Below, piece after piece: positions 1 to 64,000 of a stretch of 64,000 nucleotides of DNA (its first letter is position 1; the number at the start of each line of letters is the position of its first letter). The DNA is taken from IMG/VR virus record IMGVR_UViG_3300045974_000132, positions 62,001-126,000 of that record; one strand, given 5' to 3'. The notes under the pieces were generated by a model. It was given only the letters and a program-made list of their open reading frames with translations, made no database searches and was not told where the DNA came from. The translations under genes were made by a program, and so were the position numbers.

Positions 1-942
1 TACGAGTTTAGCGGCCATGCCAGCCCAACTCTTAGCCATAAGCTTTTCTTTATCGTTTAAGTTCCCACCCTTCAAGAACTTACCAACAGCTTTCATACCT
101 ACGCGATTGGCTTTCAACGCATGATTAATCTTCTTACGTGCATGGTAGTACGCTTTATGGAAGATTGACTTATGCCTTACGGCTTGTGTCCTTTGATTAG
201 TATCAAGTTCCGCATCTTGATCTTGCTTAGATGGGCCCCCTGCGGGCATTACTTTAGGAGCAGGTATAGGATTGTTGATAATAGGCTTAGGTGCCGGACC
301 GGTAGAGTCCTTGTTAGCTTGCTTAACGCTAACAGGTGACTTACTTCCTTCAGGAGGTTTCATCTTCTTGATCTGATCGTTGACCTTTTTAGGGTCACGC
401 TCAAGATTAGAAGTAGGGGAGGGCTTTATTCCAGCTTTCTTCTGTGCTGCCTTTAGTGTCTTCTCTAAAGCAGGATTGCCTTTAGCACCCTCTTTGCTAT
501 ACTTACTAGCAGGGTGTTGCTCAATGTACTTCTTCTTACCCAATTCAGTCTTTTTAACCCACCACTCTGGAAGTTTCACTGCTTTAGACTTGCGAGTAGT
601 TTTAGCCTTAGCTTTCGGCTTGGCTTTTGTCTTCGTTGTTGAAGCTTTCTTTTTAACCGGATAGTTTGGTTTCTTTCTAGCGGGCTTAACAGGTTTCTTA
701 GGTTTGGCAGGCTTCTTGAGATTGGATACGCGCTTTGAGATTGACTCATACGCAGCCGACACTGATACGCCGTTCAAACTTGCAACATTCTTGAAAATAC
801 CCATTACGTATTTCCAGTAGTCTTCACCTTGAGGATCTTTATTCTTCTTAGCCAAATCTTTGGCTTTATTCCAGTATTCTTCTAGTTTCTTCAGAGCTAC
901 ACCTCGCTCGTCAGCAACTTTCTTTAGGTAGGCTGTAGGCAT
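1..942 (-). CDS. Lys/Pro-rich basic (histone-H1-like) protein, 3' end beyond the window; probable virion/DNA-binding protein
   Basis: Missing from the ORF track. Manual translation from ATG at 942 appears open to base 1: MPTAYLKKVADERG...NGVSVSAAYESISKRVSNLKKPAKPKKPVKPARKK...LPEWWVKKTELGKKKYIEQHPASKY. Confidence 0.8.
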   Translation of the reverse strand, partial: MPTAYLKKVADERGVALKKLEEYWNKAKDLAKKNKDPQGEDYWKYVMGIFKNVASLNGVSVSAAYESISKRVSNLKKPAKPKKPVKPARKKPNYPVKKKASTTKTKAKPKAKAKTTRKSKAVKLPEWWVKKTELGKKKYIEQHPASKYSKEGAKGNPALEKTLKAAQKKAGIKPSPTSNLERDPKKVNDQIKKMKPPEGSKSPVSVKQANKDSTGPAPKPIINNPIPAPKVMPAGGPSKQDQDAELDTNQRTQAVRHKSIFHKAYYHARKKINHALKANRVGMKAVGKFLKGGNLNDKEKLMAKSWAGMAAKLV

Positions 943-949
943 AGTTATC

Positions 950-1108
950 TCAACTCACATGCACATCGTTCTGCAACGGTTTACCTTGAAGTGTCGAGAC
1001 AGTATTCGACCATAGCACCCAAGGAAGCGTTACATAGTATTTCATTGCTTCACAAGCTCTACGAAAAGGAAGCATCCTGTAGTATTCTTTAGTTATTATA
1101 CCAGTCAT
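950..1108 (-). CDS. small hypothetical protein (52 aa)
   Basis: ATG overlaps the upstream stop (ATGA at 1105-1108) and the ORF fills the gap: MTGIITKEYYRMLPFRRACEAMKYYVTLPW... Confidence 0.5.
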   Translation of the reverse strand: MTGIITKEYYRMLPFRRACEAMKYYVTLPWVLWSNTVSTLQGKPLQNDVHVS

Positions 1109-2037
1109 GATGCTTCACTCCTTGGGTAGTATTTATCGAATAGCGCATCTAGGAATTGCTTAGGCGTAAATTTATTAGTACGCATAATACCTATAAGCTT
1201 GTCTAGCATTTCACGTTCTTTTGATATGTCACCCGCTTTAGCACCCTTTGCATTATGCAGGTCTGCACTAAAGCCATGAACAGCATCTGCATACCTTAGA
1301 CGCTGAAAAGCATCGTAGGCTTTACCGCCTAAAGCTCTTGCTGCCATGTAAGGGTCTTGCCCGGGCTTTATCTTAGCAAACCAAAGTTCCAACCAAGGGC
1401 GAATTGAATTCTGCCTATTACGATACTTGAAATCGTACTCACTATTAAGTCTGTTAGCTGGGGCAAAAGCCGACTTATCAAACTTAACAGGGACTGCTTT
1501 AGCTTTATTCAACAGCATTAGTTCTTTGGTATCTTCATAAAACCAAATCTTTACACCGTGAAGTAATGCTGCCTTCTTTAAGGAAAACATTAAGTGTGTT
1601 CTTTCGTTCACATGGCAATGTATTTCCTTTATATACTTAAAAGCAGGTATCACAGGCTTGCGTGAGAATACGCGATCTTCTGATTCATACCTATCACGAC
1701 GAAGATGATACGCATCATCGGTATTGTAAGGAGCCGCATTTGCTTTATCAAGAGTTGCCCAGTAGTCTACCGGAGCAATCTTATATGACTGGCCAAGCTT
1801 ATACCCATCTAAAACAAATATAACACTTGATGACCAAACATGTTGTCTTGTATAGCTACCTACCTTAGTGCGTGTTGTACTAAGGTAGTAAGCTCCTTTA
1901 CCTAATGCTTCCTCTGCTGAAGTACCTTCACTAGGCTTTAGATAAAACTTATCCTGCGTAACGATTTGAGCAGCTGGACTTAAGGTAGTCAGATGGTATA
2001 GAACATCGCTTTTGGAGATAGATACTAGGACTTCCAT
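1105..2037 (-). CDS. putative ADP-ribosyltransferase-fold protein with N-terminal S-x-S leader
   Basis: Motifs in ART order: LYHLT (strand 1), YLSTTR (STS-like), VIFVLDG, ESEDR (ExE). Starts MEVLVSISKS. Confidence 0.5.
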   Translation of the reverse strand: MEVLVSISKSDVLYHLTTLSPAAQIVTQDKFYLKPSEGTSAEEALGKGAYYLSTTRTKVGSYTRQHVWSSSVIFVLDGYKLGQSYKIAPVDYWATLDKANAAPYNTDDAYHLRRDRYESEDRVFSRKPVIPAFKYIKEIHCHVNERTHLMFSLKKAALLHGVKIWFYEDTKELMLLNKAKAVPVKFDKSAFAPANRLNSEYDFKYRNRQNSIRPWLELWFAKIKPGQDPYMAARALGGKAYDAFQRLRYADAVHGFSADLHNAKGAKAGDISKEREMLDKLIGIMRTNKFTPKQFLDALFDKYYPRSEAS

Positions 2038-2041
2038 AGCG

Positions 2042-2230
2042 TTACTCGTGAACTAGAGGTTGTTTTAAGTGGCACCTTACAACATTTAAGCTACATGTAA
2101 ACATAGCATGGGTATAATACATGTTTGTTGCCATCACTAAGGCAAGAAAGCCTAAGGGAGTTACAGTGGACAGGCGACGAGCTTTAACGTAATTACCAGC
2201 AAGGGTAAAATCAAGCATTTGAGTAATCAT
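2042..2230 (-). CDS. small hypothetical protein with one hydrophobic segment
   Basis: ORF with GGGAG RBS; fills the gap between neighbours. Confidence 0.5.
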   Translation of the reverse strand: MITQMLDFTLAGNYVKARRLSTVTPLGFLALVMATNMYYTHAMFTCSLNVVRCHLKQPLVHE

Positions 2231-2258
2231 TTTATGTAACTCCCTTATTTATCAGTAT

Positions 2259-2567
2259 TTAAAAGAAACTAGGTTGAGCAATAGAACGAGTAAGAGCCAT
2301 TAAGCCTTCTTGGAAATGCGTCTTACTGATGGATGCCCAACGCTCAGGCTCTGCGTCTTTCAATCGACTATCTTCCTCAGCAGCATCTTCAAACAACTTA
2401 CCTGAAGCTAGTCCCTTAACATGCTCCCTTTGTTTTGCAATATGCTTCTGCGCTTCTAAAATCAAAGCTTCTAGTTCCAAGCCTTTATCCTTGATAGCAT
2501 TCATCAGATCAATTTCAGCTTGGCTTAGTTCACGGTAGCCGCGAATCTTACGGTGTTGATTTTCCAT
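2259..2567 (-). CDS. acb2: anti-CBASS cyclic-oligonucleotide sponge Acb2 (T4 Vs.4 family)
   Basis: MENQHRKIRGYRELSQAEIDLMNAIK...EPERWASISKTHFQEGLMALTRSIAQP closely matches the Pseudomonas phage Acb2 sequence as recalled; Y11 and K26 are in register. Confidence 0.9.
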   Translation of the reverse strand: MENQHRKIRGYRELSQAEIDLMNAIKDKGLELEALILEAQKHIAKQREHVKGLASGKLFEDAAEEDSRLKDAEPERWASISKTHFQEGLMALTRSIAQPSFF

Positions 2568-2589
2568 TTGTATTAACTCTTTCTAGTAT

Positions 2590-3300
2590 TTAACGGTCAA
2601 AATAGGGTTTGTATTTAGGTGATCTTATTTTAATAATGTTGGTCGGGTACTCCCGACTTATATCAAAGAAGGATTTACCGTAACCTTTCTGCACTACACG
2701 GCTTTTATAACTAGTGCGTTCAACATTACCAAACCACTTGCTACTATCGCAACCTTTAGTCGAAGCACACAACCTACGATCTTGCATCATACCACCTGCA
2801 CCACCGTTGTACGAATTGAAGAAGAAGGCAGAATGCTCAACAGGATCAGGTGCACCTGCAATCTTTCCATATTCAAACTTATCACGTACAACTACTGCTA
2901 GTGCTTGCTTATCTGGATCATACCTTTTATCAAAAGACCAGTTAGCTAAATCTCGATCTAGCTTCCTAACATCATTGAAAGCGTTGAATCGTTCCTTACC
3001 GTTCTTGTCGTAAGCAACCGTTAGCTGGCCGAGGCCGAATCCATATTCCCTGCTTGTCTTTAATTCAACTGTTTCAGACCAGCAGTGGGGAGCTTTTAAA
3101 CTGACGCAGGTTTCTTGTTCTACTTGAGCCGAAATATACCAGGGAGTCTCATAAGTAGGCCACTTATCCGCAAGATGCTTTTTTAGCAGAGGTAGATTCT
3201 TTTCAGCGTGTATAGGAAGCTTAGGTAGAGCAGCAACTTGTTCTGCACTAAAAGCATTTGCTGTCAGGCAGATCGCTAATAGAGCAAGAAGAGATTTCAT
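2590..3300 (-). CDS. endolysin, SLT-type lytic transglycosylase with N-terminal signal peptide
   Basis: AQVEQET (catalytic Glu), GFGLGQLT, SYNGG. Probable start MKSLLALLAICLTANAFSA at 3300, ATGA-coupled to the upstream holin stop. Confidence 0.85.
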   Translation of the reverse strand: MKSLLALLAICLTANAFSAEQVAALPKLPIHAEKNLPLLKKHLADKWPTYETPWYISAQVEQETCVSLKAPHCWSETVELKTSREYGFGLGQLTVAYDKNGKERFNAFNDVRKLDRDLANWSFDKRYDPDKQALAVVVRDKFEYGKIAGAPDPVEHSAFFFNSYNGGAGGMMQDRRLCASTKGCDSSKWFGNVERTSYKSRVVQKGYGKSFFDISREYPTNIIKIRSPKYKPYFDR

Positions 3301-3641
3301 TTTAGACCGATCAGTTGAGAAGCCGTAAAGAACAAGGTGCACATGAAGAACACAATAGATGCGAATACTACCGCTGAAGCCATAGGGCTTGCTTTAGCAT
3401 TGACTGCTAGTTCATCAAGACCTATATGCGGAAAGAAAATCCGACGCATCAAATGCACACCGATACCGAATAGCGCGATAACACCGATGAAATAAATGAC
3501 AACCTGACTAGCATCCCACATGGGAATAAGGGCAAGTAGGGCTAGCAGCCCTAGAAACATATGACGGTAAACATCTTTACGAACTTTAGTACCGTTAATG
3601 CTTGTGCTGATGTGGGCAATTTCATCTTGGAAAAAAGACAT
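3297..3641 (-). CDS. putative holin (3 TM segments)
   Basis: 114 aa with three hydrophobic stretches; translationally coupled to the endolysin. Confidence 0.65.
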   Translation of the reverse strand: MSFFQDEIAHISTSINGTKVRKDVYRHMFLGLLALLALIPMWDASQVVIYFIGVIALFGIGVHLMRRIFFPHIGLDELAVNAKASPMASAVVFASIVFFMCTLFFTASQLIGLK

Positions 3642-3686
3642 GGTAAGTTCCTTCGTAGTAAATTGTGAATACTTTGTTACTGTAAT

Positions 3687-3692
3687 AAATTA
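3687..3692 (-). promoter_or_regulatory. TAATTT candidate late-promoter element for the lysis cassette
   Basis: Lies between the terminator at 3713-3748 and the holin start at 3641; motif recurs in many intergenic gaps. Confidence 0.45.
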
Positions 3693-3712
3693 GAATACTC
3701 ATTCTGCGGACG

Positions 3713-3748
3713 AAAAAATACCCAGTAAATCCGAAGACGTACTGGGTA
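3713..3748 (-). terminator. rho-independent terminator
   Basis: TACCCAGTA/TACTGGGTA 9-bp stem, loop containing cUUCGg, then TTTTTT on the minus strand. Confidence 0.85.
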
Positions 3749-3761
3749 GGGTAGAACAATA

Positions 3762-4694
3762 TTACTTGTAGGCAGAAGCAATGTATTGAGCTTTAATATG
3801 CGGTAATTCCCATCCCTCACTTGGGATGTAGATGAAAGGAACTTCAGCAGCCTGGAAGTCACCTAGTAATGTGTCTAAGTGAGCAATCTCATCCTTGAAC
3901 ATCTGATCGTGTGCAGCCCAATCTCCCTTTACATCCTTATCGTACTGCTTACAGGTACTTGTTTCACCCGTTTTGTCGTAGATGTATATGCAAGTAGAGG
4001 AAGTATTGAAGTAGGATAGCTGGCCTCGGACATAAGCAGCTTGGGCATTCAAAGATAGAATGTAGTCCTCATACACAGGAAGCTGCTCAGAGCAATGCAG
4101 TAGTGTAGCTGCACGATGGGTGAACAGAATAATACGATCAGGAGTAGAGTGCGTACCTAACTTCTGATTGACACGATCTACGCGATACCTTTGTTCAGGC
4201 AGAGAGTAGATGTTATACTGACGCTCAAACCAGGAGTACAGATGGACAAACTCTTCACCAAGCATGAGGTCAATCTTACTAGTATTAGGATAGACCAACT
4301 TATCAAGGATGTCATTCGTTTGAAGACCTAGGACGTCACACTTAGTACGACTTACTACCCGATTGATATGTTGTAAAGCACACGGATAGAGAAAGTCATC
4401 ACCGTCCATCAGCAGCAAGTAATCATATTCCTGGTAGTGTTCATTGAACAAGTCGAGAGAAGCATTCTTACCCTTACCTGGTTTACCATTGCTTACAGTG
4501 GCATGAAAGTCCCACGTAGGAAAAGCTTCAGATAAACTAGCTACTGACTCACGATATTCGTCTGAAAGGGTATTGCAATTAACAATACCCTTCCATTCTA
4601 CGCCAGGCACAGTTATATTATTTTCTACACTACGCATTAAACGAGTAAGCCTAGGTAGATCGCTAGATGTTAGCGCACAGACGACGATTTTCAT
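3762..4694 (-). CDS. GT-A fold glycosyltransferase (GT2-like)
   Basis: N-terminal beta strand MKIVVCALT, SNGKPGKGKN, YDYLLLMDGDDF (DxD), YED motif. Confidence 0.75.
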   Translation of the reverse strand: MKIVVCALTSSDLPRLTRLMRSVENNITVPGVEWKGIVNCNTLSDEYRESVASLSEAFPTWDFHATVSNGKPGKGKNASLDLFNEHYQEYDYLLLMDGDDFLYPCALQHINRVVSRTKCDVLGLQTNDILDKLVYPNTSKIDLMLGEEFVHLYSWFERQYNIYSLPEQRYRVDRVNQKLGTHSTPDRIILFTHRAATLLHCSEQLPVYEDYILSLNAQAAYVRGQLSYFNTSSTCIYIYDKTGETSTCKQYDKDVKGDWAAHDQMFKDEIAHLDTLLGDFQAAEVPFIYIPSEGWELPHIKAQYIASAYK

Positions 4695-4710
4695 TATGTA
4701 TCCTTATGTA

Positions 4711-5181
4711 TTACATACTGAAGGCTGGAAGAGTTTTTAAAGTAGCTTCAATAACAAAGTCTTTAGCCGTTGCAACTACTGCATCATATTGTGCCCAGCA
4801 CAGTGAACGCCACTTACGTAAGGCAAGAGCTTGTTGCTGGTATAGAGGAACAGCAGGCTCGTCAACGTAAGTAAGAGCTTCATCAATAGAGGTAAAGCCC
4901 AGAGACTTTGCTTGCTCATTTATATTTACAGTAATCTGCTGCTTTAAAGCAGCTTGCTTTTGTTCTAGGGTAGGACCAGGAGCTTCTACAAAGGGAGCTA
5001 TTGCACCGAAGTCACCGTTACAAGCACGTTGATATAGCTCTACACCGTGTTCTTCTACATCAGCCCCTTGAGCGATAAAAGGAACTTCTGAGGCAAGATG
5101 ATCAAATTTAACAGTCATCTTTATTGAACGGTTGGATGCTTCAATGTACAACGGATCTTTAACTGAAGAGTAAGTAAGCAT
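4711..5181 (-). CDS. tail fibre assembly chaperone-like protein
   Basis: VKFDHLASEVPFIA...DVEEHGVELYQRA..GDFGAI N-domain and AKSLGF.SI..ALTY...ALALRKWRSLCW C-domain, typical of Tfa-type chaperones; follows fibre genes. Confidence 0.7.
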   Translation of the reverse strand: MLTYSSVKDPLYIEASNRSIKMTVKFDHLASEVPFIAQGADVEEHGVELYQRACNGDFGAIAPFVEAPGPTLEQKQAALKQQITVNINEQAKSLGFTSIDEALTYVDEPAVPLYQQQALALRKWRSLCWAQYDAVVATAKDFVIEATLKTLPAFSM

Positions 5182-5193
5182 GAAAATAATCCT

Positions 5194-5742
5194 TTACGAA
5201 ACACGCTGCATCAATAAGCTACCGCCTGGTATGAAACCACGACATTGCCAAGTACCTGCCATAACGACAGGTGCTACAGACCACCACCAAGCATTGGAGT
5301 AGGTGCTAGTCACAAAGCTTGCAGAATTACCTACTTCATAAAGTGTGAAGTTTATATCTTTTGTTATTGCTACTAAATATGCACCGTACAATATAGAACC
5401 GAAAGTTAATGCTTGTGGGATATTATATTGAGCATTTGAAGAATCGTAAAATATATTATTGCCATTACCGTCATCTTGCCCAAAGACAGTAACAAATGAT
5501 CCGACTCCTCCGAAGCCTGCGGATGCTGCTCCGGCGGGCCCGGCTGGCCCAGTGGCTCCAGCGGGGCCTGTTGGTCCGACTGGGCCTTGGCTACCCGAAC
5601 CGCTACCCCCTGATCCTGCTGGTCCTTGTGGTCCAGTTGGACCCACGGGACCTACACTACCTGATCCACTTCCACTTGAGCCTAAAGCACTCAAGTCTAC
5701 TGATTTAGAAGTACCGTCTGAAAAGTCAATAATTAAAAACAT
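5194..5742 (-). CDS. short collagen-like fibre protein
   Basis: Gly-X-Y repeats; C-terminal GGVGSF...AGTWQCRG...LLMQRVS fibre-tip motif. Confidence 0.7.
   Translation of the reverse strand: MFLIIDFSDGTSKSVDLSALGSSGSGSGSVGPVGPTGPQGPAGSGGSGSGSQGPVGPTGPAGATGPAGPAGAASAGFGGVGSFVTVFGQDDGNGNNIFYDSSNAQYNIPQALTFGSILYGAYLVAITKDINFTLYEVGNSASFVTSTYSNAWWWSVAPVVMAGTWQCRGFIPGGSLLMQRVS
5530..5662 (-). repeat. collagen-like (GXY)n tract, GC-rich
   Basis: GPVGPTGPQGPAG and GPVGPTGPAGATGPAGPAG. Confidence 0.8.
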
Positions 5743-5758
5743 ATGCCTACCCCTCTGA

Positions 5759-6571
5759 TTATATAGTTGTTACAAAGGTACCCAAGTGCTGTCCGTACGC
5801 CGGATTGTACACAAAGGAACCATCAAAGTCAAAGTTAATAACATAACCAGTTTTAGTAGTAAGCCCTGTTAGATTTAAAGTGCCCAAGCCTGTACTTCCT
5901 ATCGCTACAGTACCGCTATAAACTGAGGCCCCTGTAGTAGCATTAGAAGCAGTCACCGTAACATTACTATTAGGAGGAGCTGTATAAATAGTTACTTTAA
6001 CAGAAGTTGCGGTAATATCTGCATTTGCAATTCCTAAAGAAGGCAGATAAGTAACGCCAGAATACGCTGTCACTGTAAAGGCTTTCGTTACCGTATTACC
6101 CGAACTATAGGTCTTTGATGAATCAAAAGTTGCAATGATCGTATAGCTACCTGCGGGTAACGCACTAGCTGAAATACTACCTGTGCCCGTGCCTGCTGAA
6201 TTTACAGTGAAGGAAGAAGAGTCAGCTACAGCACCTGAACTATTTTTAATAGTTATACCTATATTAGAGTTAGGAGGGGCCCCTGTAACATTCACACCTA
6301 AGGTCTGAGCAGTAGTAATGGCCGCTGAAGATAGTGTAACAGACGGTGTATAGGTAGAACTGCCTCCGCCGGAACCGCCTATGTCTGTTGCACTAAGTCT
6401 CAACCCTGTTATAGAAGCCCCGCCACTTGCTCCACCACCTGCTGCCCCTAAGTTTATGCTAGTACCGTCATTGAATGTAAGCGTTACAGTACCATTAGTT
6501 ACAGTGGCACCTGTTGCAATTTTGCCGTCAATCATTGACGGACTTACTTTAGTTAAACCACCCATAATCAA
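5759..6571 (-). CDS. Ser/Thr/Gly-rich virion fibre/appendage protein with two Ig-like repeats
   Basis: Repeated PS...APPNSN...GTGT/S...Y.I...FD.S units; N-terminal LTFNDGTSINLG resembles the start of the neighbouring fibre gene. Confidence 0.6.
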   Translation of the reverse strand: MIMGGLTKVSPSMIDGKIATGATVTNGTVTLTFNDGTSINLGAAGGGASGGASITGLRLSATDIGGSGGGSSTYTPSVTLSSAAITTAQTLGVNVTGAPPNSNIGITIKNSSGAVADSSSFTVNSAGTGTGSISASALPAGSYTIIATFDSSKTYSSGNTVTKAFTVTAYSGVTYLPSLGIANADITATSVKVTIYTAPPNSNVTVTASNATTGASVYSGTVAIGSTGLGTLNLTGLTTKTGYVINFDFDGSFVYNPAYGQHLGTFVTTI

Positions 6572-7617
6572 CTACTCCTGATATTTGATAAAGCCTGCGC
6601 GTAATGAGTTTCACACTGTCGGCAAGATGCACATTCCTTATTACAGGATAGCACATCACGCCAGTATGCTTCTGATAAATTAGAAATCTTCAATCCATCA
6701 TTAGCGGATACATTCAGAAATTCAGATAAGTCTTTATCCTCACCGTCTACGTAATGCTGGAGCATGTACTTGATGTTGGAACTACCTAAGTTACGTCCAG
6801 CTAACTTAATCTGGTCAATAAAAGGATAGTGCATTTCAAGTATCTCTTTAGTTAGAAACTGGCTAGTTAAGAACAACCAAGGAGTAAGCCTTGCTATATT
6901 TTCACATCCTATAACATGAATCTTATTCTGGCCGCTCTTAACATCGCTCAATGAGATTTCAACGTCACCGCTGTTCTTGTAGATGCAAGCATTGACACAA
7001 CCTTCATTCACCATCAGAATTAACTTACTAGCCAACTCTGGGTGCTTTGATAGATAGTGCTGAAGCTTTTTAGGATTACGATTTAGGTCGCGTTGAAGTA
7101 CCACACTATCTAAACACGCTGATCCGTACATCATCAAGAACATATCCAACTCTTGTAAGCTTGTATGGCTATTCGTACTCAATGAAACCAAGACAGCTTC
7201 ATTGATAAGCTTGGGTATTATCGTAACATCGGATACAGTTACGGCAAGCACAGGATAACGCTTACGGTAGAACTCAAGCTTATTTAAAATCTTAGCCCAG
7301 GACTCTTCTTTATAGAAGTCCGGACTATAAATATTGTTCATCAGCACTTTAACTGGAAGACCTGTAAAGGAGAGAATCTGATTTACAGCATTCTCCCAGT
7401 TAAGCACTGCTTGTGCATCCCTATTCCCATTAGGATATACAAATTGAGGAGCACGAATACCCCACACATCAATATCAGTATCTATATGACCTAATGGAAA
7501 GTACATACAGCTTATGTGATCCTTATATTTATTTATTGTGTCAATGAAACCGCTCAGAGTGCGCGGTGTAAAATGTACATTATTAGGAATAGGTACTTCT
7601 ATTTTCATTTGAGCCAC
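6568..7617 (-). CDS. peptidase-U32 family (Fe-S TIM-barrel, hydroxylase-like) protein
   Basis: VLQRDLNRN, LMVNEGCVNACIY, IKLAGR and C-terminal CNKECASCRQC. Confidence 0.7.
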   Translation of the reverse strand: MAQMKIEVPIPNNVHFTPRTLSGFIDTINKYKDHISCMYFPLGHIDTDIDVWGIRAPQFVYPNGNRDAQAVLNWENAVNQILSFTGLPVKVLMNNIYSPDFYKEESWAKILNKLEFYRKRYPVLAVTVSDVTIIPKLINEAVLVSLSTNSHTSLQELDMFLMMYGSACLDSVVLQRDLNRNPKKLQHYLSKHPELASKLILMVNEGCVNACIYKNSGDVEISLSDVKSGQNKIHVIGCENIARLTPWLFLTSQFLTKEILEMHYPFIDQIKLAGRNLGSSNIKYMLQHYVDGEDKDLSEFLNVSANDGLKISNLSEAYWRDVLSCNKECASCRQCETHYAQALSNIRSS

Positions 7618-8837
7618 GCCAACGTGTCGATGGATACAGAAGATGTACTGAAGAAGGAGAAGGGATACTTCTTATCAGCATCTGTTATACCAAAAGATAC
7701 ATTCTGTCCTCTGAAAACAACTTGGGTTTCAGCCCAGTTGTTTTCATCAAGCAACACTTTGGAATCTTTGAATACGCAGTTTGTACTACCTTTTAGCTTA
7801 ATAGTCTTGTTCCCTATATCGTCATACCTCGGAGTAAAAGGATAGCGAATCTGCATCTTAACAGGGATATCAACTTGCAAAGAGGAAGCATCATCCTTAA
7901 ATAGATTTGCTGTAAACCAAGTCTTTCCGTCATCAAAGGATACTTGTGGGAATAGTGTTTCATCTACATACAAGGTATCATTCTGAATACGGAAAAACGT
8001 CATTTCATCTGCAAAGGCTCTAATATACTCAGAGCGTTGCTGACGATCAGATAAGCCCATCATCTTGATACCATTTTGAAAACGATGCCACTTAATACCT
8101 GTGCCACCTATTCCACCGTAAGCAAAAGCTTCAAACTTATTGCCTACTACAACGAACGCATCTAATTCGCCTGCTTTAATACGAGCAAATACACTATGCC
8201 AAACTTCACGTTTCACATACCCTATACCTGCTGCAAACATTTCCATCAACAGATTTAGATAGTTTACACGATGGGCCGTAGCAAGAGGTATTACATAAGG
8301 GCTGCCGTCCCCTAAAGAAGGTAGATTAGATAAACCATATAGCGCATCTGCTACAGATGAACCCGAAATCTTTGCCAGTCTGTTATACACTGTACGATCC
8401 GGGTATCCTTCAAACACCCAATCGAATACAGCGTTCAACTCTTTATCAATCTCAGCCAACTCAGTATTGAACACCTCGTCATCTATAAAAGTATTAACAA
8501 AGTCAGCGGTACCGCTAAATTCAAAGGTACTTGAATACGGAAACACTGCAAGGATTCGGCTATTAACATAGTTTAGCATCCAGTCAAAGCTCATGCCGTG
8601 TCGCATAGTTTGATAGAAGTGCTTAACATTTGCCTCAGCTTCATTATCATTAACTAATTGGTCAAACTTAGCTAGAATAACTTTCGCTTTAGGCAGCGCT
8701 ACTTCCCACGAATCTAAGACGGAAGCTGCTTCCCAGATGTTTTTCATCAACTGGGTTGAGCTTCCGTCTGTAGCAGCATCCGTGATTGCCATTGAATAGC
8801 AACCCTCAACTACTTCAGACGGAGTCAACATAAACAT
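7605..8837 (-). CDS. hypothetical protein (410 aa)
   Basis: Long ORF overlapping the U32 start; no motif recognised. Confidence 0.6.
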   Translation of the reverse strand: MFMLTPSEVVEGCYSMAITDAATDGSSTQLMKNIWEAASVLDSWEVALPKAKVILAKFDQLVNDNEAEANVKHFYQTMRHGMSFDWMLNYVNSRILAVFPYSSTFEFSGTADFVNTFIDDEVFNTELAEIDKELNAVFDWVFEGYPDRTVYNRLAKISGSSVADALYGLSNLPSLGDGSPYVIPLATAHRVNYLNLLMEMFAAGIGYVKREVWHSVFARIKAGELDAFVVVGNKFEAFAYGGIGGTGIKWHRFQNGIKMMGLSDRQQRSEYIRAFADEMTFFRIQNDTLYVDETLFPQVSFDDGKTWFTANLFKDDASSLQVDIPVKMQIRYPFTPRYDDIGNKTIKLKGSTNCVFKDSKVLLDENNWAETQVVFRGQNVSFGITDADKKYPFSFFSTSSVSIDTLAWLK

Positions 8838-8850
8838 AGTAGTCTACCTT

Positions 8851-11800
8851 TTAAAGAATCGGAATAATATACGACAGTAGAGCTGCACCATCTTGGCCAT
8901 TACAGCCGGCCCCTAAACCAGATTCACCGCCGCCGTTACCGTAGCCTGTACCTGTACCACCGTTCCAAGAATTACCATGACCCGATGGAGGAACACCTGA
9001 GCCGTTAGAGCCACCCGCAAATGGCCCAGTATAGCCTTGTGCACCGTTAGGATGAACGCCGTTACCACCACCCGGTGAGCCACCTATACCGTTACCGAAT
9101 TGTGAACCAGGTGTGCCGCCCGTAGCTGCTACAAGCACGGTAGATCCGCGCATTACATATGTTGCACCACCTGCAGTACCTGTATCAAGACCTACAGCAG
9201 CCCCTGTGTCTGTGTAGTTGTAGCTGTAGTTGCTATTGAAGCGATACGAAGCACCAAAGCCGCGCTTGCCTACGATGATCGTAATCGTTTCACCTGGTGT
9301 TACAGTAAGAACAGTACCTAGCACTTTACCACCAGAACCACCACCGCCTCCTACCCAAGCATCGCCATTATTATTACAAGCACCTGACCCTGCACCGGCA
9401 CCGTATAAGCCGTCAACTGTAAGCGATGTTACGTTAGCTGGTATTACTAAGGAATACGTACCTGCTGTTGTATAAGCTACTTGCGTAGGAGTGGGCTGCA
9501 CAAGAATAGCTTCATTCATTGTTAGGTCGACTGCAATGTTTCCGCTTGCATCTGCTACAGTGGCTGTAACTGAGTAAGTCTGCCAAGTAAGAACGTTGGC
9601 TGTATCCTTAGACATATCTAGTGACCAGCTACCGCCGGCTGCAGTCAAAGGTGCACTAGCTAGATTACGCGTGTTCAAACTATTGGTTGTATCAAGAGCC
9701 TTAGTACCGTTTAGCGTATAGGACCAACCGTTGATTGAAACAGAGAACCCACCTGCTGCATCATTAGCTGGATATGTACCAATGATTATAGGTGTCGTAT
9801 TACCGTACGTATGCGTCGTAACTGTTGGTACTGAAGGAGGTGTATTATCGACTACCTTAGTAATTGAAATCTCATTAACTGAAGTATCAACATACGGTGC
9901 GGCTTCACCTACGTCAGCACTAGCAACTACATCGTGGAAGCCCAAGCTTAGTACAACCGAAGTCAAACTCAAGTCCAAGGACCAAGTATCATTCAAAGTA
10001 GACAGAGCAACAGAGCTACCCTTAGTAAAGGTCTGACCTTCAACCGTCACACTAAACGAATTAGCAAAGCGATACGGATACGTACCTGTTATAACCGGTT
10101 GTGCACTACCCGTAATCATTGTATTGACAGTAGGCTTGTTAGGAGTAACACCAGTACCACAATTCAATACTGATGATGCAGTAAAGTCTGTCCAGCAACA
10201 TGACTTGAACAAATCGTCATTCGAGATCATCGGATTGATAGAGCCATCCGGATTGATAGAGATTGCAGGGTAGATCGTATAACTAACAGGAATCTGAATA
10301 TTCTTAATCATCATTTCTGCTGGGAAGTAAGAATACCCAATAGTACCGCTTGTAATGCTAATCAATAGATTGCAATCACCCGTACTAGCATCAAAACTAT
10401 CTACTACAACTCCGAATGATAGATTCGCTGTGTAGGCAGCTGTTGAAGGATAATTACCATAAGCACCACCACGAACAGTAATCAACCATGCCGGCCATGC
10501 AATATCAGAGATACCTCCGTTAGCCTGCCAAGTCTTGTTGTAGACCATACACTTAATAATATCAGCATCATTATACTTCCACTGAGCATATAAGCGTGCA
10601 AAGTATTGAACATACCCAGGTGCGCCACCCGCATCAACCAAAGTCATGTATTCTGTATTGTGGTCTGCAACAACATACGGACGTTTCCACTTAACAGTGT
10701 AAGTGCTACCGCTAAACGCATCAACAATAACATGGGTGAAGGTGCGACTTTGTGTGCTATCACTGTCTACAGAAGATACGGACTGCGTATGGATGCTAGT
10801 ATTACCTAAAGTGAAACCACTTGGTAAGGTAACATGGTCACGCGACCAAATCATATCAAAGAAGTTGGTCAGTAGTGGAACACCTGAATACGTAGTGCCT
10901 TGAAGAGCATTCGGATAGTTAATATAAATACCCGTATCATACGTAATCATAGGTATAGATGCGCGAGATAAAGCTTCGTAGGTCATTGCACCAAGATTGA
11001 TGTTATCAATGAAATACTTTTTACCTTGCTCATACTTGTGAATCGTAAAGGTTGCATCGCCCAGTTCTTGCTTAAGGAATACTTCCAGATACTTATAGAC
11101 GTTGAACGTCATTTTAGCACCTAGGGTAGCACCTGATCCAACTCCTGCATAAGCCGCTGTTGGTAAAACTTGCATAGTCAGAGCTTTAGTTACAGGCTGT
11201 AGACCGTATTTATTTGCAAGATTCTGGTCACTTTGGCTGCCGTTATTGAAGTCCAGCTTCATACTACCTGTTACCAGAGCAAGCAACTTGGTAATAGGAC
11301 AAGCCAGCATATCACGTAAGCGATAGCTCAAGTTCGGCCAATCTACATACGGGCCATTACGTGGCATATACTGAGTAGAGCCATCTTCACGCAGTAACAA
11401 ACGTGTCAAGGGAGGGCCACTAACAAAATACACACTACCTAAGTGTAGATCATAGTAGTCAATAGGCAGCGGTGTAGCATACTGAACTTCTTGAATATAG
11501 TCAGCTTCAACTACCTTATACGTAGGCTTTAGCTGATAGACAGAGCTAAGGAACACAAGAGTATTCTCTTTGCGCTCAACCTTGTTCGTTATGGGATAGT
11601 GGTTTACAGAGCCCGTTGTATTGAAATCAACGTACATTTCTGTACGCCATCCGGCATGAGGTATCGTCTTAAAGTACCAAATTTCGGCAGCTTGCCCTGC
11701 TACTACTTCTTGCAAGTTCAAAGTAGTGTTGCCGCTTACGTAGTAGCTACCCTTATGTTGATAAGCACCGCCTATTGCAATAAAGATTGAATTTTCATCA

Positions 11801-13806
11801 TCGACAGTAGGTATCGTGTAAGTCAAGCTTGCAGTAGTGGTGAAGTCATAGACCTCACATAGAGTTGATCTACCTGCATCTTCTACATCCGTAAAGCAAA
11901 TGAAGTCGATCTTTACACCGAATGGTATAGCTTCCAAGATAGTCAATGTACCGAAAGCTGCACCCTTATTACCCGCAACATAGATATGATTACGTGGGTC
12001 CTGCCATGCTCCACCTGCAAGCATGATGATGTTGGACTTACGCGGTACGTTATAGACAGGATACACTGTCCGAGCACCGTCTGATGTATAGCTCATTGTT
12101 TTGGGTACTAGCTTATTAGGCGTACCCATTCGACCAGCAGGGTCAACCCACTCCGGTCCAGTATTAGTACCGCTTACCGTAGCTGTTATCGAGCTATCTA
12201 CTACCGTGAAGGTAGTAATATCAATAATGGATGTACCATTAGGATATAGAGGAGTCTTAAGGAGAGTTACAACACCCGCGTCAATAGTAAAGTCTGTTTC
12301 AAGGTAGTAGCTACCGTCAACATAGACTATGGTACGAGTAGCATCGAACATTGAAGGATCAACATTGAATGCCAGAGGCTGCCCAACTGTAGCTTGGTAG
12401 AAGTATCTCTTCAACGTTGTGTAGGAAACGTCATCCTCATACGTAGCAAAGCACACAATCTTCAAAGTTCCTACAGTAGGCGGGCTACTGAACAGAACAG
12501 AGGTTGGCTCCATCGTATAATCTGATTTGGGGATATACATATTATCAATGTATAGTTCAACCCACGCCGTATCGTCTGGAACAATAGGCAAGTAATAACG
12601 AGCAGTTATTCCGTCTGTAGGATACGTAGATTCAAACTTAGCCAGCATCCCACCTACGGCAACAACTGTAGGGATGAACGCATATACATCTACAGCTTTG
12701 CCGGCAAAGGTAGGAGCCAGCACTTCATTAGCTGCTACAGAATAGTTGCTGAAAGGGATGCACTTACCTTCTACGAAGACATACGTATCAATCTCAGTAG
12801 CACCCAGAATAGCGGGATCAGCAAACATGCCTAAAGAGTCGAAAGTGCCGCTTGCAACATGTGCAACATACTTTGTTTTATTTATTACTTGTTCTACCCG
12901 AGTCCAATCATTTAGGCCTACACCTAATACAAGGTAGTCTTCCAAGTCGGCTGTACGTGCAGGTAGTTGATTCTTTAAGCTGCGCCAGATTGAAACTGTA
13001 GAAGAAGATGCGATTGACTGCCATGCTTTATCAACAGTGGTAAAGGTATTGTTTGCCTTATTGAATGTTAACTTACGCGAGAAGCCGTCACCTACGCCAC
13101 CAACAACTTGGCAGATAACAGTTTCATTATCATTCAACCAAAAGCCACCCTTATCTGGATTTAAAGAGAAGGTAGTAGAGTCAACAATCGAATCAAGGCT
13201 CCCTTTATAGATACGATTGTAGCCTACGAAGGCCCATTGATTACCACCTGGCCCTGACTTGACAGCGATACTTGCAGAAGAAGCATCTAGGTAGTCATTG
13301 ACGTTTTCATCAAGGACAATAACTGCATTCTGATAGGAGTGTTGAGGCTGTGCTAGAGTTCGTACAAAAGGTGTAGCCGGAAGACTATTGTTGTTTGACA
13401 CAACAACATTGATAACATCACCTAAACGATTTGCTACAACTAGCAAATAGATAGTAATGGCATACTCGGAAGTCTTCTCATAAACAGGAACTAGCGGCCC
13501 ATAAGCAAAAAGCTCGCCGCTAGCTAGATATACACCGATTTCACGTAACTGCCACATGCCTGCTTTAGGCAGACTAGCTGGGACTGTTAGTGTAAGACGA
13601 ACAGAAGCAGTATCTACAACCTCAATAGCTGTAACTTGGGCTTGATAGACAGGAACACCCAGCATACCTAAAGCACTAATAGTATCAGTTTTAGATAAAC
13701 CGGATATATCGTACTCAGATACTTTGAAATCGGTTAGGTCTATTAAGAAGCCACCTTGCTCTGCATTTGCAATGGCCGCTAAACCTATGTCGGTTACTGA
13801 TAGCAT
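8851..13806 (-). CDS. large tail fibre / baseplate-attached receptor-binding protein
   Basis: N-terminal tail-collar attachment domain (VTDIGLAA...WQLREIGVY), multiple V.V.G.Y.....Y beta repeats, two P.ITGTYP Ig-like repeats, Gly-rich C-terminal domain. Confidence 0.8.
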   Translation of the reverse strand: MLSVTDIGLAAIANAEQGGFLIDLTDFKVSEYDISGLSKTDTISALGMLGVPVYQAQVTAIEVVDTASVRLTLTVPASLPKAGMWQLREIGVYLASGELFAYGPLVPVYEKTSEYAITIYLLVVANRLGDVINVVVSNNNSLPATPFVRTLAQPQHSYQNAVIVLDENVNDYLDASSASIAVKSGPGGNQWAFVGYNRIYKGSLDSIVDSTTFSLNPDKGGFWLNDNETVICQVVGGVGDGFSRKLTFNKANNTFTTVDKAWQSIASSSTVSIWRSLKNQLPARTADLEDYLVLGVGLNDWTRVEQVINKTKYVAHVASGTFDSLGMFADPAILGATEIDTYVFVEGKCIPFSNYSVAANEVLAPTFAGKAVDVYAFIPTVVAVGGMLAKFESTYPTDGITARYYLPIVPDDTAWVELYIDNMYIPKSDYTMEPTSVLFSSPPTVGTLKIVCFATYEDDVSYTTLKRYFYQATVGQPLAFNVDPSMFDATRTIVYVDGSYYLETDFTIDAGVVTLLKTPLYPNGTSIIDITTFTVVDSSITATVSGTNTGPEWVDPAGRMGTPNKLVPKTMSYTSDGARTVYPVYNVPRKSNIIMLAGGAWQDPRNHIYVAGNKGAAFGTLTILEAIPFGVKIDFICFTDVEDAGRSTLCEVYDFTTTASLTYTIPTVDDENSIFIAIGGAYQHKGSYYVSGNTTLNLQEVVAGQAAEIWYFKTIPHAGWRTEMYVDFNTTGSVNHYPITNKVERKENTLVFLSSVYQLKPTYKVVEADYIQEVQYATPLPIDYYDLHLGSVYFVSGPPLTRLLLREDGSTQYMPRNGPYVDWPNLSYRLRDMLACPITKLLALVTGSMKLDFNNGSQSDQNLANKYGLQPVTKALTMQVLPTAAYAGVGSGATLGAKMTFNVYKYLEVFLKQELGDATFTIHKYEQGKKYFIDNINLGAMTYEALSRASIPMITYDTGIYINYPNALQGTTYSGVPLLTNFFDMIWSRDHVTLPSGFTLGNTSIHTQSVSSVDSDSTQSRTFTHVIVDAFSGSTYTVKWKRPYVVADHNTEYMTLVDAGGAPGYVQYFARLYAQWKYNDADIIKCMVYNKTWQANGGISDIAWPAWLITVRGGAYGNYPSTAAYTANLSFGVVVDSFDASTGDCNLLISITSGTIGYSYFPAEMMIKNIQIPVSYTIYPAISINPDGSINPMISNDDLFKSCCWTDFTASSVLNCGTGVTPNKPTVNTMITGSAQPVITGTYPYRFANSFSVTVEGQTFTKGSSVALSTLNDTWSLDLSLTSVVLSLGFHDVVASADVGEAAPYVDTSVNEISITKVVDNTPPSVPTVTTHTYGNTTPIIIGTYPANDAAGGFSVSINGWSYTLNGTKALDTTNSLNTRNLASAPLTAAGGSWSLDMSKDTANVLTWQTYSVTATVADASGNIAVDLTMNEAILVQPTPTQVAYTTAGTYSLVIPANVTSLTVDGLYGAGAGSGACNNNGDAWVGGGGGSGGKVLGTVLTVTPGETITIIVGKRGFGASYRFNSNYSYNYTDTGAAVGLDTGTAGGATYVMRGSTVLVAATGGTPGSQFGNGIGGSPGGGNGVHPNGAQGYTGPFAGGSNGSGVPPSGHGNSWNGGTGTGYGNGGGESGLGAGCNGQDGAALLSYIIPIL

Positions 13807-13837
13807 ACTTTTTTATCCTTTGTTACAAACTTTATAC

Positions 13838-14509
13838 CTAAATTTGATTGTCACCAGCTGCGATTAGTTGGTAAATCCTATTAGGCGCTAGTTGCTTAAC
13901 CCCGAAAGCTACCTCTGCTTTAACATACGCTGAGAATCCCATACGCTCAATCACTAATGTTATCGGTGCTTGTTGGTAGAATATCTCTTTAGTACGCTGA
14001 TACAGAGTTTGACCTTGCTTTAACTGTAAGCCTGCTAATGTTAAGAAGCCCATAGCTAGATCAATGTGCGTCGTTTTAAACCAACGTCCACCTTTATCTA
14101 TTGTAAGACCTTTAGGCTGTGCATAAAAATTAACATAGTCTTGGCTCCACAAATAAGTTACATCACAGAAGCCGTTAATCATTAGGCTTATAAACTTTGT
14201 GAAAGCTTCTGTGCCGTTACTATCTGGATACATACCTAATTGCGTAACAATGCGCGTAAACTTATCTACGCTCATGTTCAATACGTCTTGGCTCAAGTCA
14301 AAGCCTAACATCCGACAAGCATCCGACAATATCTTTTGGTCAGCATCAGGAGGGAGATACCTAAGCATCTCCAACTGTTGAATAGGGTCATCAACGTTAG
14401 TCTTGACAACCATATCAAAAGCTGTAGCTAGCTCTGCCCATACGGTATTGTCTTTTAGCTTAGACGTAACAATATCGAGCAGTTCTGCTTCTGCAATGGT
14501 TACAGTCAT
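13838..14509 (-). CDS. baseplate wedge protein (P2 gpI/T4 gp7-like position)
   Basis: Position after the gp6/J-like gene; MLGFD...GT..F..FI pattern. Confidence 0.55.
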   Translation of the reverse strand: MTVTIAEAELLDIVTSKLKDNTVWAELATAFDMVVKTNVDDPIQQLEMLRYLPPDADQKILSDACRMLGFDLSQDVLNMSVDKFTRIVTQLGMYPDSNGTEAFTKFISLMINGFCDVTYLWSQDYVNFYAQPKGLTIDKGGRWFKTTHIDLAMGFLTLAGLQLKQGQTLYQRTKEIFYQQAPITLVIERMGFSAYVKAEVAFGVKQLAPNRIYQLIAAGDNQI

Positions 14510-16234
14510 TTAACTACTCCCATCACCGTAAATGCTACGCTCACTGTATGTCGTATTAACCAGATAGGAAGCAAGCTTAATGAAGTAAGTACCGTCAACA
14601 GGCAACAAATCTGTGACCGCAATAGTATCATTAGTTAGTTTACACTTATTGACCTCAACGTAGTCGATGCCTTCCACCATAGCGGCCTTCACTACGTCAG
14701 ATACTGCGATGCGCCTACCTAGTGTATCGCTCTGGCGTGAGAACAAAGCATTAACTTTAGCTTCTGCATTAGGCAGTACAGTAGAAGGTATATACTCCTT
14801 CTTTAGTGCCAGCGTTAATTCAATCTCAGCATTTTGTGAAGTAGGGTTTATCGTAACAATGTTGACCGCAGCATGTCGTTTCTTCTTCATGTATGCAAGA
14901 AACTCATCCCACTCAGGTGCTGTTAAACTCATAGAGTTTGGGTCAGCAGGGAGTAAACAAATACGAAGTTGATTCATCCAGCGTAGATCGTGCGGAGCAA
15001 TGTCACGCTGTGCCATTACGTTTGCACTGATAATACCTGGGTAGTCTAACGACACTGCTAAGTAATCTGAATCAGTAACGCCTCGATTACGTGCCTTGAA
15101 GATAAGAGGCGCCATAAACCGATAATAGTTTGACGGCTTTTGGTCAGCACCACCTGAGATAACAGAAGCAGTCTTGCCTGACAACCAGTTGTAATTCGTA
15201 CAAGTTACATCCAAAGCACTTAGACCGTTATTAGCAGCTTGACCTTGCGTAATAACGTACTTGACATTGATCGTACTACCTAACAGAGGTATTGCACCGT
15301 TAGTACCGTCACCGAAAGCGATAATTGTTTCGCCTAAGCCTGACGTAGAATCATAGAACACATTGTCAGTAGAACCTGCACTCCACATACCGTCGGTGAT
15401 CTGGCCCCACGTAATAACAGTTCCGTCAATATTGGTAACAGTTACATTTACGTCAACATCCGAAACTTGGAAGTTTGTCTGGGCTAAGTATATTTGACGG
15501 AAGCCGCTACCGTCTGACGTAAAGGATTCAGTAGTGATACTACCTTCAAACAATTGCACAATCGAACTCATTACGCTAACACGAACAGAAGCGAGTTGCG
15601 TAAAGGGTGTTTCACCATCAGCTAGTGCAAATAAGTCTTCGCCTACGTTACCGCCCACGTACTTGATAGCTTTAATCTGACCCATGTCAGCACCGCTATT
15701 AATTACTAGGTTGAACGTATCACCTACCCGTAACACTGTAACGTTTAAAGCACTTATGTCTAAACGGAAGTGCGTGCCGTCAACAAAGGCTTTAACGGGC
15801 CCGTAGAACAAACGTTCGGCAGCAGTTAAGCTCCCTTGTGCAAACATCAAAGTATTGCGATTAAAGAAGTTCTGACCATTAACCGTAAGTTGTGTGTAAG
15901 CAGGTAGCGCAAAAGATACAGAGGAGTCAATACGCGATATATTTACTGTAACGCTGGCTGGATACTTACGATGAATACGAACACCCAGCATTCGAGTGAT
16001 AGCATAGATCGAGCTATCTCGAACCGCAGTAGTTAAGGTCGTTTCACGCGCTGCACTCTCAATACCAAACTGATTCATGGCCCCGACAGCAGCCATCATT
16101 TCCATCAGTGTCTCACCTGTACTCGACGTTTGAAGGTCTTGCCAAGCATTAGTACCTTGCAAATAAATTTGCAATTGCAGCAGCAAACTTTCAAAGTCTG
16201 GCCTTACATTACTTAAAACTAATGGGATGGTCAT
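14510..16234 (-). CDS. baseplate wedge protein, T4 gp6 / baseplate J-like
   Basis: PDFESL, TAVRDSSIY, IAFGDGTNGAIP, GGAD, RGVTDSDY. Confidence 0.85.
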   Translation of the reverse strand: MTIPLVLSNVRPDFESLLLQLQIYLQGTNAWQDLQTSSTGETLMEMMAAVGAMNQFGIESAARETTLTTAVRDSSIYAITRMLGVRIHRKYPASVTVNISRIDSSVSFALPAYTQLTVNGQNFFNRNTLMFAQGSLTAAERLFYGPVKAFVDGTHFRLDISALNVTVLRVGDTFNLVINSGADMGQIKAIKYVGGNVGEDLFALADGETPFTQLASVRVSVMSSIVQLFEGSITTESFTSDGSGFRQIYLAQTNFQVSDVDVNVTVTNIDGTVITWGQITDGMWSAGSTDNVFYDSTSGLGETIIAFGDGTNGAIPLLGSTINVKYVITQGQAANNGLSALDVTCTNYNWLSGKTASVISGGADQKPSNYYRFMAPLIFKARNRGVTDSDYLAVSLDYPGIISANVMAQRDIAPHDLRWMNQLRICLLPADPNSMSLTAPEWDEFLAYMKKKRHAAVNIVTINPTSQNAEIELTLALKKEYIPSTVLPNAEAKVNALFSRQSDTLGRRIAVSDVVKAAMVEGIDYVEVNKCKLTNDTIAVTDLLPVDGTYFIKLASYLVNTTYSERSIYGDGSS

Positions 16235-16638
16235 GATGCGGCACCCTGGCTAATGTTGAACTTATATGATACCATCTTGTTTCCTAGCATAGGAATACGA
16301 TAGCTTACATCCACATAGTATTGCTGATTGGAAATATCAGGAAGTACTATGACGCTTATGTTTGTAATACGGTTTTCCCAATCCTGCGCTACCTGCTTTA
16401 ATTCAAAAGCAATCGCGTTGGCCGTTATGTCGTCCATCGGTTGGAATAACAAGTCATTGAGCTTAGAACCGAATTGTCTGCGAAACAGTCTTGAGTATTT
16501 AGGTGTTGTAAAACATGTTTCTAAAGACTTGACTATGGAGTCTTCATTGAATACCAGTTCAAACGGTCCATCCATTGTAACATCAGGATTCACATCGCTG
16601 AAGATAATCCTATTCGGTGTGTTTAAAACTGGTTTCAT
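16231..16638 (-). CDS. baseplate gp25-like sheath initiator
   Basis: SIVKSL...TPKYSRLFRRQFGSKLNDLLFQP...WENRI. Confidence 0.85.
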   Translation of the reverse strand: MKPVLNTPNRIIFSDVNPDVTMDGPFELVFNEDSIVKSLETCFTTPKYSRLFRRQFGSKLNDLLFQPMDDITANAIAFELKQVAQDWENRITNISVIVLPDISNQQYYVDVSYRIPMLGNKMVSYKFNISQGAAS

Positions 16639-16649
16639 TTAAGATCGCC

Positions 16650-16937
16650 TTAATTCACAATAACGTCACTGCTACCTGTAGCCATTGAAGAACCGCAACT
16701 AACAGCATCACCTACTCGGCACTTGGGCTTTCCGTTAACAAATACATCAGGGCTACCAGAGGCTGCAACACCACCGTGTGGCGCACATACAGAGCATCCG
16801 TGCAGAGCCCATCCGTCACCTACTCTATGACTAGGCTTTCCGTTAACAAATACATCAGGGCTTGCAGAAATATTTGCACGAGAAGGGAAGCATCCGTGCC
16901 CGCTGTCGAAATCCCCTAGTCTAACAGCACCCGTCAT
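16650..16937 (-). CDS. PAAR spike-tip protein
   Basis: AVRLGD..SGHG, repeated SPDVFVNGKP..RVGD, CGS...TGSSDV. Confidence 0.9.
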   Translation of the reverse strand: MTGAVRLGDFDSGHGCFPSRANISASPDVFVNGKPSHRVGDGWALHGCSVCAPHGGVAASGSPDVFVNGKPKCRVGDAVSCGSSMATGSSDVIVN

Positions 16938-16947
16938 AAGTATTCCC

Positions 16948-17265
16948 TTACTTGTCTAAGTAGGCATTAATTTCATACTTACCGCTCGGCATCTTATGCC
17001 ACTGTAAGTGCAAAGCATTGCATACCTTATTGTCGCGCTTATCGCCTAAGTCGATTGTAGCTCTACCGTCACGCCCTGTTAAGAAGCCTTCCCACGGTTC
17101 ACCGTCTTCATCTAGCAAAGACATACGAGCTTCTTCACAAGCTGCCCAAATATTATCCATCGGAATCTTTGGATAATACGTCTTACACAAATGGGAAAGA
17201 GCTTCCTTGAGCTTATCAGGAAGTGGGCCATACGTATTAGCAGATACGCTGATAAGAAGTTCCAT
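16948..17265 (-). CDS. hypothetical protein with N-terminal S-x-S leader
   Basis: Starts MELLISVSAN; 105 aa. Confidence 0.7.
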   Translation of the reverse strand: MELLISVSANTYGPLPDKLKEALSHLCKTYYPKIPMDNIWAACEEARMSLLDEDGEPWEGFLTGRDGRATIDLGDKRDNKVCNALHLQWHKMPSGKYEINAYLDK

Positions 17266-17306
17266 AGCAGTCTCTTAGAGTAACTGCACCAGTTCCTTAA
17301 GTATTA

Positions 17307-17444
17307 CTAAGTATTCCTGGTGCAATAAAAATCGGATTGTAAAGCTTGTACCGGATCGTCTGACTTAAAAACTGCCTTTTCTATACTTTGTTTTCTTTTA
17401 AACAGTTCGCTAAGTCGGAGCTTTCGCTCTGTGACAGCAAACAT
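17307..17444 (-). CDS. small hypothetical protein (45 aa)
   Basis: GGGAG RBS, ATG at 17444, TAATTT motif upstream; MFAVTERKLRLSELFKRKQ... Confidence 0.45.
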   Translation of the reverse strand: MFAVTERKLRLSELFKRKQSIEKAVFKSDDPVQALQSDFYCTRNT

Positions 17445-17485
17445 TTTGACTCCCTTTTACTTCATCTAAATTAGCACTTTCATTT

Positions 17486-19015
17486 CTAACCTGTATATGT
17501 CACGCCACCGACGCCCGGCTGATTCTTGAGCAAGATGATACCTTGCTTATAGCCGTTGTTTACGGAAACGCGAGTTTTGAAGTTTGTAGTGCTAAGGGCC
17601 GTTGAGTTGTATGCTACGTGAATCCAAGGACGATTGGCCCCATACTCTAGGATTACTTCAGAGAACGGAAGATTGTCTTTAATCCAAACAGCACGATCAT
17701 AGTATTCCTTATCACTAATACCCGGCCACTGCAAGTCTGTAGCACTACCCTTAGTATGCCAGCTATTAGGAGCACTTGCATTTGCAACTAAACGGAAGCC
17801 GCTTGTTACAACAGGCTTACCATACTTAGCAGTAATTGGCTCCAGCATATTCTTAGCATGTTGGCTAAGGTTGCATACTATCTGGGCCGCAGTAAGACCT
17901 TGCTGGGCTGCAACAGCATTACGTTGCAAGGCAGCATTCGTTGAAAGCATACCCAGGTTGAAGCTAGTTGAAAGTTGAGTAGTCGGTGGAAAGTCTGTCA
18001 TTGCTTCAAAAGCAGAACAATCCTTAGGTGCAGCAGTTTTAGCAGGAGGGGCCACTTCACTCTTCTCCGTTTCAGTAGGATTATTAGGAGCAGTTGACAT
18101 ACCCGCTGCGGTAAGTGCTTCTTTAGAAGGTGTCGCTCCTTCAAAGTTTGTTACCGCCACATCTTCTTTAGTTGCAGATGAAGAGAAACCATCACCTGGA
18201 GCAGCGCCTCTGATACCAGGCCAATCTTTTAGTTGGACTGCTGCTGCATCACCTGGGCTACCCGGATCACCTGCGCCCGTTCCACCGTTTTCTTGCAAAG
18301 GCGATCCTTCAAGCGATAGCACCCCACCCGCTTTGACTGTTGCAGCAGCCGAAGCAGAATGCGTAAGTTGTCCTTGTGCAGAAATCAAATGGTCGGCAGA
18401 CTGTGTATGACTCTTACCTGATATATGTTCCTTGAAGTCACCCTTGACAGTAACAGAATGGCTACCATCAATCGTTTCATCGAGATTGCCTTGAATGTGC
18501 CTAGTTACATTGCCGTGAACCAACTCAGCAACATTACCTAATACTTCAAGCTGTAAGTCTCCGACTACGCAAATGCGACAGTCACCAGGGCTACGCATAT
18601 AAATGATGTTTGCTTGGGTATCAACAATCATCATTGAATTGTTTTGAAAGCGAAGAACAGCCCGATTAGGATAGTTCATTTCTGCTTCTTGCAAAGCAGT
18701 ACCCTTATCTACATTGTATCCTCTATACTCCGGATACATCGGACTGCCCTTCTGAAAGCGTACTTGAACTTTAGTTCCAACTTTCGGTACTAACAATATA
18801 CCCGAGCTACCGAACGCCCCATCTGGGTGATTCCAACCAGCTGAGATTGCCCAAGGTAGGTCTTCGTCAGGGATGCCATCGAATATTTCTTTTACACGCG
18901 CTTGAATACGCCCATACTTATCAGGATCGTTATTATGTACGACAGTAGCAGCATACCAAATATCTTTATTTAGGCCTTGCCCTTCGGCCATATCGGTCGC
19001 TAGGTTCATTGTCAT
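17486..19015 (-). CDS. gp5/VgrG-like central spike with C-terminal peptidase M15 domain
   Basis: OB fold (NDPDKYGRIQARV...LPWA...VPKVGTKV), V.GN beta-helix repeats, then TSGFR...HTKGSATD...WIHV zinc-peptidase motifs. Confidence 0.85.
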   Translation of the reverse strand: MTMNLATDMAEGQGLNKDIWYAATVVHNNDPDKYGRIQARVKEIFDGIPDEDLPWAISAGWNHPDGAFGSSGILLVPKVGTKVQVRFQKGSPMYPEYRGYNVDKGTALQEAEMNYPNRAVLRFQNNSMMIVDTQANIIYMRSPGDCRICVVGDLQLEVLGNVAELVHGNVTRHIQGNLDETIDGSHSVTVKGDFKEHISGKSHTQSADHLISAQGQLTHSASAAATVKAGGVLSLEGSPLQENGGTGAGDPGSPGDAAAVQLKDWPGIRGAAPGDGFSSSATKEDVAVTNFEGATPSKEALTAAGMSTAPNNPTETEKSEVAPPAKTAAPKDCSAFEAMTDFPPTTQLSTSFNLGMLSTNAALQRNAVAAQQGLTAAQIVCNLSQHAKNMLEPITAKYGKPVVTSGFRLVANASAPNSWHTKGSATDLQWPGISDKEYYDRAVWIKDNLPFSEVILEYGANRPWIHVAYNSTALSTTNFKTRVSVNNGYKQGIILLKNQPGVGGVTYTG

Positions 19016-21069
19016 GATAGATTTGCCATTAAACGATTGGAATAAGATTTAGCTTCATCAATTGACGAAGCGGCAGAGCTACCTGAGGTGGGACTCAACG
19101 CAGTAGGTGACAACCAACTCGGGGAACCGTTGTAGTCTTTACTAAGCCCACTATTAACTACCCCTAGCAGATTAACATCTGACATTGAAGGTGTCTTCAA
19201 CCCTTGTTGCAGATTTACAGAAAACTGCGGAGTGCTATTGCTGAAAGAAGAAGGAGCCGTTACACCTCGTAGAGTACCAAGAGTCTTATTCCATTGACTA
19301 TTAGTTCCACCTGTCAATGTTGCAATATCACTAGCAGTACCTGACAAAGTGCTGTGCAGGATTGAGTAGTCACCGGAAGCTTTAACTACGTCAGCAGGCA
19401 TAATACCTAAAGTGCTTTGCATAGCAGAGCAGACAGCTTGCATGGGCATTGCTACAGCATACTGATTAACTAAGCTAGTTGTAATGCCGTTAGTCTGAGA
19501 TATTAAGGATGACTTAACACCGCTTGCTTGTCCTACTAAAGAGGACAGTAATCCACCGTTAGCGTTACTAACGAAGGAGAATACCGACTTCATATCTACA
19601 GCCGAAGCAGCTAGGATACGCGCATCTTGCAGCATACCAGTAATCGTAGAAGGTGAAGCAAGCCCATTAGAAACAAGTGACTTAACTCCGTCTAAGCGCC
19701 CCGCAATTCCAACAAGAGGACTTGCAATAGAGTTCTTCAGTCCGTCAAGCATCGAATTGCCGGTAGATACACCCGATACCAAACCTGACAAAGATGTAGC
19801 GTTGGCTCTATTAGCAGCAGCTAAGACGCCTGTGCTACCCGCGTTGACCGTAACATCAGGTATCATTGACCGCTCACTAGCGAAGTTACCTGGTTTCTCT
19901 AAAGAAGTGCTACCTGACATAGTTAAACTCATCCTTGCAAGTTCAATGCGTTCTGCGTAATGGACACCACCAGATATTGCATAGGTCTTACCTAAAACAA
20001 TATAGATGTCCGTGTTCTTAACAGGCTGTCGAAGGTCTGCATCTTCCTGACGATAGATAATAACATCATAAAGCTGAACTTCCGTAACACTGTCCATCAA
20101 TAAGGACATCTTCTCTGTGAACAGAGCATTCAGTTTTGTATTTTGGTATTGAGCAACCTCATAATTGTTATGAACGTTGCCGCAGTCTAAAGGGGCGTAC
20201 TCAATTCGGGAACGATCAATTTGTCCAGATACTGAACTATTGATAGGTAGATAGCTACCCGGCATTTTAACAGCTAGTTCCTTATGAGCATCTACATCGC
20301 CAGTCAACTTATTCTGAACGCGAGTGCTGCCATAGTTCTGCCAGGATGTCATCACACCCGCACTGCTACGGTCACGTGCTTCCTTAACAAAGTACAACTT
20401 ACGATTGTTATCGGTTGAACTAAGCGGAGCACTGTGCATAAACACATACTGAATTTTATCAATAGGTGTGTTAATAAGAGCTATCAAATCCCTATAGCGT
20501 AGTTCTCCGTATGACGTAACAGAAGCTGACATACCGCTATGAGGATCAATCCAACCGTGCTTTACAACGTCTTGCGCAAAGGTAGCTCGATTACGACAAA
20601 CATTCAACCATGTCTGAGAGTCATTAGGTGTACGTCCATCTAACGAAGACTGCCCAGAGAAGGTCAAACCGCACTTGGTTGCAAGTTGATTTAAGACAGT
20701 TTCAGAGCTACCCTTGTAGGACTCAATGGAACTTTTTGATATGTACTTAGGTGAATTCACTATGCACACAATGTCCATCGTAGGATTGAAAGCTTGATTC
20801 CCTCGACTGACACTGAACACTCTATACTTTCTAGGGCGAACAGTATTATCTTTATGCGAACGCGCAAGTGAAATCTCTACCTCATTACCTTCAGTTATAG
20901 CAGACTTAGGTGAAGAGAAGAGGCTGAGAGGATCAGAAATAGAAATCTTTAGCGCAGGTATTAGCGCACCGTTACCCTCAGTACCTATGATTGAAATTAA
21001 ACCTGCGTATTCTACTTCTGTACCGTCAATCTTTAACGATACAAATACTTTATCTTGGATATTTAGCAT
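19012..21069 (-). CDS. putative baseplate hub protein with Ser/Gly/Ala-rich C-terminal extension
   Basis: Position just upstream of the spike gene (ATGA overlap); size and beta-rich N-terminal part. Confidence 0.55.
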   Translation of the reverse strand: MLNIQDKVFVSLKIDGTEVEYAGLISIIGTEGNGALIPALKISISDPLSLFSSPKSAITEGNEVEISLARSHKDNTVRPRKYRVFSVSRGNQAFNPTMDIVCIVNSPKYISKSSIESYKGSSETVLNQLATKCGLTFSGQSSLDGRTPNDSQTWLNVCRNRATFAQDVVKHGWIDPHSGMSASVTSYGELRYRDLIALINTPIDKIQYVFMHSAPLSSTDNNRKLYFVKEARDRSSAGVMTSWQNYGSTRVQNKLTGDVDAHKELAVKMPGSYLPINSSVSGQIDRSRIEYAPLDCGNVHNNYEVAQYQNTKLNALFTEKMSLLMDSVTEVQLYDVIIYRQEDADLRQPVKNTDIYIVLGKTYAISGGVHYAERIELARMSLTMSGSTSLEKPGNFASERSMIPDVTVNAGSTGVLAAANRANATSLSGLVSGVSTGNSMLDGLKNSIASPLVGIAGRLDGVKSLVSNGLASPSTITGMLQDARILAASAVDMKSVFSFVSNANGGLLSSLVGQASGVKSSLISQTNGITTSLVNQYAVAMPMQAVCSAMQSTLGIMPADVVKASGDYSILHSTLSGTASDIATLTGGTNSQWNKTLGTLRGVTAPSSFSNSTPQFSVNLQQGLKTPSMSDVNLLGVVNSGLSKDYNGSPSWLSPTALSPTSGSSAASSIDEAKSYSNRLMANLS

Positions 21070-21092
21070 GGTTTAAATCCTAAAGACTGCGC

Positions 21093-21443
21093 CTAAATAA
21101 TAGCTATGTTGGAGCCACTAGGCTGTGCGATCAACACATCATTGGTTACAGCAATGATACTACCTAGAGTAGGCATACGTAGTGTCATGCCCTCAGTAAT
21201 ATCTCTGAAGCGACATATGCCGTTGTACGTCATTATGTGCCACCAGTAATCTTCAACTCCGTACTCACGCAAGGAGATTAAATCAGGCGCACCCCGTTCA
21301 TCTTGCACAACAGGGTGATTTGAATAAGTAGTGATCTGTAGAAGCTTAGGTACTATCTTATCTAGAAGAGGATCAATACCGTACTTATCAATAGTGACGG
21401 CATAAACCCGGAAGAAGCGATTATTGAAATCGACGGCGTACAT
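21093..21443 (-). CDS. T4 gp53-like / LysM-like baseplate protein
   Basis: ERGAPDLISLREYG..YWWHIMTYNGI...EGMTLRMP. Confidence 0.75.
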   Translation of the reverse strand: MYAVDFNNRFFRVYAVTIDKYGIDPLLDKIVPKLLQITTYSNHPVVQDERGAPDLISLREYGVEDYWWHIMTYNGICRFRDITEGMTLRMPTLGSIIAVTNDVLIAQPSGSNIAII

Positions 21444-21461
21444 AAAATCCCTTCTTTTAAG

Positions 21462-21474
21462 AAATTAGTAATTT
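21462..21474. promoter_or_regulatory. back-to-back TAATTT elements serving divergent genes
   Basis: AAATTA at 21462-21467 (minus, towards 21443) and TAATTT at 21469-21474 (plus, towards 21507). Confidence 0.5.
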
Positions 21475-21506
21475 TATAGAGTATACGCAACTAAAGGAAC
21501 TAAAAA

Positions 21507-22448
21507 ATGGCTTACACTATAAAAGACTTTATAAAAGCTTCCAAGGAAAAGCACGGTAATACCTATGTATATACTACCGTTGTATATGAAAATGCTCATG
21601 CTGATGTGGTAATAAAATGTAGGAAGCACGGAGAATTTAAACAAAAGCCTATGGTACATCTACGAGGAGCTGGCTGCCCGGTGTGCGCTCAAGATAGACG
21701 GAATAAAACACGTACTTTAAGCTCAGAAGAATTTATAAAAAGAGCAAAACAAAAGCACGGTCGTAAATTTGACTATTCAAAAGTAGAATATAAAAACTCT
21801 ACCACAAGAATTACTGTAGGCTGTAAAAAGCACGGAGACTTTACGATTTCACCTAATGGGCACATGAACGGCTACGGTTGTACGAAATGTTGTTACGAAG
21901 GTAGAGCAGAGCGAAGACTAAGTAACAGGGAGGAGTTCCTCAAAAAAGCGAAAGAAGTACACGGCTCAAAGTATTCTTATAAAAAATCAGAGTATACCAA
22001 AGCTTCTGTTAATATTATTATTACCTGTAAAGAGCATGGTGATTTTTTACAAACCCCTAACAATCATTTAAGTGGTAAAGGGTGCTCTGATTGCACTGTC
22101 TGTGTAAACTTTTCAAATATAGCAATAGAATGGATTGAAAAGGAGGCAAAACGTCGTCGCTTGAAAAGTGTACAACATGCTTTAAAGGGAGGTGAATTTC
22201 GTATACCTGGAACACGCCTTCGAGTAGACGGTTTCCATGCCCGCTCTAACACAATCTTTGAATTTTACGGAGACTGTTTTCACGGCAACCCAACTGTTTA
22301 TAAGCCTAGGTCTTATCCAAATCCTTTAAATAAGAAACTTACTGCAAAACAGTTATACACGAAAACCATGGAACGCGAATACTTACTAAAGTCCTTAGGC
22401 TACAACGTAGTATCCATGTGGGAGTACGACTACCGAAATTCAAAGTAA
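21507..22448 (+). mobile_element. free-standing homing endonuclease-like gene (DUF723-type C..HG.F repeats plus Vsr/PD-(D/E)XK-like nuclease)
   Basis: Three C..HG.F...P..H..G.GC..C repeats; VDGF...EFYGDCFHG...GYNVVSMWE; the only credible plus-strand gene; AT-rich. Confidence 0.8.
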
Positions 22449-22463
22449 GCCATAATCCACCTC

Positions 22464-23192
22464 TTATTTGTTTAGGAACATGCTATCAATATCGGTTGTA
22501 GTAAAGCATGTGAAGTAACTCTTAATATCAACAGTTGCTTTTGCTTTATGTGGGATACCTGTTGAGCCAAATAAGCTGTCAAACTGAACATCAACCCGCT
22601 CGATAATGCAGTTATCGAGCCTTAGAAAATTACCAATCTTTAAGATGATACGCTTACTGTCCATTGCTTGATTTATAAGCGTTGGCCCAGGGGCTTTAAG
22701 AGTTACTGCACTCAAAACATTACCGGCCTTCTCTCCTAAGATTTCTTTCACACCTCCACCACCTAAGCTAGGAGCAACAAGCTTCAATAACTTTTGAATC
22801 TTGTCCTGTACTTCTTTCTTAGGATCACGTTGAGCAATAAACGTGAAAGGTATCTGAAAGCCAATAGGGTCTGAAGACTGCCATACTTGAGCAGATGTAG
22901 CGCGGCTCTTAACTGAGATACCTGCTGCTTTCATGCCCTGTTGTGCAATTGAAGATACTGCTCCGTTACCCATAGCCTCTTGTAGAACATTAGCAAAAGG
23001 AGCATCCCACTGCGCCCCTAAACTAATGCTAAAAGATTCATCAATGGATGTCGCTACAGAGAAGTTTTCTTCTGGGTTGGAGTCACCGCGAACTTCTAAG
23101 GTGACTATATAGTTTTCATGCAAACCCCATGAAGCTATATATTCTGTAGCAGCAGGTGGGGATGCTGTTCCTTTACCACTAATGACAGCCAT
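22464..23192 (-). CDS. putative tail tube initiator / baseplate protein (gp48/gp54-like)
   Basis: QVWQSSDPIGFQIPFTF...LKIGNFL...CIIERVDVQF...P.KAKATV; position after the tape measure. Confidence 0.55.
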   Translation of the reverse strand: MAVISGKGTASPPAATEYIASWGLHENYIVTLEVRGDSNPEENFSVATSIDESFSISLGAQWDAPFANVLQEAMGNGAVSSIAQQGMKAAGISVKSRATSAQVWQSSDPIGFQIPFTFIAQRDPKKEVQDKIQKLLKLVAPSLGGGGVKEILGEKAGNVLSAVTLKAPGPTLINQAMDSKRIILKIGNFLRLDNCIIERVDVQFDSLFGSTGIPHKAKATVDIKSYFTCFTTTDIDSMFLNK

Positions 23193-23207
23193 GATGTTTT
23201 CCTAAGA

Positions 23208-25607
23208 TTAGATGTGTCCAATATTCAATAGAACAAGACCCATATCAGTAAGTTGTAACGGTAGTGAATCTAAAGTAGGCACTGTGCTAGAGCCACCTTG
23301 AGACGGAGTTTTATCTGCTTCAGAAACAGTAGGAGCATCAGGCTTGAGTTGCTCTGCATTAGCTACCTTAACAGGCTTAGCTTCTTCAGGAGCAGACTTA
23401 TCTACCATGCGGGGAGATTCTTTCTTCACCGACATTATCGAAGCATCTGTCTTAGCAATAGCAGCTTGCTTCTTACTGACTTCAATATGGTTGGCTTCAT
23501 TAGCAAGCCTCATATCTTCATCAGTAGCAGGAGTAGGTTTAGCACCTGACTTAACTACCTTGTCAGATACATTGTCTGTTTTAGATACGGGCTTTTGCTT
23601 AGTCGCATCGGTATCTGCTTTAGCAACTTGCGTCTTACCTGTTTCAGGCTGACCTACTGCCTTAGCAACTTGCGTCTTACCTGTTTCAGGCTGACCTACT
23701 GCCTTAGCATCCTTAGTTGCATCCTTGTCAGTTACTCCGTGCTGGGCACTTACAGCAACCTTCATCTGGTCTTTAGTAATATCTTTACCAGACGCATCTG
23801 TATAAGCAGTCTTACCTTCTTTGAAGCCTTCTTGCTGCTTCATTGCTGCTAATACCTTTTGACGCTGATCCGGCGTCAAGTCACTCATTTTAGTCTTACC
23901 GTCTACACCAGCAGCTTCACGAACTTTCTTCTGATAGGCAGCCGTGTCATTCTCAGTAGAAGGAGCATACCTAGAGATTGCATCATCAATCGACTTGTCT
24001 TTGTAGTTCTTGCTTTCAAATAGCAAGCTCTCTTTAGCCTTCGCACCAGACTGTTGATCTGGAAATATAGCAAAGCCGTCTTTGTCTTGACCGATAGCCC
24101 CTTTAGACTTAGCATAGTCTCCATAACGCATGTTGCCTTCGTTATTGTTACGCCAAGCACGAGAACCACCTTCTCTAGTTTCAGTATTACCTGCGTCGTC
24201 TTTAAACTGACGTTGGTTGCCGACACCTACAGCACTCTTTATAGCGCCTGCAATGCCACCTTCTTTGTAGCCTTGCTTAACATCTTCTACTTTATTACCT
24301 ACCGCAGTACCCACAGAGCCGACAGCAGACTTGGCTCCTTGAAAGATTGCACCGGCCCCTGCTTTGAAGTTATCGCCAAAGTCTGAGAAGGTCTTACTCA
24401 ACCCGGTAAGCATACTAACAGTGTTGGTTTCAAAGTTATCAGTAAACTTACCGAAGTTGTCTGTTACTGACTTGAAGCCTGGGATTACACTGTTCTTAAA
24501 GCCTGCTGCAATGCTGCCGCCCATATCTGAAACAGAAGTCATTGCCTTAGAAGTATTATCTACTGCACCGTGATATAGACTAGAGGCTCCTCTTTGAACA
24601 GCATCTACACCGTCGTATATATCGCCACCTAAAGAGCCGCTGCCTCCAAGTGCTGTAGAAGTAGCATTGATACCGTTGTTTATCTTATCACCAGCATACA
24701 TACCCCAACGCATAGGTGAGATCATATCCCAGCCCGACGGCATTTCTGTTTGCTTCTTACCGTCTAGCAAATCAGATACACCGCTACCTACGTCAAGGGC
24801 TGCACCTAAAGGAGCTGCTACTTTACCTAATAGATTGCCACCTGCTTTAACTACAGCAGGCATCTTACCGAATAAGCCCTTTAAAGCGCCACCTGCTTTA
24901 CCTGCAATGTTACCTGCGCCTTCAGCGATAGACTCTCCTGCACCACCTACTTTACCCTTGACAGCATCCCACCAAGAGCCACCGCCACCTACGCTGGGTA
25001 CGCGTGCTTGACCCATAGCTTTACCCATGCGCCCCGCCTTACCCATCTTACCTTTGCCACCCTTTCCGCCTTTACCACCCTTGCGGTTATCCCACTTCTC
25101 TTTACCCCAATCCCAAACGTCTTTTATATCGTCTATGATTGAACCTCCTCCACCTTCTTTACTAGGCTTGTCTTTCCAACCCATACTACGAGCAGCATTC
25201 TTTGCTTCTGCATCGCGCTTACTGTGGGTGCCATCGGGCTTTAAGTAGTGGGCAATTTCATCGAGCTTACTACCCAGCGTATCTACTAGAGCTTTATTAA
25301 GATCCCGTAGGTCGTTTGAAATAGTTTTCGTTTGGCTATTCTGATTAGCTGCAAATTCATGGAAGACTGCAATCTGTTCCTTAGAGAACTTACCGTAAAC
25401 TGCATCCTTCTGAGTATCTGTAGCTGTTTTAGAACCAATACTACCTAGTATCTGGGTGCTAGTCTTCCGATTAGCTTCCGTGCTGTTAGCAACTAGTTTA
25501 ATATTGGAGTTCAAGGAAGCCAAGAGTTCGGCTGTTTCAGTGCTATCTTCTGCACTGTTAACCTCTTCCCTACGCTTTTCCAGATAGTCTCTTAGAAAGT
25601 TACTCAT
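23208..25607 (-). CDS. tape-measure-like protein with lysozyme-like muralytic domain
   Basis: Gly/Ala/Lys-rich helical region; RAWRNNNEGNMR...GFAIFPD...YAPSTENDTAAY...MKQQEG; follows the tail chaperone. Confidence 0.7.
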   Translation of the reverse strand: MSNFLRDYLEKRREEVNSAEDSTETAELLASLNSNIKLVANSTEANRKTSTQILGSIGSKTATDTQKDAVYGKFSKEQIAVFHEFAANQNSQTKTISNDLRDLNKALVDTLGSKLDEIAHYLKPDGTHSKRDAEAKNAARSMGWKDKPSKEGGGGSIIDDIKDVWDWGKEKWDNRKGGKGGKGGKGKMGKAGRMGKAMGQARVPSVGGGGSWWDAVKGKVGGAGESIAEGAGNIAGKAGGALKGLFGKMPAVVKAGGNLLGKVAAPLGAALDVGSGVSDLLDGKKQTEMPSGWDMISPMRWGMYAGDKINNGINATSTALGGSGSLGGDIYDGVDAVQRGASSLYHGAVDNTSKAMTSVSDMGGSIAAGFKNSVIPGFKSVTDNFGKFTDNFETNTVSMLTGLSKTFSDFGDNFKAGAGAIFQGAKSAVGSVGTAVGNKVEDVKQGYKEGGIAGAIKSAVGVGNQRQFKDDAGNTETREGGSRAWRNNNEGNMRYGDYAKSKGAIGQDKDGFAIFPDQQSGAKAKESLLFESKNYKDKSIDDAISRYAPSTENDTAAYQKKVREAAGVDGKTKMSDLTPDQRQKVLAAMKQQEGFKEGKTAYTDASGKDITKDQMKVAVSAQHGVTDKDATKDAKAVGQPETGKTQVAKAVGQPETGKTQVAKADTDATKQKPVSKTDNVSDKVVKSGAKPTPATDEDMRLANEANHIEVSKKQAAIAKTDASIMSVKKESPRMVDKSAPEEAKPVKVANAEQLKPDAPTVSEADKTPSQGGSSTVPTLDSLPLQLTDMGLVLLNIGHI
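23620..23709. repeat. perfect 42-bp tandem duplication (2.1 copies), in frame
   Basis: TTAGCAACTTGCGTCTTACCTGTTTCAGGCTGACCTACTGCC x2; encodes AKAVGQPETGKTQV twice. Confidence 0.95.
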
Positions 25608-25674
25608 GGTGTTCCACCTTTGAACAAACTCTTAGTCATTCGGACTAACATAAGGGCTACGGGTGTCCATACCG

Positions 25675-25865
25675 TTACCTCCCTCCAACCCGTATAGTTC
25701 GCAGATTCGTATTTGCATTACGAGCATCTTCACGATCTTTACGGTACTTGGAGTAGAAGTAGAGGAGGGTCATACTAGAAACATCATCAACAGGTTGGAG
25801 ACCTCTGTGCTTCAAAAGGTCGTACTGCATATCTAGTATGTCCCCCTCAGTCACTATTGAAAAAA
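25675..25865 (-). CDS. -1 frame extension of the tail assembly chaperone (or small gp51-like protein)
   Basis: Frame open across the T6 run at 25860-25865: FSIVTEGDILDMQYDLLKH...; directly precedes the tape measure. Confidence 0.6.
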
Positions 25866-26642
25866 CGTGAGAGCGTTGAGCTTGAGTGTTTGGGTATGCT
25901 CGACTCGGCACTTACGGCAATTAAAGGTAACAGTCTCATTAATGCCGTGCACAACTTCCCGATTGATCTTTAGCGCCTTAGCGATTAAGTTCATGCCGCG
26001 ATCAGACTCAGCCGTTGCAATCTTTTCTGCCCAAGTACTACCCTGCAACCACTGAATAGCAGGTGCAAGCATACACAAATCGGCATCCAGCAAAGACGCA
26101 TTGAGATTAACAAGGATGTTAACGCGAGGATAGTCTAAGTCAGGATCAAGTTCAAACTCTTCATCCAAGCACAGAACATCAATAGTAGGAATCTGTACAA
26201 CGCTAGTGTTGTGCGTATCACAGGATTCAACATCGTAATCTTTGGTAAGCATTTCCGCATTAGGCCAATTCTCTTCTGTGTATAGAAGAGCCTTGTTAGT
26301 TTCTTTATGCGTGAAGTACGGCTGATTGCAATACCATTCAAGGATGTACGGACTGTCGGGCATCGAATAGATACGCAACCACAGTAGTACATAGTAGAAG
26401 TCACCGATTGTAAGATCGTAAACGTCATGGCTGATACACAGATCAACAGCACGAATCAAAGGATCAAGGTCGTTTAATTGTGCTGATTTTGACAAAAGGC
26501 GCATTTCATTAAGGCGAAAGGGTCGAATGAACAGTTTATCCATTCGACCCTTATAAGGATGACCTTGAGAAGGTAGCGTACCTACATCGTGGTAGGCAGA
26601 ATCTTTAGAAATCTGCTCAAATTGTGCAGCATCGCATTTCAT
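25854..26642 (-). CDS. tail/baseplate-hub assembly chaperone (T4 gp26-like)
   Basis: LPSQG, FIRPF, LTIGDFYYVLLWLRIYS, YP, C..C, ends TFFQ. Confidence 0.75.
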   Translation of the reverse strand: MKCDAAQFEQISKDSAYHDVGTLPSQGHPYKGRMDKLFIRPFRLNEMRLLSKSAQLNDLDPLIRAVDLCISHDVYDLTIGDFYYVLLWLRIYSMPDSPYILEWYCNQPYFTHKETNKALLYTEENWPNAEMLTKDYDVESCDTHNTSVVQIPTIDVLCLDEEFELDPDLDYPRVNILVNLNASLLDADLCMLAPAIQWLQGSTWAEKIATAESDRGMNLIAKALKINREVVHGINETVTFNCRKCRVEHTQTLKLNALTFFQ

Positions 26643-26669
26643 GTTGTATTCCTTTGTGTAAAATTTTAA

Positions 26670-27230
26670 TTAACTCTTTGGATTCTTAGGCCAATCGCCT
26701 GCTTTAGGATAGTTCTTTAAAACAATAGACATGCTATCCACGCTGAAGGTTTGAGCAAGTGTAATACGACTGCTACCTTCTTGATCTAATGTTATGTTGT
26801 TTGTATCAGCAGGCCAACAACCTGCAAAAGTTATAGTAGCTAGTGCGACACCCTTAGAGTCATTTAATAAAACAACCCAATCTTTCTTAAATCCATTAGC
26901 ACCTGCTGGTAGCCCATATAGACCTGTACTGAAGTCTTTAACTTGTTGCTTCCAATCCCACAAGTACGCTAGAGCGCGCCCTTCACTGTCACCGTAGAAC
27001 GTAACAGAGAATGCAGAAGTATCATGAAACTCCGGAAAGTAGTTATAGCCTCCGCCAAAGAATACACCTGTCGTCTTAACATTACTGAATGGGACATCAA
27101 ATGATTCAATATAAGAGGCTGGATTGTTTCCGAAATAAACATCACCACCTGGGACTGTTTTAACTTCCCACTGAAACGTAAGCATCGGATCAGGCCTAGC
27201 TAAAGCTTGTTGCAGTTGAGTTCTAGCCAT
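26670..27230 (-). CDS. tail tube-like protein (second paralogue)
   Basis: FSVTFY...WDW...GCWP...ITL...TFSVD gp19-type pattern. Confidence 0.65.
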   Translation of the reverse strand: MARTQLQQALARPDPMLTFQWEVKTVPGGDVYFGNNPASYIESFDVPFSNVKTTGVFFGGGYNYFPEFHDTSAFSVTFYGDSEGRALAYLWDWKQQVKDFSTGLYGLPAGANGFKKDWVVLLNDSKGVALATITFAGCWPADTNNITLDQEGSSRITLAQTFSVDSMSIVLKNYPKAGDWPKNPKS

Positions 27231-27267
27231 ACACACCACCTAATCTCAGTTGTAATATAATACCTAG

Positions 27268-27302
27268 AAAGAGAAGAGTGGGTGTACGAAGTCCACTCTT
27301 CT
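27268..27302 (-). terminator. probable terminator hairpin after the tube gene
   Basis: AGAAGAGTGG/CCACTCTTCT 10-bp stem followed by CTTTCT. Confidence 0.55.
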
Positions 27303-27312
27303 ATTTACAGTA

Positions 27313-27870
27313 TTAAGCGGGTGTGTTAGCTGACAAAGAACCAGCAGCACTACCGCCTGTGCATTCATAGTAGTCATACTTGAAGGACACGCTGTGCGTA
27401 ATCAAACTTGCATTGCTACCGTCGAATGAAGTATCCGGCACATTGCTAGGCCAAACATTGACAATCTTGTAGATCAGAACTGCATCACCCTTGTTGTCAA
27501 AGATTGTAAGCTTTGCGTCACGCGCATAACCAGCTTTGAATTCGCCATGTTGGCTAATGTGGTTACGTGCAACTTCAGCCCAACGTTCAAGGCAGCGCAT
27601 GATGCCACCGCGAACGTTCTCAACAAACGTAACGGACATATCATGGCTGAATGTCAAGTTGCCTGCATACACAAGTGTATGCCCGAATACTTGAACTTGA
27701 ACTTCATTCAGAGTCATACCTGGCTTGGTAGCTTGTTGACAGTGAATCATCAACGGTTCACTATCCGCACCACCGGTAGGAACATCCGGAAATTCTAAAA
27801 CGAATTGGTCTGAGACCATAGGGTCTTTAATTACGGAAATGACCTTCCCGATTTGCGGCTTACCGGCCAT
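27313..27870 (-). CDS. tail tube protein (T4 gp19-like)
   Basis: CQQATKPG, YAGNLTFSHDMSVTFVE, NVWP, SVSFKYDY. Confidence 0.85.
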   Translation of the reverse strand: MAGKPQIGKVISVIKDPMVSDQFVLEFPDVPTGGADSEPLMIHCQQATKPGMTLNEVQVQVFGHTLVYAGNLTFSHDMSVTFVENVRGGIMRCLERWAEVARNHISQHGEFKAGYARDAKLTIFDNKGDAVLIYKIVNVWPSNVPDTSFDGSNASLITHSVSFKYDYYECTGGSAAGSLSANTPA

Positions 27871-27896
27871 AATTTACTCCTTCAAATTAAGTGATT

Positions 27897-28622
27897 TTAC
27901 TGAGAATACCAAGAATTAGTACCTTGAACTTTTCGTTTCTGCCAAGCTTTCTTACCTGCATCTGAAAGTGACTTAGAAATTCTAGCTTTGTCTTCATGCG
28001 TTAAATTAGACATATAAATTTTTCTGCCTTTAGACATACGCTTTTTTATCTTATCCAATTCAGTAGCAGATAGCGTATCAAAGGTAAATACCTTCTTACA
28101 CCTAGCAGCATAAGCTTTTGGATCTTGCCTTAAGCGTTCCCAGTAAGCAGCTTGGCCTGAACCTATTTTTGCACCCCTTGAAGACTTTTGCTCTTCATTA
28201 AAATTACGGTGCATACGTTTAGAGTTACGACTTATATTTTTCCTAACACGTTCTGAAGGAGAAACACCGGTCCAACCTGCATTAGCATTAAGTAGAACGC
28301 CCTCTTCTCTATCTATACGTCCAATCTTTTCAATAAAGAAAGCTTCCAACGTAAAAGCTTGCTTCTCAGTAATATCCGAACGCTTAATTATTGTGATGGG
28401 TTCAAAACCCTTTCTATAAATTTCTTTTATACGTTTGGCTTTTAGATTGGTGCTATTTTCAAGATGGGCTTTTGAACAATGTACAGTATGTCTACTCCCC
28501 TTACCCTTACCTATGTAGAAAGGTTCGTGGGAGAACTTCCAATGTCCGTATTGAAAGGGTCCAGGCTTTCTAGGATCTAGTAAAGCATAGACGTAATAAA
28601 TCTTATGTCTATCGTATTTCAT
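27897..28622 (-). mobile_element. GIY-YIG (LEM-3-like) homing endonuclease
   Basis: YYVYALLDPR...PFYIGKGKGSR...AFTLE...LLN, basic repeat-like C-terminus; inserted between sheath and tube. Confidence 0.85.
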
Positions 28623-28770
28623 TTCTACTCCAGTAAAGTAGTAGTGCTTGGCAACTATTTGTTGTTACTGGCAACAAATCAGCTGGCCGGCTTTTTCATT
28701 GCCAAGCACTTTGAACACAGTTATTTTCAGATACCTGGCTGGGGCTTCTCCACGGTATCTACTCCCTTGC

Positions 28771-30360
28771 TTAAATGTTAGAACCAGTAACGCGAACACC
28801 CGTTGCGTTAATGACTGCGGTAAATTGAACACGCTTTACTGGCAGAACAGGATCAAGCCAGAAGTCGATATAAAGATCACCTGCTGCGATACTCTCATTG
28901 GTGTTATTACTTTCATCACAAACAACACCGAAGTTGTACAAGCCGCGTGCGTTCTTAATAGGACGGAGCAAACGAGTACCTGCATCTTCAAGACGGCTAC
29001 GCAGTTGTTGATCGTTAGGATCGAACACGCTATACAACAGAACGTTCTCCATCGACTTCTCGATAAAGATCATTAGGCGACGTACGGACATGTTAGACAG
29101 TGAACTACCTATGATCTGGAGAGTATCAGCACCCCAAATCTTGATACCACTGCCTTCAATCAGACGAATTGAATTAACTTGCGACTCATACAGAGCATCG
29201 CGCTTACCTTGGTCATATACAACACGAACGCCATCTACCTTCAGATCGCCGCGTGTCATACCTGCTGGTGCAAACCAAAGTTCATAGTCACGATCGGTAC
29301 GTGCATAACAAGCAGCAACAAAGCCTGACGGTGGAACATACAAACGTATATCGTTGTACTGGTCACCGATCAGAAGATCACTAGAGTACAAAGCACTATA
29401 GGAACTATCAACTGCTAGGTCTGTACGACGATAAGCAATTGCATCTGTTACCTTTTGTTGATCGGAAGGAACATCCAAGATCGCAATACAATCCATCCGA
29501 GTACGGCATAGATCATCAATAGCTCGTTGGTAGTCAGTATCAGTAATGCCACCGTTGATGAACATGTTAATGTCAATCACTTCAGGATCTGCAAAGCTAT
29601 CCAGGGCTTGAATGAAGTCATACTTGTTCGGGCGAGCACCGTCAGCACCACCTACGATTGAGATACCTAATGAAGTAGCACTGCCACCTGCATCAAAAGT
29701 ATTAATCAATTGCTTCGCTGGCGTAGCAATCAGTTCAGCATTTTGGTGATTCTGAACGATTTGAATGTAGCTGGACTTACGGTTGATCTGTTGTTCAATA
29801 TTCAATTGAACACCGTAGCCGTCAACAACATAAGCTAAGTGACAACGCCATTTCTCAACAGGCTGTGAGCTACCTGTTACATAGACTTCAAGATAGAAGA
29901 AGCCTTGACCGAACTTCGTATCAGGATAGACACGAACGTAGAGTCGTGCATTCCAGTCACCCGGATTGATTGCATAGATTGCAAACAGGTCAGTAGGTGC
30001 AATAGAAATGTCGTCAGCCGTTGCTACACCTGAAGCAAACGGAAGTGACGTATTGAAGCTACCGTCAAAGCCGATGTTGCAACCACCGTATAGAGCATGA
30101 GGTGCAACACGTAGAGCGTACATGCGGTCGCCTTCAGACAAGAAAGCAACAGCAGAGTGACCCATGAAACCGATTGTAGCATCAGGCTTGCCGAAGATTG
30201 AAATGTACTCACTCTCAGAAGTTACTAGAGTAGGAATACCTACAGGGCCTTGATGCGCTTCACCTATCAATACAGCAATAGACGTTGTAGCAGCTACAGG
30301 TGTTTGGGAGAAGTCGCGTTCTTGAACATAAACGCCGGCACTGTTGTGAACATTACCCAT
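28771..30360 (-). CDS. tail sheath protein
   Basis: SAGVYVQERD, GPVG.PTLVTS, VPPSG, WFAPAG..RG, IWGADTL, SVRRL, VCDESNNT. Confidence 0.95.
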   Translation of the reverse strand: MGNVHNSAGVYVQERDFSQTPVAATTSIAVLIGEAHQGPVGIPTLVTSESEYISIFGKPDATIGFMGHSAVAFLSEGDRMYALRVAPHALYGGCNIGFDGSFNTSLPFASGVATADDISIAPTDLFAIYAINPGDWNARLYVRVYPDTKFGQGFFYLEVYVTGSSQPVEKWRCHLAYVVDGYGVQLNIEQQINRKSSYIQIVQNHQNAELIATPAKQLINTFDAGGSATSLGISIVGGADGARPNKYDFIQALDSFADPEVIDINMFINGGITDTDYQRAIDDLCRTRMDCIAILDVPSDQQKVTDAIAYRRTDLAVDSSYSALYSSDLLIGDQYNDIRLYVPPSGFVAACYARTDRDYELWFAPAGMTRGDLKVDGVRVVYDQGKRDALYESQVNSIRLIEGSGIKIWGADTLQIIGSSLSNMSVRRLMIFIEKSMENVLLYSVFDPNDQQLRSRLEDAGTRLLRPIKNARGLYNFGVVCDESNNTNESIAAGDLYIDFWLDPVLPVKRVQFTAVINATGVRVTGSNI

Positions 30361-30400
30361 GATAGGCCCCTCCTAAGCTATTAGGTTTAAAAATCATAAC

Positions 30401-30772
30401 TTAACTCCAAAGATATTGTAGACGGATTTGAGACATACCTGAGATAGGTGTAACTGTGATTTGTGCAACAGGGCCTTGATGCACAAATAATCCGCTGCAT
30501 TCAAGTGTTACCTGAGTACCTGCTACATCCCGTATTGATACCAGATAAGGATCAAAAGATGAAAGTATAACGATAGACTTAATATCTGTTATTGTATAGG
30601 GAGTGCTACCGACGTTTGTGTCACCGTTATTAAAGCCGTTAGCATCTAATATCGGTGTTGCGCAACTCCCTTTCATTCGTACAGTTCGTGATAGAACATC
30701 GGCCAGTTGGACAATAAATTCTACTACGACTGTCTTTGAGAACGGAAGCCTTTTCTTACCAAGGTTGGACAT
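30401..30772 (-). CDS. hypothetical structural protein
   Basis: ORF in the neck/tail block; beta-rich. Confidence 0.6.
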   Translation of the reverse strand: MSNLGKKRLPFSKTVVVEFIVQLADVLSRTVRMKGSCATPILDANGFNNGDTNVGSTPYTITDIKSIVILSSFDPYLVSIRDVAGTQVTLECSGLFVHQGPVAQITVTPISGMSQIRLQYLWS

Positions 30773-31439
30773 AAGATGGCCCTTCTATTTCAAAAACTTC
30801 TTCAGTCTGACCGTTAGACTGCAAGGATACCCGCAATTTAGTAGCTTGCCCATTGACAGCCGATACATCACGGAAGAAACCTATTTCACTAGACATTATG
30901 ATCTGTGTAACAATGTCAGTAGCTTCAGGGAGTTGCGGATTCTGTTCTTCTTGTATATCAATTGTGCTATCAAGAGGAATCTCCAGGCCGACTGTAAAAC
31001 TATACATGTCGCCTACGTCGATCTGAAACTTTAATCCACCTGTTGAGCTTAACAGAACTAAGGTTTGTGCCATCGTCAACAAACGTCTAGGGTCTGTATC
31101 AATGTAGTGAAACTCTAAGCCTAGCTTAACCGGAAACAGATATATTTTCTTGCTTGTTGCAAGTTCCCCCGCAGTGCTTACTCTAACACCATGCTTACGA
31201 ATAGCATAGTTGTTGGTAGTATCTCTTGAACCTGCTAAGGACTGTATCTTGAAGTAGCTCCAGGGAAAAGAAAGTTGTTCACCCTTAGTCTCAGCCCTGC
31301 GAATTAAGTCCTGCTTGTAGTTCTCAGACATAGTGAACAGTATGTCTTTTATATCCAACTCACGTTCTAACACACCTCTTACACCTGTTAAGGCAATAAA
31401 AAGCAAGTTTTCTTTAGCGAGTTCTTTGATTAAGGACAT
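30756..31439 (-). CDS. putative neck / tail-terminator protein
   Basis: Position between head and sheath genes; GGAGGAG RBS; function inferred from position only. Confidence 0.45.
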   Translation of the reverse strand: MSLIKELAKENLLFIALTGVRGVLERELDIKDILFTMSENYKQDLIRRAETKGEQLSFPWSYFKIQSLAGSRDTTNNYAIRKHGVRVSTAGELATSKKIYLFPVKLGLEFHYIDTDPRRLLTMAQTLVLLSSTGGLKFQIDVGDMYSFTVGLEIPLDSTIDIQEEQNPQLPEATDIVTQIIMSSEIGFFRDVSAVNGQATKLRVSLQSNGQTEEVFEIEGPSYVQPW

Positions 31440-31469
31440 TAAATATGCTCCTCCCTAGAACTTGAAATG

Positions 31470-31502
31470 AAAAAGCCCCACCCACATAGTGAGCAGGGCT
31501 TT
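31470..31502 (-). terminator. rho-independent terminator
   Basis: AGCCCTGCTCAC-TAT-GTGGGTGGGGCT stem (G-U pairs valid on minus) followed by TTTT. Confidence 0.8.
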
Positions 31503-31513
31503 AGTCCTGTGGC

Positions 31514-32311
31514 TTACTGTTTCACCTTTACAGGGGAGCTTACGTCCAAGCCCTTCACGATCTTAATGCTTGAGAACGACACAGGTATGCGCTGCTCCCC
31601 CGGGACATCAGGGTCGGCTTCAACGTCTAGGTCTTCCTCGTCAGAAGAGTCTGATTCCGATTCAGTATCTTCGGCTGCTTGCGTAGAGCTATCTTCAGAA
31701 GCTGTAGCCTCCATAGATGCTGCAAGGATTCTACCAATCTGGTGCATAGAAGTAACACGACGACGAATAGGAGAAGGTTTGTGTTCAGAAGATTCCGACT
31801 CTAGGTCTTCTGCATCTGCGTCCTCGTCCTCTTCAGCCCATTCATCAGTGTCTTCATCGTCACTATCTGCGCCCTCTTCACCAGCTAGTTGCTGAAGGTT
31901 TTCAGTAGTGATAGGATTTTGACTATCTTGAAGATGGTCACTTACCGGTTCTAGCAAAGCGTTCGTCAACCGTTTAACATCACCGCATTCAGCAGCTTGT
32001 GCAAACAGAGCGCCCGCTTCTTCAAATTGTTTAGCAGCAAAGGCTTGCAGGGAAAGAGCTAAGAACTTCTTAGCCATAATAACATCTGCACTAACACTTG
32101 CTTCTAGGTTGAAGTTCTCAGAGGTGCCTTCACGCTTAGTGTCAATATCTTTAGTTACGTCCATATCTGTTTCCTTAGAACTATCGTCTGTTTCTTTGTT
32201 AGGGTCGATCACCTCAGGCGTTGCATCTGTGGCAATGTCCTTGTCTGTTGTCGTATCTTCGGAAGGAGTTTCAGGTTTGGTTGTATCTTTGTTGTCGTCA
32301 GTAATTGCCAT
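31514..32311 (-). CDS. highly acidic head-associated (core/scaffold-like) protein
   Basis: D/E/T-rich; contains EASVSA, ESESS and VSFSS motifs; follows the capsid gene. Confidence 0.55.
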   Translation of the reverse strand: MAITDDNKDTTKPETPSEDTTTDKDIATDATPEVIDPNKETDDSSKETDMDVTKDIDTKREGTSENFNLEASVSADVIMAKKFLALSLQAFAAKQFEEAGALFAQAAECGDVKRLTNALLEPVSDHLQDSQNPITTENLQQLAGEEGADSDDEDTDEWAEEDEDADAEDLESESSEHKPSPIRRRVTSMHQIGRILAASMEATASEDSSTQAAEDTESESDSSDEEDLDVEADPDVPGEQRIPVSFSSIKIVKGLDVSSPVKVKQ

Positions 32312-32317
32312 ATTATG

Positions 32318-33703
32318 TCACCCTACGTTAGCTTTAAACCATTTGACTATTTCCCGATGGGTGTAGTCATACCAATTTCTAGGAAGCTTGACTCGTGTGT
32401 TTCCACCGTCAAACACTAGCATTTGAAACTTATACCCTGCTACAATGCAAGCCTTTGCTTTCGCTCTAGTTCTATCCCATAATGTTTTGGGCTGAACATA
32501 GAAGAACTCATGACCTAAGCCTATAGTAGTAAGGCTTTTTACTTCGATCAATATATTCCTATCACGTATAAGCATGTCTGGATAGTAATAACACTTTTTA
32601 CGATTGAATGTATATAAGATAGAAGGTATAGTTCTATCAGAGTCTAATTCAATCGAATTAGGCTTTATAGAAGTGTTATTTAGTAGCCAGTGTATTGCAG
32701 CAGCTTCTTTCCCGCGTACTTTAAATTCGTATCCTCTATACTTGTATAAGTAGAAAGAACCTGAACTCGTAGGAGAACACCTTGGACACCGAAACAATTT
32801 TCGTCTTATATCAGAAGGAGTAGTTTCAAATTTAGCACCGCAGTCTAAATGCTTATACTTAATGCGTGTCTTAGAGTCTACATACCTACCTAACAATTTA
32901 AACTCTGGCTTTTTAAAGCTAAGTTCATCTTTGTATTCAGTATGTGTTTTAACCCTAGTGCCGAACTTATTAGGAAAGCAAGTCGGACATCTTAAATCGA
33001 AACTTCTATTCCAAGGTAGCTCAACTTTGTGCCTACAATCTATATGCTGTAGGGTAACCAAGTCAGACCCAGGCGTGTATTTAACGGGTGTCCAAACAGA
33101 GTTGCGCTCTGCGTGGATTGCTTTAAGATTTGTAAGTGTCTGTACAACCACCTTCTTATGCAAGCACTCACACTTAACACCGCCTCGGTATAGAGCGTAG
33201 TTGTCCGCTTCAAACTTAAGCCCACAATCATGTTTAAACGTTGATCTAGGATGACCAAATTTAACCATCTTATAGCCCGGACGTTTTGCTTTAAGTTGCT
33301 TACGAAATTCAACTTCTTTACTACCTAAATCTACTTTAGGCCCTGTTTTACTATAAGTGTTATCACGATATTTAGTGGAGCACTCGTGACAACAAAACCT
33401 ATCTTTGTATTGTTCAATAAAACCTTTACATGTTGGGCATAGATGCGGTTTAGTATCACTATTTATATAGTAGTACCAACGTTCTATACCTACATCAAAA
33501 GACTTAGGTAGGAAAGATGTTTGTACGTCTAAAAACTTTTTGAAACTAGGTTGAGTGTAAAGCTTTGTTATCTTCCTACGAAAATAGGAATGTATATCAT
33601 TGCCTGCTGGTTTATCAAATCCTAAATCAGAGGCAATAGCCAGCAATTGTTTTGAGTGCTTAGGTAGTTTATTTAATAGTGTTGTATTGGCACAGTTGGA
33701 CAT
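32318..33703 (-). mobile_element. homing endonuclease-like protein: Zn-ribbon repeats plus C-terminal PD-(D/E)XK domain
   Basis: H.DCG...CP.C repeats; YYPDMLI...IEVKS; AT-rich; directly downstream of the capsid gene. Confidence 0.75.
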
Positions 33704-33714
33704 AGTAGAACCTC

Positions 33715-33796
33715 TTTACTTGAAGTAAGAAAGGTGTGGGACACCTTTTGAGCATCCCACACTTCTTATACAAGTAAATTAGTATTTCTACTAATT
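33715..33796 (-). terminator. two hairpins after the capsid gene (terminator and/or RBS-control structure)
   Basis: AATTAGTA-GAAA-TACTAATT, then long stem TTTACTTG..AAGAAGTGTGGGA / TCCCACAC..TTCTT..CAAGTAAA. Confidence 0.6.
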
Positions 33797-33805
33797 ATTT
33801 ACTCG

Positions 33806-34903
33806 TCATATTCTCTTGCCCTTAGCAACAGAGCGCGAGTTAGCCAGCGTGAAGCTGAGAACTTCGCTCATGAGCCAGCCGCGAGCGGTAGAGCCGCTGT
33901 CAGCACCCGAAGTAGGTTCGCTACGAACACCACCACGATCACTGTACATAGCGTGATGTTCCGGGGTCGACAGAACGTAGATTTCGCCACGATTCAGGAC
34001 CTTCTGGTTCGGTTGGCGGAAGCCGTCCGTCAGAAGAGTCAGACCAACCAGAGTACCGAGTTCGCCGTTCAGGACCAAGTCATACTTGGTGACCGGATCA
34101 AGGAATGACGAGAAATCGTTGTTGCCGATAATGTCGTTCCAGTAATCGTTAGCGATGATCGCAGTGGTGGCCGGCAGGTTCCAGTCAGTGATGGCGGTAC
34201 GCAGATTGGCAAGCAATTGCGGCGTCAGTTGACCAGCGATGTAGTTAAGCGGATTGACAACGCCAACGGTCAAGTCAGCAGATTGCTTCCACAGCTTATC
34301 TTCCTTGACCATGATTGCGTCAAGACCCATGTTGTACAGGTTGTCAAGCGTGTCGCCGCCAACTTGTTCCATTTCGATACGATCAGCGCGCAGATTTGCC
34401 ACGACTTCAAATTCAGCCGGGTAGAACTGCTTGTTACGAATCATTTGGAACTGTACGTTTGCAGGGCCAGTAGCAACAACAGCCATTGCATCCCACATCG
34501 GGACGTTAACGCGCGGCAGTTCGCCTTGCTTCAGAGTCTGACCAACAGCAACGCGACGGAGGAAGCCTTCGCGGTTACGTTGTTCTTGAATCTGAACAGC
34601 CAGATCGGCGCCCAGAGCAGCCCACTTGACCGGATCAGCAGCAGCAGCGATCATAACTTCGCGGCGCTCTTGAGCCAGTTGCATTTGTTCTTCAGCAGAA
34701 GTAGATTGATGACGGATGTCACCCTTTTCCATTGCAGAGAACATGCCAGTAATGGCGCGAATCAGTTCTTTCTTGTCGTTTGCGTTGAACTCACCAGTCG
34801 AGGTCGACAGGAGACGTTCAGCAGTGCCAGGCATACGGAACTCAGTAACCGGGGCGCCGCTAGCAAGCACAACTTGGGAACCAGCGTACGGATTTGCTTT
34901 CAT
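33806..34903 (-). CDS. major capsid protein (HK97 fold, probable N-terminal propeptide)
   Basis: Size, position after scaffold and decoration genes, strong high-expression codon bias; REGFLRR, AIMVKED, GELGTLVG. Confidence 0.85.
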   Translation of the reverse strand: MKANPYAGSQVVLASGAPVTEFRMPGTAERLLSTSTGEFNANDKKELIRAITGMFSAMEKGDIRHQSTSAEEQMQLAQERREVMIAAAADPVKWAALGADLAVQIQEQRNREGFLRRVAVGQTLKQGELPRVNVPMWDAMAVVATGPANVQFQMIRNKQFYPAEFEVVANLRADRIEMEQVGGDTLDNLYNMGLDAIMVKEDKLWKQSADLTVGVVNPLNYIAGQLTPQLLANLRTAITDWNLPATTAIIANDYWNDIIGNNDFSSFLDPVTKYDLVLNGELGTLVGLTLLTDGFRQPNQKVLNRGEIYVLSTPEHHAMYSDRGGVRSEPTSGADSGSTARGWLMSEVLSFTLANSRSVAKGKRI

Positions 34904-34945
34904 AATGTAAAACTCCTATTGCTTGTAAGATGTACCGGCCTACGA

Positions 34946-35641
34946 TTAGCCGACGTTGATTTCAACAACCAGGAACGGCGAACCGGCTGAAGGGCTGTCC
35001 TTAACAGTCAAGCCCGGAATAGCCTTGTCTGAAGGGCCAGTAGACGGGCCAAGCTTACCACCAGCCAGGAGCTTTGCGAACAGGGCCGTAGACCAGTCCG
35101 CAGAAGCGTCGAAGAAGGAAGTAGCAACTTCCGCTTGCTTGATAGCAGCGATAGTGCCGAGAGCGTTTGCGGCCAGACCACCGTAAGGAGCATCACCGAT
35201 AACGGTACGAGCTTCTTGGACAGTAGGAGCATACAGGTATTGAGCATGGATAGCTTTGCCTGCATTGGAAGCATCAAGAACGTAGTTGGCGCCAACCAGA
35301 ACTACTTCACCAGCAGTCGGGGTACCCGAAGCGATGATAGCTAGAGCAACACCACCGACGGTGATCAGAGCTTGACCAGCGATAGGAGCGCGAGTAAGCG
35401 AACCTGTAGCTGAAGCATCGACGACGCCATCTTCAACCAGCGGCAGAGTAGCCGGTGGCATGTTACGAGCAAGTGCGAAACCTGCAAAGACTTCACCGGC
35501 AGCACCAGTGGAGGGTTGAACCTTGGTTGAACCGGCTTCTTTGACGAAAGCCAGAGCAATACCTTCTTCTTGAATAGCCACGCCGGTAGCGAGGTTTTCA
35601 AAAAGAGATTTAAAAATACGAGTATTCCGAAGTTGCAGCAT
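34946..35641 (-). CDS. capsid decoration / stabilising protein
   Basis: Ala/Gly/Val-rich, between scaffold and capsid genes, same codon bias. Confidence 0.6.
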   Translation of the reverse strand: MLQLRNTRIFKSLFENLATGVAIQEEGIALAFVKEAGSTKVQPSTGAAGEVFAGFALARNMPPATLPLVEDGVVDASATGSLTRAPIAGQALITVGGVALAIIASGTPTAGEVVLVGANYVLDASNAGKAIHAQYLYAPTVQEARTVIGDAPYGGLAANALGTIAAIKQAEVATSFFDASADWSTALFAKLLAGGKLGPSTGPSDKAIPGLTVKDSPSAGSPFLVVEINVG

Positions 35642-35666
35642 GGTTTAAACTCCTTGTTAATTACTC

Positions 35667-37574
35667 TTACCGAGCGCGACGGCCGAGAGAGGAAACAGCA
35701 CGATGGATTTTTTGCATACCTACAGTATCTTCAGTAGAGACAGACACCTCAGTATTTGCACCGGGCTTCTGCTCAGTCGAAACAGAAGTACCCATGCCTG
35801 CTAAACGGCTCTCGATGGAATCAGAAGGTTGTGCAGAAGAAACCGCCTGATAGTTTGTACCGAGAATAGTCTTTGCGAGGCTTTCTTGCACTTCAGAAGG
35901 CTTACTAACAATGTCATTTGCTTGAGCAAACAGCACTGAGTGATAAGCATCTGCGTGTGCCTTGAACGCATTGTCGATAACGACTTCCGGATTACGTACG
36001 CCGGCACTCGACATTGCATTCCAAAGAGCGGACTTGAGAGGATTCTGGACGCCAGCAAAGAAGCCACGGTTGATACCGATAGCAGCAGTTGCCATAGCAG
36101 CCATAAACTTCTCTTGATGGCCCTTAATTTCAGCAGAAAGAGCAGCACGTTGTTCGGAGACTTGCGAATCCACTAAACGGCGAACTTCCTTAGAGACAGA
36201 AACCTTATGCTTGATCGGAGCAAAGCCGAGTTCAGCAAGAGCCTTCTTGATACCCGAGACCTTAGCGGTTGCCAGAGCAGCATGACCGAAAGACGGAGTA
36301 TCGAAAATATCAGCATTCTTACCAGCAGTAGCAGCGCGTGCCATTGCAATAGGAACACCCTTGTGGTATGCAGTCCAAGCAGCACAACCAGCAACCGTAG
36401 AGCTATAGCTTACGTCGAGGTCATCAGCAGAGGCACTTTCATCCAAGTCAGAATCAGCCGCGATTTCTTCGGTATCTTCACCGAGTTCATCACCTTCATC
36501 TTCAGAGCTATCATCGAGAACTGACAAAGCATTACCCTCATCTTCTTCATCTTCAGAAGCGTCATCCGATTCATCATCGCCGGAAGTTGATTTATCTGCA
36601 TCGCTAGATTCAGCAGCAGCAGCGTCTTCCTCACCAGCATCTTCAGAACCTTCATCTTCTTCAGCAGCGCCTTCGTCTGTGCCTTCTTCAGCAGCAGCAT
36701 CGTCGCCTTCGCCTTCATCTTCAGTAGAAGCATCTTCAACGTTGTCACCAGGAACTTCACCGTCGCCCAGGTCTTCTGACTTAGAGACAGTAACCTTAGT
36801 AGCGACAGCTTCTTCAACCGGCTTTTCGCTGAGGTCGATTTCACCAGCAACATCTTCAGAAGGTTCTTGAACTTCGCTCAAGCAAATCGGGCACTCTGAA
36901 ACGTTCTTATCCGAAAGGATGTGAACACCGCAGCCAGCAGAACTACATACAACGTACTGGGTCTTAACCTTAGTACCGCTGGACATAGAAGACAGCTTTT
37001 TGTGGGCAGAGAAAACGCGCATAGCTTCCTTGAATGAAGAAGAAACAACTACTGAAGAGTCTTCGTCTTCGTCGTCTTCTGCATCATCTTCTTCCGAAGA
37101 ATCGTCATCTTCTTCCTCGTCATCTGATTCATCATCATCTGATTCGGAAGCAATGTCTTCATCTTCGTCGGTATCTACATCACCCAGGTCATCTTCATCT
37201 TCATCACCGTCACATTCAGTGGCTAGAGCAGAAGTGCACTGCGGGCAATACTTAACCAGGGATTCACTGTCAAACACAACGTGGGCACCGCAACCAGACG
37301 AGCAAACCAGGTGGTTCGCTTCGATGTCCGCGCTGGAATTAGAAGCGAATTCCAGGGTATCGAGAATTTGGTTATCAGTTTCCAGGTCCATGTCACCAGT
37401 GCTTGGATTGAACATCTGTTCAGCATGACTGGCATGTGTAACGAAGGCTAACTTCCCATCATTACTCACTTGTGCAACCGCGCCCTTGCCCATGGCGAGC
37501 AACCGATACTTATTAATAGCATCGGTTTTAGAACGGCCCACTGCCAGGATGCCGTGAAATTCAGCTTTAGGCAT
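35667..37574 (-). CDS. prohead scaffold/core protein, acidic, with two Zn-finger-like motifs
   Basis: Long D/E tracts; CSS.GCG.H...CP.C twice; probable start MPKAEF at 37574 with AGGAG RBS. Confidence 0.65.
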   Translation of the reverse strand: MPKAEFHGILAVGRSKTDAINKYRLLAMGKGAVAQVSNDGKLAFVTHASHAEQMFNPSTGDMDLETDNQILDTLEFASNSSADIEANHLVCSSGCGAHVVFDSESLVKYCPQCTSALATECDGDEDEDDLGDVDTDEDEDIASESDDDESDDEEEDDDSSEEDDAEDDEDEDSSVVVSSSFKEAMRVFSAHKKLSSMSSGTKVKTQYVVCSSAGCGVHILSDKNVSECPICLSEVQEPSEDVAGEIDLSEKPVEEAVATKVTVSKSEDLGDGEVPGDNVEDASTEDEGEGDDAAAEEGTDEGAAEEDEGSEDAGEEDAAAAESSDADKSTSGDDESDDASEDEEDEGNALSVLDDSSEDEGDELGEDTEEIAADSDLDESASADDLDVSYSSTVAGCAAWTAYHKGVPIAMARAATAGKNADIFDTPSFGHAALATAKVSGIKKALAELGFAPIKHKVSVSKEVRRLVDSQVSEQRAALSAEIKGHQEKFMAAMATAAIGINRGFFAGVQNPLKSALWNAMSSAGVRNPEVVIDNAFKAHADAYHSVLFAQANDIVSKPSEVQESLAKTILGTNYQAVSSAQPSDSIESRLAGMGTSVSTEQKPGANTEVSVSTEDTVGMQKIHRAVSSLGRRAR

Positions 37575-37690
37575 ACTTTTGGCTCCTGTTAATTGTTGAA
37601 ACGAACGTGCAATTTCAAACACGTACAAATAAATTATGGTATTCAGAAATTGCGCTAGACCTACAAAACCTACAAACTACCAATCTACTA

Positions 37691-38185
37691 CTAAAACTGC
37701 ATATCCCGCACCTTTAATCTATTAAAGGCAAGAACATGTTTTTCCCGGTGTACATATTGGGTACTATGGTGTGCCCATTGGTGCATCTTTTCATCAGGGA
37801 CATCTAGGTTTAACGCTATTGTCACATGAGGTACGTAATCCGGATATCTATGCTTTGCACCCCTTTGGAGAAACAAGGAATGAACATGCTTAAATATGGG
37901 TGAATCCAAGATAAATACAGCAATTCCTTTACCGTTTTGCTTCCAATACTCAACCCTAGCAATCTTAGTGAACACCGGCGCCTTAGGATACGGTATTCGG
38001 AGAGTGCGTAAAGCATTATCAGAGCATACAGCTGTTACATGAGAGGTATAAGGAACACTATGGGTTGCGAAAGGTGGATGGGTATACCATACCAGTCCTG
38101 TTAGTAAGTGAGTTGTCCGGTAGTCAGGCGTAAAATGTGCATACACTCCCTTTGTACCGGTATAGTGTTTTGTACATATACGCAT
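37691..38185 (-). CDS. acb1: 2H phosphoesterase, Acb1 / T4 gp57B-like (paralogue 1)
   Basis: GVYA, HVTAVCS, LDSP...H...GAKHRYPDYVPHVTIA: two HxT motifs with Acb1 spacing. Confidence 0.7.
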   Translation of the reverse strand: MRICTKHYTGTKGVYAHFTPDYRTTHLLTGLVWYTHPPFATHSVPYTSHVTAVCSDNALRTLRIPYPKAPVFTKIARVEYWKQNGKGIAVFILDSPIFKHVHSLFLQRGAKHRYPDYVPHVTIALNLDVPDEKMHQWAHHSTQYVHREKHVLAFNRLKVRDMQF

Positions 38186-38207
38186 GGTATCCCGATCTGA
38201 CGCCAAT

Positions 38208-38241
38208 AAAAAAAGGAGTATACCTTTCGATATACTCCTTC
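38208..38241 (-). terminator. rho-independent terminator
   Basis: AAGGAGTATA/TATACTCCTT stem, GAAA-containing loop, T7 tail. Confidence 0.85.
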
Positions 38242-38268
38242 TAAATTATGTTGCACAGATTTTGAGAA

Positions 38269-38664
38269 CTACCGATAGTTACTTCGGCGTCGATCATTCA
38301 CAATAGGACGGTCAGAAGCACGCCTATCTCTACCTACCTGTCGTTTATTCCGGCGGGTAGTAAACCGTTTAAATGCCCAAACAGCACCTAGAAGTAATAG
38401 AACTATTGTCCCAAAGAACATACATATAGGAGGCATAGGTGGGCAATCTTCATCATCAAAGGTTTTTATATATCCTTCAAATCCGAACATAGAATACCAA
38501 GGATACCTTAGCTTATCCGGGGGAACATAATGAGTACGTTTATTAGTACGCGGATCATAGTGGAGAACATGGGGCATACACCAATGCGAAGAACGCCTAA
38601 ATTCAACGTACCCACCTATCTCATTCCATTGATCTAAAGCATAATACAAACATTGAGTTGCCAT
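38269..38664 (-). CDS. hypothetical membrane protein with Arg-rich tail
   Basis: One TM segment (MFFGTIVLLLLGAVWAF), then RRASDR/DRRR tail. Confidence 0.6.
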   Translation of the reverse strand: MATQCLYYALDQWNEIGGYVEFRRSSHWCMPHVLHYDPRTNKRTHYVPPDKLRYPWYSMFGFEGYIKTFDDEDCPPMPPICMFFGTIVLLLLGAVWAFKRFTTRRNKRQVGRDRRASDRPIVNDRRRSNYR

Positions 38665-38673
38665 TTTAATCCT

Positions 38674-39810
38674 TTACAGCTTTCTAGGATCGAGCAAGTG
38701 TGGGCCAATAGCGGACACAAAAGCAGGCGTGTTAACAACCGAGCATTCAAAGCCCTTTGCATCATGGCACTTACGGAAAGCCAAACGTCCATCTGCTTGC
38801 TTATACGTAGGACGACCCATTTGGGTATGCTTGCAAGGGGATAAGTTAATACCCTTACCGACTACTTGGTTGCAGATAGAACACGAATACGAGGTATAGT
38901 AGAAGCCTACTGAATACGCATTCTGCTGACGGGTAAGGATTTGATCTACGAGTAAGCTATCCTTAGTACGGTCAAACGCCATAAGAAGAACAATCTTGTA
39001 GTAATTCGGATTGAACTTAATAGGACGTAAGAATGACTCAAGAATTACACCCTTGGCTTTCAACAGATTCTTGTTGTCGTGTTCCTGGTGGGTAGGCTGA
39101 CCCTTGAAGGTCTTGTACATCTGCATACCGTATTCAGGTTTGAACGACAGCATTTCCCTCAGTGAAAGTGAATCACCGTTGGTGTTGGGTAATCCGCTGA
39201 AGATTGCAGGTATAGGGACAAGAATATAATCCCTAATATCGCGGCTAATATCGTAATGCTCCGCAGCATACGGAAGCCAGTAGTTGCAATCGAGGATACG
39301 CTCAGAGTGCCCAGTGCCAGAAATCTGGGCCGAAAGTGGTAGTTCATTTGTGCCTTGTGCTAGTTTATCTAATGGTATGGGATTAAGGCCTAAACCAAAG
39401 CTTTGACTCAGCATCCCTGTAGAGGAACTAGCTAAAGCCAGTTTGTCTAAACTCCTACATAATGAAGTATCAATCCCACCTTTAATAGCGTTAGGATTTT
39501 GACCATCACTAAGAAGAGGATATCCTGTACCTGGGTTACCTGCGCCTAAGTAGGGCACGCTGGGATCATAATGCCCATGCGGTACATCAGCATTAGGATT
39601 GATAGGTTCTTCTGAGCCAATCTCACCAACATCTTCAGGATTGGCTACTTGGTCAAGTTGCTTGAACTCAAAGTAGTCACCAATTTGGGTAAGAACACCG
39701 ACAGGATTACCTTGGAAAGCAACAGTCGTAAACTTGGAATTACTTTGCGGCATTAAAGAGTAACTATTACTCTTTGCCCACGTATGCGGGTCTTGAATTT
39801 GAACAGTCAT
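38674..39810 (-). CDS. prohead maturation protease (HK97/assemblin-type fold)
   Basis: PNTNGD, THQEHD (His), KGVI, YSVG (Ser), CSIC/C.H zinc insert, FECSVVNTPA. Confidence 0.7.
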   Translation of the reverse strand: MTVQIQDPHTWAKSNSYSLMPQSNSKFTTVAFQGNPVGVLTQIGDYFEFKQLDQVANPEDVGEIGSEEPINPNADVPHGHYDPSVPYLGAGNPGTGYPLLSDGQNPNAIKGGIDTSLCRSLDKLALASSSTGMLSQSFGLGLNPIPLDKLAQGTNELPLSAQISGTGHSERILDCNYWLPYAAEHYDISRDIRDYILVPIPAIFSGLPNTNGDSLSLREMLSFKPEYGMQMYKTFKGQPTHQEHDNKNLLKAKGVILESFLRPIKFNPNYYKIVLLMAFDRTKDSLLVDQILTRQQNAYSVGFYYTSYSCSICNQVVGKGINLSPCKHTQMGRPTYKQADGRLAFRKCHDAKGFECSVVNTPAFVSAIGPHLLDPRKL

Positions 39811-39842
39811 AGTACTTCCTTAATATAGGTCTTGCACATAAA

Positions 39843-40127
39843 TTAGCAAACCTCGTATTTATACTGTATGGAAATACCGTCAGGCGATCCTGACATGATA
39901 TGACCATCATACGCTCGGAAGTTATGTAGTGTTAGATTGCGCAACCAACCAATTTCAAGCTGTGACTTATCAAGCTCTGGGAAATTAGTTAGGTATAAAC
40001 GGGCACACCCTTTCTCAGGTATGTCAACGATTAGCTTTTCAGGGCGGCTTTTGAATTGTTGAAGTAAGGGATGCTCAAGAAACTCATCCCTTAGCTCTGC
40101 TATTATTTTAGGGGTCGGGAAGGCCAT
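39843..40127 (-). CDS. hypothetical protein
   Basis: ORF with AAGGA RBS. Confidence 0.6.
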   Translation of the reverse strand: MAFPTPKIIAELRDEFLEHPLLQQFKSRPEKLIVDIPEKGCARLYLTNFPELDKSQLEIGWLRNLTLHNFRAYDGHIMSGSPDGISIQYKYEVC

Positions 40128-40135
40128 TACAATCC

Positions 40136-41761
40136 TTAAATCTTAGGTATCCACTTCGGAACACGCAAGCCTAGGTTGTCAAAGAACTCTTTGAGAACGT
40201 TCGGTGAGATATACGCATTGATTGCAGTCATACCTGTAAGCTTCTGATTCTCACCGCTACCTACACGGTGATGAAGCATTTCGCCTACTTGCTTCATTTC
40301 CTCTTTAATCCATTTCTCAACACTGGCTTGACTAGGATGTTCAGACTTCTTGAAAGGCGCGCCGCTAAGAATCTTCAACGCGAGTTTAGTACCAGCTAAG
40401 TGGCGGAACTTATGAATCGTGATACCTGTAGGAACACCCAGGCTCTTCAGATACGCATTGACAGGAGCTGCACCTAGAGGCTTACTACGATTGGTGAACA
40501 CAACGTCAGTCGGCTTCTTACCCTTGATAAGTTCCCTGATGATTGCAATCACCTTACGGTTTGTTGCAGTCGTACCTAGTAAGATGTGATGCTGCTCAGT
40601 ACCCTTCTTACCAGTGTATTTGAATTCAAAGCCCTTGCTGATAGGAAGTAACTGCTTTACCAACAGCGTACTCATACCGTAACGATCTTCGCCTTCCATG
40701 TTCTTGCTATCACCGCCGATACGAGCTTGGGTTTGATAGATTGCTTCAACCAGAGCAGCAAGCACTTGGGTACGCGTATCAAGCGAGTCAAGATCCTTCA
40801 CCCACTTAGTACGGAACTTATCAACTTCCTTCATGAAGGAAGAGACTTTATCAAATCGTGCAGCTTTATTGCCTGAAGTAAATGCAACGGTACGAAGACG
40901 CTGTGCGACATTACCTACTAATGAACAAACATAGGTATTATCAGTCAAAGGGTCATACTTCGGGTTCATCTTCACTTCGCCGATAAGCATACCTGCAATT
41001 TGCTTGCCTGCTGTCGTGTATAAGCGGCCTTGTTCGTCAATGCTCCCTATAAAGCCTCTAGGGATGTAATTGCAACCTAAGGTATCTAGGTATTTACGAA
41101 CAATCTTAACGTCGATAAACGGCTTACCTGACGACCGGATGAACTTGAATAGATACTTCTTATAGTTGGCTACGAAGACTTTACGCAGTTCACTATAGCG
41201 TTCAACCAGTTTAACCTTACCCGGAAGCTCACGGAAGTCACGCATTTCATTGAGAGTCAGAATAGGATCATTCCGACGCCCAGTGAGTTGCAGTACCAAC
41301 TTAATCATTCCGCCTTCAGTAGCTTTATCACCTACTGCTGCTTCAACCTCTTCATCATCTGGAACGAAGTTTGTTGCAAGCTTTGAATCACCGGTGACTG
41401 CATAGATATTACGCGTGATGCGATTCCAGGCAGGCTCACTATCCTTACGATAGTACAGAAGGCAATCTTTAATCATCGCCAACTGTTCTTGGGAGATAGA
41501 AGTATCTGCTTGGAAATCAGCAACAGCTTCTTTCAGCCGGGCACTTGCATCTGCACCATCGTTCACCGTAAACTCCATGCGTGAGCGAATGAAGTTGTTG
41601 GTGATAGTAGTGAAGTCACGCAAGATTCCGAACTTCTTCAGAAAGGGTTGTGAAGCACTCACCCATTGCGTGAATTGAGCCTTTAGCGGCAACACATCTT
41701 TTTCTGTAAGGCTGAGAGCCATAACAGCCAAGCATTTAGTAAAGTTAATAACTGGATTCAT
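40136..41761 (-). CDS. DNA topoisomerase IB
   Basis: ARIG (Arg), YGMSTL, YTGKKG (Lys), VNAYLK, HKFRH (Arg), AINAYI (catalytic Tyr). Confidence 0.85.
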   Translation of the reverse strand: MNPVINFTKCLAVMALSLTEKDVLPLKAQFTQWVSASQPFLKKFGILRDFTTITNNFIRSRMEFTVNDGADASARLKEAVADFQADTSISQEQLAMIKDCLLYYRKDSEPAWNRITRNIYAVTGDSKLATNFVPDDEEVEAAVGDKATEGGMIKLVLQLTGRRNDPILTLNEMRDFRELPGKVKLVERYSELRKVFVANYKKYLFKFIRSSGKPFIDVKIVRKYLDTLGCNYIPRGFIGSIDEQGRLYTTAGKQIAGMLIGEVKMNPKYDPLTDNTYVCSLVGNVAQRLRTVAFTSGNKAARFDKVSSFMKEVDKFRTKWVKDLDSLDTRTQVLAALVEAIYQTQARIGGDSKNMEGEDRYGMSTLLVKQLLPISKGFEFKYTGKKGTEQHHILLGTTATNRKVIAIIRELIKGKKPTDVVFTNRSKPLGAAPVNAYLKSLGVPTGITIHKFRHLAGTKLALKILSGAPFKKSEHPSQASVEKWIKEEMKQVGEMLHHRVGSGENQKLTGMTAINAYISPNVLKEFFDNLGLRVPKWIPKI

Positions 41762-41815
41762 TTGTATCACCGGTATTTGTTATAAGCGTAGAGTGTGTAT
41801 AAATGCTCTTTACAC

Positions 41816-42034
41816 TTATTCAACCTTCGGCTTAGACTTGGAGGCAGAGGCTGCGATTTCATCAACAACCTTATACATCTCCTTCTTGAAGCCCTCAATG
41901 TCCTGATTGACTAACAAATCAGAAACAGTGTTACCCCGATCACCAGCTAGCGCCGTCATAAGCCTAGAAAAGAAGGCACTACGATTAGACTTGTGCGACT
42001 TCTTCTTGCTTGTAGAAATTAATAGGATTGTCAT
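41816..42034 (-). CDS. small basic protein with S-x-S leader
   Basis: Probable start MTILLISTSKK at 42034 with AAAGGA RBS. Confidence 0.6.
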   Translation of the reverse strand: MTILLISTSKKKSHKSNRSAFFSRLMTALAGDRGNTVSDLLVNQDIEGFKKEMYKVVDEIAASASKSKPKVE

Positions 42035-42044
42035 ATAGTTTCCT

Positions 42045-43940
42045 TTATGGGTGCTGGGCGGCTTGCCCAAAACGACGTAGATCAGATACATCAATCATAC
42101 TGCAAATTAAGCCTTCAAAGCCTTCATCGCCTACTAATGCGTGCTTGTAAAATATAACATCGCGCATTTCGTTTAGTTCAAAGTTCCATACCTGTTGTTC
42201 AATAACCGATATAGTGGATTCTAAACTACAGGATATCTCAATATCGTTATCCTTCTGTACTTGAAAGGCTTTTAGAGTGCGTTCTTCTATGCTCTCTAAA
42301 ATAGACTGCTTACTCGGATTTCCTATTGCTTGCTTCCGCACATAGGCAACTAGATCAGCGCGAGTTCTACCTACAAAGTCGGACTTAGATAAACCGTACC
42401 AACGAGCATATAGGTCATTGCACGTTATATACTTTAGGTCTTTGTCTTTGTAGAATACCGGTAGAGGACTGCTATCAAAGATGTGCTGATGGAAACGCTG
42501 TACTGCCCGAATATCTGAAATATTGGTCACTACTGCAACGATACCGTCAAACTTACCATCGACAGACCTAAGCACCGACCTATATACTACTACGTCAAGG
42601 ATGCTCTTTGTTACGCGGTTGTACACTTGAGATTCATACGACTGTGCGGTCTGCCCACTAGTGAGCATTTCAAAATCTTTTTGCCGGTAGAACTCAGTTA
42701 AGATACCAGCATTCTGAAGATCGTATGTAAGTATTTGTTCTCTGGTGCGTCCTACCACTTCATCAATAGGAATTCCTATCAGATTGCAATACTTATCGTT
42801 ACAACCCGCATACTTTAAATCTCGATCTAGGTAGTACACAGGAGCTGGAATACTACTCAACAGTGTTTCCTTAAACCGCTTCATAGACAAGAGGTCTGTC
42901 AGATCAACAAAGGTTGCAAGCACGCCTTTAAACTCTTGCGACTTACTACGCAGGGCTGTGCAATACATCATCACTTCCCGCACTTCCGTATTATCTAAAG
43001 TACGAAAGTCCAACTTGTGTATCTGAATATCCGGAGCATCTTGGTCTTTTAAATCGTCTTCGATGCTATTTATAGTCGATTCCAAGTCTTTAGGAAACAA
43101 GTCTGCATTGGTCTTACCGATGAAGTCCGACGGCTTCTTGTTGATAAACGCATCGAAGGCTTGATTACTACCGATGATCTTAAACGAAGAGTCCTTATAG
43201 AATACCGGATTAGGTAGAGCCGCCAGCAAACTTAGTTGGAACTGCGTCAAGGATTCAACTTCTGATATAGCAGCTACCTGCTCAGAAGTGTCACGAAAGA
43301 TAACAAGGAATATAATGTTGTCTGGGGTTTCACTATCTACATTCAAGATGTTCGCAAACATCTCCGCAGGTAGGATATTGCCGGATCGTGTAACACATGA
43401 AACCGACTTTTTCTTATTCAGGAATTCTGTTGAATTGCCTGTTACGTAGTCCCGGTATAAGTCACGATACTCAACCATCGTAGTAGGCCGCATACTGTCC
43501 ACATATGCGATATACCGTAAAGCTTCCTCTTTAAACAGAACCGCATAGTCCTGTGTAGAATTCGAGATAAGGAAGTTAACGGACTTCCCAATCAAATCTG
43601 TAGAGGTAAATCCAAGGATGCGCTCGGCTGTTTGATTTGTACTAACAATGAAACCGTTAGCATCAATACTGATAAGCGGGTCCATTAAGCTATCTGAAAT
43701 AAGGGATACGCGCATCTTAGCACGTTCCAGTTCAGAGGACATACGAGATACGATCTGTTTAGCTTGGTCACGGGTAGAGTTTATGTCTTCCTGTAATTCA
43801 AGATGGGTTTTATCAATGCGCTCTAAGTCTTCACGACGGAGCATTGGGCGCTGGATATCGCACATAGCCTGGACTACTTGCAGACTTACTGTGGATTCAG
43901 ACGGCTTCTTTTTAAAGATATTATCTAGCCATGCAAACAT
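42045..43940 (-). CDS. multi-PAS protein (coiled coil plus 4 PAS domains, no output domain)
   Basis: Four repeats of P.PVFYKD....N..F..(G)....IG+T...G.......D[ILV][ST]D; protein ends about 10 aa after the last PAS. Confidence 0.85.
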   Translation of the reverse strand: MFAWLDNIFKKKPSESTVSLQVVQAMCDIQRPMLRREDLERIDKTHLELQEDINSTRDQAKQIVSRMSSELERAKMRVSLISDSLMDPLISIDANGFIVSTNQTAERILGFTSTDLIGKSVNFLISNSTQDYAVLFKEEALRYIAYVDSMRPTTMVEYRDLYRDYVTGNSTEFLNKKKSVSCVTRSGNILPAEMFANILNVDSETPDNIIFLVIFRDTSEQVAAISEVESLTQFQLSLLAALPNPVFYKDSSFKIIGSNQAFDAFINKKPSDFIGKTNADLFPKDLESTINSIEDDLKDQDAPDIQIHKLDFRTLDNTEVREVMMYCTALRSKSQEFKGVLATFVDLTDLLSMKRFKETLLSSIPAPVYYLDRDLKYAGCNDKYCNLIGIPIDEVVGRTREQILTYDLQNAGILTEFYRQKDFEMLTSGQTAQSYESQVYNRVTKSILDVVVYRSVLRSVDGKFDGIVAVVTNISDIRAVQRFHQHIFDSSPLPVFYKDKDLKYITCNDLYARWYGLSKSDFVGRTRADLVAYVRKQAIGNPSKQSILESIEERTLKAFQVQKDNDIEISCSLESTISVIEQQVWNFELNEMRDVIFYKHALVGDEGFEGLICSMIDVSDLRRFGQAAQHP

Positions 43941-43942
43941 GA

Positions 43943-44269
43943 TTATACACCACGCTGACTTAAGGCTGAAATGGTACTCAGCACAGCCTTCACTTCATTA
44001 ATAGCTTCGCGGATACTGATTTGACTCTGATGGTATTTTTCAATAATACTTAGTAGCATTTCGCGTTCCTCACCTGTCTTTTGGTTCAAGGACGACTGGA
44101 GCTTTTCCATGGTTTCTTTGTACTCTTTTAGTTCTTCTTTATGCTCTTTCTTGGTTGTATAGTTCTGCCAAGCTAAGTAGCCTATAATGATTAATAGCAA
44201 GGGCATTACTCCGCCGCTATTACCTTGGCCGAGTAGGCTTACTACTAGTTTGTCTAAGAGTTCCATCAT
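43943..44269 (-). CDS. single-pass membrane protein with coiled coil
   Basis: TM segment MPLLLIIIGYLAW followed by a charged heptad region; 2 nt from the PAS gene. Confidence 0.7.
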   Translation of the reverse strand: MMELLDKLVVSLLGQGNSGGVMPLLLIIIGYLAWQNYTTKKEHKEELKEYKETMEKLQSSLNQKTGEEREMLLSIIEKYHQSQISIREAINEVKAVLSTISALSQRGV

Positions 44270-44306
44270 GTTAATTATCCATTCATAGAATTACTGCATT
44301 TCCCTT

Positions 44307-44312
44307 AAATTA
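44307..44312 (-). promoter_or_regulatory. TAATTT candidate promoter for the membrane/PAS pair
   Basis: Lies between the terminator at 44346-44373 and the start at 44269. Confidence 0.45.
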
Positions 44313-44345
44313 GTAACCCACTATTTTTACCGTAAGTACAAATGG

Positions 44346-44373
44346 AAAGAGCTACCCAAAAGGATAGCTCTTT
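44346..44373 (-). terminator. terminator hairpin
   Basis: AAAGAGCTA/TAGCTCTTT inverted repeat. Confidence 0.65.
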
Positions 44374-44382
44374 ATGCACAAC

Positions 44383-44775
44383 TTATTGCGGTTGTTGATT
44401 TGATCTAGGTAGCGCGGTTTCAAGTTCTTGTTGCTGGCGTTGGTATCGACGATATTGAGCATCCTCAATAGGAGATAGGGCGCCACCTTGACCCCGTTTA
44501 GCATCAAGTTCAAACAACTTATCATCAACCAACTGTTTGCGTAACAGAATACCTTGATTTTGAAGTTCCTGCGTTTGCTTTTGAATTATTTGCTGGGTCT
44601 GCTTTTGATAGCTCTCAAAGTCAGCCGCAAGCACATAGCGGGAATCAACTGTAAGGAAGGCTCCGATTATTGCCCCTATAACGCTGATAGAACTAAGGAC
44701 GATCTTAACGGTACGTCCTAGTGCTACCACTTCCTCAGTATCGGATGTATTAGCTTTAGCAACCACGATGTTCAC
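44383..44775 (-). CDS. single-pass membrane protein with Gln-rich coiled coil
   Basis: TM segment IVLSSISVIGAIIGAFLTV followed by a coiled coil; start uncertain. Confidence 0.65.
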   Translation of the reverse strand: MNIVVAKANTSDTEEVVALGRTVKIVLSSISVIGAIIGAFLTVDSRYVLAADFESYQKQTQQIIQKQTQELQNQGILLRKQLVDDKLFELDAKRGQGGALSPIEDAQYRRYQRQQQELETALPRSNQQPQ

Positions 44776-44822
44776 CCAAATATAATGTCTTTGAATAAGT
44801 TGACAACTACCTTACTAGACTT

Positions 44823-45344
44823 CTATAGTTTAACGCCTTTATTCAACCATTGTTTAAACGCATCCCTATTCTCAACATGGCGGGCACGATACCCAATGAA
44901 CTGTAATTGAACAGGGAGTTCTTTAACACCTAACTTCTTTAAAGCAAGAGTACGGGCACGCCCTTCATGTCCTACAAACATTGGTACGCCTTCTTCGTTC
45001 TCAACAAAGAGATCAATGTTAATATCAAGAAAGGGACTTGCAATACTCTCACCTTGCTTCAGAAGATCAACCATCTGATAAGAGTCTCGATCACGCTTAT
45101 CTATGTCCGGTAAGGCATATAATAGAGTGTCGATATTCATAATAGCCATGCAACCCTTGTACAGCACATTTTGGTTGTTGGGCGTATTCCCTAAGCCGTC
45201 TTTATTATCAATGACAAACCATCCGTGCATACCTTTGAGCTTATATACACCTTCAGCATGTTTAAGACTAAACTCAGACAGACGGTCTACATCATCCGGT
45301 GGATATATTCTACCTTCTTTGCTTATGGATATGTAGAGTTCCAT
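44823..45344 (-). CDS. ParB/Srx-like domain protein with S-x-S leader
   Basis: IASPFL...GHEGRART.AL..LG...LPV; starts MELYISISKE. Confidence 0.6.
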   Translation of the reverse strand: MELYISISKEGRIYPPDDVDRLSEFSLKHAEGVYKLKGMHGWFVIDNKDGLGNTPNNQNVLYKGCMAIMNIDTLLYALPDIDKRDRDSYQMVDLLKQGESIASPFLDINIDLFVENEEGVPMFVGHEGRARTLALKKLGVKELPVQLQFIGYRARHVENRDAFKQWLNKGVKL

Positions 45345-45345
45345 A

Positions 45346-46578
45346 TTAATACCTCATTCCATTACGTATGCTGCGCCGCATTGACCTAATGTCCTGCTTG
45401 CGTTCTACATGAGCTACAATCCTCTGCGCTTCCGCTCTAAGGGTTGCAAGCTGGGCTTCTGATACTTCGGTAGGTGGCAATTCATGGAACCACTCATTAG
45501 GAACTATGTCAAAGCGAGAAGAGGTAGCACCTATACGTATAAACGTCCACCGCTTACCGGCCCTGTCATTAGGACATACTATCATACCCTTAATCCAGGT
45601 CTTAGTATCTGGGTGATACCATTGAGCAAGACGCATATTAGAAGGACGGATAGCACGAGTCTCAGCTTTATCCCTAGCAGCTTTAAAGTTCTGCATCTTT
45701 TCTTGAGCAGCTTGTTGCCTCTGTTCAATCTGCTTCTTCTCATCCTCGTCAAAGTATTCCATCTTATTGAACTGAGAATAGCGAGAAGGGGTAAGACCGA
45801 ACTTATACATCCACTTAGCCCATAGAGGACCGTGACCGTTATTACCTTCAGGTGCTGACTTTTCTATGTCTGTAACAGCTTGATGGGCAATTTCATGTAC
45901 GATAGTCGTCAAAGCAACATGTTCCTGGGCTTTTAACAAGCGCGGAGAAACACCCAACTTATGCTGACGCGCATACCATACACCTAGTCTGCTAGTTTTA
46001 GCTCCCATATCCTTAGTAACAATGAAGGAAGGCATGAGCAACTTATTATCGCACTTAGTCTTGTTGACCTTATTCCATACTTCAATCAGATAACCAATTG
46101 CATCGGTGTTGGAGCGAATACGACTAAACCTAAGTGGATTACCGTAAGCTGTAACAAGAGCATGTTCTTCTTTTTCTTTCGGGGTCTCTTTTACTTCTTT
46201 AACCGCAGCAGGTGGAGTAGACGGGCGTTGCTCTTTCTTCAGAACAGGTAGGCGTGTTCCGGTTCTAGCTGCTCTATCTCTAGTAGTGGGTGCCTCTTGT
46301 GCTGCAAATAGCTTCTTAGCCCTAGCAGGCTTTAGTTCATCGGCTCGAGGAGCAACGCGCTTATCAAAGTCATCTTCTGTTATTTTGTATTCGTATGTTA
46401 AACCGCGTTCGGGAGTAACGACATAGACCGCAGTCCTGCCGTCACGATAACCGAAAACATCACCTTTCTTCAATGTCAAAGAACGAGCACCTGCGCTTAG
46501 ATTTAAAGCACGGGTTCCATTGAAGGTAGCAAAGTCATAGCTCTCGAAGTCCTTAGACAAGGATAAAAGGATCTTCAT
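45346..46578 (-). CDS. SprT-like zinc metalloprotease with S-x-S leader
   Basis: TIVHEIAH...GHGPLW..WM; starts MKILLSLSKD. Confidence 0.8.
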   Translation of the reverse strand: MKILLSLSKDFESYDFATFNGTRALNLSAGARSLTLKKGDVFGYRDGRTAVYVVTPERGLTYEYKITEDDFDKRVAPRADELKPARAKKLFAAQEAPTTRDRAARTGTRLPVLKKEQRPSTPPAAVKEVKETPKEKEEHALVTAYGNPLRFSRIRSNTDAIGYLIEVWNKVNKTKCDNKLLMPSFIVTKDMGAKTSRLGVWYARQHKLGVSPRLLKAQEHVALTTIVHEIAHQAVTDIEKSAPEGNNGHGPLWAKWMYKFGLTPSRYSQFNKMEYFDEDEKKQIEQRQQAAQEKMQNFKAARDKAETRAIRPSNMRLAQWYHPDTKTWIKGMIVCPNDRAGKRWTFIRIGATSSRFDIVPNEWFHELPPTEVSEAQLATLRAEAQRIVAHVERKQDIRSMRRSIRNGMRY

Positions 46579-46587
46579 GGTAAACCT

Positions 46588-46992
46588 TTAAAAGTATATT
46601 TTCTTAAAAGCAGGAATGCTGATTGCTTTCATACAGGGTAGTGTAGTACTACCGTCAGGAAGCTTCGCTTTGTAGAATACCTCACCGTCGGCATCAAAGA
46701 TATGTCCAGTAGTTTCAGTATCCACTATTCGATGCTGATGACGATCATACACAACGGCATGAAAAGGATCTTTTACCATATCAAGAAAACCGCCAAATAT
46801 GTAGATCGTCCAGTCGCTACCCCAGTCCTCAAAGTCTTCTGCTTTAAGGTACCAAGCTATAGCCCCATAACAGCTATCCTTCGTGTAGGTTCCCGGTTCA
46901 TGTCCTGGGTTTGTGGATTTAATAGTCTTGGCTATTTTCTGTAGCACTTCTTCGGGTGTCTTACGGCCTGAAACAGATATGTAGAGTTCCAT
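46588..46992 (-). CDS. putative papain/transglutaminase-like Cys-His-Asp protein with S-x-S leader
   Basis: DSCY..A, FHAVV, IVD in catalytic-triad order; starts MELYISVSGR. Confidence 0.45.
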   Translation of the reverse strand: MELYISVSGRKTPEEVLQKIAKTIKSTNPGHEPGTYTKDSCYGAIAWYLKAEDFEDWGSDWTIYIFGGFLDMVKDPFHAVVYDRHQHRIVDTETTGHIFDADGEVFYKAKLPDGSTTLPCMKAISIPAFKKIYF

Positions 46993-47000
46993 ATAACACC

Positions 47001-49046
47001 TTAGAATAGTAGATTCAAATACTTCTTTAGAAGTTCCTCAGAGGTGTATATCGGAATCCCAAGTTCTTTAGCTTTGGTGGCTTTGCTAGATGCACTACTT
47101 TTATCTTTGACAACAAGGGCCGTTGTCTTCGCATTGACGCCAGAAGCGATTGTACCACCATGTCTGACGATGGCGTTCTCAAGTTCGACATTTCTAAATC
47201 CTGTGAAACATATTGCCTGATCTTTCATTGTTGCACTCTTGACAACAACCTTCTCAGGCTTCTTGAAGGTAATAGGCAGAGTATCAACCCACTTGATAAA
47301 CTTCGGCAAACCTGCTGCAAACTGTTCCGCAGTAACAGAACTAAACCCGTCAATGCTTTCCACTATATCAACTATGTTACCTTCAAGTTTTGTAGCTAGT
47401 TTGAACAGGTCGTGCTTATCAATAATCATCTGCATACGTTTCGTACCGAAGTTGCGTCCAAAGAATCCACTATGGGCTGCAACATTGGCAAGATTAGCTT
47501 CCTTCAGCTTGGACTGAATTTGCTGATAGTATTTGTTTGCAGATACTTCCTTAATACCTTCAAACTTCAAGAACGTAACAGGCTTTGCAAGCAAGAAGTC
47601 TTTGATCTTTGTCATCCCACCGTCGTAGCACTTACGGATGGTTGCAATAGCTAGATGTTCAACACCTAAGCCGGATGACAAGAAAGCATAGATACGTTTA
47701 ACTGCAACAACAGGATTACCGGCTTCCTTAATCAGAATATCAACTTCGTTTGCATTCCAAGTAAAGGGAACTTTCGGCAGATCAGGCTTACGTGCAGGTT
47801 TTACAACACGCGTTATATACGGAATTACTTCACCGCTGCGTGTTACTTCTACAATAGCCCCTGGACCAATAGGTCTATCAGGTTTGCCTTCATACTTCTT
47901 ACGATCTTTGTACGAATAACCGTGAACGATGAAGAAGCCGTTATGACCAGTTGCCCAATCGACAGTGGCTCCCGCTAGTTCAACAGGTTCGATCTTGATA
48001 CGAGGCTTTGCAGAACCGTGTTTGCTTGCATTCCATTCAACGTACTCTACCTTAGTCTGTACTAAGTTTTCCGTTTCATCATTGATCTTGAAAGCAATTG
48101 CATACGAAGGATCTTCACCTGTAAGAGAAGCACGATGCGGTTTGTCTTGATTGATAACTAGACCGTCAATCATATATTTGGATGCAGTCTTACGCTTTGC
48201 CAGCATAGTCGAGAGGACAGAATCACTCAATCGACCAACTACTGTATGCGGTACTACATCAAAGCCTAACTTCTTCAACTTAGCCAGTTGAGCAGATGGA
48301 CTTAAGGCACTATTCATAATCTCATGTGCAAGAATCTTTACGTCAGGTAGTGCTTTATGCACACCTTTAGTATTGAATACACCTGCTACCATATTACGTG
48401 CATTCTTGTAGTTCTTTGCATTACCTGAGTCACGACCGTGCTTTGCTAAGAATACACTCTTCGGGAGAATAGTCTCAAACCGAACAGCAATGTTTTCATT
48501 CAATTGCTGAGGTATGTTCATATGCGGAACAAGGAATGATACATCTTGTCCGATAGTAGGACTAGTCTTTGTATAAGCTTTAGGGGTTGCACCCTTTGTA
48601 TAAACAACTTCGAGAGCATTACCATCAAGCTTGTCTGATACAACCCAAGGGCCAGTATTCTTCTTAGCAAATATATCAAGCTTACCGTCACCTGGGTAGG
48701 ATTTGCCTAAGCTAGACATGGCATATGGAAGCTTCGTCTTCACTTTGCCTACGACAGGCTTAGCTCCAGAGATAGGCTTCCACGTTGGGTCATTTGCTTC
48801 AATGATCTTTTCTAGCAGATCGTATCGGTCATCAGTAAGCTCAAGCATACCTTTGTCGATGATTGCTACATCAGGTAGTACGGGTACTGCACCTCTGTGC
48901 AACTTACCCATCTTCAAAGCTGTCGCAACTTCAGGAGAATACTCTGACAGTTTAATACGGAGGTTTTTAGCCTTATTGTAGTACGCATCTTTTGCAGCAA
49001 GTACCAACTTCTTCAGTGCTGCAATATCACGTTTAAGGAATTTCAT
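47001..49046 (-). CDS. ligA: NAD-dependent DNA ligase
   Basis: AYYN, DDRYD, KLDG, NARN, DGLV, AIAFK, ATGHN, RSGEVIP, C-terminal BRCT (CFTGFR...GG...KAKELGIPI). Confidence 0.92.
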   Translation of the reverse strand: MKFLKRDIAALKKLVLAAKDAYYNKAKNLRIKLSEYSPEVATALKMGKLHRGAVPVLPDVAIIDKGMLELTDDRYDLLEKIIEANDPTWKPISGAKPVVGKVKTKLPYAMSSLGKSYPGDGKLDIFAKKNTGPWVVSDKLDGNALEVVYTKGATPKAYTKTSPTIGQDVSFLVPHMNIPQQLNENIAVRFETILPKSVFLAKHGRDSGNAKNYKNARNMVAGVFNTKGVHKALPDVKILAHEIMNSALSPSAQLAKLKKLGFDVVPHTVVGRLSDSVLSTMLAKRKTASKYMIDGLVINQDKPHRASLTGEDPSYAIAFKINDETENLVQTKVEYVEWNASKHGSAKPRIKIEPVELAGATVDWATGHNGFFIVHGYSYKDRKKYEGKPDRPIGPGAIVEVTRSGEVIPYITRVVKPARKPDLPKVPFTWNANEVDILIKEAGNPVVAVKRIYAFLSSGLGVEHLAIATIRKCYDGGMTKIKDFLLAKPVTFLKFEGIKEVSANKYYQQIQSKLKEANLANVAAHSGFFGRNFGTKRMQMIIDKHDLFKLATKLEGNIVDIVESIDGFSSVTAEQFAAGLPKFIKWVDTLPITFKKPEKVVVKSATMKDQAICFTGFRNVELENAIVRHGGTIASGVNAKTTALVVKDKSSASSKATKAKELGIPIYTSEELLKKYLNLLF

Positions 49047-49047
49047 A

Positions 49048-49359
49048 TCAGTCTGCCCGAATATTATTGTGAAGTCGATGCCCAGCCGGTGTTTTACAGC
49101 AGTTAGGATACTGCAATCCCGTTATACCGTTTACAGACATTGGATAGTAGATATTGTTACAGCTAGGACACATCCAAGCATATCCTGCACTGACTTTCAT
49201 ACCCCAATCACCTCTACCCGGTATAGCACCTCTACCCTCAGTGTATATAACACGATAGGTATAGCGATCATTGAAAGCTTTTGCAATAGCTTCTTTCTCA
49301 GAATTTTCAGCCCTTGCCTGTAACTTATTTTTTAGTTGTGTAAGCCAAGCTTTAATCAT
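49048..49359 (-). CDS. hypothetical Zn-ribbon protein
   Basis: WMCPSC...YPNCC. Confidence 0.6.
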   Translation of the reverse strand: MIKAWLTQLKNKLQARAENSEKEAIAKAFNDRYTYRVIYTEGRGAIPGRGDWGMKVSAGYAWMCPSCNNIYYPMSVNGITGLQYPNCCKTPAGHRLHNNIRAD

Positions 49360-49364
49360 TTGAG

Positions 49365-49730
49365 TCAGCCCTTAGGATATTCTTTTACGAAGGTGTTGTA
49401 CATTTTGATAGCCTGCTCACGTTCTTCCCTCAAAACGTTTAGGCCCTTCTCCTTACCAGCAGAAGTTTTAGCAGTGTAGAGTGCGATTATAGAACTTACC
49501 GTCTCCAATCTATCTACTACATTGCTTTTTGTTTCCTTCAAGTCAGCTACCCAATCAGGGTCTTGATAGTTGGTACGTATCTGTCGATCCAGGTCTGCTA
49601 TGTTAGACTTGTAAGTAGTCCGCAACTTATCGAGCAAGATCATAGGAAAAGGTTTAGGATTAACAGGCAGAGCGTCTGTTAAATAACCGTATTCACTTCT
49701 AGAAATAGATGTTTCAATAAGGAGTTGCAT
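49365..49730 (-). CDS. hypothetical helical protein with S-x-S leader
   Basis: Starts MQLLIETSISRS. Confidence 0.65.
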   Translation of the reverse strand: MQLLIETSISRSEYGYLTDALPVNPKPFPMILLDKLRTTYKSNIADLDRQIRTNYQDPDWVADLKETKSNVVDRLETVSSIIALYTAKTSAGKEKGLNVLREEREQAIKMYNTFVKEYPKG

Positions 49731-49739
49731 TTCTATTCC

Positions 49740-50384
49740 TTATACGTACCAATTAGAAGAGTATGAGAATACACGACCTGAAAACGGCTTGCCTGCAACA
49801 CGAACATTACCGTAAGTAGCGGTGTGCGATTTAGGCTTATCTGTTTCAATACCGTATTTTGTAGTTAGGTACTTTGCAAACTTGGAGAAGCTACGCTGAA
49901 GAAGCGGTGTAGCTGACCATCCCTCAACAGCTTCCTTACTAGAACAATACGCCCCTACAGAGATAGAGGTCTTAGTCATCTGATATACGACCACGATAGA
50001 TTCCGGTCGACGATCATATACCGTATTGAAAGCTATGCAAATTGTTTCATCTTTGAAAAAGCTACGAACCTCACTACCTTTTAAAGCAGTTATGATAGAG
50101 GCTGTATTCTTTACCAAAGCTTCTTCAATGTCTAGTCCATGCACATTGAGGAATTCAACTTGTTCTTTGAAAGAGTCACCTACGGCTGCTGCTAGCGACC
50201 TATCTTTTAACTCTTTGACAAGACGTTTATTAACGCCGTAAACTACACCGTCCTTGATTACACTAGGGCGGCCTTCGTACAGCGCAAGGCGGAAGATGTC
50301 ATTTTTGTGCAAAACCAATTCTTTTTGGCCAGACCTAAAACGAGCACCCTTATCCGCAGTGTAATATCTATAGGACGGTTTCAT
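49740..50384 (-). CDS. hypothetical protein
   Basis: N-terminal domain resembles those of 45346 and 50385 (L.L.K.D.F pattern). Confidence 0.65.
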   Translation of the reverse strand: MKPSYRYYTADKGARFRSGQKELVLHKNDIFRLALYEGRPSVIKDGVVYGVNKRLVKELKDRSLAAAVGDSFKEQVEFLNVHGLDIEEALVKNTASIITALKGSEVRSFFKDETICIAFNTVYDRRPESIVVVYQMTKTSISVGAYCSSKEAVEGWSATPLLQRSFSKFAKYLTTKYGIETDKPKSHTATYGNVRVAGKPFSGRVFSYSSNWYV

Positions 50385-51086
50385 TTAGATACCCGGCTTA
50401 ACTTCAGTGTCTTTGTCTTCGTCATCTTCCTTATCCTTAGATTCAGCACCCTCAGGTACGTCATCACCGATAGTAGGATCGACAAAACTGATACTAATCT
50501 TCTCTACACGAACGCCTGTGCTTTCAACCGTTTTATAGCGGCGGAACTCTTCAGGAATTTCATCGTCATTGAAGTCTTCAATTTCAGGAAGATGCAACTC
50601 TGATAACTTTACTTTTACAGTTCTAGGAGCATCTGGATTACCCGGCTTGGTAACGCCCGTCATCTTAGTCACTACTGCCTTACGCGGGTCTTTATGGACA
50701 ACAGCTGCCGGCTTGGGAGTAGAAACTTTAAGCATAGTACCTAGCTTAGTGATAGGTATTGCCTTTTGCTTAACAGGACTTGTAGGAGCCGCAGAGGACT
50801 TGCGAGTAGTAGGTTTTGCAGAAGTAAGAGTAGGTATCTTACCGTTATACTGCTTAGAAGCATTCATCAAGTTTTCAGACTTGGTGATCTTCAGTTGGAA
50901 CTTTGAACCGTCTTCTAAAACGATTTCATCGTATTCCTTATTACGCAGTTCCCGTACTCCGAATAAAGCTTTAGGGGCTAATACGTGCTTGTCACCCTTT
51001 TCAGATAGAACAGTGCGTGACTTGGCTCCTGCGTAACGCATCCAGTAATACTTAGCAGGATTAGCGGCTGAGATAGATATTTTCAT
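50385..51086 (-). CDS. hypothetical basic protein with S-x-S leader and acidic tail
   Basis: Starts MKISISAAN; K/P/T-rich middle; second KISIS just before the acidic tail. Confidence 0.65.
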   Translation of the reverse strand: MKISISAANPAKYYWMRYAGAKSRTVLSEKGDKHVLAPKALFGVRELRNKEYDEIVLEDGSKFQLKITKSENLMNASKQYNGKIPTLTSAKPTTRKSSAAPTSPVKQKAIPITKLGTMLKVSTPKPAAVVHKDPRKAVVTKMTGVTKPGNPDAPRTVKVKLSELHLPEIEDFNDDEIPEEFRRYKTVESTGVRVEKISISFVDPTIGDDVPEGAESKDKEDDEDKDTEVKPGI

Positions 51087-51088
51087 AG

Positions 51089-51583
51089 TCAGTCCTTAAT
51101 GTCTTCAACCTGTTCACCCGTAAGAGTGATCTCAAATTTCAGGGAAGATAACATGCGGTTAAGCTTTGCAAAGCACTTAGGCTTATCACCGATTTTGTCG
51201 GCAAGTGTAATGTGCGCTTCATAGTCTGGGAAGCTATGCTGACAACCTAGATCAACGTATTGCTCATGGCGAATAGCAAGATCGCGTGAATTAAGTTGAA
51301 GCACAAGATACCCTGCATTGTCATGACCCGGCCAGTAGGATAGCTTGTCGGACCACGCTTTGAATGTGAACGGTCCTGCATTCAATAGTTTGGTTACGCG
51401 AATGCTGTGAGGAGCTTCCTCTTTACTGTACATAATCGTGCAGTGTAGATCCGCTTCCTCATATGTCTTAACACCCTCTGCTTGAAGTTCTTCATTGAGG
51501 GCACTCATTAGCTGGCTAAATCCTTTTACAGGCATAACGCAGCTATATAGTCCAGACTTACCTGTGTATGTTGCTTTCTTCAT
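51089..51583 (-). CDS. acb1: 2H phosphoesterase, Acb1 / T4 gp57B-like (paralogue 2)
   Basis: GLY, LHCTIMYS, LVLQLNS..L..RH....LGCQHSFPDYEAHITLA. Confidence 0.85.
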   Translation of the reverse strand: MKKATYTGKSGLYSCVMPVKGFSQLMSALNEELQAEGVKTYEEADLHCTIMYSKEEAPHSIRVTKLLNAGPFTFKAWSDKLSYWPGHDNAGYLVLQLNSRDLAIRHEQYVDLGCQHSFPDYEAHITLADKIGDKPKCFAKLNRMLSSLKFEITLTGEQVEDIKD

Positions 51584-52143
51584 GCTGGTGCCCCTTCAGA
51601 CCCTTCATCAAAATCTAGTAGAGTTTCCTCATAGCTGCTACCACCACCTTGCCTATTAGCAGGCTGCTGCATAGCTTGTTTAAATCGTAGAGCAGCTTCT
51701 TCCTTAGTCATTTTAACAAGGTGTGTTCTATCTACGACTGCTGCCCAGAACTGAAAAGCGTCTTTAATCGGATAGGATAAGGGCAGTGTATAGTGCTGTC
51801 CCATGCGTAGTTTGCACAGATCAATTGCCATCTGACCTACTTGAATAACACCGTGCGTTAGTTGCGATGGTGACTTTTCAGCAAAAGCATCCGTCATCGT
51901 ATCATCCATGTTATGGCGATACCCAGAATACTCAATAAGTTTTGCATCAATGTCGGCATGCTCCAACTCTTTAAGCATGTTCTTAAGGAGTCGCGGATAA
52001 GCATGTTGAGCTTGCTCTGCACTAACCTGAGCCTGCCTAGCCAAAGTATCTGTCTGTATGTAATGGTTTATTATGTGAGCTACGGTTGCGGATAAGCTGG
52101 CGTAGGAAAGAATACTATTGCTTACGGAAATTAATATATTCAT
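51580..52143 (-). CDS. hypothetical protein with S-x-S leader
   Basis: Starts MNILISVSNS; THGVIQVGQMAIDL resembles the His/Asp strands of papain-like folds, but no upstream Cys. Confidence 0.65.
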   Translation of the reverse strand: MNILISVSNSILSYASLSATVAHIINHYIQTDTLARQAQVSAEQAQHAYPRLLKNMLKELEHADIDAKLIEYSGYRHNMDDTMTDAFAEKSPSQLTHGVIQVGQMAIDLCKLRMGQHYTLPLSYPIKDAFQFWAAVVDRTHLVKMTKEEAALRFKQAMQQPANRQGGGSSYEETLLDFDEGSEGAPA

Positions 52144-53999
52144 TTCATACCCTTCTTGTTCAAGTTCTTAATTGCCTTGATGATAGTTTCGTTAGCTTTA
52201 GACTCAAAGGTATTACGATTTACCACATGCTTACGCTTACCTGTCTTGGTAAAAGCATAGGGTTCATGGCCTGTAAAGTCACGATCTAACAATGGGCGAG
52301 CTCCATTAGCCCCTAATACAGCAGACCTAGAGCCAGCCCTAACAGGAGAAGCTAATGCAAGTAACGCACGTTCTGCGGATTCAGACTCTTCTCCGCCTTC
52401 ACCACCAGCAGGAGCAGGATTTAGAGCAGTAATCTTCTTCATGTATTCCGAGATACGCTTACGAATATCTAGGTCTTCATCTTGCTGACGGATGAGTGTT
52501 TCAAGATCAAGCCCACCTGCAGCAGCCAATGCGCGTAACGGAACTGGAACACCCTTCTGTGTCAAGGAATCAAGCATGTCGATATATGCAGTATCACCTT
52601 CAGCCTTAAGTTGCTTAGTCCAATGCACAGAAGGAATAAACAACTTACTACCGTCATTCATTTGCATCAAGGCTTGTTCACTATCAACCTGATTCATCAG
52701 ATTCGGATTGATATTGACGCGACCGTTCTTAACAGTGAAGCCGTTGATTAGCGAAATCAGTGGGAAGAGGGTATCATAGAACAACTTCCGAGTCATAGTC
52801 TCACGGAAGCTACGAATCATATCAAGGAATACTGTGATAGCATTACCTGAAGTGTCGTAGTTTGCGTCACCGGATAAGAAGCCTTCTGATATACCTAGAC
52901 CGCGCAGCTTATGGCTTAATACGCTATCTGCAAAGTCTGTTGACTTCCAGAAGTCACCACCCTGACGTAATTCTTCAACCATCACACCTGAGCGTGTTGC
53001 AATGATAGCACCGATCGGGTCACTATCTGCATTCATAAACAACTCAGTCATGAATTCCATATCTTGTACAGAAGGAATCCATTGATCGCCGTCACCCAAA
53101 GACAAGTGAAGAATGCCTCGTTGGCGTCTAGCTGATTCAACTAGAGTACCGCGGAAGAGATTCTTTTCAATCAAATAAATGGGCAAAATCCGACGGAAGT
53201 ACGAAGTACCTCGGTCAGATCGAGAGAATGTTCTACGTGGGACATAGATGGTGCTTAAAGGATCAAGCTCGATAGACCCTTCAAGGATCTTGTCGATAAT
53301 CTCATGCCCTAAATGTTCTTTGATCCGTTTGATTCTAGGCGTATCTCTACCTAGGATTTCTTTCAATTGATCTGGGAACTTAACTGTGATAATGGGCTGT
53401 TGACTATAGAACGGAAGTGATTCAACGGTCAAGTCATCAGCTTGGTGAGGAAGAATATCCGTAAAGATTTTCTTCTCACGATTATACAGTAGGGAGCTAC
53501 AATGCTCACCTAATACCAGATAATCTACAGCAATCTCTGGAATCAATGTACGGAAGTTCAACCGTTCAATTGTCTCCAGATATATCTCACTGATCTTTTT
53601 GGTGTCACCTTTAACAGACGGAAAACCGCCTAGGTTGAACTCACCAAAAGGTAGCATAGACATTAAGTCAACAGCAGAACCTGCGACGCTATCATTGTAG
53701 TAAATATCCCTATATACGCTATGTAGTACCGACTCCGTCTGAGGAGTCATACCTGTTAGCATAGGATCTACGTCGATAGTGATTGCATTACCCGATATGT
53801 TCGTATTCGGACTACCGGTTACGCGCATTGACGTATTTGAAGTTGATTCAAATCCTTTAGAGATAGGCTTAGTCCCTACTCTCGTACCAGATTTTGAGGT
53901 AGTGCCTAAGTTTCTTTTTAAGTCAATTGGTTCTGTTTTTGTAGTTTGTTGACGGACAGCCTGGATTGCAGGATGCCCGCTTTTAGACACTTTAAACAT
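52140..53999 (-). CDS. portal protein
   Basis: Position downstream of terminase; IYYNDSVAGSAVD, RGTSYFRRIL, LGISEGFLSGDANY. Confidence 0.8.
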   Translation of the reverse strand: MFKVSKSGHPAIQAVRQQTTKTEPIDLKRNLGTTSKSGTRVGTKPISKGFESTSNTSMRVTGSPNTNISGNAITIDVDPMLTGMTPQTESVLHSVYRDIYYNDSVAGSAVDLMSMLPFGEFNLGGFPSVKGDTKKISEIYLETIERLNFRTLIPEIAVDYLVLGEHCSSLLYNREKKIFTDILPHQADDLTVESLPFYSQQPIITVKFPDQLKEILGRDTPRIKRIKEHLGHEIIDKILEGSIELDPLSTIYVPRRTFSRSDRGTSYFRRILPIYLIEKNLFRGTLVESARRQRGILHLSLGDGDQWIPSVQDMEFMTELFMNADSDPIGAIIATRSGVMVEELRQGGDFWKSTDFADSVLSHKLRGLGISEGFLSGDANYDTSGNAITVFLDMIRSFRETMTRKLFYDTLFPLISLINGFTVKNGRVNINPNLMNQVDSEQALMQMNDGSKLFIPSVHWTKQLKAEGDTAYIDMLDSLTQKGVPVPLRALAAAGGLDLETLIRQQDEDLDIRKRISEYMKKITALNPAPAGGEGGEESESAERALLALASPVRAGSRSAVLGANGARPLLDRDFTGHEPYAFTKTGKRKHVVNRNTFESKANETIIKAIKNLNKKGMK

Positions 54000-54010
54000 A
54001 AGTCACACCC

Positions 54011-54214
54011 TTAAACAGGTAGCGGTTGTGAAACGCGGCAAGGCTCACAATAAAATACTTGAACATTGTCAACCAAGGCATTACCGAAGGGTTGCTGACA
54101 TTTAGGGCACATGCCCATAGTGTCATTTATCAGGGCAGACGTAGACTCAAATTCAGAAGCCGCTAGTTCAACAGCCGCTTCAGTCTCTAAGTGTGTCAAG
54201 GGATTAAAAGTCAT
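54011..54214 (-). CDS. small Zn-ribbon protein
   Basis: CPKC...CEPC; GGAGG RBS; TAATTT at 54238-54243. Confidence 0.7.
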   Translation of the reverse strand: MTFNPLTHLETEAAVELAASEFESTSALINDTMGMCPKCQQPFGNALVDNVQVFYCEPCRVSQPLPV

Positions 54215-54259
54215 AACTATACCTCCTTAATACTTCTAAATTAGTTTCCTGCGTTTTTA

Positions 54260-56494
54260 CTAAGTATTAGCTCTTTGCCGAGTCATCCCTAAGCTACTAC
54301 CCTGGGAAACTTGTTGCCCCATCCCGCCGTTCTTAGAACCCGATCCTCCACCGCTGTAGTTACGATATACAGCCATCTGGGAAGCATCTACATGGGAAGT
54401 CATAGTCTTTTCCGGAAGCTTTAAAAGCTCCTGATTATCTTCATGCACAAGTTGCTGGAATAACAAGAACACAGCGCGTGCAATGTCATCCGTTAACTGG
54501 TCTCCCTTGATAACCCCTGCCCCTGTATCTTGGACGGTCAGCAGTTGGAGCATGAAGTGTTCAACCGGCTTATTCTTAAAGCAGCCCGGATACTCACTAT
54601 GGTCATACTTCAATACTTCATCCATCGGAGTAGTACATAAAGGTAGAGTAACTTGAGTGTCCTCGATGTAGGACTTGAACAATTGCATGTCTGTGTATTT
54701 AAGGCTGTACACTTGACGTTCGCAATCGTGATCTACTTCCATGTCTGCAAGAATCTTCAAGCTATTCCAACGGTCTGCAACTACCTTAACGATGTTGCAA
54801 AATTCAAATAGCTTTGACAGCAAGTGAGAATACATCTTGCTATGATTGATACGCATACCTTGCGTGGGAATAACTTCACCCACAACACTGATAATGGGCT
54901 TATCATCTTTACCCAAGAAGCCTAACGAGAAGGCAAAAGAGTTATTTGATAGGCCTGCATCCAGCGCAAGAATACAAGGACGTGCAATAATCTTAACTGC
55001 TTCTAGGTCACCATACACTTCAATTTGACCGTCTGAGGTCTTATAGGTGGTATAGTGCATCTTCAATGCGTTCTTCTTCTGCCCCATACATGCCATAACA
55101 GCATCTTTGTTTGGAAGGAAGGCATTGTTGGTAAGAGGAGGTTGCGCACCGAAATCTCGCATAGCCCCTACCGGGTCATTCTTAAACTTTTCACGGATGA
55201 AAGCAGAACTACGGGGAAGATTAGGATTCATTTCCCAAGTAGGTGCCTGAATACCGTAGATCACTTTGCTATGTTGGGCTTTCTTTACCAACTCACAAAT
55301 CTTATCTCGAATAGAAGACGGAGAAGAAATGTTGGCAAATAAACCAAAGGGAACATTGTAGAATCCCTTCTTAATTACATTGCGGGCTGATTGACGAAGC
55401 GTACCTAGACTGTTTTCAAGAGCCACATAGACTTCATTGGCGTTCATCTTAACATTCTTGGCAGCTTCAATACTATTGTCAAACCAACCCAGTTCGTCAA
55501 TCCCTGCTGCGTAACGAGTACGTCCGCGAAGAATCCGTTTATCCGGACCTGCTGGGTAGGCAAGCAGACGACGATGTTTGTATTGGACGAATGTATCTTT
55601 CAGCTTGTAGAGTTCTTCACCAGTGCGGGATTGAACATCATCAAGCATAGCATGGTATTCTTTAAACCAAGCAGAGTCTAAAAGATTACCGTAGAACGGT
55701 TCCCACAGAGTATCCTTGGCCTGTGCATATGTAAGAGCTACGAAGGTTGCCTGCAATACTGTCGCTCTCAAAAGCCCATACACTTCATTAGGTCGTTCAA
55801 GCTTAATCATCCGATGGGTGAGATAGGAAATAAGCATCCCAAACAAAGCAGATTTACCCGAACGCTGACCTGCATTGATTGCAAGTTCATAATACGGATT
55901 TAGCTTCTTACTGCGGTAGAAGTTTAACCGAGTCTTCTTACACGAAGGACATTTACCATGTTCTAGTAAGCATACCTTACGTGTGAATTTCTCAAGGCTG
56001 TCATCTACTCGGTGCTTGCTTTCAATGTACTCCATATCACTGCACTCAGGACAATACTCACCGAATACAATAGTACCTACTAGAGCTTGCTTCAGATAGG
56101 GCTTCTGGCCTAAGAACTTATCTGATACACACCAAGTATAGAAGTTTGGAGCTTCTGCAAAGTCACCTTCTGGGATGTTAATATCCGGACTAACAATGCG
56201 CTTGTCTTTGATGATATTCTTGATTGTCTGAAACGCATTAAATCCGCCGAAGTTTATATCGTAAATGTCTAAGTTTGAGCCACCGTACTTAGTCATCTTG
56301 CCTTCGGGCACTATAATTCTACTGTCTTCCGAACTGGAAAGAGGTAGCTCTAGGATATCTTCCAGTAGAGCTACCTCTTGTTTGCCACTTGCTTTCATCA
56401 AACTAAAACGTTTGCAGGTATAGATCAACGACTTAGCTGGTTCTCGGCATTCAAAATAATGAGAGCATTTTAAACAGTTTCTAGCTAAATTCAT
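54260..56494 (-). CDS. terL: terminase large subunit
   Basis: Walker A GQRSGKS, LRGRT, Walker B GIDE, ISSP, PTWEMNP, nuclease LALDAG and DDI. Confidence 0.9.
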   Translation of the reverse strand: MNLARNCLKCSHYFECREPAKSLIYTCKRFSLMKASGKQEVALLEDILELPLSSSEDSRIIVPEGKMTKYGGSNLDIYDINFGGFNAFQTIKNIIKDKRIVSPDINIPEGDFAEAPNFYTWCVSDKFLGQKPYLKQALVGTIVFGEYCPECSDMEYIESKHRVDDSLEKFTRKVCLLEHGKCPSCKKTRLNFYRSKKLNPYYELAINAGQRSGKSALFGMLISYLTHRMIKLERPNEVYGLLRATVLQATFVALTYAQAKDTLWEPFYGNLLDSAWFKEYHAMLDDVQSRTGEELYKLKDTFVQYKHRRLLAYPAGPDKRILRGRTRYAAGIDELGWFDNSIEAAKNVKMNANEVYVALENSLGTLRQSARNVIKKGFYNVPFGLFANISSPSSIRDKICELVKKAQHSKVIYGIQAPTWEMNPNLPRSSAFIREKFKNDPVGAMRDFGAQPPLTNNAFLPNKDAVMACMGQKKNALKMHYTTYKTSDGQIEVYGDLEAVKIIARPCILALDAGLSNNSFAFSLGFLGKDDKPIISVVGEVIPTQGMRINHSKMYSHLLSKLFEFCNIVKVVADRWNSLKILADMEVDHDCERQVYSLKYTDMQLFKSYIEDTQVTLPLCTTPMDEVLKYDHSEYPGCFKNKPVEHFMLQLLTVQDTGAGVIKGDQLTDDIARAVFLLFQQLVHEDNQELLKLPEKTMTSHVDASQMAVYRNYSGGGSGSKNGGMGQQVSQGSSLGMTRQRANT

Positions 56495-57668
56495 TTAGCG
56501 CACCTATTTTCGTTCTAAGTTTTAGCGCAGATAGCTCAAACCAGTTCTTAGGAACTCTTAGCCGTCGGCCATCCTTTGCCATAACCATTAAAATAAAGTC
56601 ATAGCCTTGCTCAATAGTTGCTTTTGCTTTAGCACAATTTCGTAAAAAGGTATCAGAACTTCTTCCTAATAGCGTCCAGATACTCTTTACCTCAATTATC
56701 CTATTCTTAGACGTATGATAAAAGTCAGGAATGTATAACTTAGGCTGCGCTTTATACTTATACGAAATTGTAGGCTTGCCTTCCTTAGCAAGGACTGCGA
56801 TCTTATCCATATTACAGCCCTTAGTCTCTAGCCATCTTAAAGCAGAAGGCTCAAAGCCTTGTACTGTAACATTACGTCCGTTTATTTCTATTTCTTTCCT
56901 ATTAAAAGAAGATTTAAGTCTTTTATCAGAAGCACAAGACCCAGGACAACCCGTACCTAAGTCTCGAATAGCTCGAGGTTGTGCTTTCCAATGATGATCG
57001 CACGTAAGACAGTGGTGATTAGCAGGCTTGCTGATATGTAAGTAGTTAGTGCATTCTATATTTAAGGAGCTTAATAGGGATATATACTCTTCCCGTACAG
57101 AATCCTTTTTGCAGTATTCACAGTCTAAGCTTCTACCTGACAATAAAGCTTGGGTAATCTTCTTAAAGCTACGCTTGCATACCTTGCACTTATAGGTATT
57201 ATGTACTCTACCTTTTTGAAAGTCAGTGCATCTTATACCCAAATCGGCAATTTCAATATTGTGGGATTTTAAAGTCCTCGTCGTAACTTTACTACTACAC
57301 GCAGGGCAGTTTACACTGCGCTCTGTTATAAAAGCTAAAGGCTTGCGAAGGAATATAGCATTGCACTTTAAGCACTCATGCTCTGCACTTGTAGCCGTGT
57401 TTATATAAGAAGAAGCTTTAACTTTGAATTTGCGTAGTTCTTCATTATAGGAAGTTAAATTACGAGAGCTGGGTGATTTAGTACAGAAAGGGCAGGAAGC
57501 TCTACCTCGTATAACGGTACTAGGTAGTCTATCAAATGTATTATTACATATAGAGCAAGTATGTGGAATAAGTACATTTGTAGTGATGAAAGTTTCACAT
57601 TTTAATTTATGAGCCTTTAATAGTTTATTGTAGCTTTCTGTAGACCATACGACTCTAGGTTTTCTCAC
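56481..57668 (-). mobile_element. homing endonuclease-like protein: Zn-ribbon repeats plus PD-(D/E)XK domain (paralogue of 32318-33703)
   Basis: Four H/Y.C..C...CP.C repeats; YIPDFY...IIEVKS; AKAKA...GY.F...PKNW shared with 32318; AT-rich. Confidence 0.75.
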
Positions 57669-58447
57669 CGGGCCGATCTCCGTTTAACTGCAACGGGCAT
57701 AGAATCATTACGTGAGCCGGGCTTATCAGTCTTCTTGTCATCTACTGTATGGACAGTCGTCTTTCTTTGCTGCCCAGAATAGACAACCGCTTGAAGCTCT
57801 TGCTGTAGGGTCTGCTTAGCCTGCAACTTGTTAGTTTCTATCAGAGTAGTCATTGACTGATTAGCCAAGGCATCTGAGAAGGTACGCATGAAGCGCTGTT
57901 TCAAACTCTTTGGGAGCTTACTCTTCTTGATATAGAAAAAGATAACGTTTAGGTAGCCGATGTGCTTAATTGCTTCGCCTAAGCCCTGGTCAAAGTCCAT
58001 TTCAATGTTAAGCCCATCGCGCATAGCAGCGCGGGCATAACTAGTGCCTGTCTCATAAGACAGCATCAATGGAATTAGAGTTTCAAGTAACAGCGCATTA
58101 ACTTGTGCCGTATTGTGATCTACACCGCGGGCAATCTTTCTTAATAAGGACTCAGGTACTGATACCACATTAGCAACATCCAACCCTTCACCTTCTTCAG
58201 GCATACGAGGAGTTTGAATCTGCATGTTGGGCAGTACACGCGGTCGACGAGGCTCTATTTTCTTAGGCTTACGCAAAGCCTGAACAGCAGCATCATCTGC
58301 TTCTTTTTGTGCACGGTCTAGGTGGTTATCAAGAACACCGAACACTCCTTCAGGCAGGCCGTCTCCTACGAGTTCGTCTACTAGGCCTTCTAGCTCTTCG
58401 GGATTGAGTTTTAGAGGCTTTCTTTTCTTTTTCTTGTCTGTATACAT
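57665..58447 (-). CDS. hypothetical protein (small-terminase position, unverified)
   Basis: 260-aa ORF upstream of terL, separated from it by the endonuclease. Confidence 0.55.
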   Translation of the reverse strand: MYTDKKKKRKPLKLNPEELEGLVDELVGDGLPEGVFGVLDNHLDRAQKEADDAAVQALRKPKKIEPRRPRVLPNMQIQTPRMPEEGEGLDVANVVSVPESLLRKIARGVDHNTAQVNALLLETLIPLMLSYETGTSYARAAMRDGLNIEMDFDQGLGEAIKHIGYLNVIFFYIKKSKLPKSLKQRFMRTFSDALANQSMTTLIETNKLQAKQTLQQELQAVVYSGQQRKTTVHTVDDKKTDKPGSRNDSMPVAVKRRSAR

Positions 58448-58943
58448 TTTGATCTTCCTCTGTTAAAAACACACGTTCTCTACGCCCAGTGCGCTTGCTG
58501 TACTCACCGCCACGCCACGCCATTCTAGTTACAACCAACTTCTTCGTAGCGCCCTTCATAGGTCTACGTTTGCAAGGAAGCTTAACTCTAAGCCAACCCT
58601 CTTTAGGACAAAGCACCAATACGCCAGCACCCGCGATAAGCAGATCATCGCGTATTCGAGGCTTTAACTTTTCCCATACAGCTTCTGGAAAAATGAAGAA
58701 AAAGCGATTACAATAGGGCATGTACCCACGCCACTTACTGTCTGTCATGAAATCAGCTACCGACGACTTTACCTCAGCAATCACTATCTCTGACTTCAAA
58801 TTGACTGCAAGTATGTCCGCACGAAGCTTACCCCATGGGCAAACTCCCAATTCCGAAAAGCAGGAAAAGCCGGTCTTCAACAGGTAGCTGAAGCCGGCTT
58901 TCTTTAAGGAATCTGCGATAAATTTTCGTGAGACTTTTTCCAT
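58350..58943 (-). CDS. MmcB-family PD-(D/E)XK nuclease
   Basis: RADILAV...IAEVKSSVADFMTDSKWRGYMPYCNRFFF. Confidence 0.85.
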   Translation of the reverse strand: MEKVSRKFIADSLKKAGFSYLLKTGFSCFSELGVCPWGKLRADILAVNLKSEIVIAEVKSSVADFMTDSKWRGYMPYCNRFFFIFPEAVWEKLKPRIRDDLLIAGAGVLVLCPKEGWLRVKLPCKRRPMKGATKKLVVTRMAWRGGEYSKRTGRRERVFLTEEDQNVYRQEKEKKASKTQSRRARRPSRRTRRRRPA

Positions 58944-58984
58944 GACATTCTTTTATGTGTTTTTACATACCGTTAAATTATTAA

Positions 58985-59464
58985 TTACAAATTACTGGGA
59001 TGAAGAGACATTGTATAAGCATGCCCTAGTAAATCAGCTACCTTGAATCCAAATTTTTCATAACGAGCTTTGTGGGTAGTAGATACGAGCAAACGAGCAC
59101 TAGGGTTGTATTCCTTAATGTAGTCTATACGAGCATCAATCAAAGCAGAACCTATTCCTTGATTTCTATACTCGCTATTAACCGCAGCCAAGAACAGCGT
59201 GTAGGTATTCAAGGCCCAGTCAACTTCTTTAAGACCTGCTACTCCTATTACATTACCTTCAGACTGTGCTATGAAAAATACAGAATGTGGAAATGTCTCT
59301 TTGTAGGAATGGAGGACTTCATACAGAATACGATCATACCCATAGCGTCTTTGAACAACGTCCTCGAATTCAGGCCCTTTAAACTTTTCAACAAAGGTGT
59401 TATGAAGGAGCATTGCCGCCCCTTCAGCTTTTGAAATAGGTAGCCTCTCGATAGTGTAGTCCAT
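58985..59464 (-). CDS. GNAT acetyltransferase
   Basis: AVNSEYRNQGIGSALI, YEKFGF; probable start MDYTIE at 59464. Confidence 0.85.
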   Translation of the reverse strand: MDYTIERLPISKAEGAAMLLHNTFVEKFKGPEFEDVVQRRYGYDRILYEVLHSYKETFPHSVFFIAQSEGNVIGVAGLKEVDWALNTYTLFLAAVNSEYRNQGIGSALIDARIDYIKEYNPSARLLVSTTHKARYEKFGFKVADLLGHAYTMSLHPSNL

Positions 59465-59484
59465 TTTAATCCTTTGAGGTTGTA

Positions 59485-59757
59485 CTACTTGCCCATCATC
59501 CATTCCCACAATAGCATATAACAAGCTATTACTATGCTAACTGCAAACCAAACAGCAATGCCTACTAAAAACCAACGCCCAGCAATTACAAGTTGGTACG
59601 CTATAGCTGGGCCAGGGATATTAGCAGGAACTTCAATGCTAGATATGCTATAAGTGAGGATTAACACTACCTCTATCACTATCGTCCAACGATTGACACG
59701 CTTTTGGTACAACGCATGATTCCAATGATCGGGATTGTCGATTTTATCTTTTAACAT
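59485..59757 (-). CDS. hypothetical membrane protein (2 TM)
   Basis: Two hydrophobic segments; GGAG RBS. Confidence 0.6.
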   Translation of the reverse strand: MLKDKIDNPDHWNHALYQKRVNRWTIVIEVVLILTYSISSIEVPANIPGPAIAYQLVIAGRWFLVGIAVWFAVSIVIACYMLLWEWMMGK

Positions 59758-59784
59758 TAGTGTTACTCCACTCTAACTAACTAG

Positions 59785-60063
59785 TCACTTACGGTCTTCA
59801 TATAAATTATGAATGCCTAGGACGGTACCGCTGATAAGAAAAACAGTTAAGGTAATTTTAAAAAATTGCCAGACGGTATTAAATAATACTACGTTGAGTA
59901 AATCATCCTCTGTGTATTGAGCAACATCCTCTACTGCTATAAGTATAGAGGTGATTAAAATAATAATCAGTAGTACCGCTAAGGCAAACTTGCGAAGGTA
60001 GTGCTCTTCAGACCGACTCCTGGAGCTGCTGAGGTAGAAATTCATTTTTCTTCTTTCTATCAA
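59785..60063 (-). CDS. hypothetical membrane protein (2 TM)
   Basis: Two hydrophobic segments; start may be 60045. Confidence 0.55.
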   Translation of the reverse strand: MIERRKMNFYLSSSRSRSEEHYLRKFALAVLLIIILITSILIAVEDVAQYTEDDLLNVVLFNTVWQFFKITLTVFLISGTVLGIHNLYEDRK

Positions 60064-60316
60064 GAGGCTTGATGTGTTTGCTTACATAGACGAAAGCTGC
60101 CCGTTTAGCAGTGTTTGCATCTTTGAAGCCGGGCAGGTCATCCCTAGTTCTATTATATGGAATCTGGTGAGCAGTGTTACCAGCATTGTATCCCCAACCG
60201 CCTGATTGATTACGCATTACAGAAGCAGCATGTTCATGATCGAGCATCAACCTTTGCTCATCCCAGTTCGTATCACCCTTGACCCAACGAGGCTGCATTG
60301 CTGCCCTAGCTCCCAT
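60008..60316 (-). CDS. hypothetical protein
   Basis: Probable start MGARAAMQP at 60316 with AGGTG RBS. Confidence 0.55.
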   Translation of the reverse strand: MGARAAMQPRWVKGDTNWDEQRLMLDHEHAASVMRNQSGGWGYNAGNTAHQIPYNRTRDDLPGFKDANTAKRAAFVYVSKHIKPLDRKKKNEFLPQQLQESV

Positions 60317-60728
60317 TTTCGTCACCTGTATTGTATGCAACAAACCACAGTGGGAAACCTGTTGCTTGATTGCAGCACTGCATAACATACACTACTTTCA
60401 AGTTAGGCTTCTCAAAGTAATCTTTGATGAAAGCTTCGATCTTGTCCTTATCCGAAGCATACCAGTACTGCCCTTTTAGGCCATGCTTCTTCCAAAGCTC
60501 GTCAAACTTCTTGTAGTTCCACTGCATCATGCGGTCACTATAAGCAGACGCATTCATTTGGTCATTGGGCAGATTACGCCAAAGAATGTAGCTATCGTAG
60601 CTGTAAGGATGCGTAGAAGGAGTACGCTCAATAATCTGGTTATGCTCATCCATGTAAAAGCCATAGATGTAACTACCTTCTACTTGCGGTACAAGATCAC
60701 CGTTTATATTCTGTTGCATTCTGTTCAA
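60306..60728 (-). CDS. hypothetical protein
   Basis: Aromatic-rich ORF (THPYSYD, YSDRM, CNQATGFPLW). Confidence 0.65.
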   Translation of the reverse strand: MNRMQQNINGDLVPQVEGSYIYGFYMDEHNQIIERTPSTHPYSYDSYILWRNLPNDQMNASAYSDRMMQWNYKKFDELWKKHGLKGQYWYASDKDKIEAFIKDYFEKPNLKVVYVMQCCNQATGFPLWFVAYNTGDENGS

Positions 60729-61056
60729 TCCTTTTCTTACGCTTTGATTCAGACCGTTTTGCTATCAACAAGTAAGACTCTTCCATTGGCTTACCCATGA
60801 AATAAATCTCTTTGTAGTCTTCAATTTCAAGGTAGTCTTTGTAGCCGTAAAATAAACCAACTACAACATCTTCACACCACTTACGGAAGTCTGGGTAGTC
60901 CTCCCGATAAGGTTTCATTTCAGCATTGAATTGTGTAGCAGACATTTGCCAAAGCTTGCCGTCTTCATCTTGGCATACTACCCTACAGGAAGCAGCGATC
61001 TTACTGGCCTTAGCATCTACGATTTTTACCGGAGCAACTAAGCCTTTTGGTTTCAC
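60697..61056 (-). CDS. hypothetical protein
   Basis: Overlapping-gene cluster. Confidence 0.6.
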   Translation of the reverse strand: MKPKGLVAPVKIVDAKASKIAASCRVVCQDEDGKLWQMSATQFNAEMKPYREDYPDFRKWCEDVVVGLFYGYKDYLEIEDYKEIYFMGKPMEESYLLIAKRSESKRKKRIEQNATEYKR

Positions 61057-61289
61057 GGAGCAACCTCGATAGGGACTGACGCATACACGGTACGATCAGA
61101 AACAAGTTCCACCCATTGAACATCTTCGGTTTCATAGCGTTCGTCTTCACCGGGTAGGCCGAAAGCAGCTAACGGGTTTTCAAAAGCAACTGTCTTTGCA
61201 GTAAGTTCCTTGATACAAACTTTGGATACTTTCTTTTGACCGGGTAGTTTAACAAACCAATTTTCACCAGTTGTAATCATTTGTTTCAT
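61053..61289 (-). CDS. small hypothetical protein (SH3-like beta pattern)
   Basis: 4-nt stop/start overlaps on both sides. Confidence 0.6.
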   Translation of the reverse strand: MKQMITTGENWFVKLPGQKKVSKVCIKELTAKTVAFENPLAAFGLPGEDERYETEDVQWVELVSDRTVYASVPIEVAP

Positions 61290-61474
61290 TTTATTTCCTT
61301 ATCAGCTACAATATGGAACACATTCATATCGACAGTGTAGTCACCGTTCGACTTTGGGCCAGAGCGCAACACCTTAGTGTAGCCGTTATCATAAACGTAA
61401 TTGACAGCTTCTACACGTTTGTCCATTGGGCAGGTAACAGTGATACGCTCAATCTTTGTAAGTTTGATGTCCAT
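61286..61474 (-). CDS. small hypothetical protein
   Basis: Translationally coupled on both sides. Confidence 0.6.
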   Translation of the reverse strand: MDIKLTKIERITVTCPMDKRVEAVNYVYDNGYTKVLRSGPKSNGDYTVDMNVFHIVADKEIK

Positions 61475-61725
61475 TAGAAGCCCTCTTTGGTCAAAGTTTC
61501 AGCAATGATTTGGGCAATGCGATAAGACTGAGCATCTTCAACATGGTCATGCTCTTCAGCAGGTGTCCAATCGTTCTGCTTGATTTCACGTTCAGAAGCA
61601 AAGGGCTCAGCAAAGTGATCGGGAAACCAAACAGTGATTTCATCGGTATCACGAGGGCACGTAGGATTCTTGATCTTGATCTTTGTGCCGTAATACTTAC
61701 CTTCGAGCGGAAGAATCTCAGCCAT
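61474..61725 (-). CDS. small hypothetical protein
   Basis: TAATG coupling on both sides. Confidence 0.6.
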   Translation of the reverse strand: MAEILPLEGKYYGTKIKIKNPTCPRDTDEITVWFPDHFAEPFASEREIKQNDWTPAEEHDHVEDAQSYRIAQIIAETLTKEGF

Positions 61726-62195
61726 TATGTTGTCCGTTCAATCTGTTTTGAGTACAGTAGAGCATCGACACCTAAACGCTTAACTAGTATAAAGCCTCTG
61801 CGTTTGTAGAACTTCAAAGCACGCTCATTGTTTCGATGCACTGCCAGCGATAAGGTTTTACACTTCAGGGCTTTGGCTTGCTTCACCGCTTGAGCAAACA
61901 GCCTGTCTGCACCTCCCTTACCCTTTTCAGAGTCAAGCACGCTTATCAGGTCGATGTACATGTCTTCAGGCTCATTCGGATCAAGGACAAGCTGCCCAAC
62001 AATTTCCCCATCACGCATTAGAAGGGTGAAGTTATCCCCCTGTTCAACCCACTCAGATGCCTCTCTGAGGTTCATTCGATTAACGTTATTAGACTCTTCA
62101 TGAGAACGTTGGCGAAAAGCAACCAAGTCTTCAGGTGTCACCTTAGACACAGGCACAATGCTCAAAGAGCCGGCCAAACTTATACTAAATTCCAT
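61725..62195 (-). CDS. GNAT acetyltransferase with S-x-S-like leader
   Basis: ISVLDSEKGKGGA, LAVHRNNERALKFYKRRGF; starts MEFSISLAGS. Confidence 0.85.
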   Translation of the reverse strand: MEFSISLAGSLSIVPVSKVTPEDLVAFRQRSHEESNNVNRMNLREASEWVEQGDNFTLLMRDGEIVGQLVLDPNEPEDMYIDLISVLDSEKGKGGADRLFAQAVKQAKALKCKTLSLAVHRNNERALKFYKRRGFILVKRLGVDALLYSKQIERTT

Positions 62196-62199
62196 ATGC

Positions 62200-62460
62200 C
62201 TACCTCAGTAGGTTGTCGAGTTCGTCAACGTGTTTAACTACATCAGCAAACCCATAAGCAGCAGGCTGTCTGTATGCAGCAACAACAAGGCGTGCCGTTA
62301 CTTTCAAGGAAATGTAGTGATTGCGATCAGCACACCCCGCGAGTTCCCATCGACTAAATCCGTGTAGCTTAAACCAGCTGCCAACCTTCTCAGCAGCTTC
62401 AATAATGTCAGCGGGCACTTCAGGAATTATTACCGCAATAGGCTCAGACATTTTTGTCAC
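62200..62460 (-). CDS. hypothetical protein
   Basis: ORF in the cluster. Confidence 0.55.
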   Translation of the reverse strand: MTKMSEPIAVIIPEVPADIIEAAEKVGSWFKLHGFSRWELAGCADRNHYISLKVTARLVVAAYRQPAAYGFADVVKHVDELDNLLR

Positions 62461-62833
62461 CTAGCCCTTCCTCACATTGAAACGCATCCTTGAGAGCTAG
62501 TTGATACTCACTAGCAGCAACCTCTCGCATGAAGGTATCTCGTATTTCAGGTTGCACGCCTTCACAATCAGGACTAGTTAGGCGCATTGCTGCCCAGTCG
62601 GTCTTGAAATTGACTGTAGTAAGATGCTCTGACAGAGTAGGGTGTTCTGCCCGAGACTTGATAATACGCATCGTCACAACACCGTTAGGCTCAATTTTAG
62701 TTGCACCTAAGGATTTCAGTAGCTCTGAGTAGGGCCGATCAACAGGCTTTGTACTAAGGATATACGGAGGATACCTTTTAGAGATATCCTGTAGTTCTTG
62801 AAACAGCTTTTCAATATCTTCATTCTCAGACAT
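62444..62833 (-). CDS. hypothetical protein
   Basis: GAGGTG RBS. Confidence 0.6.
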   Translation of the reverse strand: MSENEDIEKLFQELQDISKRYPPYILSTKPVDRPYSELLKSLGATKIEPNGVVTMRIIKSRAEHPTLSEHLTTVNFKTDWAAMRLTSPDCEGVQPEIRDTFMREVAASEYQLALKDAFQCEEGLGDKNV

Positions 62834-62875
62834 GAAATCACCTCAACGTTTTGTATTATGTTATCAAACGTAGGT

Positions 62876-62909
62876 AGAGGGTTGGCACCTACTAAGATAC
62901 CAACCCTCT
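62876..62909 (-). terminator. stem-loop after the helicase gene
   Basis: AGAGGGTTGG/CCAACCCTCT 10-bp stem; no clear U-tract. Confidence 0.45.
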
Positions 62910-62916
62910 GTGCCCA

Positions 62917-64000
62917 TTACTTTTGCCCTGCTTCGTAATCTACTTCAACTTCATCATCGTTTAGGTTTAGATCATGCTCACCTTTACTGCGTGAAGAAGT
63001 ACGCTTGCTACCATTGCTTACGTTAACTTCGCCACCTTCTTTTGATGAACCGTCTACTGCTTCTTCTCCGTCCATGTTCTCGACAGACATAACTTCAAAC
63101 AGCTCCTTCAATTCAAACGGGAACAGTTCTTGGTCACGCGCCTTCAACTGGCGAATCGGAAGTACCTTGCTCTCACGCTGTTCGGGCTTGTAGTAGTTCC
63201 AAGTCCAGGCTGCGTCAGCATGTTCAAGCATACCCTTAGAGTACCGAATGCGATCATCATCACTGTCAAGCTGGGCAAGAAGAATAACAAGACAATTATT
63301 CTCACCACTAAACAACTTGCATTGTCGCACGACAGCAGATAGTGCCTTCCACTGATCCTTTTCATCTATACCGTCCAGTAGTGAAATGTAGTCAATGCCT
63401 ATTACTTTGTAACCATAAGGCTTGACCAGCGTTAGCAACTGCGTAATGTTGACACCGCGCTTCGGGCAGATGAAAGAGTATTGAGCATCATACTTCTCAC
63501 CATACCGATGTAACTTACGCCAAGCGCGTTTAGCTTCTGCCCGTTCTTCGTCTGACAAGGCTTTCTTAACGAATTTCCAATACGGAATCTTCGTCAAGCT
63601 GGACAATAAGCGGCGTGTAATCTTACGCTCATTCATTTCAAGCGAAACATTCGCTACGCTGATCTTGTTGATCCTATACATATTGGTCAACATGTTCATC
63701 AATAGCGTGGACTTACCACCAGAAGTAGTTGCTGCTAACAGCATTACACCCTCTGAAGGAACACCACCATTCTTTTCATCAATGTCTTTGAAGCCGCACT
63801 TGAGTAGGGCTTCATCTTCCATACTTAAAGCATCATCAACTAGGTCTATAGCATTCGCGTCACGACCGATTGAATGCACAAGATTACCTAGTTCATGCCT
63901 AGATCGAGTTGTCGTAAGGACGTTTGTAACCTCGTCTAGTAAGTCATCTACTTCTACCTCCGGCTTTTTAAGTTCATCAATGATGTCCTTGGCCATGTAA
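62917..64000 (-). CDS. DnaB-like replicative helicase, probably 5'-truncated by the window
   Basis: GFKDIDEKNGG, Walker A AATTSGGKS, SLEM, IDYISL, LAQL, EHAD, KARD. Confidence 0.88.
   Translation of the reverse strand, partial: YMAKDIIDELKKPEVEVDDLLDEVTNVLTTTRSRHELGNLVHSIGRDANAIDLVDDALSMEDEALLKCGFKDIDEKNGGVPSEGVMLLAATTSGGKSTLLMNMLTNMYRINKISVANVSLEMNERKITRRLLSSLTKIPYWKFVKKALSDEERAEAKRAWRKLHRYGEKYDAQYSFICPKRGVNITQLLTLVKPYGYKVIGIDYISLLDGIDEKDQWKALSAVVRQCKLFSGENNCLVILLAQLDSDDDRIRYSKGMLEHADAAWTWNYYKPEQRESKVLPIRQLKARDQELFPFELKELFEVMSVENMDGEEAVDGSSKEGGEVNVSNGSKRTSSRSKGEHDLNLNDDEVEVDYEAGQK

What the first reader, a model, noticed from the sequence alone, without database searches (positions are those of the whole stretch)
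31514..39810. The same S-x-S signature recurs inside head proteins: possible novel prohead-protease specificity
Seen: scaffold has VTVSKS, KVSVSKE, EVSVSTE and IASESD; the acidic 31514 protein has EASVSA, ESESS and VSFSS; the capsid protein has LLSTST and HQSTSAEE within its first ~70 aa; the protease has LASSST just before its catalytic domain. Outside this span, portal has KVSKS, FESTSN and ESESAE, the 54011 protein has FESTSA, and 50385 has a second KISIS that would remove its acidic tail. Inference: the protease may cleave after S-x-S rather than after Glu (T4/phiKZ) or Lys (HK97). These proteins are Ser-rich, so some matches will be chance.
Basis: inference. Interest (0 to 1): 0.65.

Follow-up and report, generated by a model that had tools for sequence, protein, structure and literature searches.

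The report
Head-protease cut sites, jumbo phage
In the head-gene block of a 286-kb Lu11/PaBG-like jumbo phage, some of the recurring Ser-x-Ser strings sit in conserved motifs that probably mark where the capsid-maturation protease cuts after small residues, as in phage G, but only protein sequencing can tell this from the usual cut after glutamate.

Summary
The window is part of a 286,393-bp jumbo phage related to Pseudomonas phages Lu11, PaBG and HRDY3. As raw counts they barely exceed chance. Some are ordinary: KISIS is part of an N-terminal leader shared by 11 proteins.

Four sites are conserved in relatives:
- h-h-S-x-S-F-G-h just before the protease catalytic domain
- G-T-S-V-S-S in the scaffold tail
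- P-x-S-F-S in the acidic protein
- [A/S]-L-G-[A/S] in the capsid protein

The protease has the T4 gp21 / herpes assemblin fold, carries a zinc-ribbon insert, and is homologous to phage G gp19. The published mature length of the phage G capsid protein, combined with its sequence, places its cut at A-L-A|Q. That is after neither Glu nor Lys, and it aligns with the invariant A-L-G|A here.

My best reading (about 0.45) is cleavage after small-x-small.

The main rival (about 0.25) is the phiKZ-type [S/A]-x-Glu cut. At the capsid propeptide junction (residues 65-72) Glu is better conserved than the first Ser, and five sites read S-V/T-S-x-E/D. PaBG's roughly 20% mass loss fits a cut near residue 70.

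No residue-level data exist for this lineage.

The parts
38674..39810 (-). Prohead (head maturation) protease, 378 aa. It has an N-terminal beta domain (residues 1-53), a disordered linker (54-130) and a catalytic domain (about 134-370).
   Evidence: phrog_18299 matches at E 5.5e-82. AF2 model has mean pLDDT 78.9, with pLDDT below 50 over residues 54-130. T4 gp21 (5jbl) matches at Z 9.8, rmsd 2.8, 140 aligned residues; VZV protease at Z 7.7. hhalign to phage G gp19 gives 98.9% probability, E 2e-17.
39391..39414 (-). Conserved M-L-S-Q-S-F-G-L (protease residues 133-140). Candidate autocleavage or pseudo-substrate segment, S-x-S|F.
   Evidence: S135 is Ser in 43/55, S137 in 46/55 and F138 is Phe in 45/55 homologues. 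Lu11 and HRDY3 have A-L-G-F here. Phage G gp19 has K-S-N-S-L-G-L at similar spacing from the catalytic core. The structural alignment starts at model residue 138 = gp21 residue 12. gp21 self-cleaves nine N-terminal residues that block its active site (PMC9958956).
38827..39081 (-). Catalytic core: invariant His244 and Ser300, with a Cys310/Cys313/Cys326/His328 zinc-ribbon insert. Invariant Glu355, the candidate third triad residue, lies just beyond at 38746-38748.
   Evidence: Invariant columns of the 55-sequence alignment A2. The same residues and the same CSIC...C.H insert align in phage G gp19. Their roles are inferred, not shown.
35667..37628 (-). Scaffold-like acidic protein, 653 aa. It has two N-terminal domains each with a CxxC...CPxC knuckle, long acidic low-complexity stretches, a conserved C-terminal domain and a basic tail (SLGRRAR).
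   Evidence: phrog_20988 match at E 2.7e-74. Position between protease and MCP is conserved in 16 relatives. Alignments. The scaffold role is inferred.
35769..35792 (-). G-T-S-V-S-T-E-Q (scaffold residues 613-620), the end of the conserved block R-L-x-x-h-G-T-S-V-S-S. Candidate cut site that would free the basic C-terminal tail.
   Evidence: The G column is invariant in 73/73. S-x-S is present in 51/65 tail linkers against 26.6 +/- 3.3 in shuffles. [SA]-x-E is present in 27/65 against 30.0.
35727..35750 (-). E-V-S-V-S-T-E-D (scaffold residues 627-634), a second S-V-S-T-E copy 14 residues after the first.
   Evidence: It lies in the variable tail and is not conserved in homologues.
36183..36206 (-). 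K-V-S-V-S-K-E-V (scaffold residues 475-482).
   Evidence: V-S-[VI]-S is kept in the closer half of 73 homologues, with E at +2 in only about a third. More distant homologues show an alternating h-p-h-p pattern, typical of a beta strand.
33806..34903 (-). Major capsid protein, 365 aa, HK97 fold with an N-terminal propeptide.
   Evidence: phrog_2522 match at E 4e-100. 54-58% identity to HRDY3, Lu11 and PaBG MCPs. The alignment profile matches phage G gp27 (6wkk) at E 7e-15. HK97-fold structural matches reach Z 12-13.
34685..34711 (-). MCP residues 65-73, H-Q-S-T-S-A-E-E-Q. This is the junction between the conserved N-terminal region and the first N-arm helix. Candidate cuts are S69|A70 (small-x-small) or E71|E72 / E72|Q73 (Glu reading).
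   Evidence: The model helix starts at residue 70. Fold matches that include the N-arm start at residues 69-75. PaBG MCP loses about 20% of its mass (PMC7412058), which equals a cut at PaBG residues 71-75.
34781..34813 (-). MCP residues 31-41, L-L-S-T-S-T-G-E-F-N-A. Invariant G37, E38, N40, A41.
   Evidence: S33 is S or D, and S35 is S/A/R/K. G-E-[FI]-N-A is present in all 80 distinct versions of this segment. Function unknown.
34607..34624 (-). MCP residues 94-99, W-A-A-L-G-A, the position homologous to the phage G gp27 maturation site A-L-A|Q.
   Evidence: HMM alignment, gp27 sequence. [AS]-L-G-[AS] is present in 117/121 homologues, with L97 in 119/121 and G98 in 120/121.
31514..32311 (-). 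Acidic protein, 265 aa. It has a variable N-terminal extension, a conserved helical domain from about residue 80, acidic stretches, and a conserved C-terminal P-V-S-F-S-S followed by a basic end (VKVKQ). Probably a second core or scaffold protein.
   Evidence: A gene in the same position, immediately or one gene after the MCP gene, is found in most of the relatives examined; BLAST similarity is detected only in L004-L008. The role is inferred.
32081..32104 (-). E-A-S-V-S-A-D-V (acidic protein residues 70-77), at the boundary between the N-terminal extension and the conserved domain.
   Evidence: Short orthologues start 4-5 residues downstream. L004 has I-E-S-S-E-V at the same place.
31568..31588 (-). 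I-P-V-S-F-S-S (acidic protein residues 242-248).
   Evidence: Orthologues read PVSFSS, PASFST, HASFSN, PASFSS, PSALSS and QSSLSS.
34946..35641 (-). Virion structural (possibly decoration) protein, 231 aa, orthologue of PaBG gp81.
   Evidence: phrog_16710 match at E 1.7e-63. PaBG gp81 is a virion protein seen in several gel bands (PMC7412058). The alignment shows no conserved S-x-S.
53835..53855 (-).
   Evidence: Aligned orthologues read GFEATA (PaBG), RLEALA (NCTB), SFRSTS (JA11) and KEAAA (Lu11). The pattern is small-x-small with a preceding Glu in 4 of 6.

Best explanation
The span is the head-morphogenesis block of a Lu11/PaBG-like jumbo phage. It encodes a serine prohead protease, a large acidic scaffold-like protein, a virion (decoration-like) protein, an HK97-fold capsid protein with an N-terminal propeptide, an inserted homing endonuclease, and a second acidic core protein.

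The protease has the T4 gp21 / herpes assemblin fold, carries a zinc-ribbon insert, and is homologous to phage G gp19.

The most likely mechanism is that the protease cuts extended, disordered segments after a small residue (Ser, Ala or Gly) that has a second small residue two positions before it. In this phage that motif is mostly written S-x-S, often with Val/Leu/Thr before or between the serines.

Likely substrates:
- its own N-terminal linker (S135-Q-S137|F138), which would release or activate the catalytic domain
- the capsid propeptide (S67-T-S69|A70 and/or A96-L-G98|A99, perhaps also S33-T-S35|T36)
- the scaffold tail (S615-V-S617|T)
- the two ends of the acidic protein

What is shown: gene identities, protease fold, homology to phage G gp19, conservation of the motifs, and the phage G cut at A-L-A|Q. 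What is inferred: that these motifs are cleavage sites and where the scissile bond lies.
For: 1. **Phage G cut site.** Phage G MCP gp27 matures from 282 to 255 aa and from 31.2 to 28.2 kDa by N-terminal sequencing (PMC5646251). With the gp27 sequence, only a cut after Ala27 gives 255 aa (28,170 Da): G-R-V-A-L-A|Q-A-M. There is no Glu or Lys from P4 to P4'.
2. **The site aligns with an invariant tripeptide here.** The profile alignment (E 7e-15) puts that A-L-A|Q on the window MCP's A96-L97-G98|A99. [AS]-L-G-[AS] occurs in 117/121 homologues.
3. **The protease is homologous to phage G gp19.** hhalign gives 98.9% probability, E 2e-17, with the same His, Ser, Glu and CxxC...CxH insert. After its own family, gp19 is the best BFVD match, at E 1e-11.
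4. **A conserved segment where gp21 has its plug.** h-h-S-x-S-F-G-h at residues 133-140 is the most conserved element outside the catalytic core: S135 43/55, S137 46/55, F138 45/55. Lu11 and HRDY3 replace S-x-S by A-L-G. gp19 has S-N-S-L-G-L. The structural alignment to T4 gp21 begins at residue 138 = gp21 residue 12 (Z 9.8). gp21 is held inactive by nine N-terminal residues that it cleaves off (PMC9958956).
5. **Scaffold tail.** S-x-S is present in 51/65 against 26.6 +/- 3.3 in shuffles, while [SA]-x-E is not enriched (27/65 vs 30.0).
6. **Other sites.** The acidic protein C-terminus conserves P-x-S-F-S. The portal site varies S-T-S / A-T-A / A-L-A.
7. **PaBG mass loss.** PaBG MCP loses about 20% of its mass (PMC7412058), which fits a cut at A-P-S71|A (19%).
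Against: - No mature N-terminus is known for any member of the Lu11/PaBG lineage. Every site here is inferred.
- At the MCP junction the acidic residue is better conserved than the small-x-small pair. S-x-E occurs in 94/113 against 39.5 +/- 4.8 in shuffles. S-x-S occurs in 47/113 against 34.5, and [SA]-x-[SA] in 97/112 against 80.5.
- In the Erwinia, Dickeya and Yersinia relatives the aligned column is still E or D.
- G37-E38 is invariant while S33 and S35 are not.
- The phage-G-homologous cut at G98 would remove 26-27% of the mass, not the roughly 20% reported for PaBG.
- Small-x-small is a loose pattern in Ser/Ala-rich linkers. Its conservation in the protease, scaffold and acidic protein could be structural (beta strands).
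- The gp21-plug analogy rests on an alignment range, not on residue-level superposition.
Confidence: 0.45

Rival explanations
1. The protease cuts after Glu (or Asp) in a [S/A/T]-x-[E/D] motif with a hydrophobic or Thr residue at P4, like T4 gp21 ([L/I]-x-E) and the phiKZ, 201phi2-1 and SPN3US proteases ([S/A/G]-x-E). On this reading the reader's second Ser is the P3 residue and the first Ser is incidental. The MCP would be cut after E71 or E72, and perhaps after E38.
For:
- S-[VT]-S-[KTA]-[ED] occurs 5 times against 0.07 expected.
- At the MCP junction, S-x-E occurs in 94/113 against 39.5 +/- 4.8 and [SA]-x-E in 106/113 against 65.9. Clades lacking the first Ser keep T-S-A-E-R or T-A-A-E-K.
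- 15 of 17 orthologues, including distant ones, have E or D in the aligned column.
- G-E38 is invariant.
- The SPN3US cleavage logo is A-x-E with Val preferred at P4 and Ser at P1' (PMC10052503), the same shape as x-V-S-x-E.
- A cut at PaBG A-R-E74 gives a 20% mass loss, as reported.
- T4 gp21 is the best solved-structure match (Z 9.8).
Against: - The closest characterised relative, phage G, cuts at A-L-A|Q although L-E-T-E-E lies just upstream.
- In BFVD the next matches after phage G gp19 are HK97-type (COG3740) proteases. No match named as T4 gp21 or a phiKZ gp175 homologue is among the top 50, although many rows carry no name. No Pfam U9 or S80 hit was found.
- The scaffold tail shows no [SA]-x-E enrichment, and some homologues have no Glu there at all.
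- The conserved protease segment S-x-S-F has no acid.
- The conserved [S/T]-x-x-E at the MCP junction may be an N-cap for the helix that starts at residue 70.
Confidence: 0.25
2. There is no common cleavage signature. The S-x-S strings are a by-product of Ser-rich disordered linkers, amphipathic beta strands (V-S-V-S, I-S-I-S, V-S-F-S) and helix caps. The protease recognises something else, or relies mainly on accessibility.
For: - Counts are not significant in the scaffold, acidic protein and portal.
- Genome-wide S-x-S is only 1.13 times expectation.
- KISIS at the N-terminus of the 50385 protein belongs to a leader M-[EKN]-h-h-h-S-h-S found in 11 proteins, at least one of them predicted to be non-structural (SprT-like, KMPT-N).
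- VSVSKE at 475 decays to an h-p-h-p pattern in distant homologues.
- VTVSKS, IASESD, ESESS and EVSVSTE lie in unalignable low-complexity sequence.
Against: - Conservation is site-specific. Protease S135, S137 and F138 are conserved, with a match of the same form (S-N-S-L-G-L) at similar spacing in phage G gp19.
- The scaffold G-T-S-V-S-S block gives 51/65 against 26.6.
- The pentapeptide recurs 5 times against 0.07 expected.
- The substitutions are small-for-small: S-x-S to A-L-G, and S-T-S to A-T-A.
Confidence: 0.2

Closest known systems
Bacillus phage G: protease gp19 and major capsid protein gp27
   Same: - gp19 aligns over the catalytic core (hhalign 98.9%, E 2e-17) with the same His, Ser, Glu and zinc-ribbon insert.
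- gp27 is the only PDB sequence relative of the MCP (6wkk, E 7e-15).
- gp27 is cut at A-L-A|Q, which aligns with the invariant A-L-G|A here.
- gp19 carries S-N-S-L-G-L upstream of its core.
   Different: - Phage G MCP has only a 27-aa propeptide. The window MCP has about 70 more N-terminal residues with their own invariant motifs.
- Identity is low (22% for the protease in BFVD).
- Phage G lacks the 53-aa N-terminal domain of the window protease.
- The cut-site motif of phage G has not, to my knowledge, been discussed as such.
T4 gp21 prohead protease (PDB 5JBL)
   Same: - Best solved-structure match (Z 9.8, rmsd 2.8, 140/165 residues).
- It is a Ser protease of the assemblin fold.
- An N-terminal segment plugs the active site and is self-cleaved (PMC9958956). 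That segment corresponds in position to the conserved S-x-S-F here.
   Different: - 10% identity, and no Pfam or HMM match.
- T4 cuts after Glu in [L/I]-x-E.
- T4 has no zinc ribbon, no long N-terminal linker and no extra N-terminal domain.
phiKZ gp175 / SPN3US gp245 (MEROPS S80) and their [S/A/G]-x-E motif
   Same: - These are jumbo-phage prohead proteases of the same fold superfamily.
- They make multiple cuts in propeptides and core proteins.
- The SPN3US logo, V(P4)-A(P3)-x-E(P1) (PMC10052503), resembles x-V-S-x-E seen five times here.
   Different: - No match named as one of them appears among the top 50 BFVD matches, though many rows are unnamed.
- They autocleave at the C-terminus. The window protease has no C-terminal extension.
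- Glu is not conserved at the scaffold and protease motifs here.
Herpesvirus assemblin (VZV, HCMV and KSHV proteases)
   Same: - Same fold (Z 7.7, 6.0 and 4.8).
- From established knowledge, they cut after a small residue: (V/L/I)-x-A|S. That is the kind of specificity proposed here.
   Different: - Their catalytic triad is Ser-His-His, whereas His-Ser-Glu is the candidate here.
- Their P3 residue is hydrophobic rather than small.
- They belong to eukaryotic viruses, with no detectable sequence similarity.
HK97 gp4-type (S78 / COG3740) prohead proteases
   Same: Many BFVD matches at E 1e-7 to 1e-5 are annotated as prohead serine protease or COG3740. The partner capsid protein is of HK97 gp5 type.
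   Different: HK97 cuts gp5 after Lys103 (established knowledge). There was no Pfam S78 hit. HK97 gp4 has no zinc ribbon.

Membership tests
Assemblin-fold prohead serine proteases (T4 gp21 / HK97 gp4 / herpes protease superfamily) | The characteristic beta-barrel assemblin fold | tested here: met
   The AF2 model has pLDDT above 85 over most of the catalytic domain. 5jbl_A matches at Z 9.8, rmsd 2.8, 140 aligned; 1vzv at Z 7.7; 8j3s at Z 6.0.
Assemblin-fold prohead serine proteases (T4 gp21 / HK97 gp4 / herpes protease superfamily) | Invariant catalytic His and Ser about 55 residues apart, plus a third residue (Asp, Glu or His) | tested here: inconclusive
   H244, S300 and E355 are invariant in 55 homologues and align in phage G gp19. 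Equivalence to the gp21 triad was not checked residue by residue, because no coordinates were available.
T4 gp21 (Pfam Peptidase_U9) / phiKZ gp175 (MEROPS S80) sequence families | Match to the family profile | tested here: not met
   No Pfam-A family matched at E <= 0.01. None of the named rows among the top 50 BFVD matches is T4 gp21 or a phiKZ gp175 homologue; many rows carry no name. Only PHROG 18299, 'head maturation protease', matches.
T4 gp21 / phiKZ-type proteases | Cleavage C-terminal to Glu in a short x-x-E motif | not testable with these tools
   Sequence conservation is ambiguous. Glu is conserved at the MCP junction but not in the scaffold tail or the protease N-terminal motif.
Phage G gp19-like zinc-ribbon prohead proteases (informal group: G, PaBG, Lu11, phiRSL1 and relatives) | Sequence homology of the catalytic core, including the CxxC...CxH insert after the catalytic Ser | tested here: met
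   hhalign gives 98.9% probability, E 2e-17, over 142 columns. BFVD matches are PaBG at E 9e-34, phiRSL1 at 2e-21 and phage G gp19 at 1e-11.
Phage G gp19-like zinc-ribbon prohead proteases | Substrate capsid protein cut after a small residue (A-L-A|Q in phage G) | tested here: inconclusive
   The homologous tripeptide [AS]-L-G is conserved in 117/121 homologues, but cleavage there is not shown. PaBG's roughly 20% mass loss fits residues 71-75 better than residue 101.
HK97-fold major capsid proteins with a cleaved N-terminal propeptide | HK97 fold | tested here: met
   Z 12-13.4 to many phage MCPs and to HK97 itself. The model is of moderate quality (mean pLDDT 66).
HK97-fold major capsid proteins with a cleaved N-terminal propeptide | Proteolytic removal of the N-terminal region on maturation | not testable with these tools
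   The only evidence is from a relative: PaBG MCP loses about 20% of its mass (PMC7412058).
   S-x-S occurs in 47/113 junction linkers. Whole clades read Q-T-S-A-E-R or T-A-A-E-K. At site 1, S33 becomes D and S35 becomes R/K/A.

The most novel reading that the evidence does not exclude
A clade of jumbo-phage prohead proteases carries a zinc ribbon after the catalytic Ser. It includes phage G gp19, PaBG, Lu11, phiRSL1 and many uncultured relatives. The proposal is that these enzymes cut after small residues in a small-x-small motif, as herpesvirus assemblins do, rather than after Glu or Lys. The proposal also holds that a conserved S-x-S-F pseudo-substrate segment in front of the catalytic domain keeps the enzyme in check until it cleaves that segment itself.
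Probability: 0.4. Interest if true: 0.55.

Novelty: new variant of a known kind. Interest (0 to 1): 0.42.

Why it matters
Prohead proteases decide which head proteins stay in the virion and in what form. A known cut-site rule lets one predict mature capsid, portal and core proteins from sequence alone. That helps in fitting cryo-EM maps and reading virion proteomes.

For jumbo phages the only established rules are Glu-specific (T4, phiKZ, SPN3US). A second rule, small-x-small, would apply to a large and mostly uncultured lineage: more than 280 capsid homologues were found in the protein database. It would show that P1 specificity drifted within the assemblin fold toward the herpesvirus type. 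It would also give a concrete activation model for these enzymes, in which a self-cleaved S-x-S-F segment plugs the active site.

If the Glu rule holds instead, the finding is an ordinary new member of a known kind.

Tried and rejected
- **Genome-wide triplet and pentamer enrichment**. S-h-S-x-E is not among the top patterns. Repeats such as P-h-G-x-T dominate, so the test lacks power.
- **Other proteins of the genome carrying S-[VL]-S-A-E** (G000 179883-180644, 270473-271645, 276564-278577, 284896-285330). PHROG searches gave no function, so I cannot say whether they are head proteins.
- **Idea that the protease N-terminal 125 residues are a fused copy of the small ORF upstream of the protease in Lu11, PaBG or JA11.** BLAST found no similarity. 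Rejected.
- **PDB sequence search with the protease.** Only chance hits.
- **Foldseek against the PDB.** Nothing at E <= 0.001. VIA-align was needed instead.
- **Gibbs motif search in the MCP linker.** It locked onto the upstream [VI]-V-P block and was not informative.
- **Literature search for residue-level cleavage data in Lu11, PaBG, Y3 or phiRSL1**. Only PaBG's 'about 20%' was found. The phiRSL1 structure paper is not held.
- **Decoration-like protein alignment**. No conserved S-x-S and no clear site.
- **Complex prediction, read laying and the look-up of sequencing runs were not used.** A docking score would not locate the scissile bond, and reads say nothing about protein processing.
- **My own mid-session conclusion that the motif is simply phiKZ-like S-x-E.** I downgraded it to a rival after obtaining the phage G cut site and the scaffold statistics.

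Full report
**What the region is.**
The window is G000:C1:62001-126000 of a single 286,393-bp contig with 43.7% G+C. All head genes lie on the minus strand.

PHROG and Pfam scans name the following genes:

| Coordinates | Product |
|---|---|
| 38674-39810 | head maturation protease |
| 33806-34903 | major head protein |
| 34946-35641 | virion structural protein |
| 52140-53999 | portal |
| 28771-30360 | tail sheath |
| 32318-33703 | HNH/DUF7487 endonuclease |

The capsid protein is 54-58% identical to those of Pseudomonas phages HRDY3, Lu11 and PaBG. It is 45-53% identical to those of phage NCTB and of the Dickeya, Erwinia and Yersinia jumbo phages. No phage record matches at the DNA level.

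The gene order is protease, scaffold-like protein, virion protein, MCP, small acidic protein, sheath. This order is kept in the cultured and metagenomic relatives I fetched, except that in PaBG the protease lies elsewhere in the genome.

**Check of the observation.**
As bare counts, S-x-S exceeds composition shuffles only nominally.

| Protein | Observed | Expected | P |
|---|---|---|---|
| MCP | 4 | 1.0 | 0.011 |
| Protease | 8 | 2.65 | 0.003 |

The scaffold, acidic protein and portal show no excess. Genome-wide the pattern is 1.13 times expectation.

A longer pattern that I defined after seeing the data, S-[VT]-S-[KTA]-[ED], occurs five times in scaffold, acidic protein and MCP. Expectation is 0.07. 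The copies use different codons, so this is not a recent duplication.

**The enzyme.**
An AlphaFold model built on 55 homologues has mean pLDDT 78.9. It shows three parts:
- a confident 53-residue N-terminal beta domain
- a disordered linker (residues 54-130)
- a catalytic domain

A Foldseek-independent search of PDB representatives puts T4 gp21 first (5jbl, Z 9.8, rmsd 2.8, 140 of 165 residues, model residues 138-361). Herpesvirus proteases follow (VZV Z 7.7, HCMV 6.0, KSHV 4.8).

H244, S300 and E355 are invariant in the family. So is a Cys/Cys/Cys/His cluster that forms an insert after the catalytic Ser.

Among predicted viral structures the best matches are PaBG and phiRSL1, then phage G gp19 (E 1e-11), then HK97-type proteases annotated COG3740. 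No match named as T4 gp21 or a phiKZ gp175 homologue appears in the top 50, though many rows are unnamed.

A profile comparison with phage G gp19 gives 98.9% probability and E 2e-17. It aligns the His, the Ser, the zinc-ribbon insert and the Glu. Pfam gives no hit.

The enzyme is therefore an assemblin-fold serine protease of a phage-G-like subgroup. It is not a member of the T4 or phiKZ sequence families.

**The capsid protein.**
Its alignment profile matches only phage G gp27 in the PDB (E 7e-15). The model, of moderate quality, has the HK97 fold (Z 12-13). Matches that include the N-arm begin at residues 69-75, and a helix is predicted from residue 70.

PaBG's capsid protein is reported to lose about 20% of its mass on maturation (PMC7412058). 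In PaBG that corresponds to a cut at residues 71-75. So some cleavage near residue 70 of the window protein is likely.

**Conservation tests.**

*MCP, 120 homologues.*
- At site 1 (residues 31-41) the invariant residues are G37, E38, N40 and A41. S33 is often Asp, and S35 is often Arg, Lys or Ala.
- At the junction (residues 60-79), presence of each pattern compared with within-linker shuffles:

| Pattern | Linkers with pattern | Shuffle mean |
|---|---|---|
| S-x-E | 94/113 | 39.5 +/- 4.8 |
| [SA]-x-E | 106/113 | 65.9 |
| S-x-S | 47/113 | 34.5 |
| [SA]-x-[SA] | 97/112 | 80.5 |

- Whole clades read R-H-Q-T-S-A-E-R or T-A-A-E-K, without the first Ser.
- Distant relatives keep an acid in the aligned column: T-K-D, L-S-E, T-P-E.
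- Taken alone, this favours a phiKZ-like [S/A]-x-Glu site. SPN3US gp245 prefers Val at P4, Ala at P3 and Glu at P1 (PMC10052503), which resembles x-V-S-x-E.

*Other proteins point the other way.*
- **Scaffold, 73 homologues.** The block R-L-x-x-h-G-T-S-V-S-S is conserved. S-x-S is present in 51/65 tail linkers against 26.6 +/- 3.3 in shuffles. [SA]-x-E is at chance (27/65 against 30.0), and some homologues have no Glu in the tail at all.
- **Protease.** The most conserved element outside the core is h-h-S-x-S-F-G-h at residues 133-140 (S135 43/55, S137 46/55, F138 45/55). It is present even in 245-aa homologues, where it lies at the extreme N-terminus. Lu11 and HRDY3 replace it with A-L-G-F.
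- **Acidic protein.** It conserves P-x-S-F-S some 20 residues before a basic C-terminus.
- **Portal.** The site varies S-T-S, A-T-A, A-L-A.
- What is conserved in these places is a pair of small residues two apart. Neither Ser specifically nor Glu is conserved there.

**The experimental anchor.**
Hua et al. list phage G gp27 as 282 residues and 31.2 kDa, maturing to 255 residues and 28.2 kDa. They mark this as based on N-terminal sequencing (PMC5646251).

The gp27 sequence from NC_023719 has 282 residues and 31,190 Da. Only a cut after Ala27 leaves 255 residues (28,170 Da). The site is G-R-V-A-L-A|Q-A-M. It follows neither Glu nor Lys, although L-E-T-E-E lies just upstream.

In the profile alignment this A-L-A|Q falls on the window MCP's A96-L97-G98|A99. 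[AS]-L-G-[AS] is present in 117 of 121 homologues.

Phage G gp19 also carries K-S-N-S-L-G-L at about the same distance upstream of its core as S-Q-S-F-G-L here. K-S-N-S-L recurs near the C-terminus of phage G gp21.

**The gp21 analogy.**
In T4, nine N-terminal residues of gp21 block the catalytic centre and are removed by self-cleavage (PMC9958956). The structural alignment of the window protease to gp21 starts at model residue 138 = gp21 residue 12. The conserved S-x-S|F boundary therefore lies within about two residues of the equivalent of the gp21 self-cleavage point. A segment sitting in the cleft should mirror the enzyme's specificity. I could not inspect coordinates, so this step is inference.

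**Weighing the readings.**
- **Small-x-small, about 0.45.** It has the only residue-level datum in the superfamily. It explains the protease, scaffold, acidic-protein and portal motifs.
- **[S/A]-x-Glu, about 0.25.** It explains the MCP junction best and has precedent in more distant jumbo phages. The conserved [S/T]-x-x-E there could also be an N-cap of the helix starting at residue 70.
- **No common signature, about 0.2.**

The two specific readings predict MCP N-termini only 2-3 residues apart (A70 against E72 or Q73). The phage G homology adds a third candidate, A99. That would mean a 26-27% mass loss, more than reported for PaBG.

**Strings that are ordinary.**
- KISIS at the start of the 50385 protein belongs to an N-terminal leader, M-[EKN]-h-h-h-S-h-S. 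It is found at the start of 11 of 396 predicted proteins and only twice elsewhere in 84,843 positions. It is conserved at the protein level and not at the codon level. Carriers include an SprT-like protein with a weak KMPT-N match.
- VSVSKE at 475 lies in an alternating hydrophobic/polar run, which I read as a beta strand, that fades in distant homologues.
- VTVSKS, IASESD, ESESS and the second SVSTE lie in unalignable acidic low-complexity sequence.
- The flagged LASSST of the protease is not conserved. Its neighbour LSQSF is.

**Verdict.**
- The strict S-x-S rule is not supported.
- A wider rule of cutting after small residues is the best-supported reading and would be a new variant among phage prohead proteases.
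- The conventional Glu rule is not excluded.
- No residue-level protein data exist for this lineage in the material I could search.

Noticed in passing
window 1105-2037, 16948-17265, 44823-45344, 45346-46578, 46588-46992, 50385-51086, 51580-52143 (all minus strand); further copies elsewhere in G000: Eleven of 396 predicted proteins begin with M-[EKN]-h-h-h-S-h-S (MELYISIS, MELLISVS, MKILLSLS, MNILISVS and similar). The same heptapeptide pattern occurs only twice elsewhere in 84,843 positions. Codons differ between copies, so the conservation is at the protein level. Relatives L007 and L009 also have MKILISLS starts. Function unknown; it could be a shared first beta strand, a targeting leader or an N-terminal signal.
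   Followed up: partly
window 38827-38883 (-), protease residues 310-328: A Cys310/Cys313/Cys326/His328 cluster forms an insert after the catalytic Ser. It is nearly invariant in the family and is shared with phage G gp19. It is absent from T4 gp21.
   Followed up: partly
window 39652-39810 (-), protease residues 1-53: A confidently folded small beta domain (pLDDT above 93) is joined to the catalytic domain by a disordered linker of about 75 residues. It is present only in the closer clade (homologues of 310-378 aa) and absent from the 245-aa forms. The weak fold matches (Z under 4, KA1- or AMPK-like) are not convincing.
   Followed up: partly
window 32318-33703 (-): A 461-aa HNH/DUF7487 endonuclease gene lies between the capsid gene and the acidic-protein gene. 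The closest relative (L004) has no gene there. L007 has a 445-aa DUF7487 gene at the same spot. A related 395-aa ORF lies at 56481-57668, and an ORF at 27897-28622 has an N-terminal sequence that looks GIY-YIG-like to me (not scanned). These are probably mobile homing endonucleases.
   Followed up: partly
window 35667-37628 (-), scaffold residues about 20-135 and 190-260: The scaffold-like protein has two copies of an N-terminal module, each ending in a C-x(2-4)-C ... C-P-x-C knuckle. PHROG labels the family 'ATPase', but I saw no evidence for that. One homologue is labelled 'rubrerythrin' by its source database.
   Followed up: no
window 31514-31570 and 35667-35720 (-): Both the acidic protein and the scaffold end in a short basic motif (SPVKVKQ and SLGRRAR). 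The motif is conserved in relatives and may be a capsid-binding anchor.
   Followed up: no
window about 54011-54208 (-): A 66-aa ORF between the portal and terminase genes shares FESTS with the portal N-terminal region and contains CPKC...CEPC. I did not check whether it is conserved in relatives.
   Followed up: no
window 40136-41770 and 42045-43940 (-): Upstream of the protease lie a 544-aa ORF in the position where relatives carry a Topoisom_I gene and a 631-aa ORF where relatives carry a multi-PAS-domain gene. The domain hits were seen on the neighbouring genes in relatives (L004-L008), and a PAS-domain protein is an unusual item in a phage morphogenesis neighbourhood.
   Followed up: no
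G000:C1:277825-278577 (outside the window): A 250-aa protein carries two S-V-S-x-E copies 14 residues apart (ESVSAE and ISVSDE). This is the same spacing as the two SVSTE copies in the scaffold tail. It also starts with the MYILIST leader. No PHROG match.
   Followed up: partly

What the first reader, a model, noticed from the sequence alone, without database searches (positions are those of the whole stretch)
42045..44775. Phage-encoded sensor without an output: membrane anchor plus coiled-coil/4xPAS protein in its own transcription unit
Seen: terminator, TAATTT, a 108-aa TM + coiled-coil gene, a 2-nt gap, then a 631-aa protein with an amphipathic N-terminus (MFAWLDNIFKKK), a coiled coil and four PAS domains (PAS1 and PAS4 with inserts). 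There is no kinase, GGDEF, EAL or HTH domain, and the ORF ends cleanly with no output-domain remnant downstream. A second TM + coiled-coil gene lies just upstream. Established: PAS domains sense ligands, redox or light and normally drive a linked effector. Inference: a two-part signalling device, either PAS-gated control of a holin-like membrane protein (state-dependent lysis timing or superinfection control) or a decoy that poisons host PAS kinases/cyclases.
Basis: partly seen in the sequence, partly recalled or inferred. Interest (0 to 1): 0.75.

Follow-up and report, generated by a model that had tools for sequence, protein, structure and literature searches.

The report
Phage membrane-anchor plus output-less PAS pair
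A giant freshwater phage carries a small membrane-protein gene followed at once by a protein made only of a coiled coil and four PAS sensor domains; the same gene pair, with 0 to 7 PAS domains, recurs in about 17 uncultured phage loci of two unrelated lineages and has no described counterpart, so it looks like a new kind of split phage sensor whose output is still unknown.

Summary
Window 42045..43940(-) encodes a 631-aa protein: N-terminal segment, 49-residue heptad helix and four PAS domains (inserts in PAS1 and PAS4). It has no kinase, GGDEF, EAL or HTH. A 108-aa single-pass membrane protein gene ends 2 nt upstream. Before that gene lie a structurally conserved terminator and an invariant TAATTT box.

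New here:
- The window is part of a complete 286-kb PaBG-like jumbo myovirus from a pond metagenome.
- The pair is conserved in every related locus recovered. Its nearest relatives are phage PAS-only proteins, not host kinases.
- The membrane protein family also occurs in T4-like giant phages. There its downstream partner is only the N-terminal helix plus one PAS, or the helix alone. The constant core is therefore membrane protein plus N-terminal helix, and the PAS number (0, 1, about 2-3, 3, 4, 5, 7) varies.
- CTAATTTA is the genome's most enriched upstream motif and also precedes sheath, fibre, portal and protease genes, so expression is probably late.

Holin homology (BhlA) failed, no lysis genes are adjacent, and complex prediction gave no answer. 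Best reading: a membrane-tethered, PAS-modulated two-protein device acting late. Function unproven.

The parts
44338..44373 (-). Intrinsic terminator (12-bp hairpin, UUUU loop, U-rich tail) that closes the upstream transcription unit
   Evidence: Sequence read. dG -17.9 kcal/mol, z -5.1, 0/200 shuffles as stable. Six relatives have 9-12 bp hairpins with different stem sequences at the same place, and 5 of 9 consensus pairs show compensatory changes. The simple scanner missed it because the T-run is interrupted.
44306..44317 (-). Promoter-like box GTTACTAATTTA (core CTAATTTA), 36 nt before the start codon of the membrane-protein gene
   Evidence: TAATTT is invariant in 8 phages. TAATTTA and CTAATTT are the most enriched 7-mers in upstream regions genome-wide (23 and 21 regions against about 2 expected). 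38 of 102 TAATTT copies lie in the 9% of the genome that is intergenic. The motif also precedes sheath, fibre-like, portal-operon and prohead-protease genes.
43943..44269 (-). Small membrane protein, 108 aa: short N-terminal helix, one hydrophobic segment (about residues 20-36), Lys-rich flank, then a heptad-repeat C-terminal tail of about 70 residues with the conserved KYHxxQIS...EAINE[VI]K motif
   Evidence: ORF. 45-79% identity in 7 relatives. 63 cluster representatives in 1.8 billion proteins. Hydrophobicity and heptad tests. dN 0.12-0.24 with saturated dS.
43836..43940 (-). PAS protein residues 1-35: amphipathic start (MFAWLDNIFKK) and the conserved RPMLRxEDL segment
   Evidence: Alignment. 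Hydrophobic moment. AF2 confidence is low here. This segment is also aligned in the short T4-like partners.
43689..43835 (-). PAS protein residues 36-84: long heptad helix, among the most conserved parts of the protein and shared with all partner proteins, including the 69-aa helix-only one
   Evidence: AF2 helix 36-84. Periodicity 0/2000 shuffles. Mean identity 0.57 against 0.42-0.55 for PAS cores. hhalign to short partners.
43290..43676 (-). PAS1 (residues 89-217) with helical insert 132-167
   Evidence: Pfam PAS and PAS_9. AF2. Homologous to the single PAS of the T4-like partners.
42903..43205 (-). PAS2 (residues 246-346)
   Evidence: Pfam PAS_4 240-349. AF2.
42522..42839 (-). PAS3 (residues 368-473)
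   Evidence: Pfam. AF2. The best sequence match to a solved structure is the BvgS PAS domain.
42090..42458 (-). PAS4 (residues 495-617) with a poorly conserved helical insert 527-570; the protein ends 14 residues later, where most relatives continue with a fifth PAS
   Evidence: Pfam PAS_8 483-522. AF2. Insert identity 0.15. The extra C-terminal modules of relatives are PAS.
41816..42034 (-). 72-aa basic protein gene (net charge +5) that starts 10 nt after the PAS stop codon, behind an AGGA ribosome-binding site. It is an accessory neighbour limited to part of the lineage, not a core part of the pair
   Evidence: Internal ATG of the 92-aa ORF. Orthologues at 25-73% identity in 6 relatives. 27 family members. 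Absent after the PAS gene in L004, L015, L037 and L040. Present without the pair in L014.
44383..44775 (-). 130-aa membrane protein (strong TM at residues 25-43, Gln-rich tail) in the upstream transcription unit; not part of the module
   Evidence: KD 2.38 and no heptad signal. Orthologues only in L002 and L010. Unrelated to the 108-aa family.
40136..41770 (-). Phage-type topoisomerase IB, next gene downstream with no intervening terminator; probably on the same transcript
   Evidence: Pfam Topoisom_I 1.2e-17 and phrog_23460 2.4e-110. No terminator found. Always follows the PAS gene in PaBG-like relatives.

Best explanation
The locus encodes a conserved phage two-protein module. The first protein is a small bitopic membrane protein, probably with its heptad-repeat tail in the cytoplasm. 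The second, translationally coupled to it, is a cytoplasmic protein with a conserved N-terminal segment plus a 49-residue heptad helix, followed by a variable string of PAS domains.

The parts that never vary across phages are the membrane protein and the partner's N-terminal helix. I therefore infer that this helix docks on the membrane protein's tail and is the 'output' end. On this reading the PAS array is an add-on input that changes the state (oligomerisation or activity) of the membrane complex in response to a ligand, redox or energy cue.

The module is transcribed from the phage's own CTAATTTA promoter, the class that also drives structural genes, so it probably acts in the late phase of infection.

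Shown: the gene pair, its architecture, its conservation, purifying selection, and the promoter and terminator anatomy.
Inferred: membrane topology, physical docking, sensing by the PAS domains, and late timing.
Unknown: what the membrane complex does. Candidates are timing of lysis or membrane permeabilisation, exclusion of superinfecting phage, or a membrane-bound assembly step.
For: 1. Pairing. The 104-110 aa membrane gene lies immediately upstream of the PAS gene (1-13 nt apart, or overlapping) in L002-L010, L013, L015, L037 and L040. The window has a 2-nt gap.
2. Wider membrane protein family. It has 63 cluster representatives. In T4-like giant phages it is followed at once by short partners: 194 aa (L017), 240 aa (L038), 234 aa (L039) and 69 aa (L016).
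3. Homology of the short partners. They align to window residues about 13-120, that is N-segment, helix and PAS1. hhalign gives 78.7% probability and E 1.7e-5, with E 1.1e-4 and 2.5e-4 for single sequences. Pfam PAS hits are weak. An AF2 model shows helices then a PAS-like sheet, and all top-50 Foldseek hits are PAS domains. The 69-aa partner is the helix alone.
4. PAS number varies (0, 1, about 2-3, 3, 4, 5, 7) and no member has an output domain.
5. Conservation pattern. The N-helix (0.57) and inter-PAS linkers (0.50-0.61, three of four above any PAS core) are on the whole more conserved than the PAS cores (0.42-0.55), and the inserts are least conserved. This is as expected for signal transmission along a helical spine.
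6. Purifying selection. dN is 0.12-0.48 with saturated dS, and the membrane protein evolves more slowly than topoisomerase IB.
7. Promoter class. The phage has its own sigma-70-like gene, as does PaBG (PMC7412058).
8. The Lys-rich flank after the hydrophobic segment puts the tail in the cytoplasm by the positive-inside rule (established knowledge).
Against: - Complex prediction of the three proteins gave score 0.00, 'no answer', so docking has no computational support.
- The hydrophobic segment of the 108-aa protein is short and scores below the usual TM threshold.
- No cofactor or ligand signature was found in any PAS domain, so sensing is assumed from family behaviour.
- The helix-only partner in L016 shows that the core works without PAS.
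- The CTAATTTA class also includes an Acb1-like gene and homing endonucleases, so 'late' is not certain.
- No RNA data exist for this phage.
- Only one of four T4-like loci has a T4 late promoter upstream.
Confidence: 0.45

Rival explanations
1. Lysis-timing device. The 108-aa protein is a holin or antiholin-like membrane protein, and the PAS protein holds it inactive until a host-state cue such as energy or redox collapse is sensed, so setting the moment of lysis.
For: - Architecture (small, single hydrophobic segment, charged helical tail) resembles BhlA/UviB-type holins.
- Language-model features place BhlA clusters among the neighbours (score 0.92, 190 shared features).
- 5 of 11 family members give weak hits to PHROG 1625, and 2 to Rz-like spanins.
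- The promoter class is probably late.
- The T4 RI/RIII-holin system is a precedent for regulated lysis timing by small partners (own knowledge).
Against: - No member hits Pfam Holin_BhlA even at E<=1, and there is no hit in the genome at E<=10.
- PHROG hits are all E>1e-4.
- No endolysin or spanin is adjacent. The only free SLT-type gene is about 115 kb away.
- NCTB's 'endolysin' in the syntenic slot is really the prohead protease (by eye).
- In T4-like phages the pair sits among rII, helicase and TROVE genes, not lysis genes.
Confidence: 0.17
2. Non-sensory scaffold. The PAS domains are used only as protein-binding beads on a membrane-tethered string. They recruit phage or host proteins to the inner membrane, for example for head assembly or DNA transactions, and sense no signal.
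For: - In PaBG-like phages the pair lies inside the portal-protease-capsid cluster, next to ligase, SprT-like and topoisomerase IB genes.
- It shares a promoter class with structural genes.
- PAS copy number is freely variable and the inserts are poorly conserved.
- No cofactor motif was detected.
Against: - In T4-like phages the pair is not in a morphogenesis cluster.
- PaBG, NCTB and Lu11 have the same head and DNA genes without the pair.
- The strongly conserved inter-PAS linkers look like signalling helices.
Confidence: 0.2
3. Decoy or sponge. The output-less PAS array either heterodimerises with host PAS-containing kinases or cyclases to jam host signalling, or soaks up a small host signalling or immune molecule.
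For: - PAS domains commonly dimerise, and output-less PAS proteins can act in trans on kinases (Caulobacter MopJ, PMC4432633).
- Anti-CBASS Acb1-like genes lie in the same region (window 37691..38206; relatives).
- Multiple binding domains would raise capacity.
Against: - The nearest cellular PAS proteins are only 20-27% identical at E 1e-17 or weaker. A mimic of a specific host interface would be expected to be closer.
- The conserved membrane partner and N-terminal helix have no role in this model.
- The minimal members have one PAS or none.
- Probable late expression fits poorly with host takeover or immune evasion.
Confidence: 0.1
4. Decaying remnant of a captured host sensor kinase that lost its output domain and is on its way out.
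For: - The window copy is shorter than most relatives, lacking a fifth PAS.
Against: - All 12 full-length family members examined lack outputs.
- dN is far below the saturated dS.
- Only 10 nt separate the stop codon from the next gene, so there is no remnant.
- The pair is conserved across two phage lineages.
Confidence: 0.02

Closest known systems
VqmA-Phage of vibriophage VP882 (phage-encoded PAS receptor; PMC8284805)
   Same: It is a phage-encoded PAS-domain protein that lets a phage read a chemical cue and time a late decision.
   Different: VqmA has one PAS fused to a DNA-binding HTH output, is soluble, and belongs to a temperate plasmid-like phage. Here there are four PAS domains, no output domain and a dedicated membrane partner, in lytic-type giant phages. 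No sequence relationship was detected: no phage record matched at all.
Multi-PAS regulators that signal by protein-protein contact through helical linkers: PpsR/AppA and NifL-NifA
   Same: Tandem PAS domains are joined by conserved helices. PpsR (4hh2) and NifL (9qq6) are among the best structural and sequence matches. In both, the PAS array signals through contacts with a separate partner protein (AppA for PpsR, NifA for NifL); only in NifL is that contact the output itself, since PpsR also binds DNA.
   Different: PpsR ends in an HTH and NifL in a kinase-like domain. Both are soluble and cellular. In the phage protein the conserved end is the N-terminus and the presumed partner is a membrane protein. 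Similarity is at fold level only, 11-13% identity.
Output-less PAS proteins of bacteria and archaea (e.g. Caulobacter MopJ, PMC4432633; PAS-only clusters in the ESM Atlas)
   Same: They have no recognisable effector domain. PAS-only clusters of 150-650 aa are the nearest neighbours by language-model features. MopJ acts in trans on other proteins.
   Different: None shares the N-terminal segment and helix, and none is known to be paired with this membrane protein family. No cellular genome copy of the membrane gene was found in a pattern scan of 185,579 species genomes, a scan that would find close relatives only.
BhlA/UviB holin-like proteins (Pfam PF10960) and Rz-type i-spanins
   Same: They are small phage proteins with one N-terminal hydrophobic segment and a charged helical tail. 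There are weak feature-level and PHROG resemblances.
   Different: The Pfam model does not match any family member. There is no adjacent endolysin and no o-spanin lipoprotein partner. The downstream gene is a PAS protein.
T4 RI/RIII antiholin-holin lysis-inhibition system
   Same: Small phage membrane and cytoplasmic proteins bind each other to set the time of a late event in response to a signal (own knowledge).
   Different: There is no sequence similarity and no PAS domain, and the T4 signal is superinfection sensed in the periplasm. The comparison is an analogy, not a membership claim.

Membership tests
PAS domain superfamily | Significant match to PAS profile HMMs above the curated threshold | tested here: met
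   PAS_4 111.7 bits (cut-off 23.1), PAS 94.2 (22.6), PAS_9 80.2 (27) and PAS_8 45.3 (21.8), in four separate stretches.
PAS domain superfamily | Five-stranded antiparallel beta-sheet flanked by helices | tested here: met
   The AF2 model shows four such units at pLDDT mostly 75-90. Foldseek top hits are DosP, PpsR, LOV-HK, MmoS, FixL and HIF/ARNT, all at probability 1.00.
PAS domain superfamily | Bound cofactor or ligand (haem, flavin, other) | not testable with these tools
   No diagnostic motif was seen. Sequence matches to FixL and BvgS PAS domains are generic. This needs spectra or native MS.
Sensor histidine kinase | HisKA/DHp and HATPase_c domains | tested here: not met
   Absent from the window protein and from all 11 close family members (precomputed Pfam). 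They are present only in distant cellular hits.
Diguanylate cyclase / phosphodiesterase sensors | GGDEF or EAL domain | tested here: not met
   No hit. The sub-threshold 'Diguanyl_cycl_sensor' hit is itself a PAS-like sensor domain, not a catalytic one.
One-component PAS-HTH regulators (VqmA type) | DNA-binding HTH domain | tested here: not met
   The only hit is HTH_55 at E 0.078 and 13.7 bits against a cut-off of 27.1, and it lies inside PAS2.
BhlA/UviB holin family (PF10960) | Match to the Holin_BhlA profile | tested here: not met
   No match for any of 11 family members at E<=1, and none in the whole phage genome at E<=10.
Holins (functional class) | Small membrane protein encoded next to an endolysin and forming lethal membrane lesions | tested here: inconclusive
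   Small size and a hydrophobic segment are met. Adjacency to an endolysin is not met. Lesion formation is not testable here.
Rz-type i-spanin | N-terminal TM, periplasmic coiled coil, and a cognate o-spanin lipoprotein gene embedded or adjacent | tested here: not met
   PHROG 4349 and 739 hits at E 0.004-0.008 in only 2 of 11 members. The adjacent gene is the PAS protein, which has no lipobox. The Lys-rich flank predicts a cytoplasmic tail.
The new pair itself (small TM protein + helix-PAS partner) | Membrane-protein gene immediately followed by a gene whose product starts with the conserved N-segment and heptad helix | tested here: met
   Seen in the window and in 16 other loci, from both PaBG-like and T4-like phages. 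Homology of the N-terminal region is shown.

The most novel reading that the evidence does not exclude
Giant phages carry a previously undescribed class of split sensor. A PAS array of evolvable length (0-7 domains) has as its only output an N-terminal helix, which controls a dedicated small membrane protein. This would let the phage couple a late membrane event (lysis, exclusion or assembly) to the physiological state of the host, an 'input-only' signalling protein whose effector is encoded as a separate gene.
Probability: 0.3. Interest if true: 0.78.

Novelty: new variant of a known kind. Interest (0 to 1): 0.62.

Why it matters
Phages are known to sense cues through a handful of systems: arbitrium, VqmA-Phage, and lysis inhibition. 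A conserved, purely phage-borne PAS module with a dedicated membrane partner would add a new way for lytic giant phages to read host state.

The natural series of partners, from helix alone to seven PAS domains, is a ready-made dissection of which part does what. It also gives a testable function to a widespread family of small phage membrane proteins (63 clusters) that so far has no annotation. Finally, it yields a defined promoter (CTAATTTA) and terminator for an uncultured jumbo-phage group.

Tried and rejected
1. Frameshift-split gene. I first suspected that the 108-aa and 631-aa ORFs were one split gene, because relatives are about 108 aa longer. This is rejected: the extra length is C-terminal PAS modules, and the 108-aa protein does not align to them.
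2. Lysis-cassette lead from NCTB's 'endolysin' in the syntenic slot. Rejected: that protein is the prohead-protease homologue.
3. BhlA holin membership. Tested and failed.
4. Complex prediction of PAS + 72-aa + 108-aa proteins. Score 0.00, controls not run, so this is no evidence either way.
5. Cultured relatives. There is no DNA or protein match to any of 50,697 phage records for the PAS protein, the T4-like membrane protein or the short partner. PaBG, NCTB and Lu11 lack the pair.
6. Transcript evidence. Only three pond DNA runs hold the locus and no RNA run does.
7. T4 late promoter upstream of the T4-like pairs. Exact TATAAATA occurs in only 1 of 4 loci, so the test is inconclusive.
8. Cofactor clues from solved PAS structures. 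Only generic matches.
9. The 72-aa protein as a third core component. Rejected: it is absent in L004, L015, L037 and L040, and present without the pair in L014.
10. Atlas search for the 72-aa protein. Scores of 0.77 or less, uninformative.
The closer alignment found no cellular copy.


Full report
**Setting.** The window is bases 62001-126000 of a complete 286,393-bp virus record with direct terminal repeats, recovered from a pond metagenome. Nearly all window genes are on the minus strand. PHROG and Pfam scans identify terminase, portal, prohead protease, tail sheath, tube, baseplate, NAD-ligase, an SprT-like protein and a phage-type topoisomerase IB. The nearest deposited phages are Phage NCTB, Pseudomonas phages PaBG and Lu11, and phiRSL1, at only 30-45% protein identity. 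This is therefore an uncultured PaBG-like jumbo myovirus.

**The observation.**
- The 631-aa protein has four PAS stretches far above Pfam thresholds and no kinase, GGDEF, EAL or credible HTH domain.
- An AlphaFold2 model built on 11 homologues (mean pLDDT 75) gives a low-confidence N-terminus (1-35), a long helix (36-84), PAS1 (89-217, helical insert 132-167), PAS2 (246-346), PAS3 (368-473) and PAS4 (495-617, insert 527-570).
- Structure matches are DosP, PpsR, LOV-HK, MmoS, FixL and NifL.
- Heptad periodicity is significant in helix 36-84 and in the tail of the 108-aa protein, but not in the 130-aa protein. The first 11 residues are amphipathic (94th percentile). The hydrophobic segment of the 108-aa protein is short.
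- The stop codon of the 108-aa gene and the ATG of the PAS gene are 2 nt apart.

**Signals.**
- Upstream of the 108-aa gene lies a perfect 12-bp hairpin with a U-rich tail (44338..44373, dG -17.9, z -5.1).
- Six relatives carry hairpins of 9-12 bp with different stem sequences at the same place, so the structure is what is conserved.
- About 25 nt further downstream lies GTTACTAATTTA, whose TAATTT core is invariant in eight phages.
- An unbiased k-mer count over all upstream regions of the genome ranks TAATTTA and CTAATTT first (23 and 21 regions against about 2 expected). 38 of 102 TAATTT copies lie in the 9% of the genome that is non-coding.
- The motif precedes 22 genes, including a tail sheath, a fibre-like protein, the portal operon, the prohead protease, three homing endonucleases and an Acb1-like gene. 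I read it as the phage's late or morphogenesis-class promoter.
- The phage has its own sigma-70-like gene, as reported for PaBG (PMC7412058).
- No terminator follows the PAS gene. A 72-aa gene starts 10 nt later and topoisomerase IB follows. The unit is therefore defined at its 5' end only.

**Relatives of the PAS protein.**
- A search of 5.8 billion proteins found ten family members at 30-68% identity, plus one 352-aa fragment. All are metagenomic and all are PAS-only. Lengths are 628-966 aa (one, 706 aa, lacks its N-terminus).
- Cellular kinases and cyclases appear only from E 1e-17 downward, at 20-27% identity.
- The longer relatives have one to three additional C-terminal PAS domains. The window copy and P0003 have four.
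- My initial idea, that the 108-aa ORF is a frameshifted N-terminus of the PAS gene, was wrong.
- No deposited phage has a homologue.

**Conservation of the pair.**
- In every relative whose context could be fetched (L002-L010, L013, L015, L037, L040), a 103-110 aa gene lies immediately upstream of the PAS gene. In the PaBG-like loci the pair sits upstream of topoisomerase IB and, wherever the upstream flank was recovered, downstream of the NAD-ligase/SprT region.
- The small protein is better conserved (45-79% identity) than the PAS protein.
- Synonymous sites are saturated while dN is 0.12-0.24 for the small protein and 0.25-0.48 for the PAS protein. Both genes are therefore under purifying selection.
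- PaBG, NCTB and Lu11 have the flanking genes without the pair.
- The 130-aa upstream gene is present only in the two closest relatives and is unrelated to the 108-aa family.
- The 72-aa basic gene is present in eight loci but absent in four, and it occurs without the pair in L014. It is a neighbour, not a core part.

**The key result.**
- A profile of the small protein run against 1.84 billion cluster representatives found 63 families.
- Contexts of distant members show a different kind of phage, with rIIA/rIIB, TROVE, an XPD-like helicase and DHFR; one is a complete 345-kb genome. In these phages the small gene is again followed at once by a partner, but a short one: 194, 234 or 240 aa, and in one case 69 aa.
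- These partners align to window residues about 13-120, that is the N-terminal segment, the helix and PAS1. hhalign gives 78.7% probability at E 1.7e-5, and E 1.1e-4 and 2.5e-4 for single sequences.
- They give weak Pfam PAS hits.
- The 194-aa protein models as helices followed by a PAS-like sheet, and its 50 best structural matches are all PAS domains.
- The 69-aa partner corresponds to the helix alone.
- Other variants are a 547-aa, three-PAS partner at 25% identity in L015 and a 453-aa partner in L040.
- The constant core is therefore the membrane protein plus the partner's N-terminal helix, with 0, 1, about 2-3, 3, 4, 5 or 7 PAS domains appended.
- Within the close family, the helix and most inter-PAS linkers are at least as conserved as any PAS core, and the inserts are the least conserved parts.

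**Mechanism.**
- The simplest reading is that the N-terminal helix is the business end and binds the cytoplasmic heptad tail of the membrane protein. The Lys-rich flank after the hydrophobic segment puts that tail inside the cell by the positive-inside rule.
- The PAS array then modulates this complex in response to a cue, late in infection.
- What the complex does is open. The holin idea rests on architecture and on weak feature-level hints. It failed the one homology test available and has no support from gene neighbourhood.
- The decoy idea does not explain the membrane partner and lacks any close cellular template.
- A scaffold role is possible.
- The attempt to model the complex gave no answer.

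**Novelty.**
- Full-text searches found no paper linking PAS domains to jumbo, huge or giant phages. A comparative survey of 224 jumbo phages does not mention PAS.
- The known phage PAS receptor, VqmA-Phage, has an HTH output (PMC8284805).
- Output-less PAS proteins are common in cells (MopJ, PMC4432633), so the domain logic is not new.
- What is new is the dedicated membrane partner, the N-terminal 'output', the phage-only distribution (no cellular copy found) and the graded PAS series.
- I rate it a new variant of a known kind, with interest 0.62.

Noticed in passing
window 1105..2037, 16948..17265, 44823..45344, 45346..46578, 46588..46992, 50385..51086, 51580..52143, 61725..62195 (all - strand): Thirteen of 394 ORFs in the genome, eight of them in the window, begin with the same signature M-[E/K]-hydrophobic-x-hydrophobic-S-hydrophobic-S (for example MELYISISK, MKILLSLSK). 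Only 2 of 1,661 internal Met positions show it. Orthologues of the 72-aa protein carry it too. It may be a shared N-terminal domain (the SprT-like protein hits Pfam KMPT-N there) or a common targeting or processing signal.
   Followed up: partly
whole genome G000; window examples 39839..39850, 54237..54248, 33775..33786 (- strand): Two promoter-like motifs recur upstream of genes. CTAATTTA precedes 22 genes, mostly structural plus homing endonucleases. ACTGTAAATA precedes 9 genes, including SSB and the tail tube. These are probably two temporal classes read with the phage's own sigma factor (G000 about 201.6 kb).
   Followed up: partly
window 37691..38206 (-): An Acb1-like (anti-CBASS phosphodiesterase) gene, Pfam PF23474 at E 1e-9, sits behind an ATAATTTA box. 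Relatives carry two Acb1 genes flanking the ligase-to-protease region.
   Followed up: no
window 28771..30360 (-) and G000:C1:24580-26274 (+): Two tail-sheath paralogues occur in one genome. Both match phrog_23 strongly (7e-85 and 2e-92).
   Followed up: no
L012 5145..5933 (Phage NCTB, BN7874_230): The gene annotated 'Phage endolysin' in NCTB shares long conserved blocks with the window's prohead protease (38674..39810, phrog_18299). By eye it looks mis-annotated.
   Followed up: partly
L016 5189..5738, L017 6001..6857, L038 about 4500..5530, L039 4456..5416: In the T4-like phages the membrane-gene/PAS-gene pair lies on the strand opposite to all flanking genes, as an isolated two-gene unit. 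L038 and L039 share a conserved upstream block, and L016 has a T4 late-type TATAAATA at -65.
   Followed up: partly
G000:C1:220207-220869 (+), outside the window: The only free lysozyme-type gene is a 220-aa SLT-domain protein whose N-terminus looks like a lipoprotein signal (LQAC). No obvious holin or spanin lies next to it.
   Followed up: no
window 44823..45344 (-): A 173-aa protein, conserved in relatives, carries a GHEGRAR motif reminiscent of ParB/sulfiredoxin-type domains. It gives no Pfam or PHROG hit, so the resemblance is untested.
   Followed up: no
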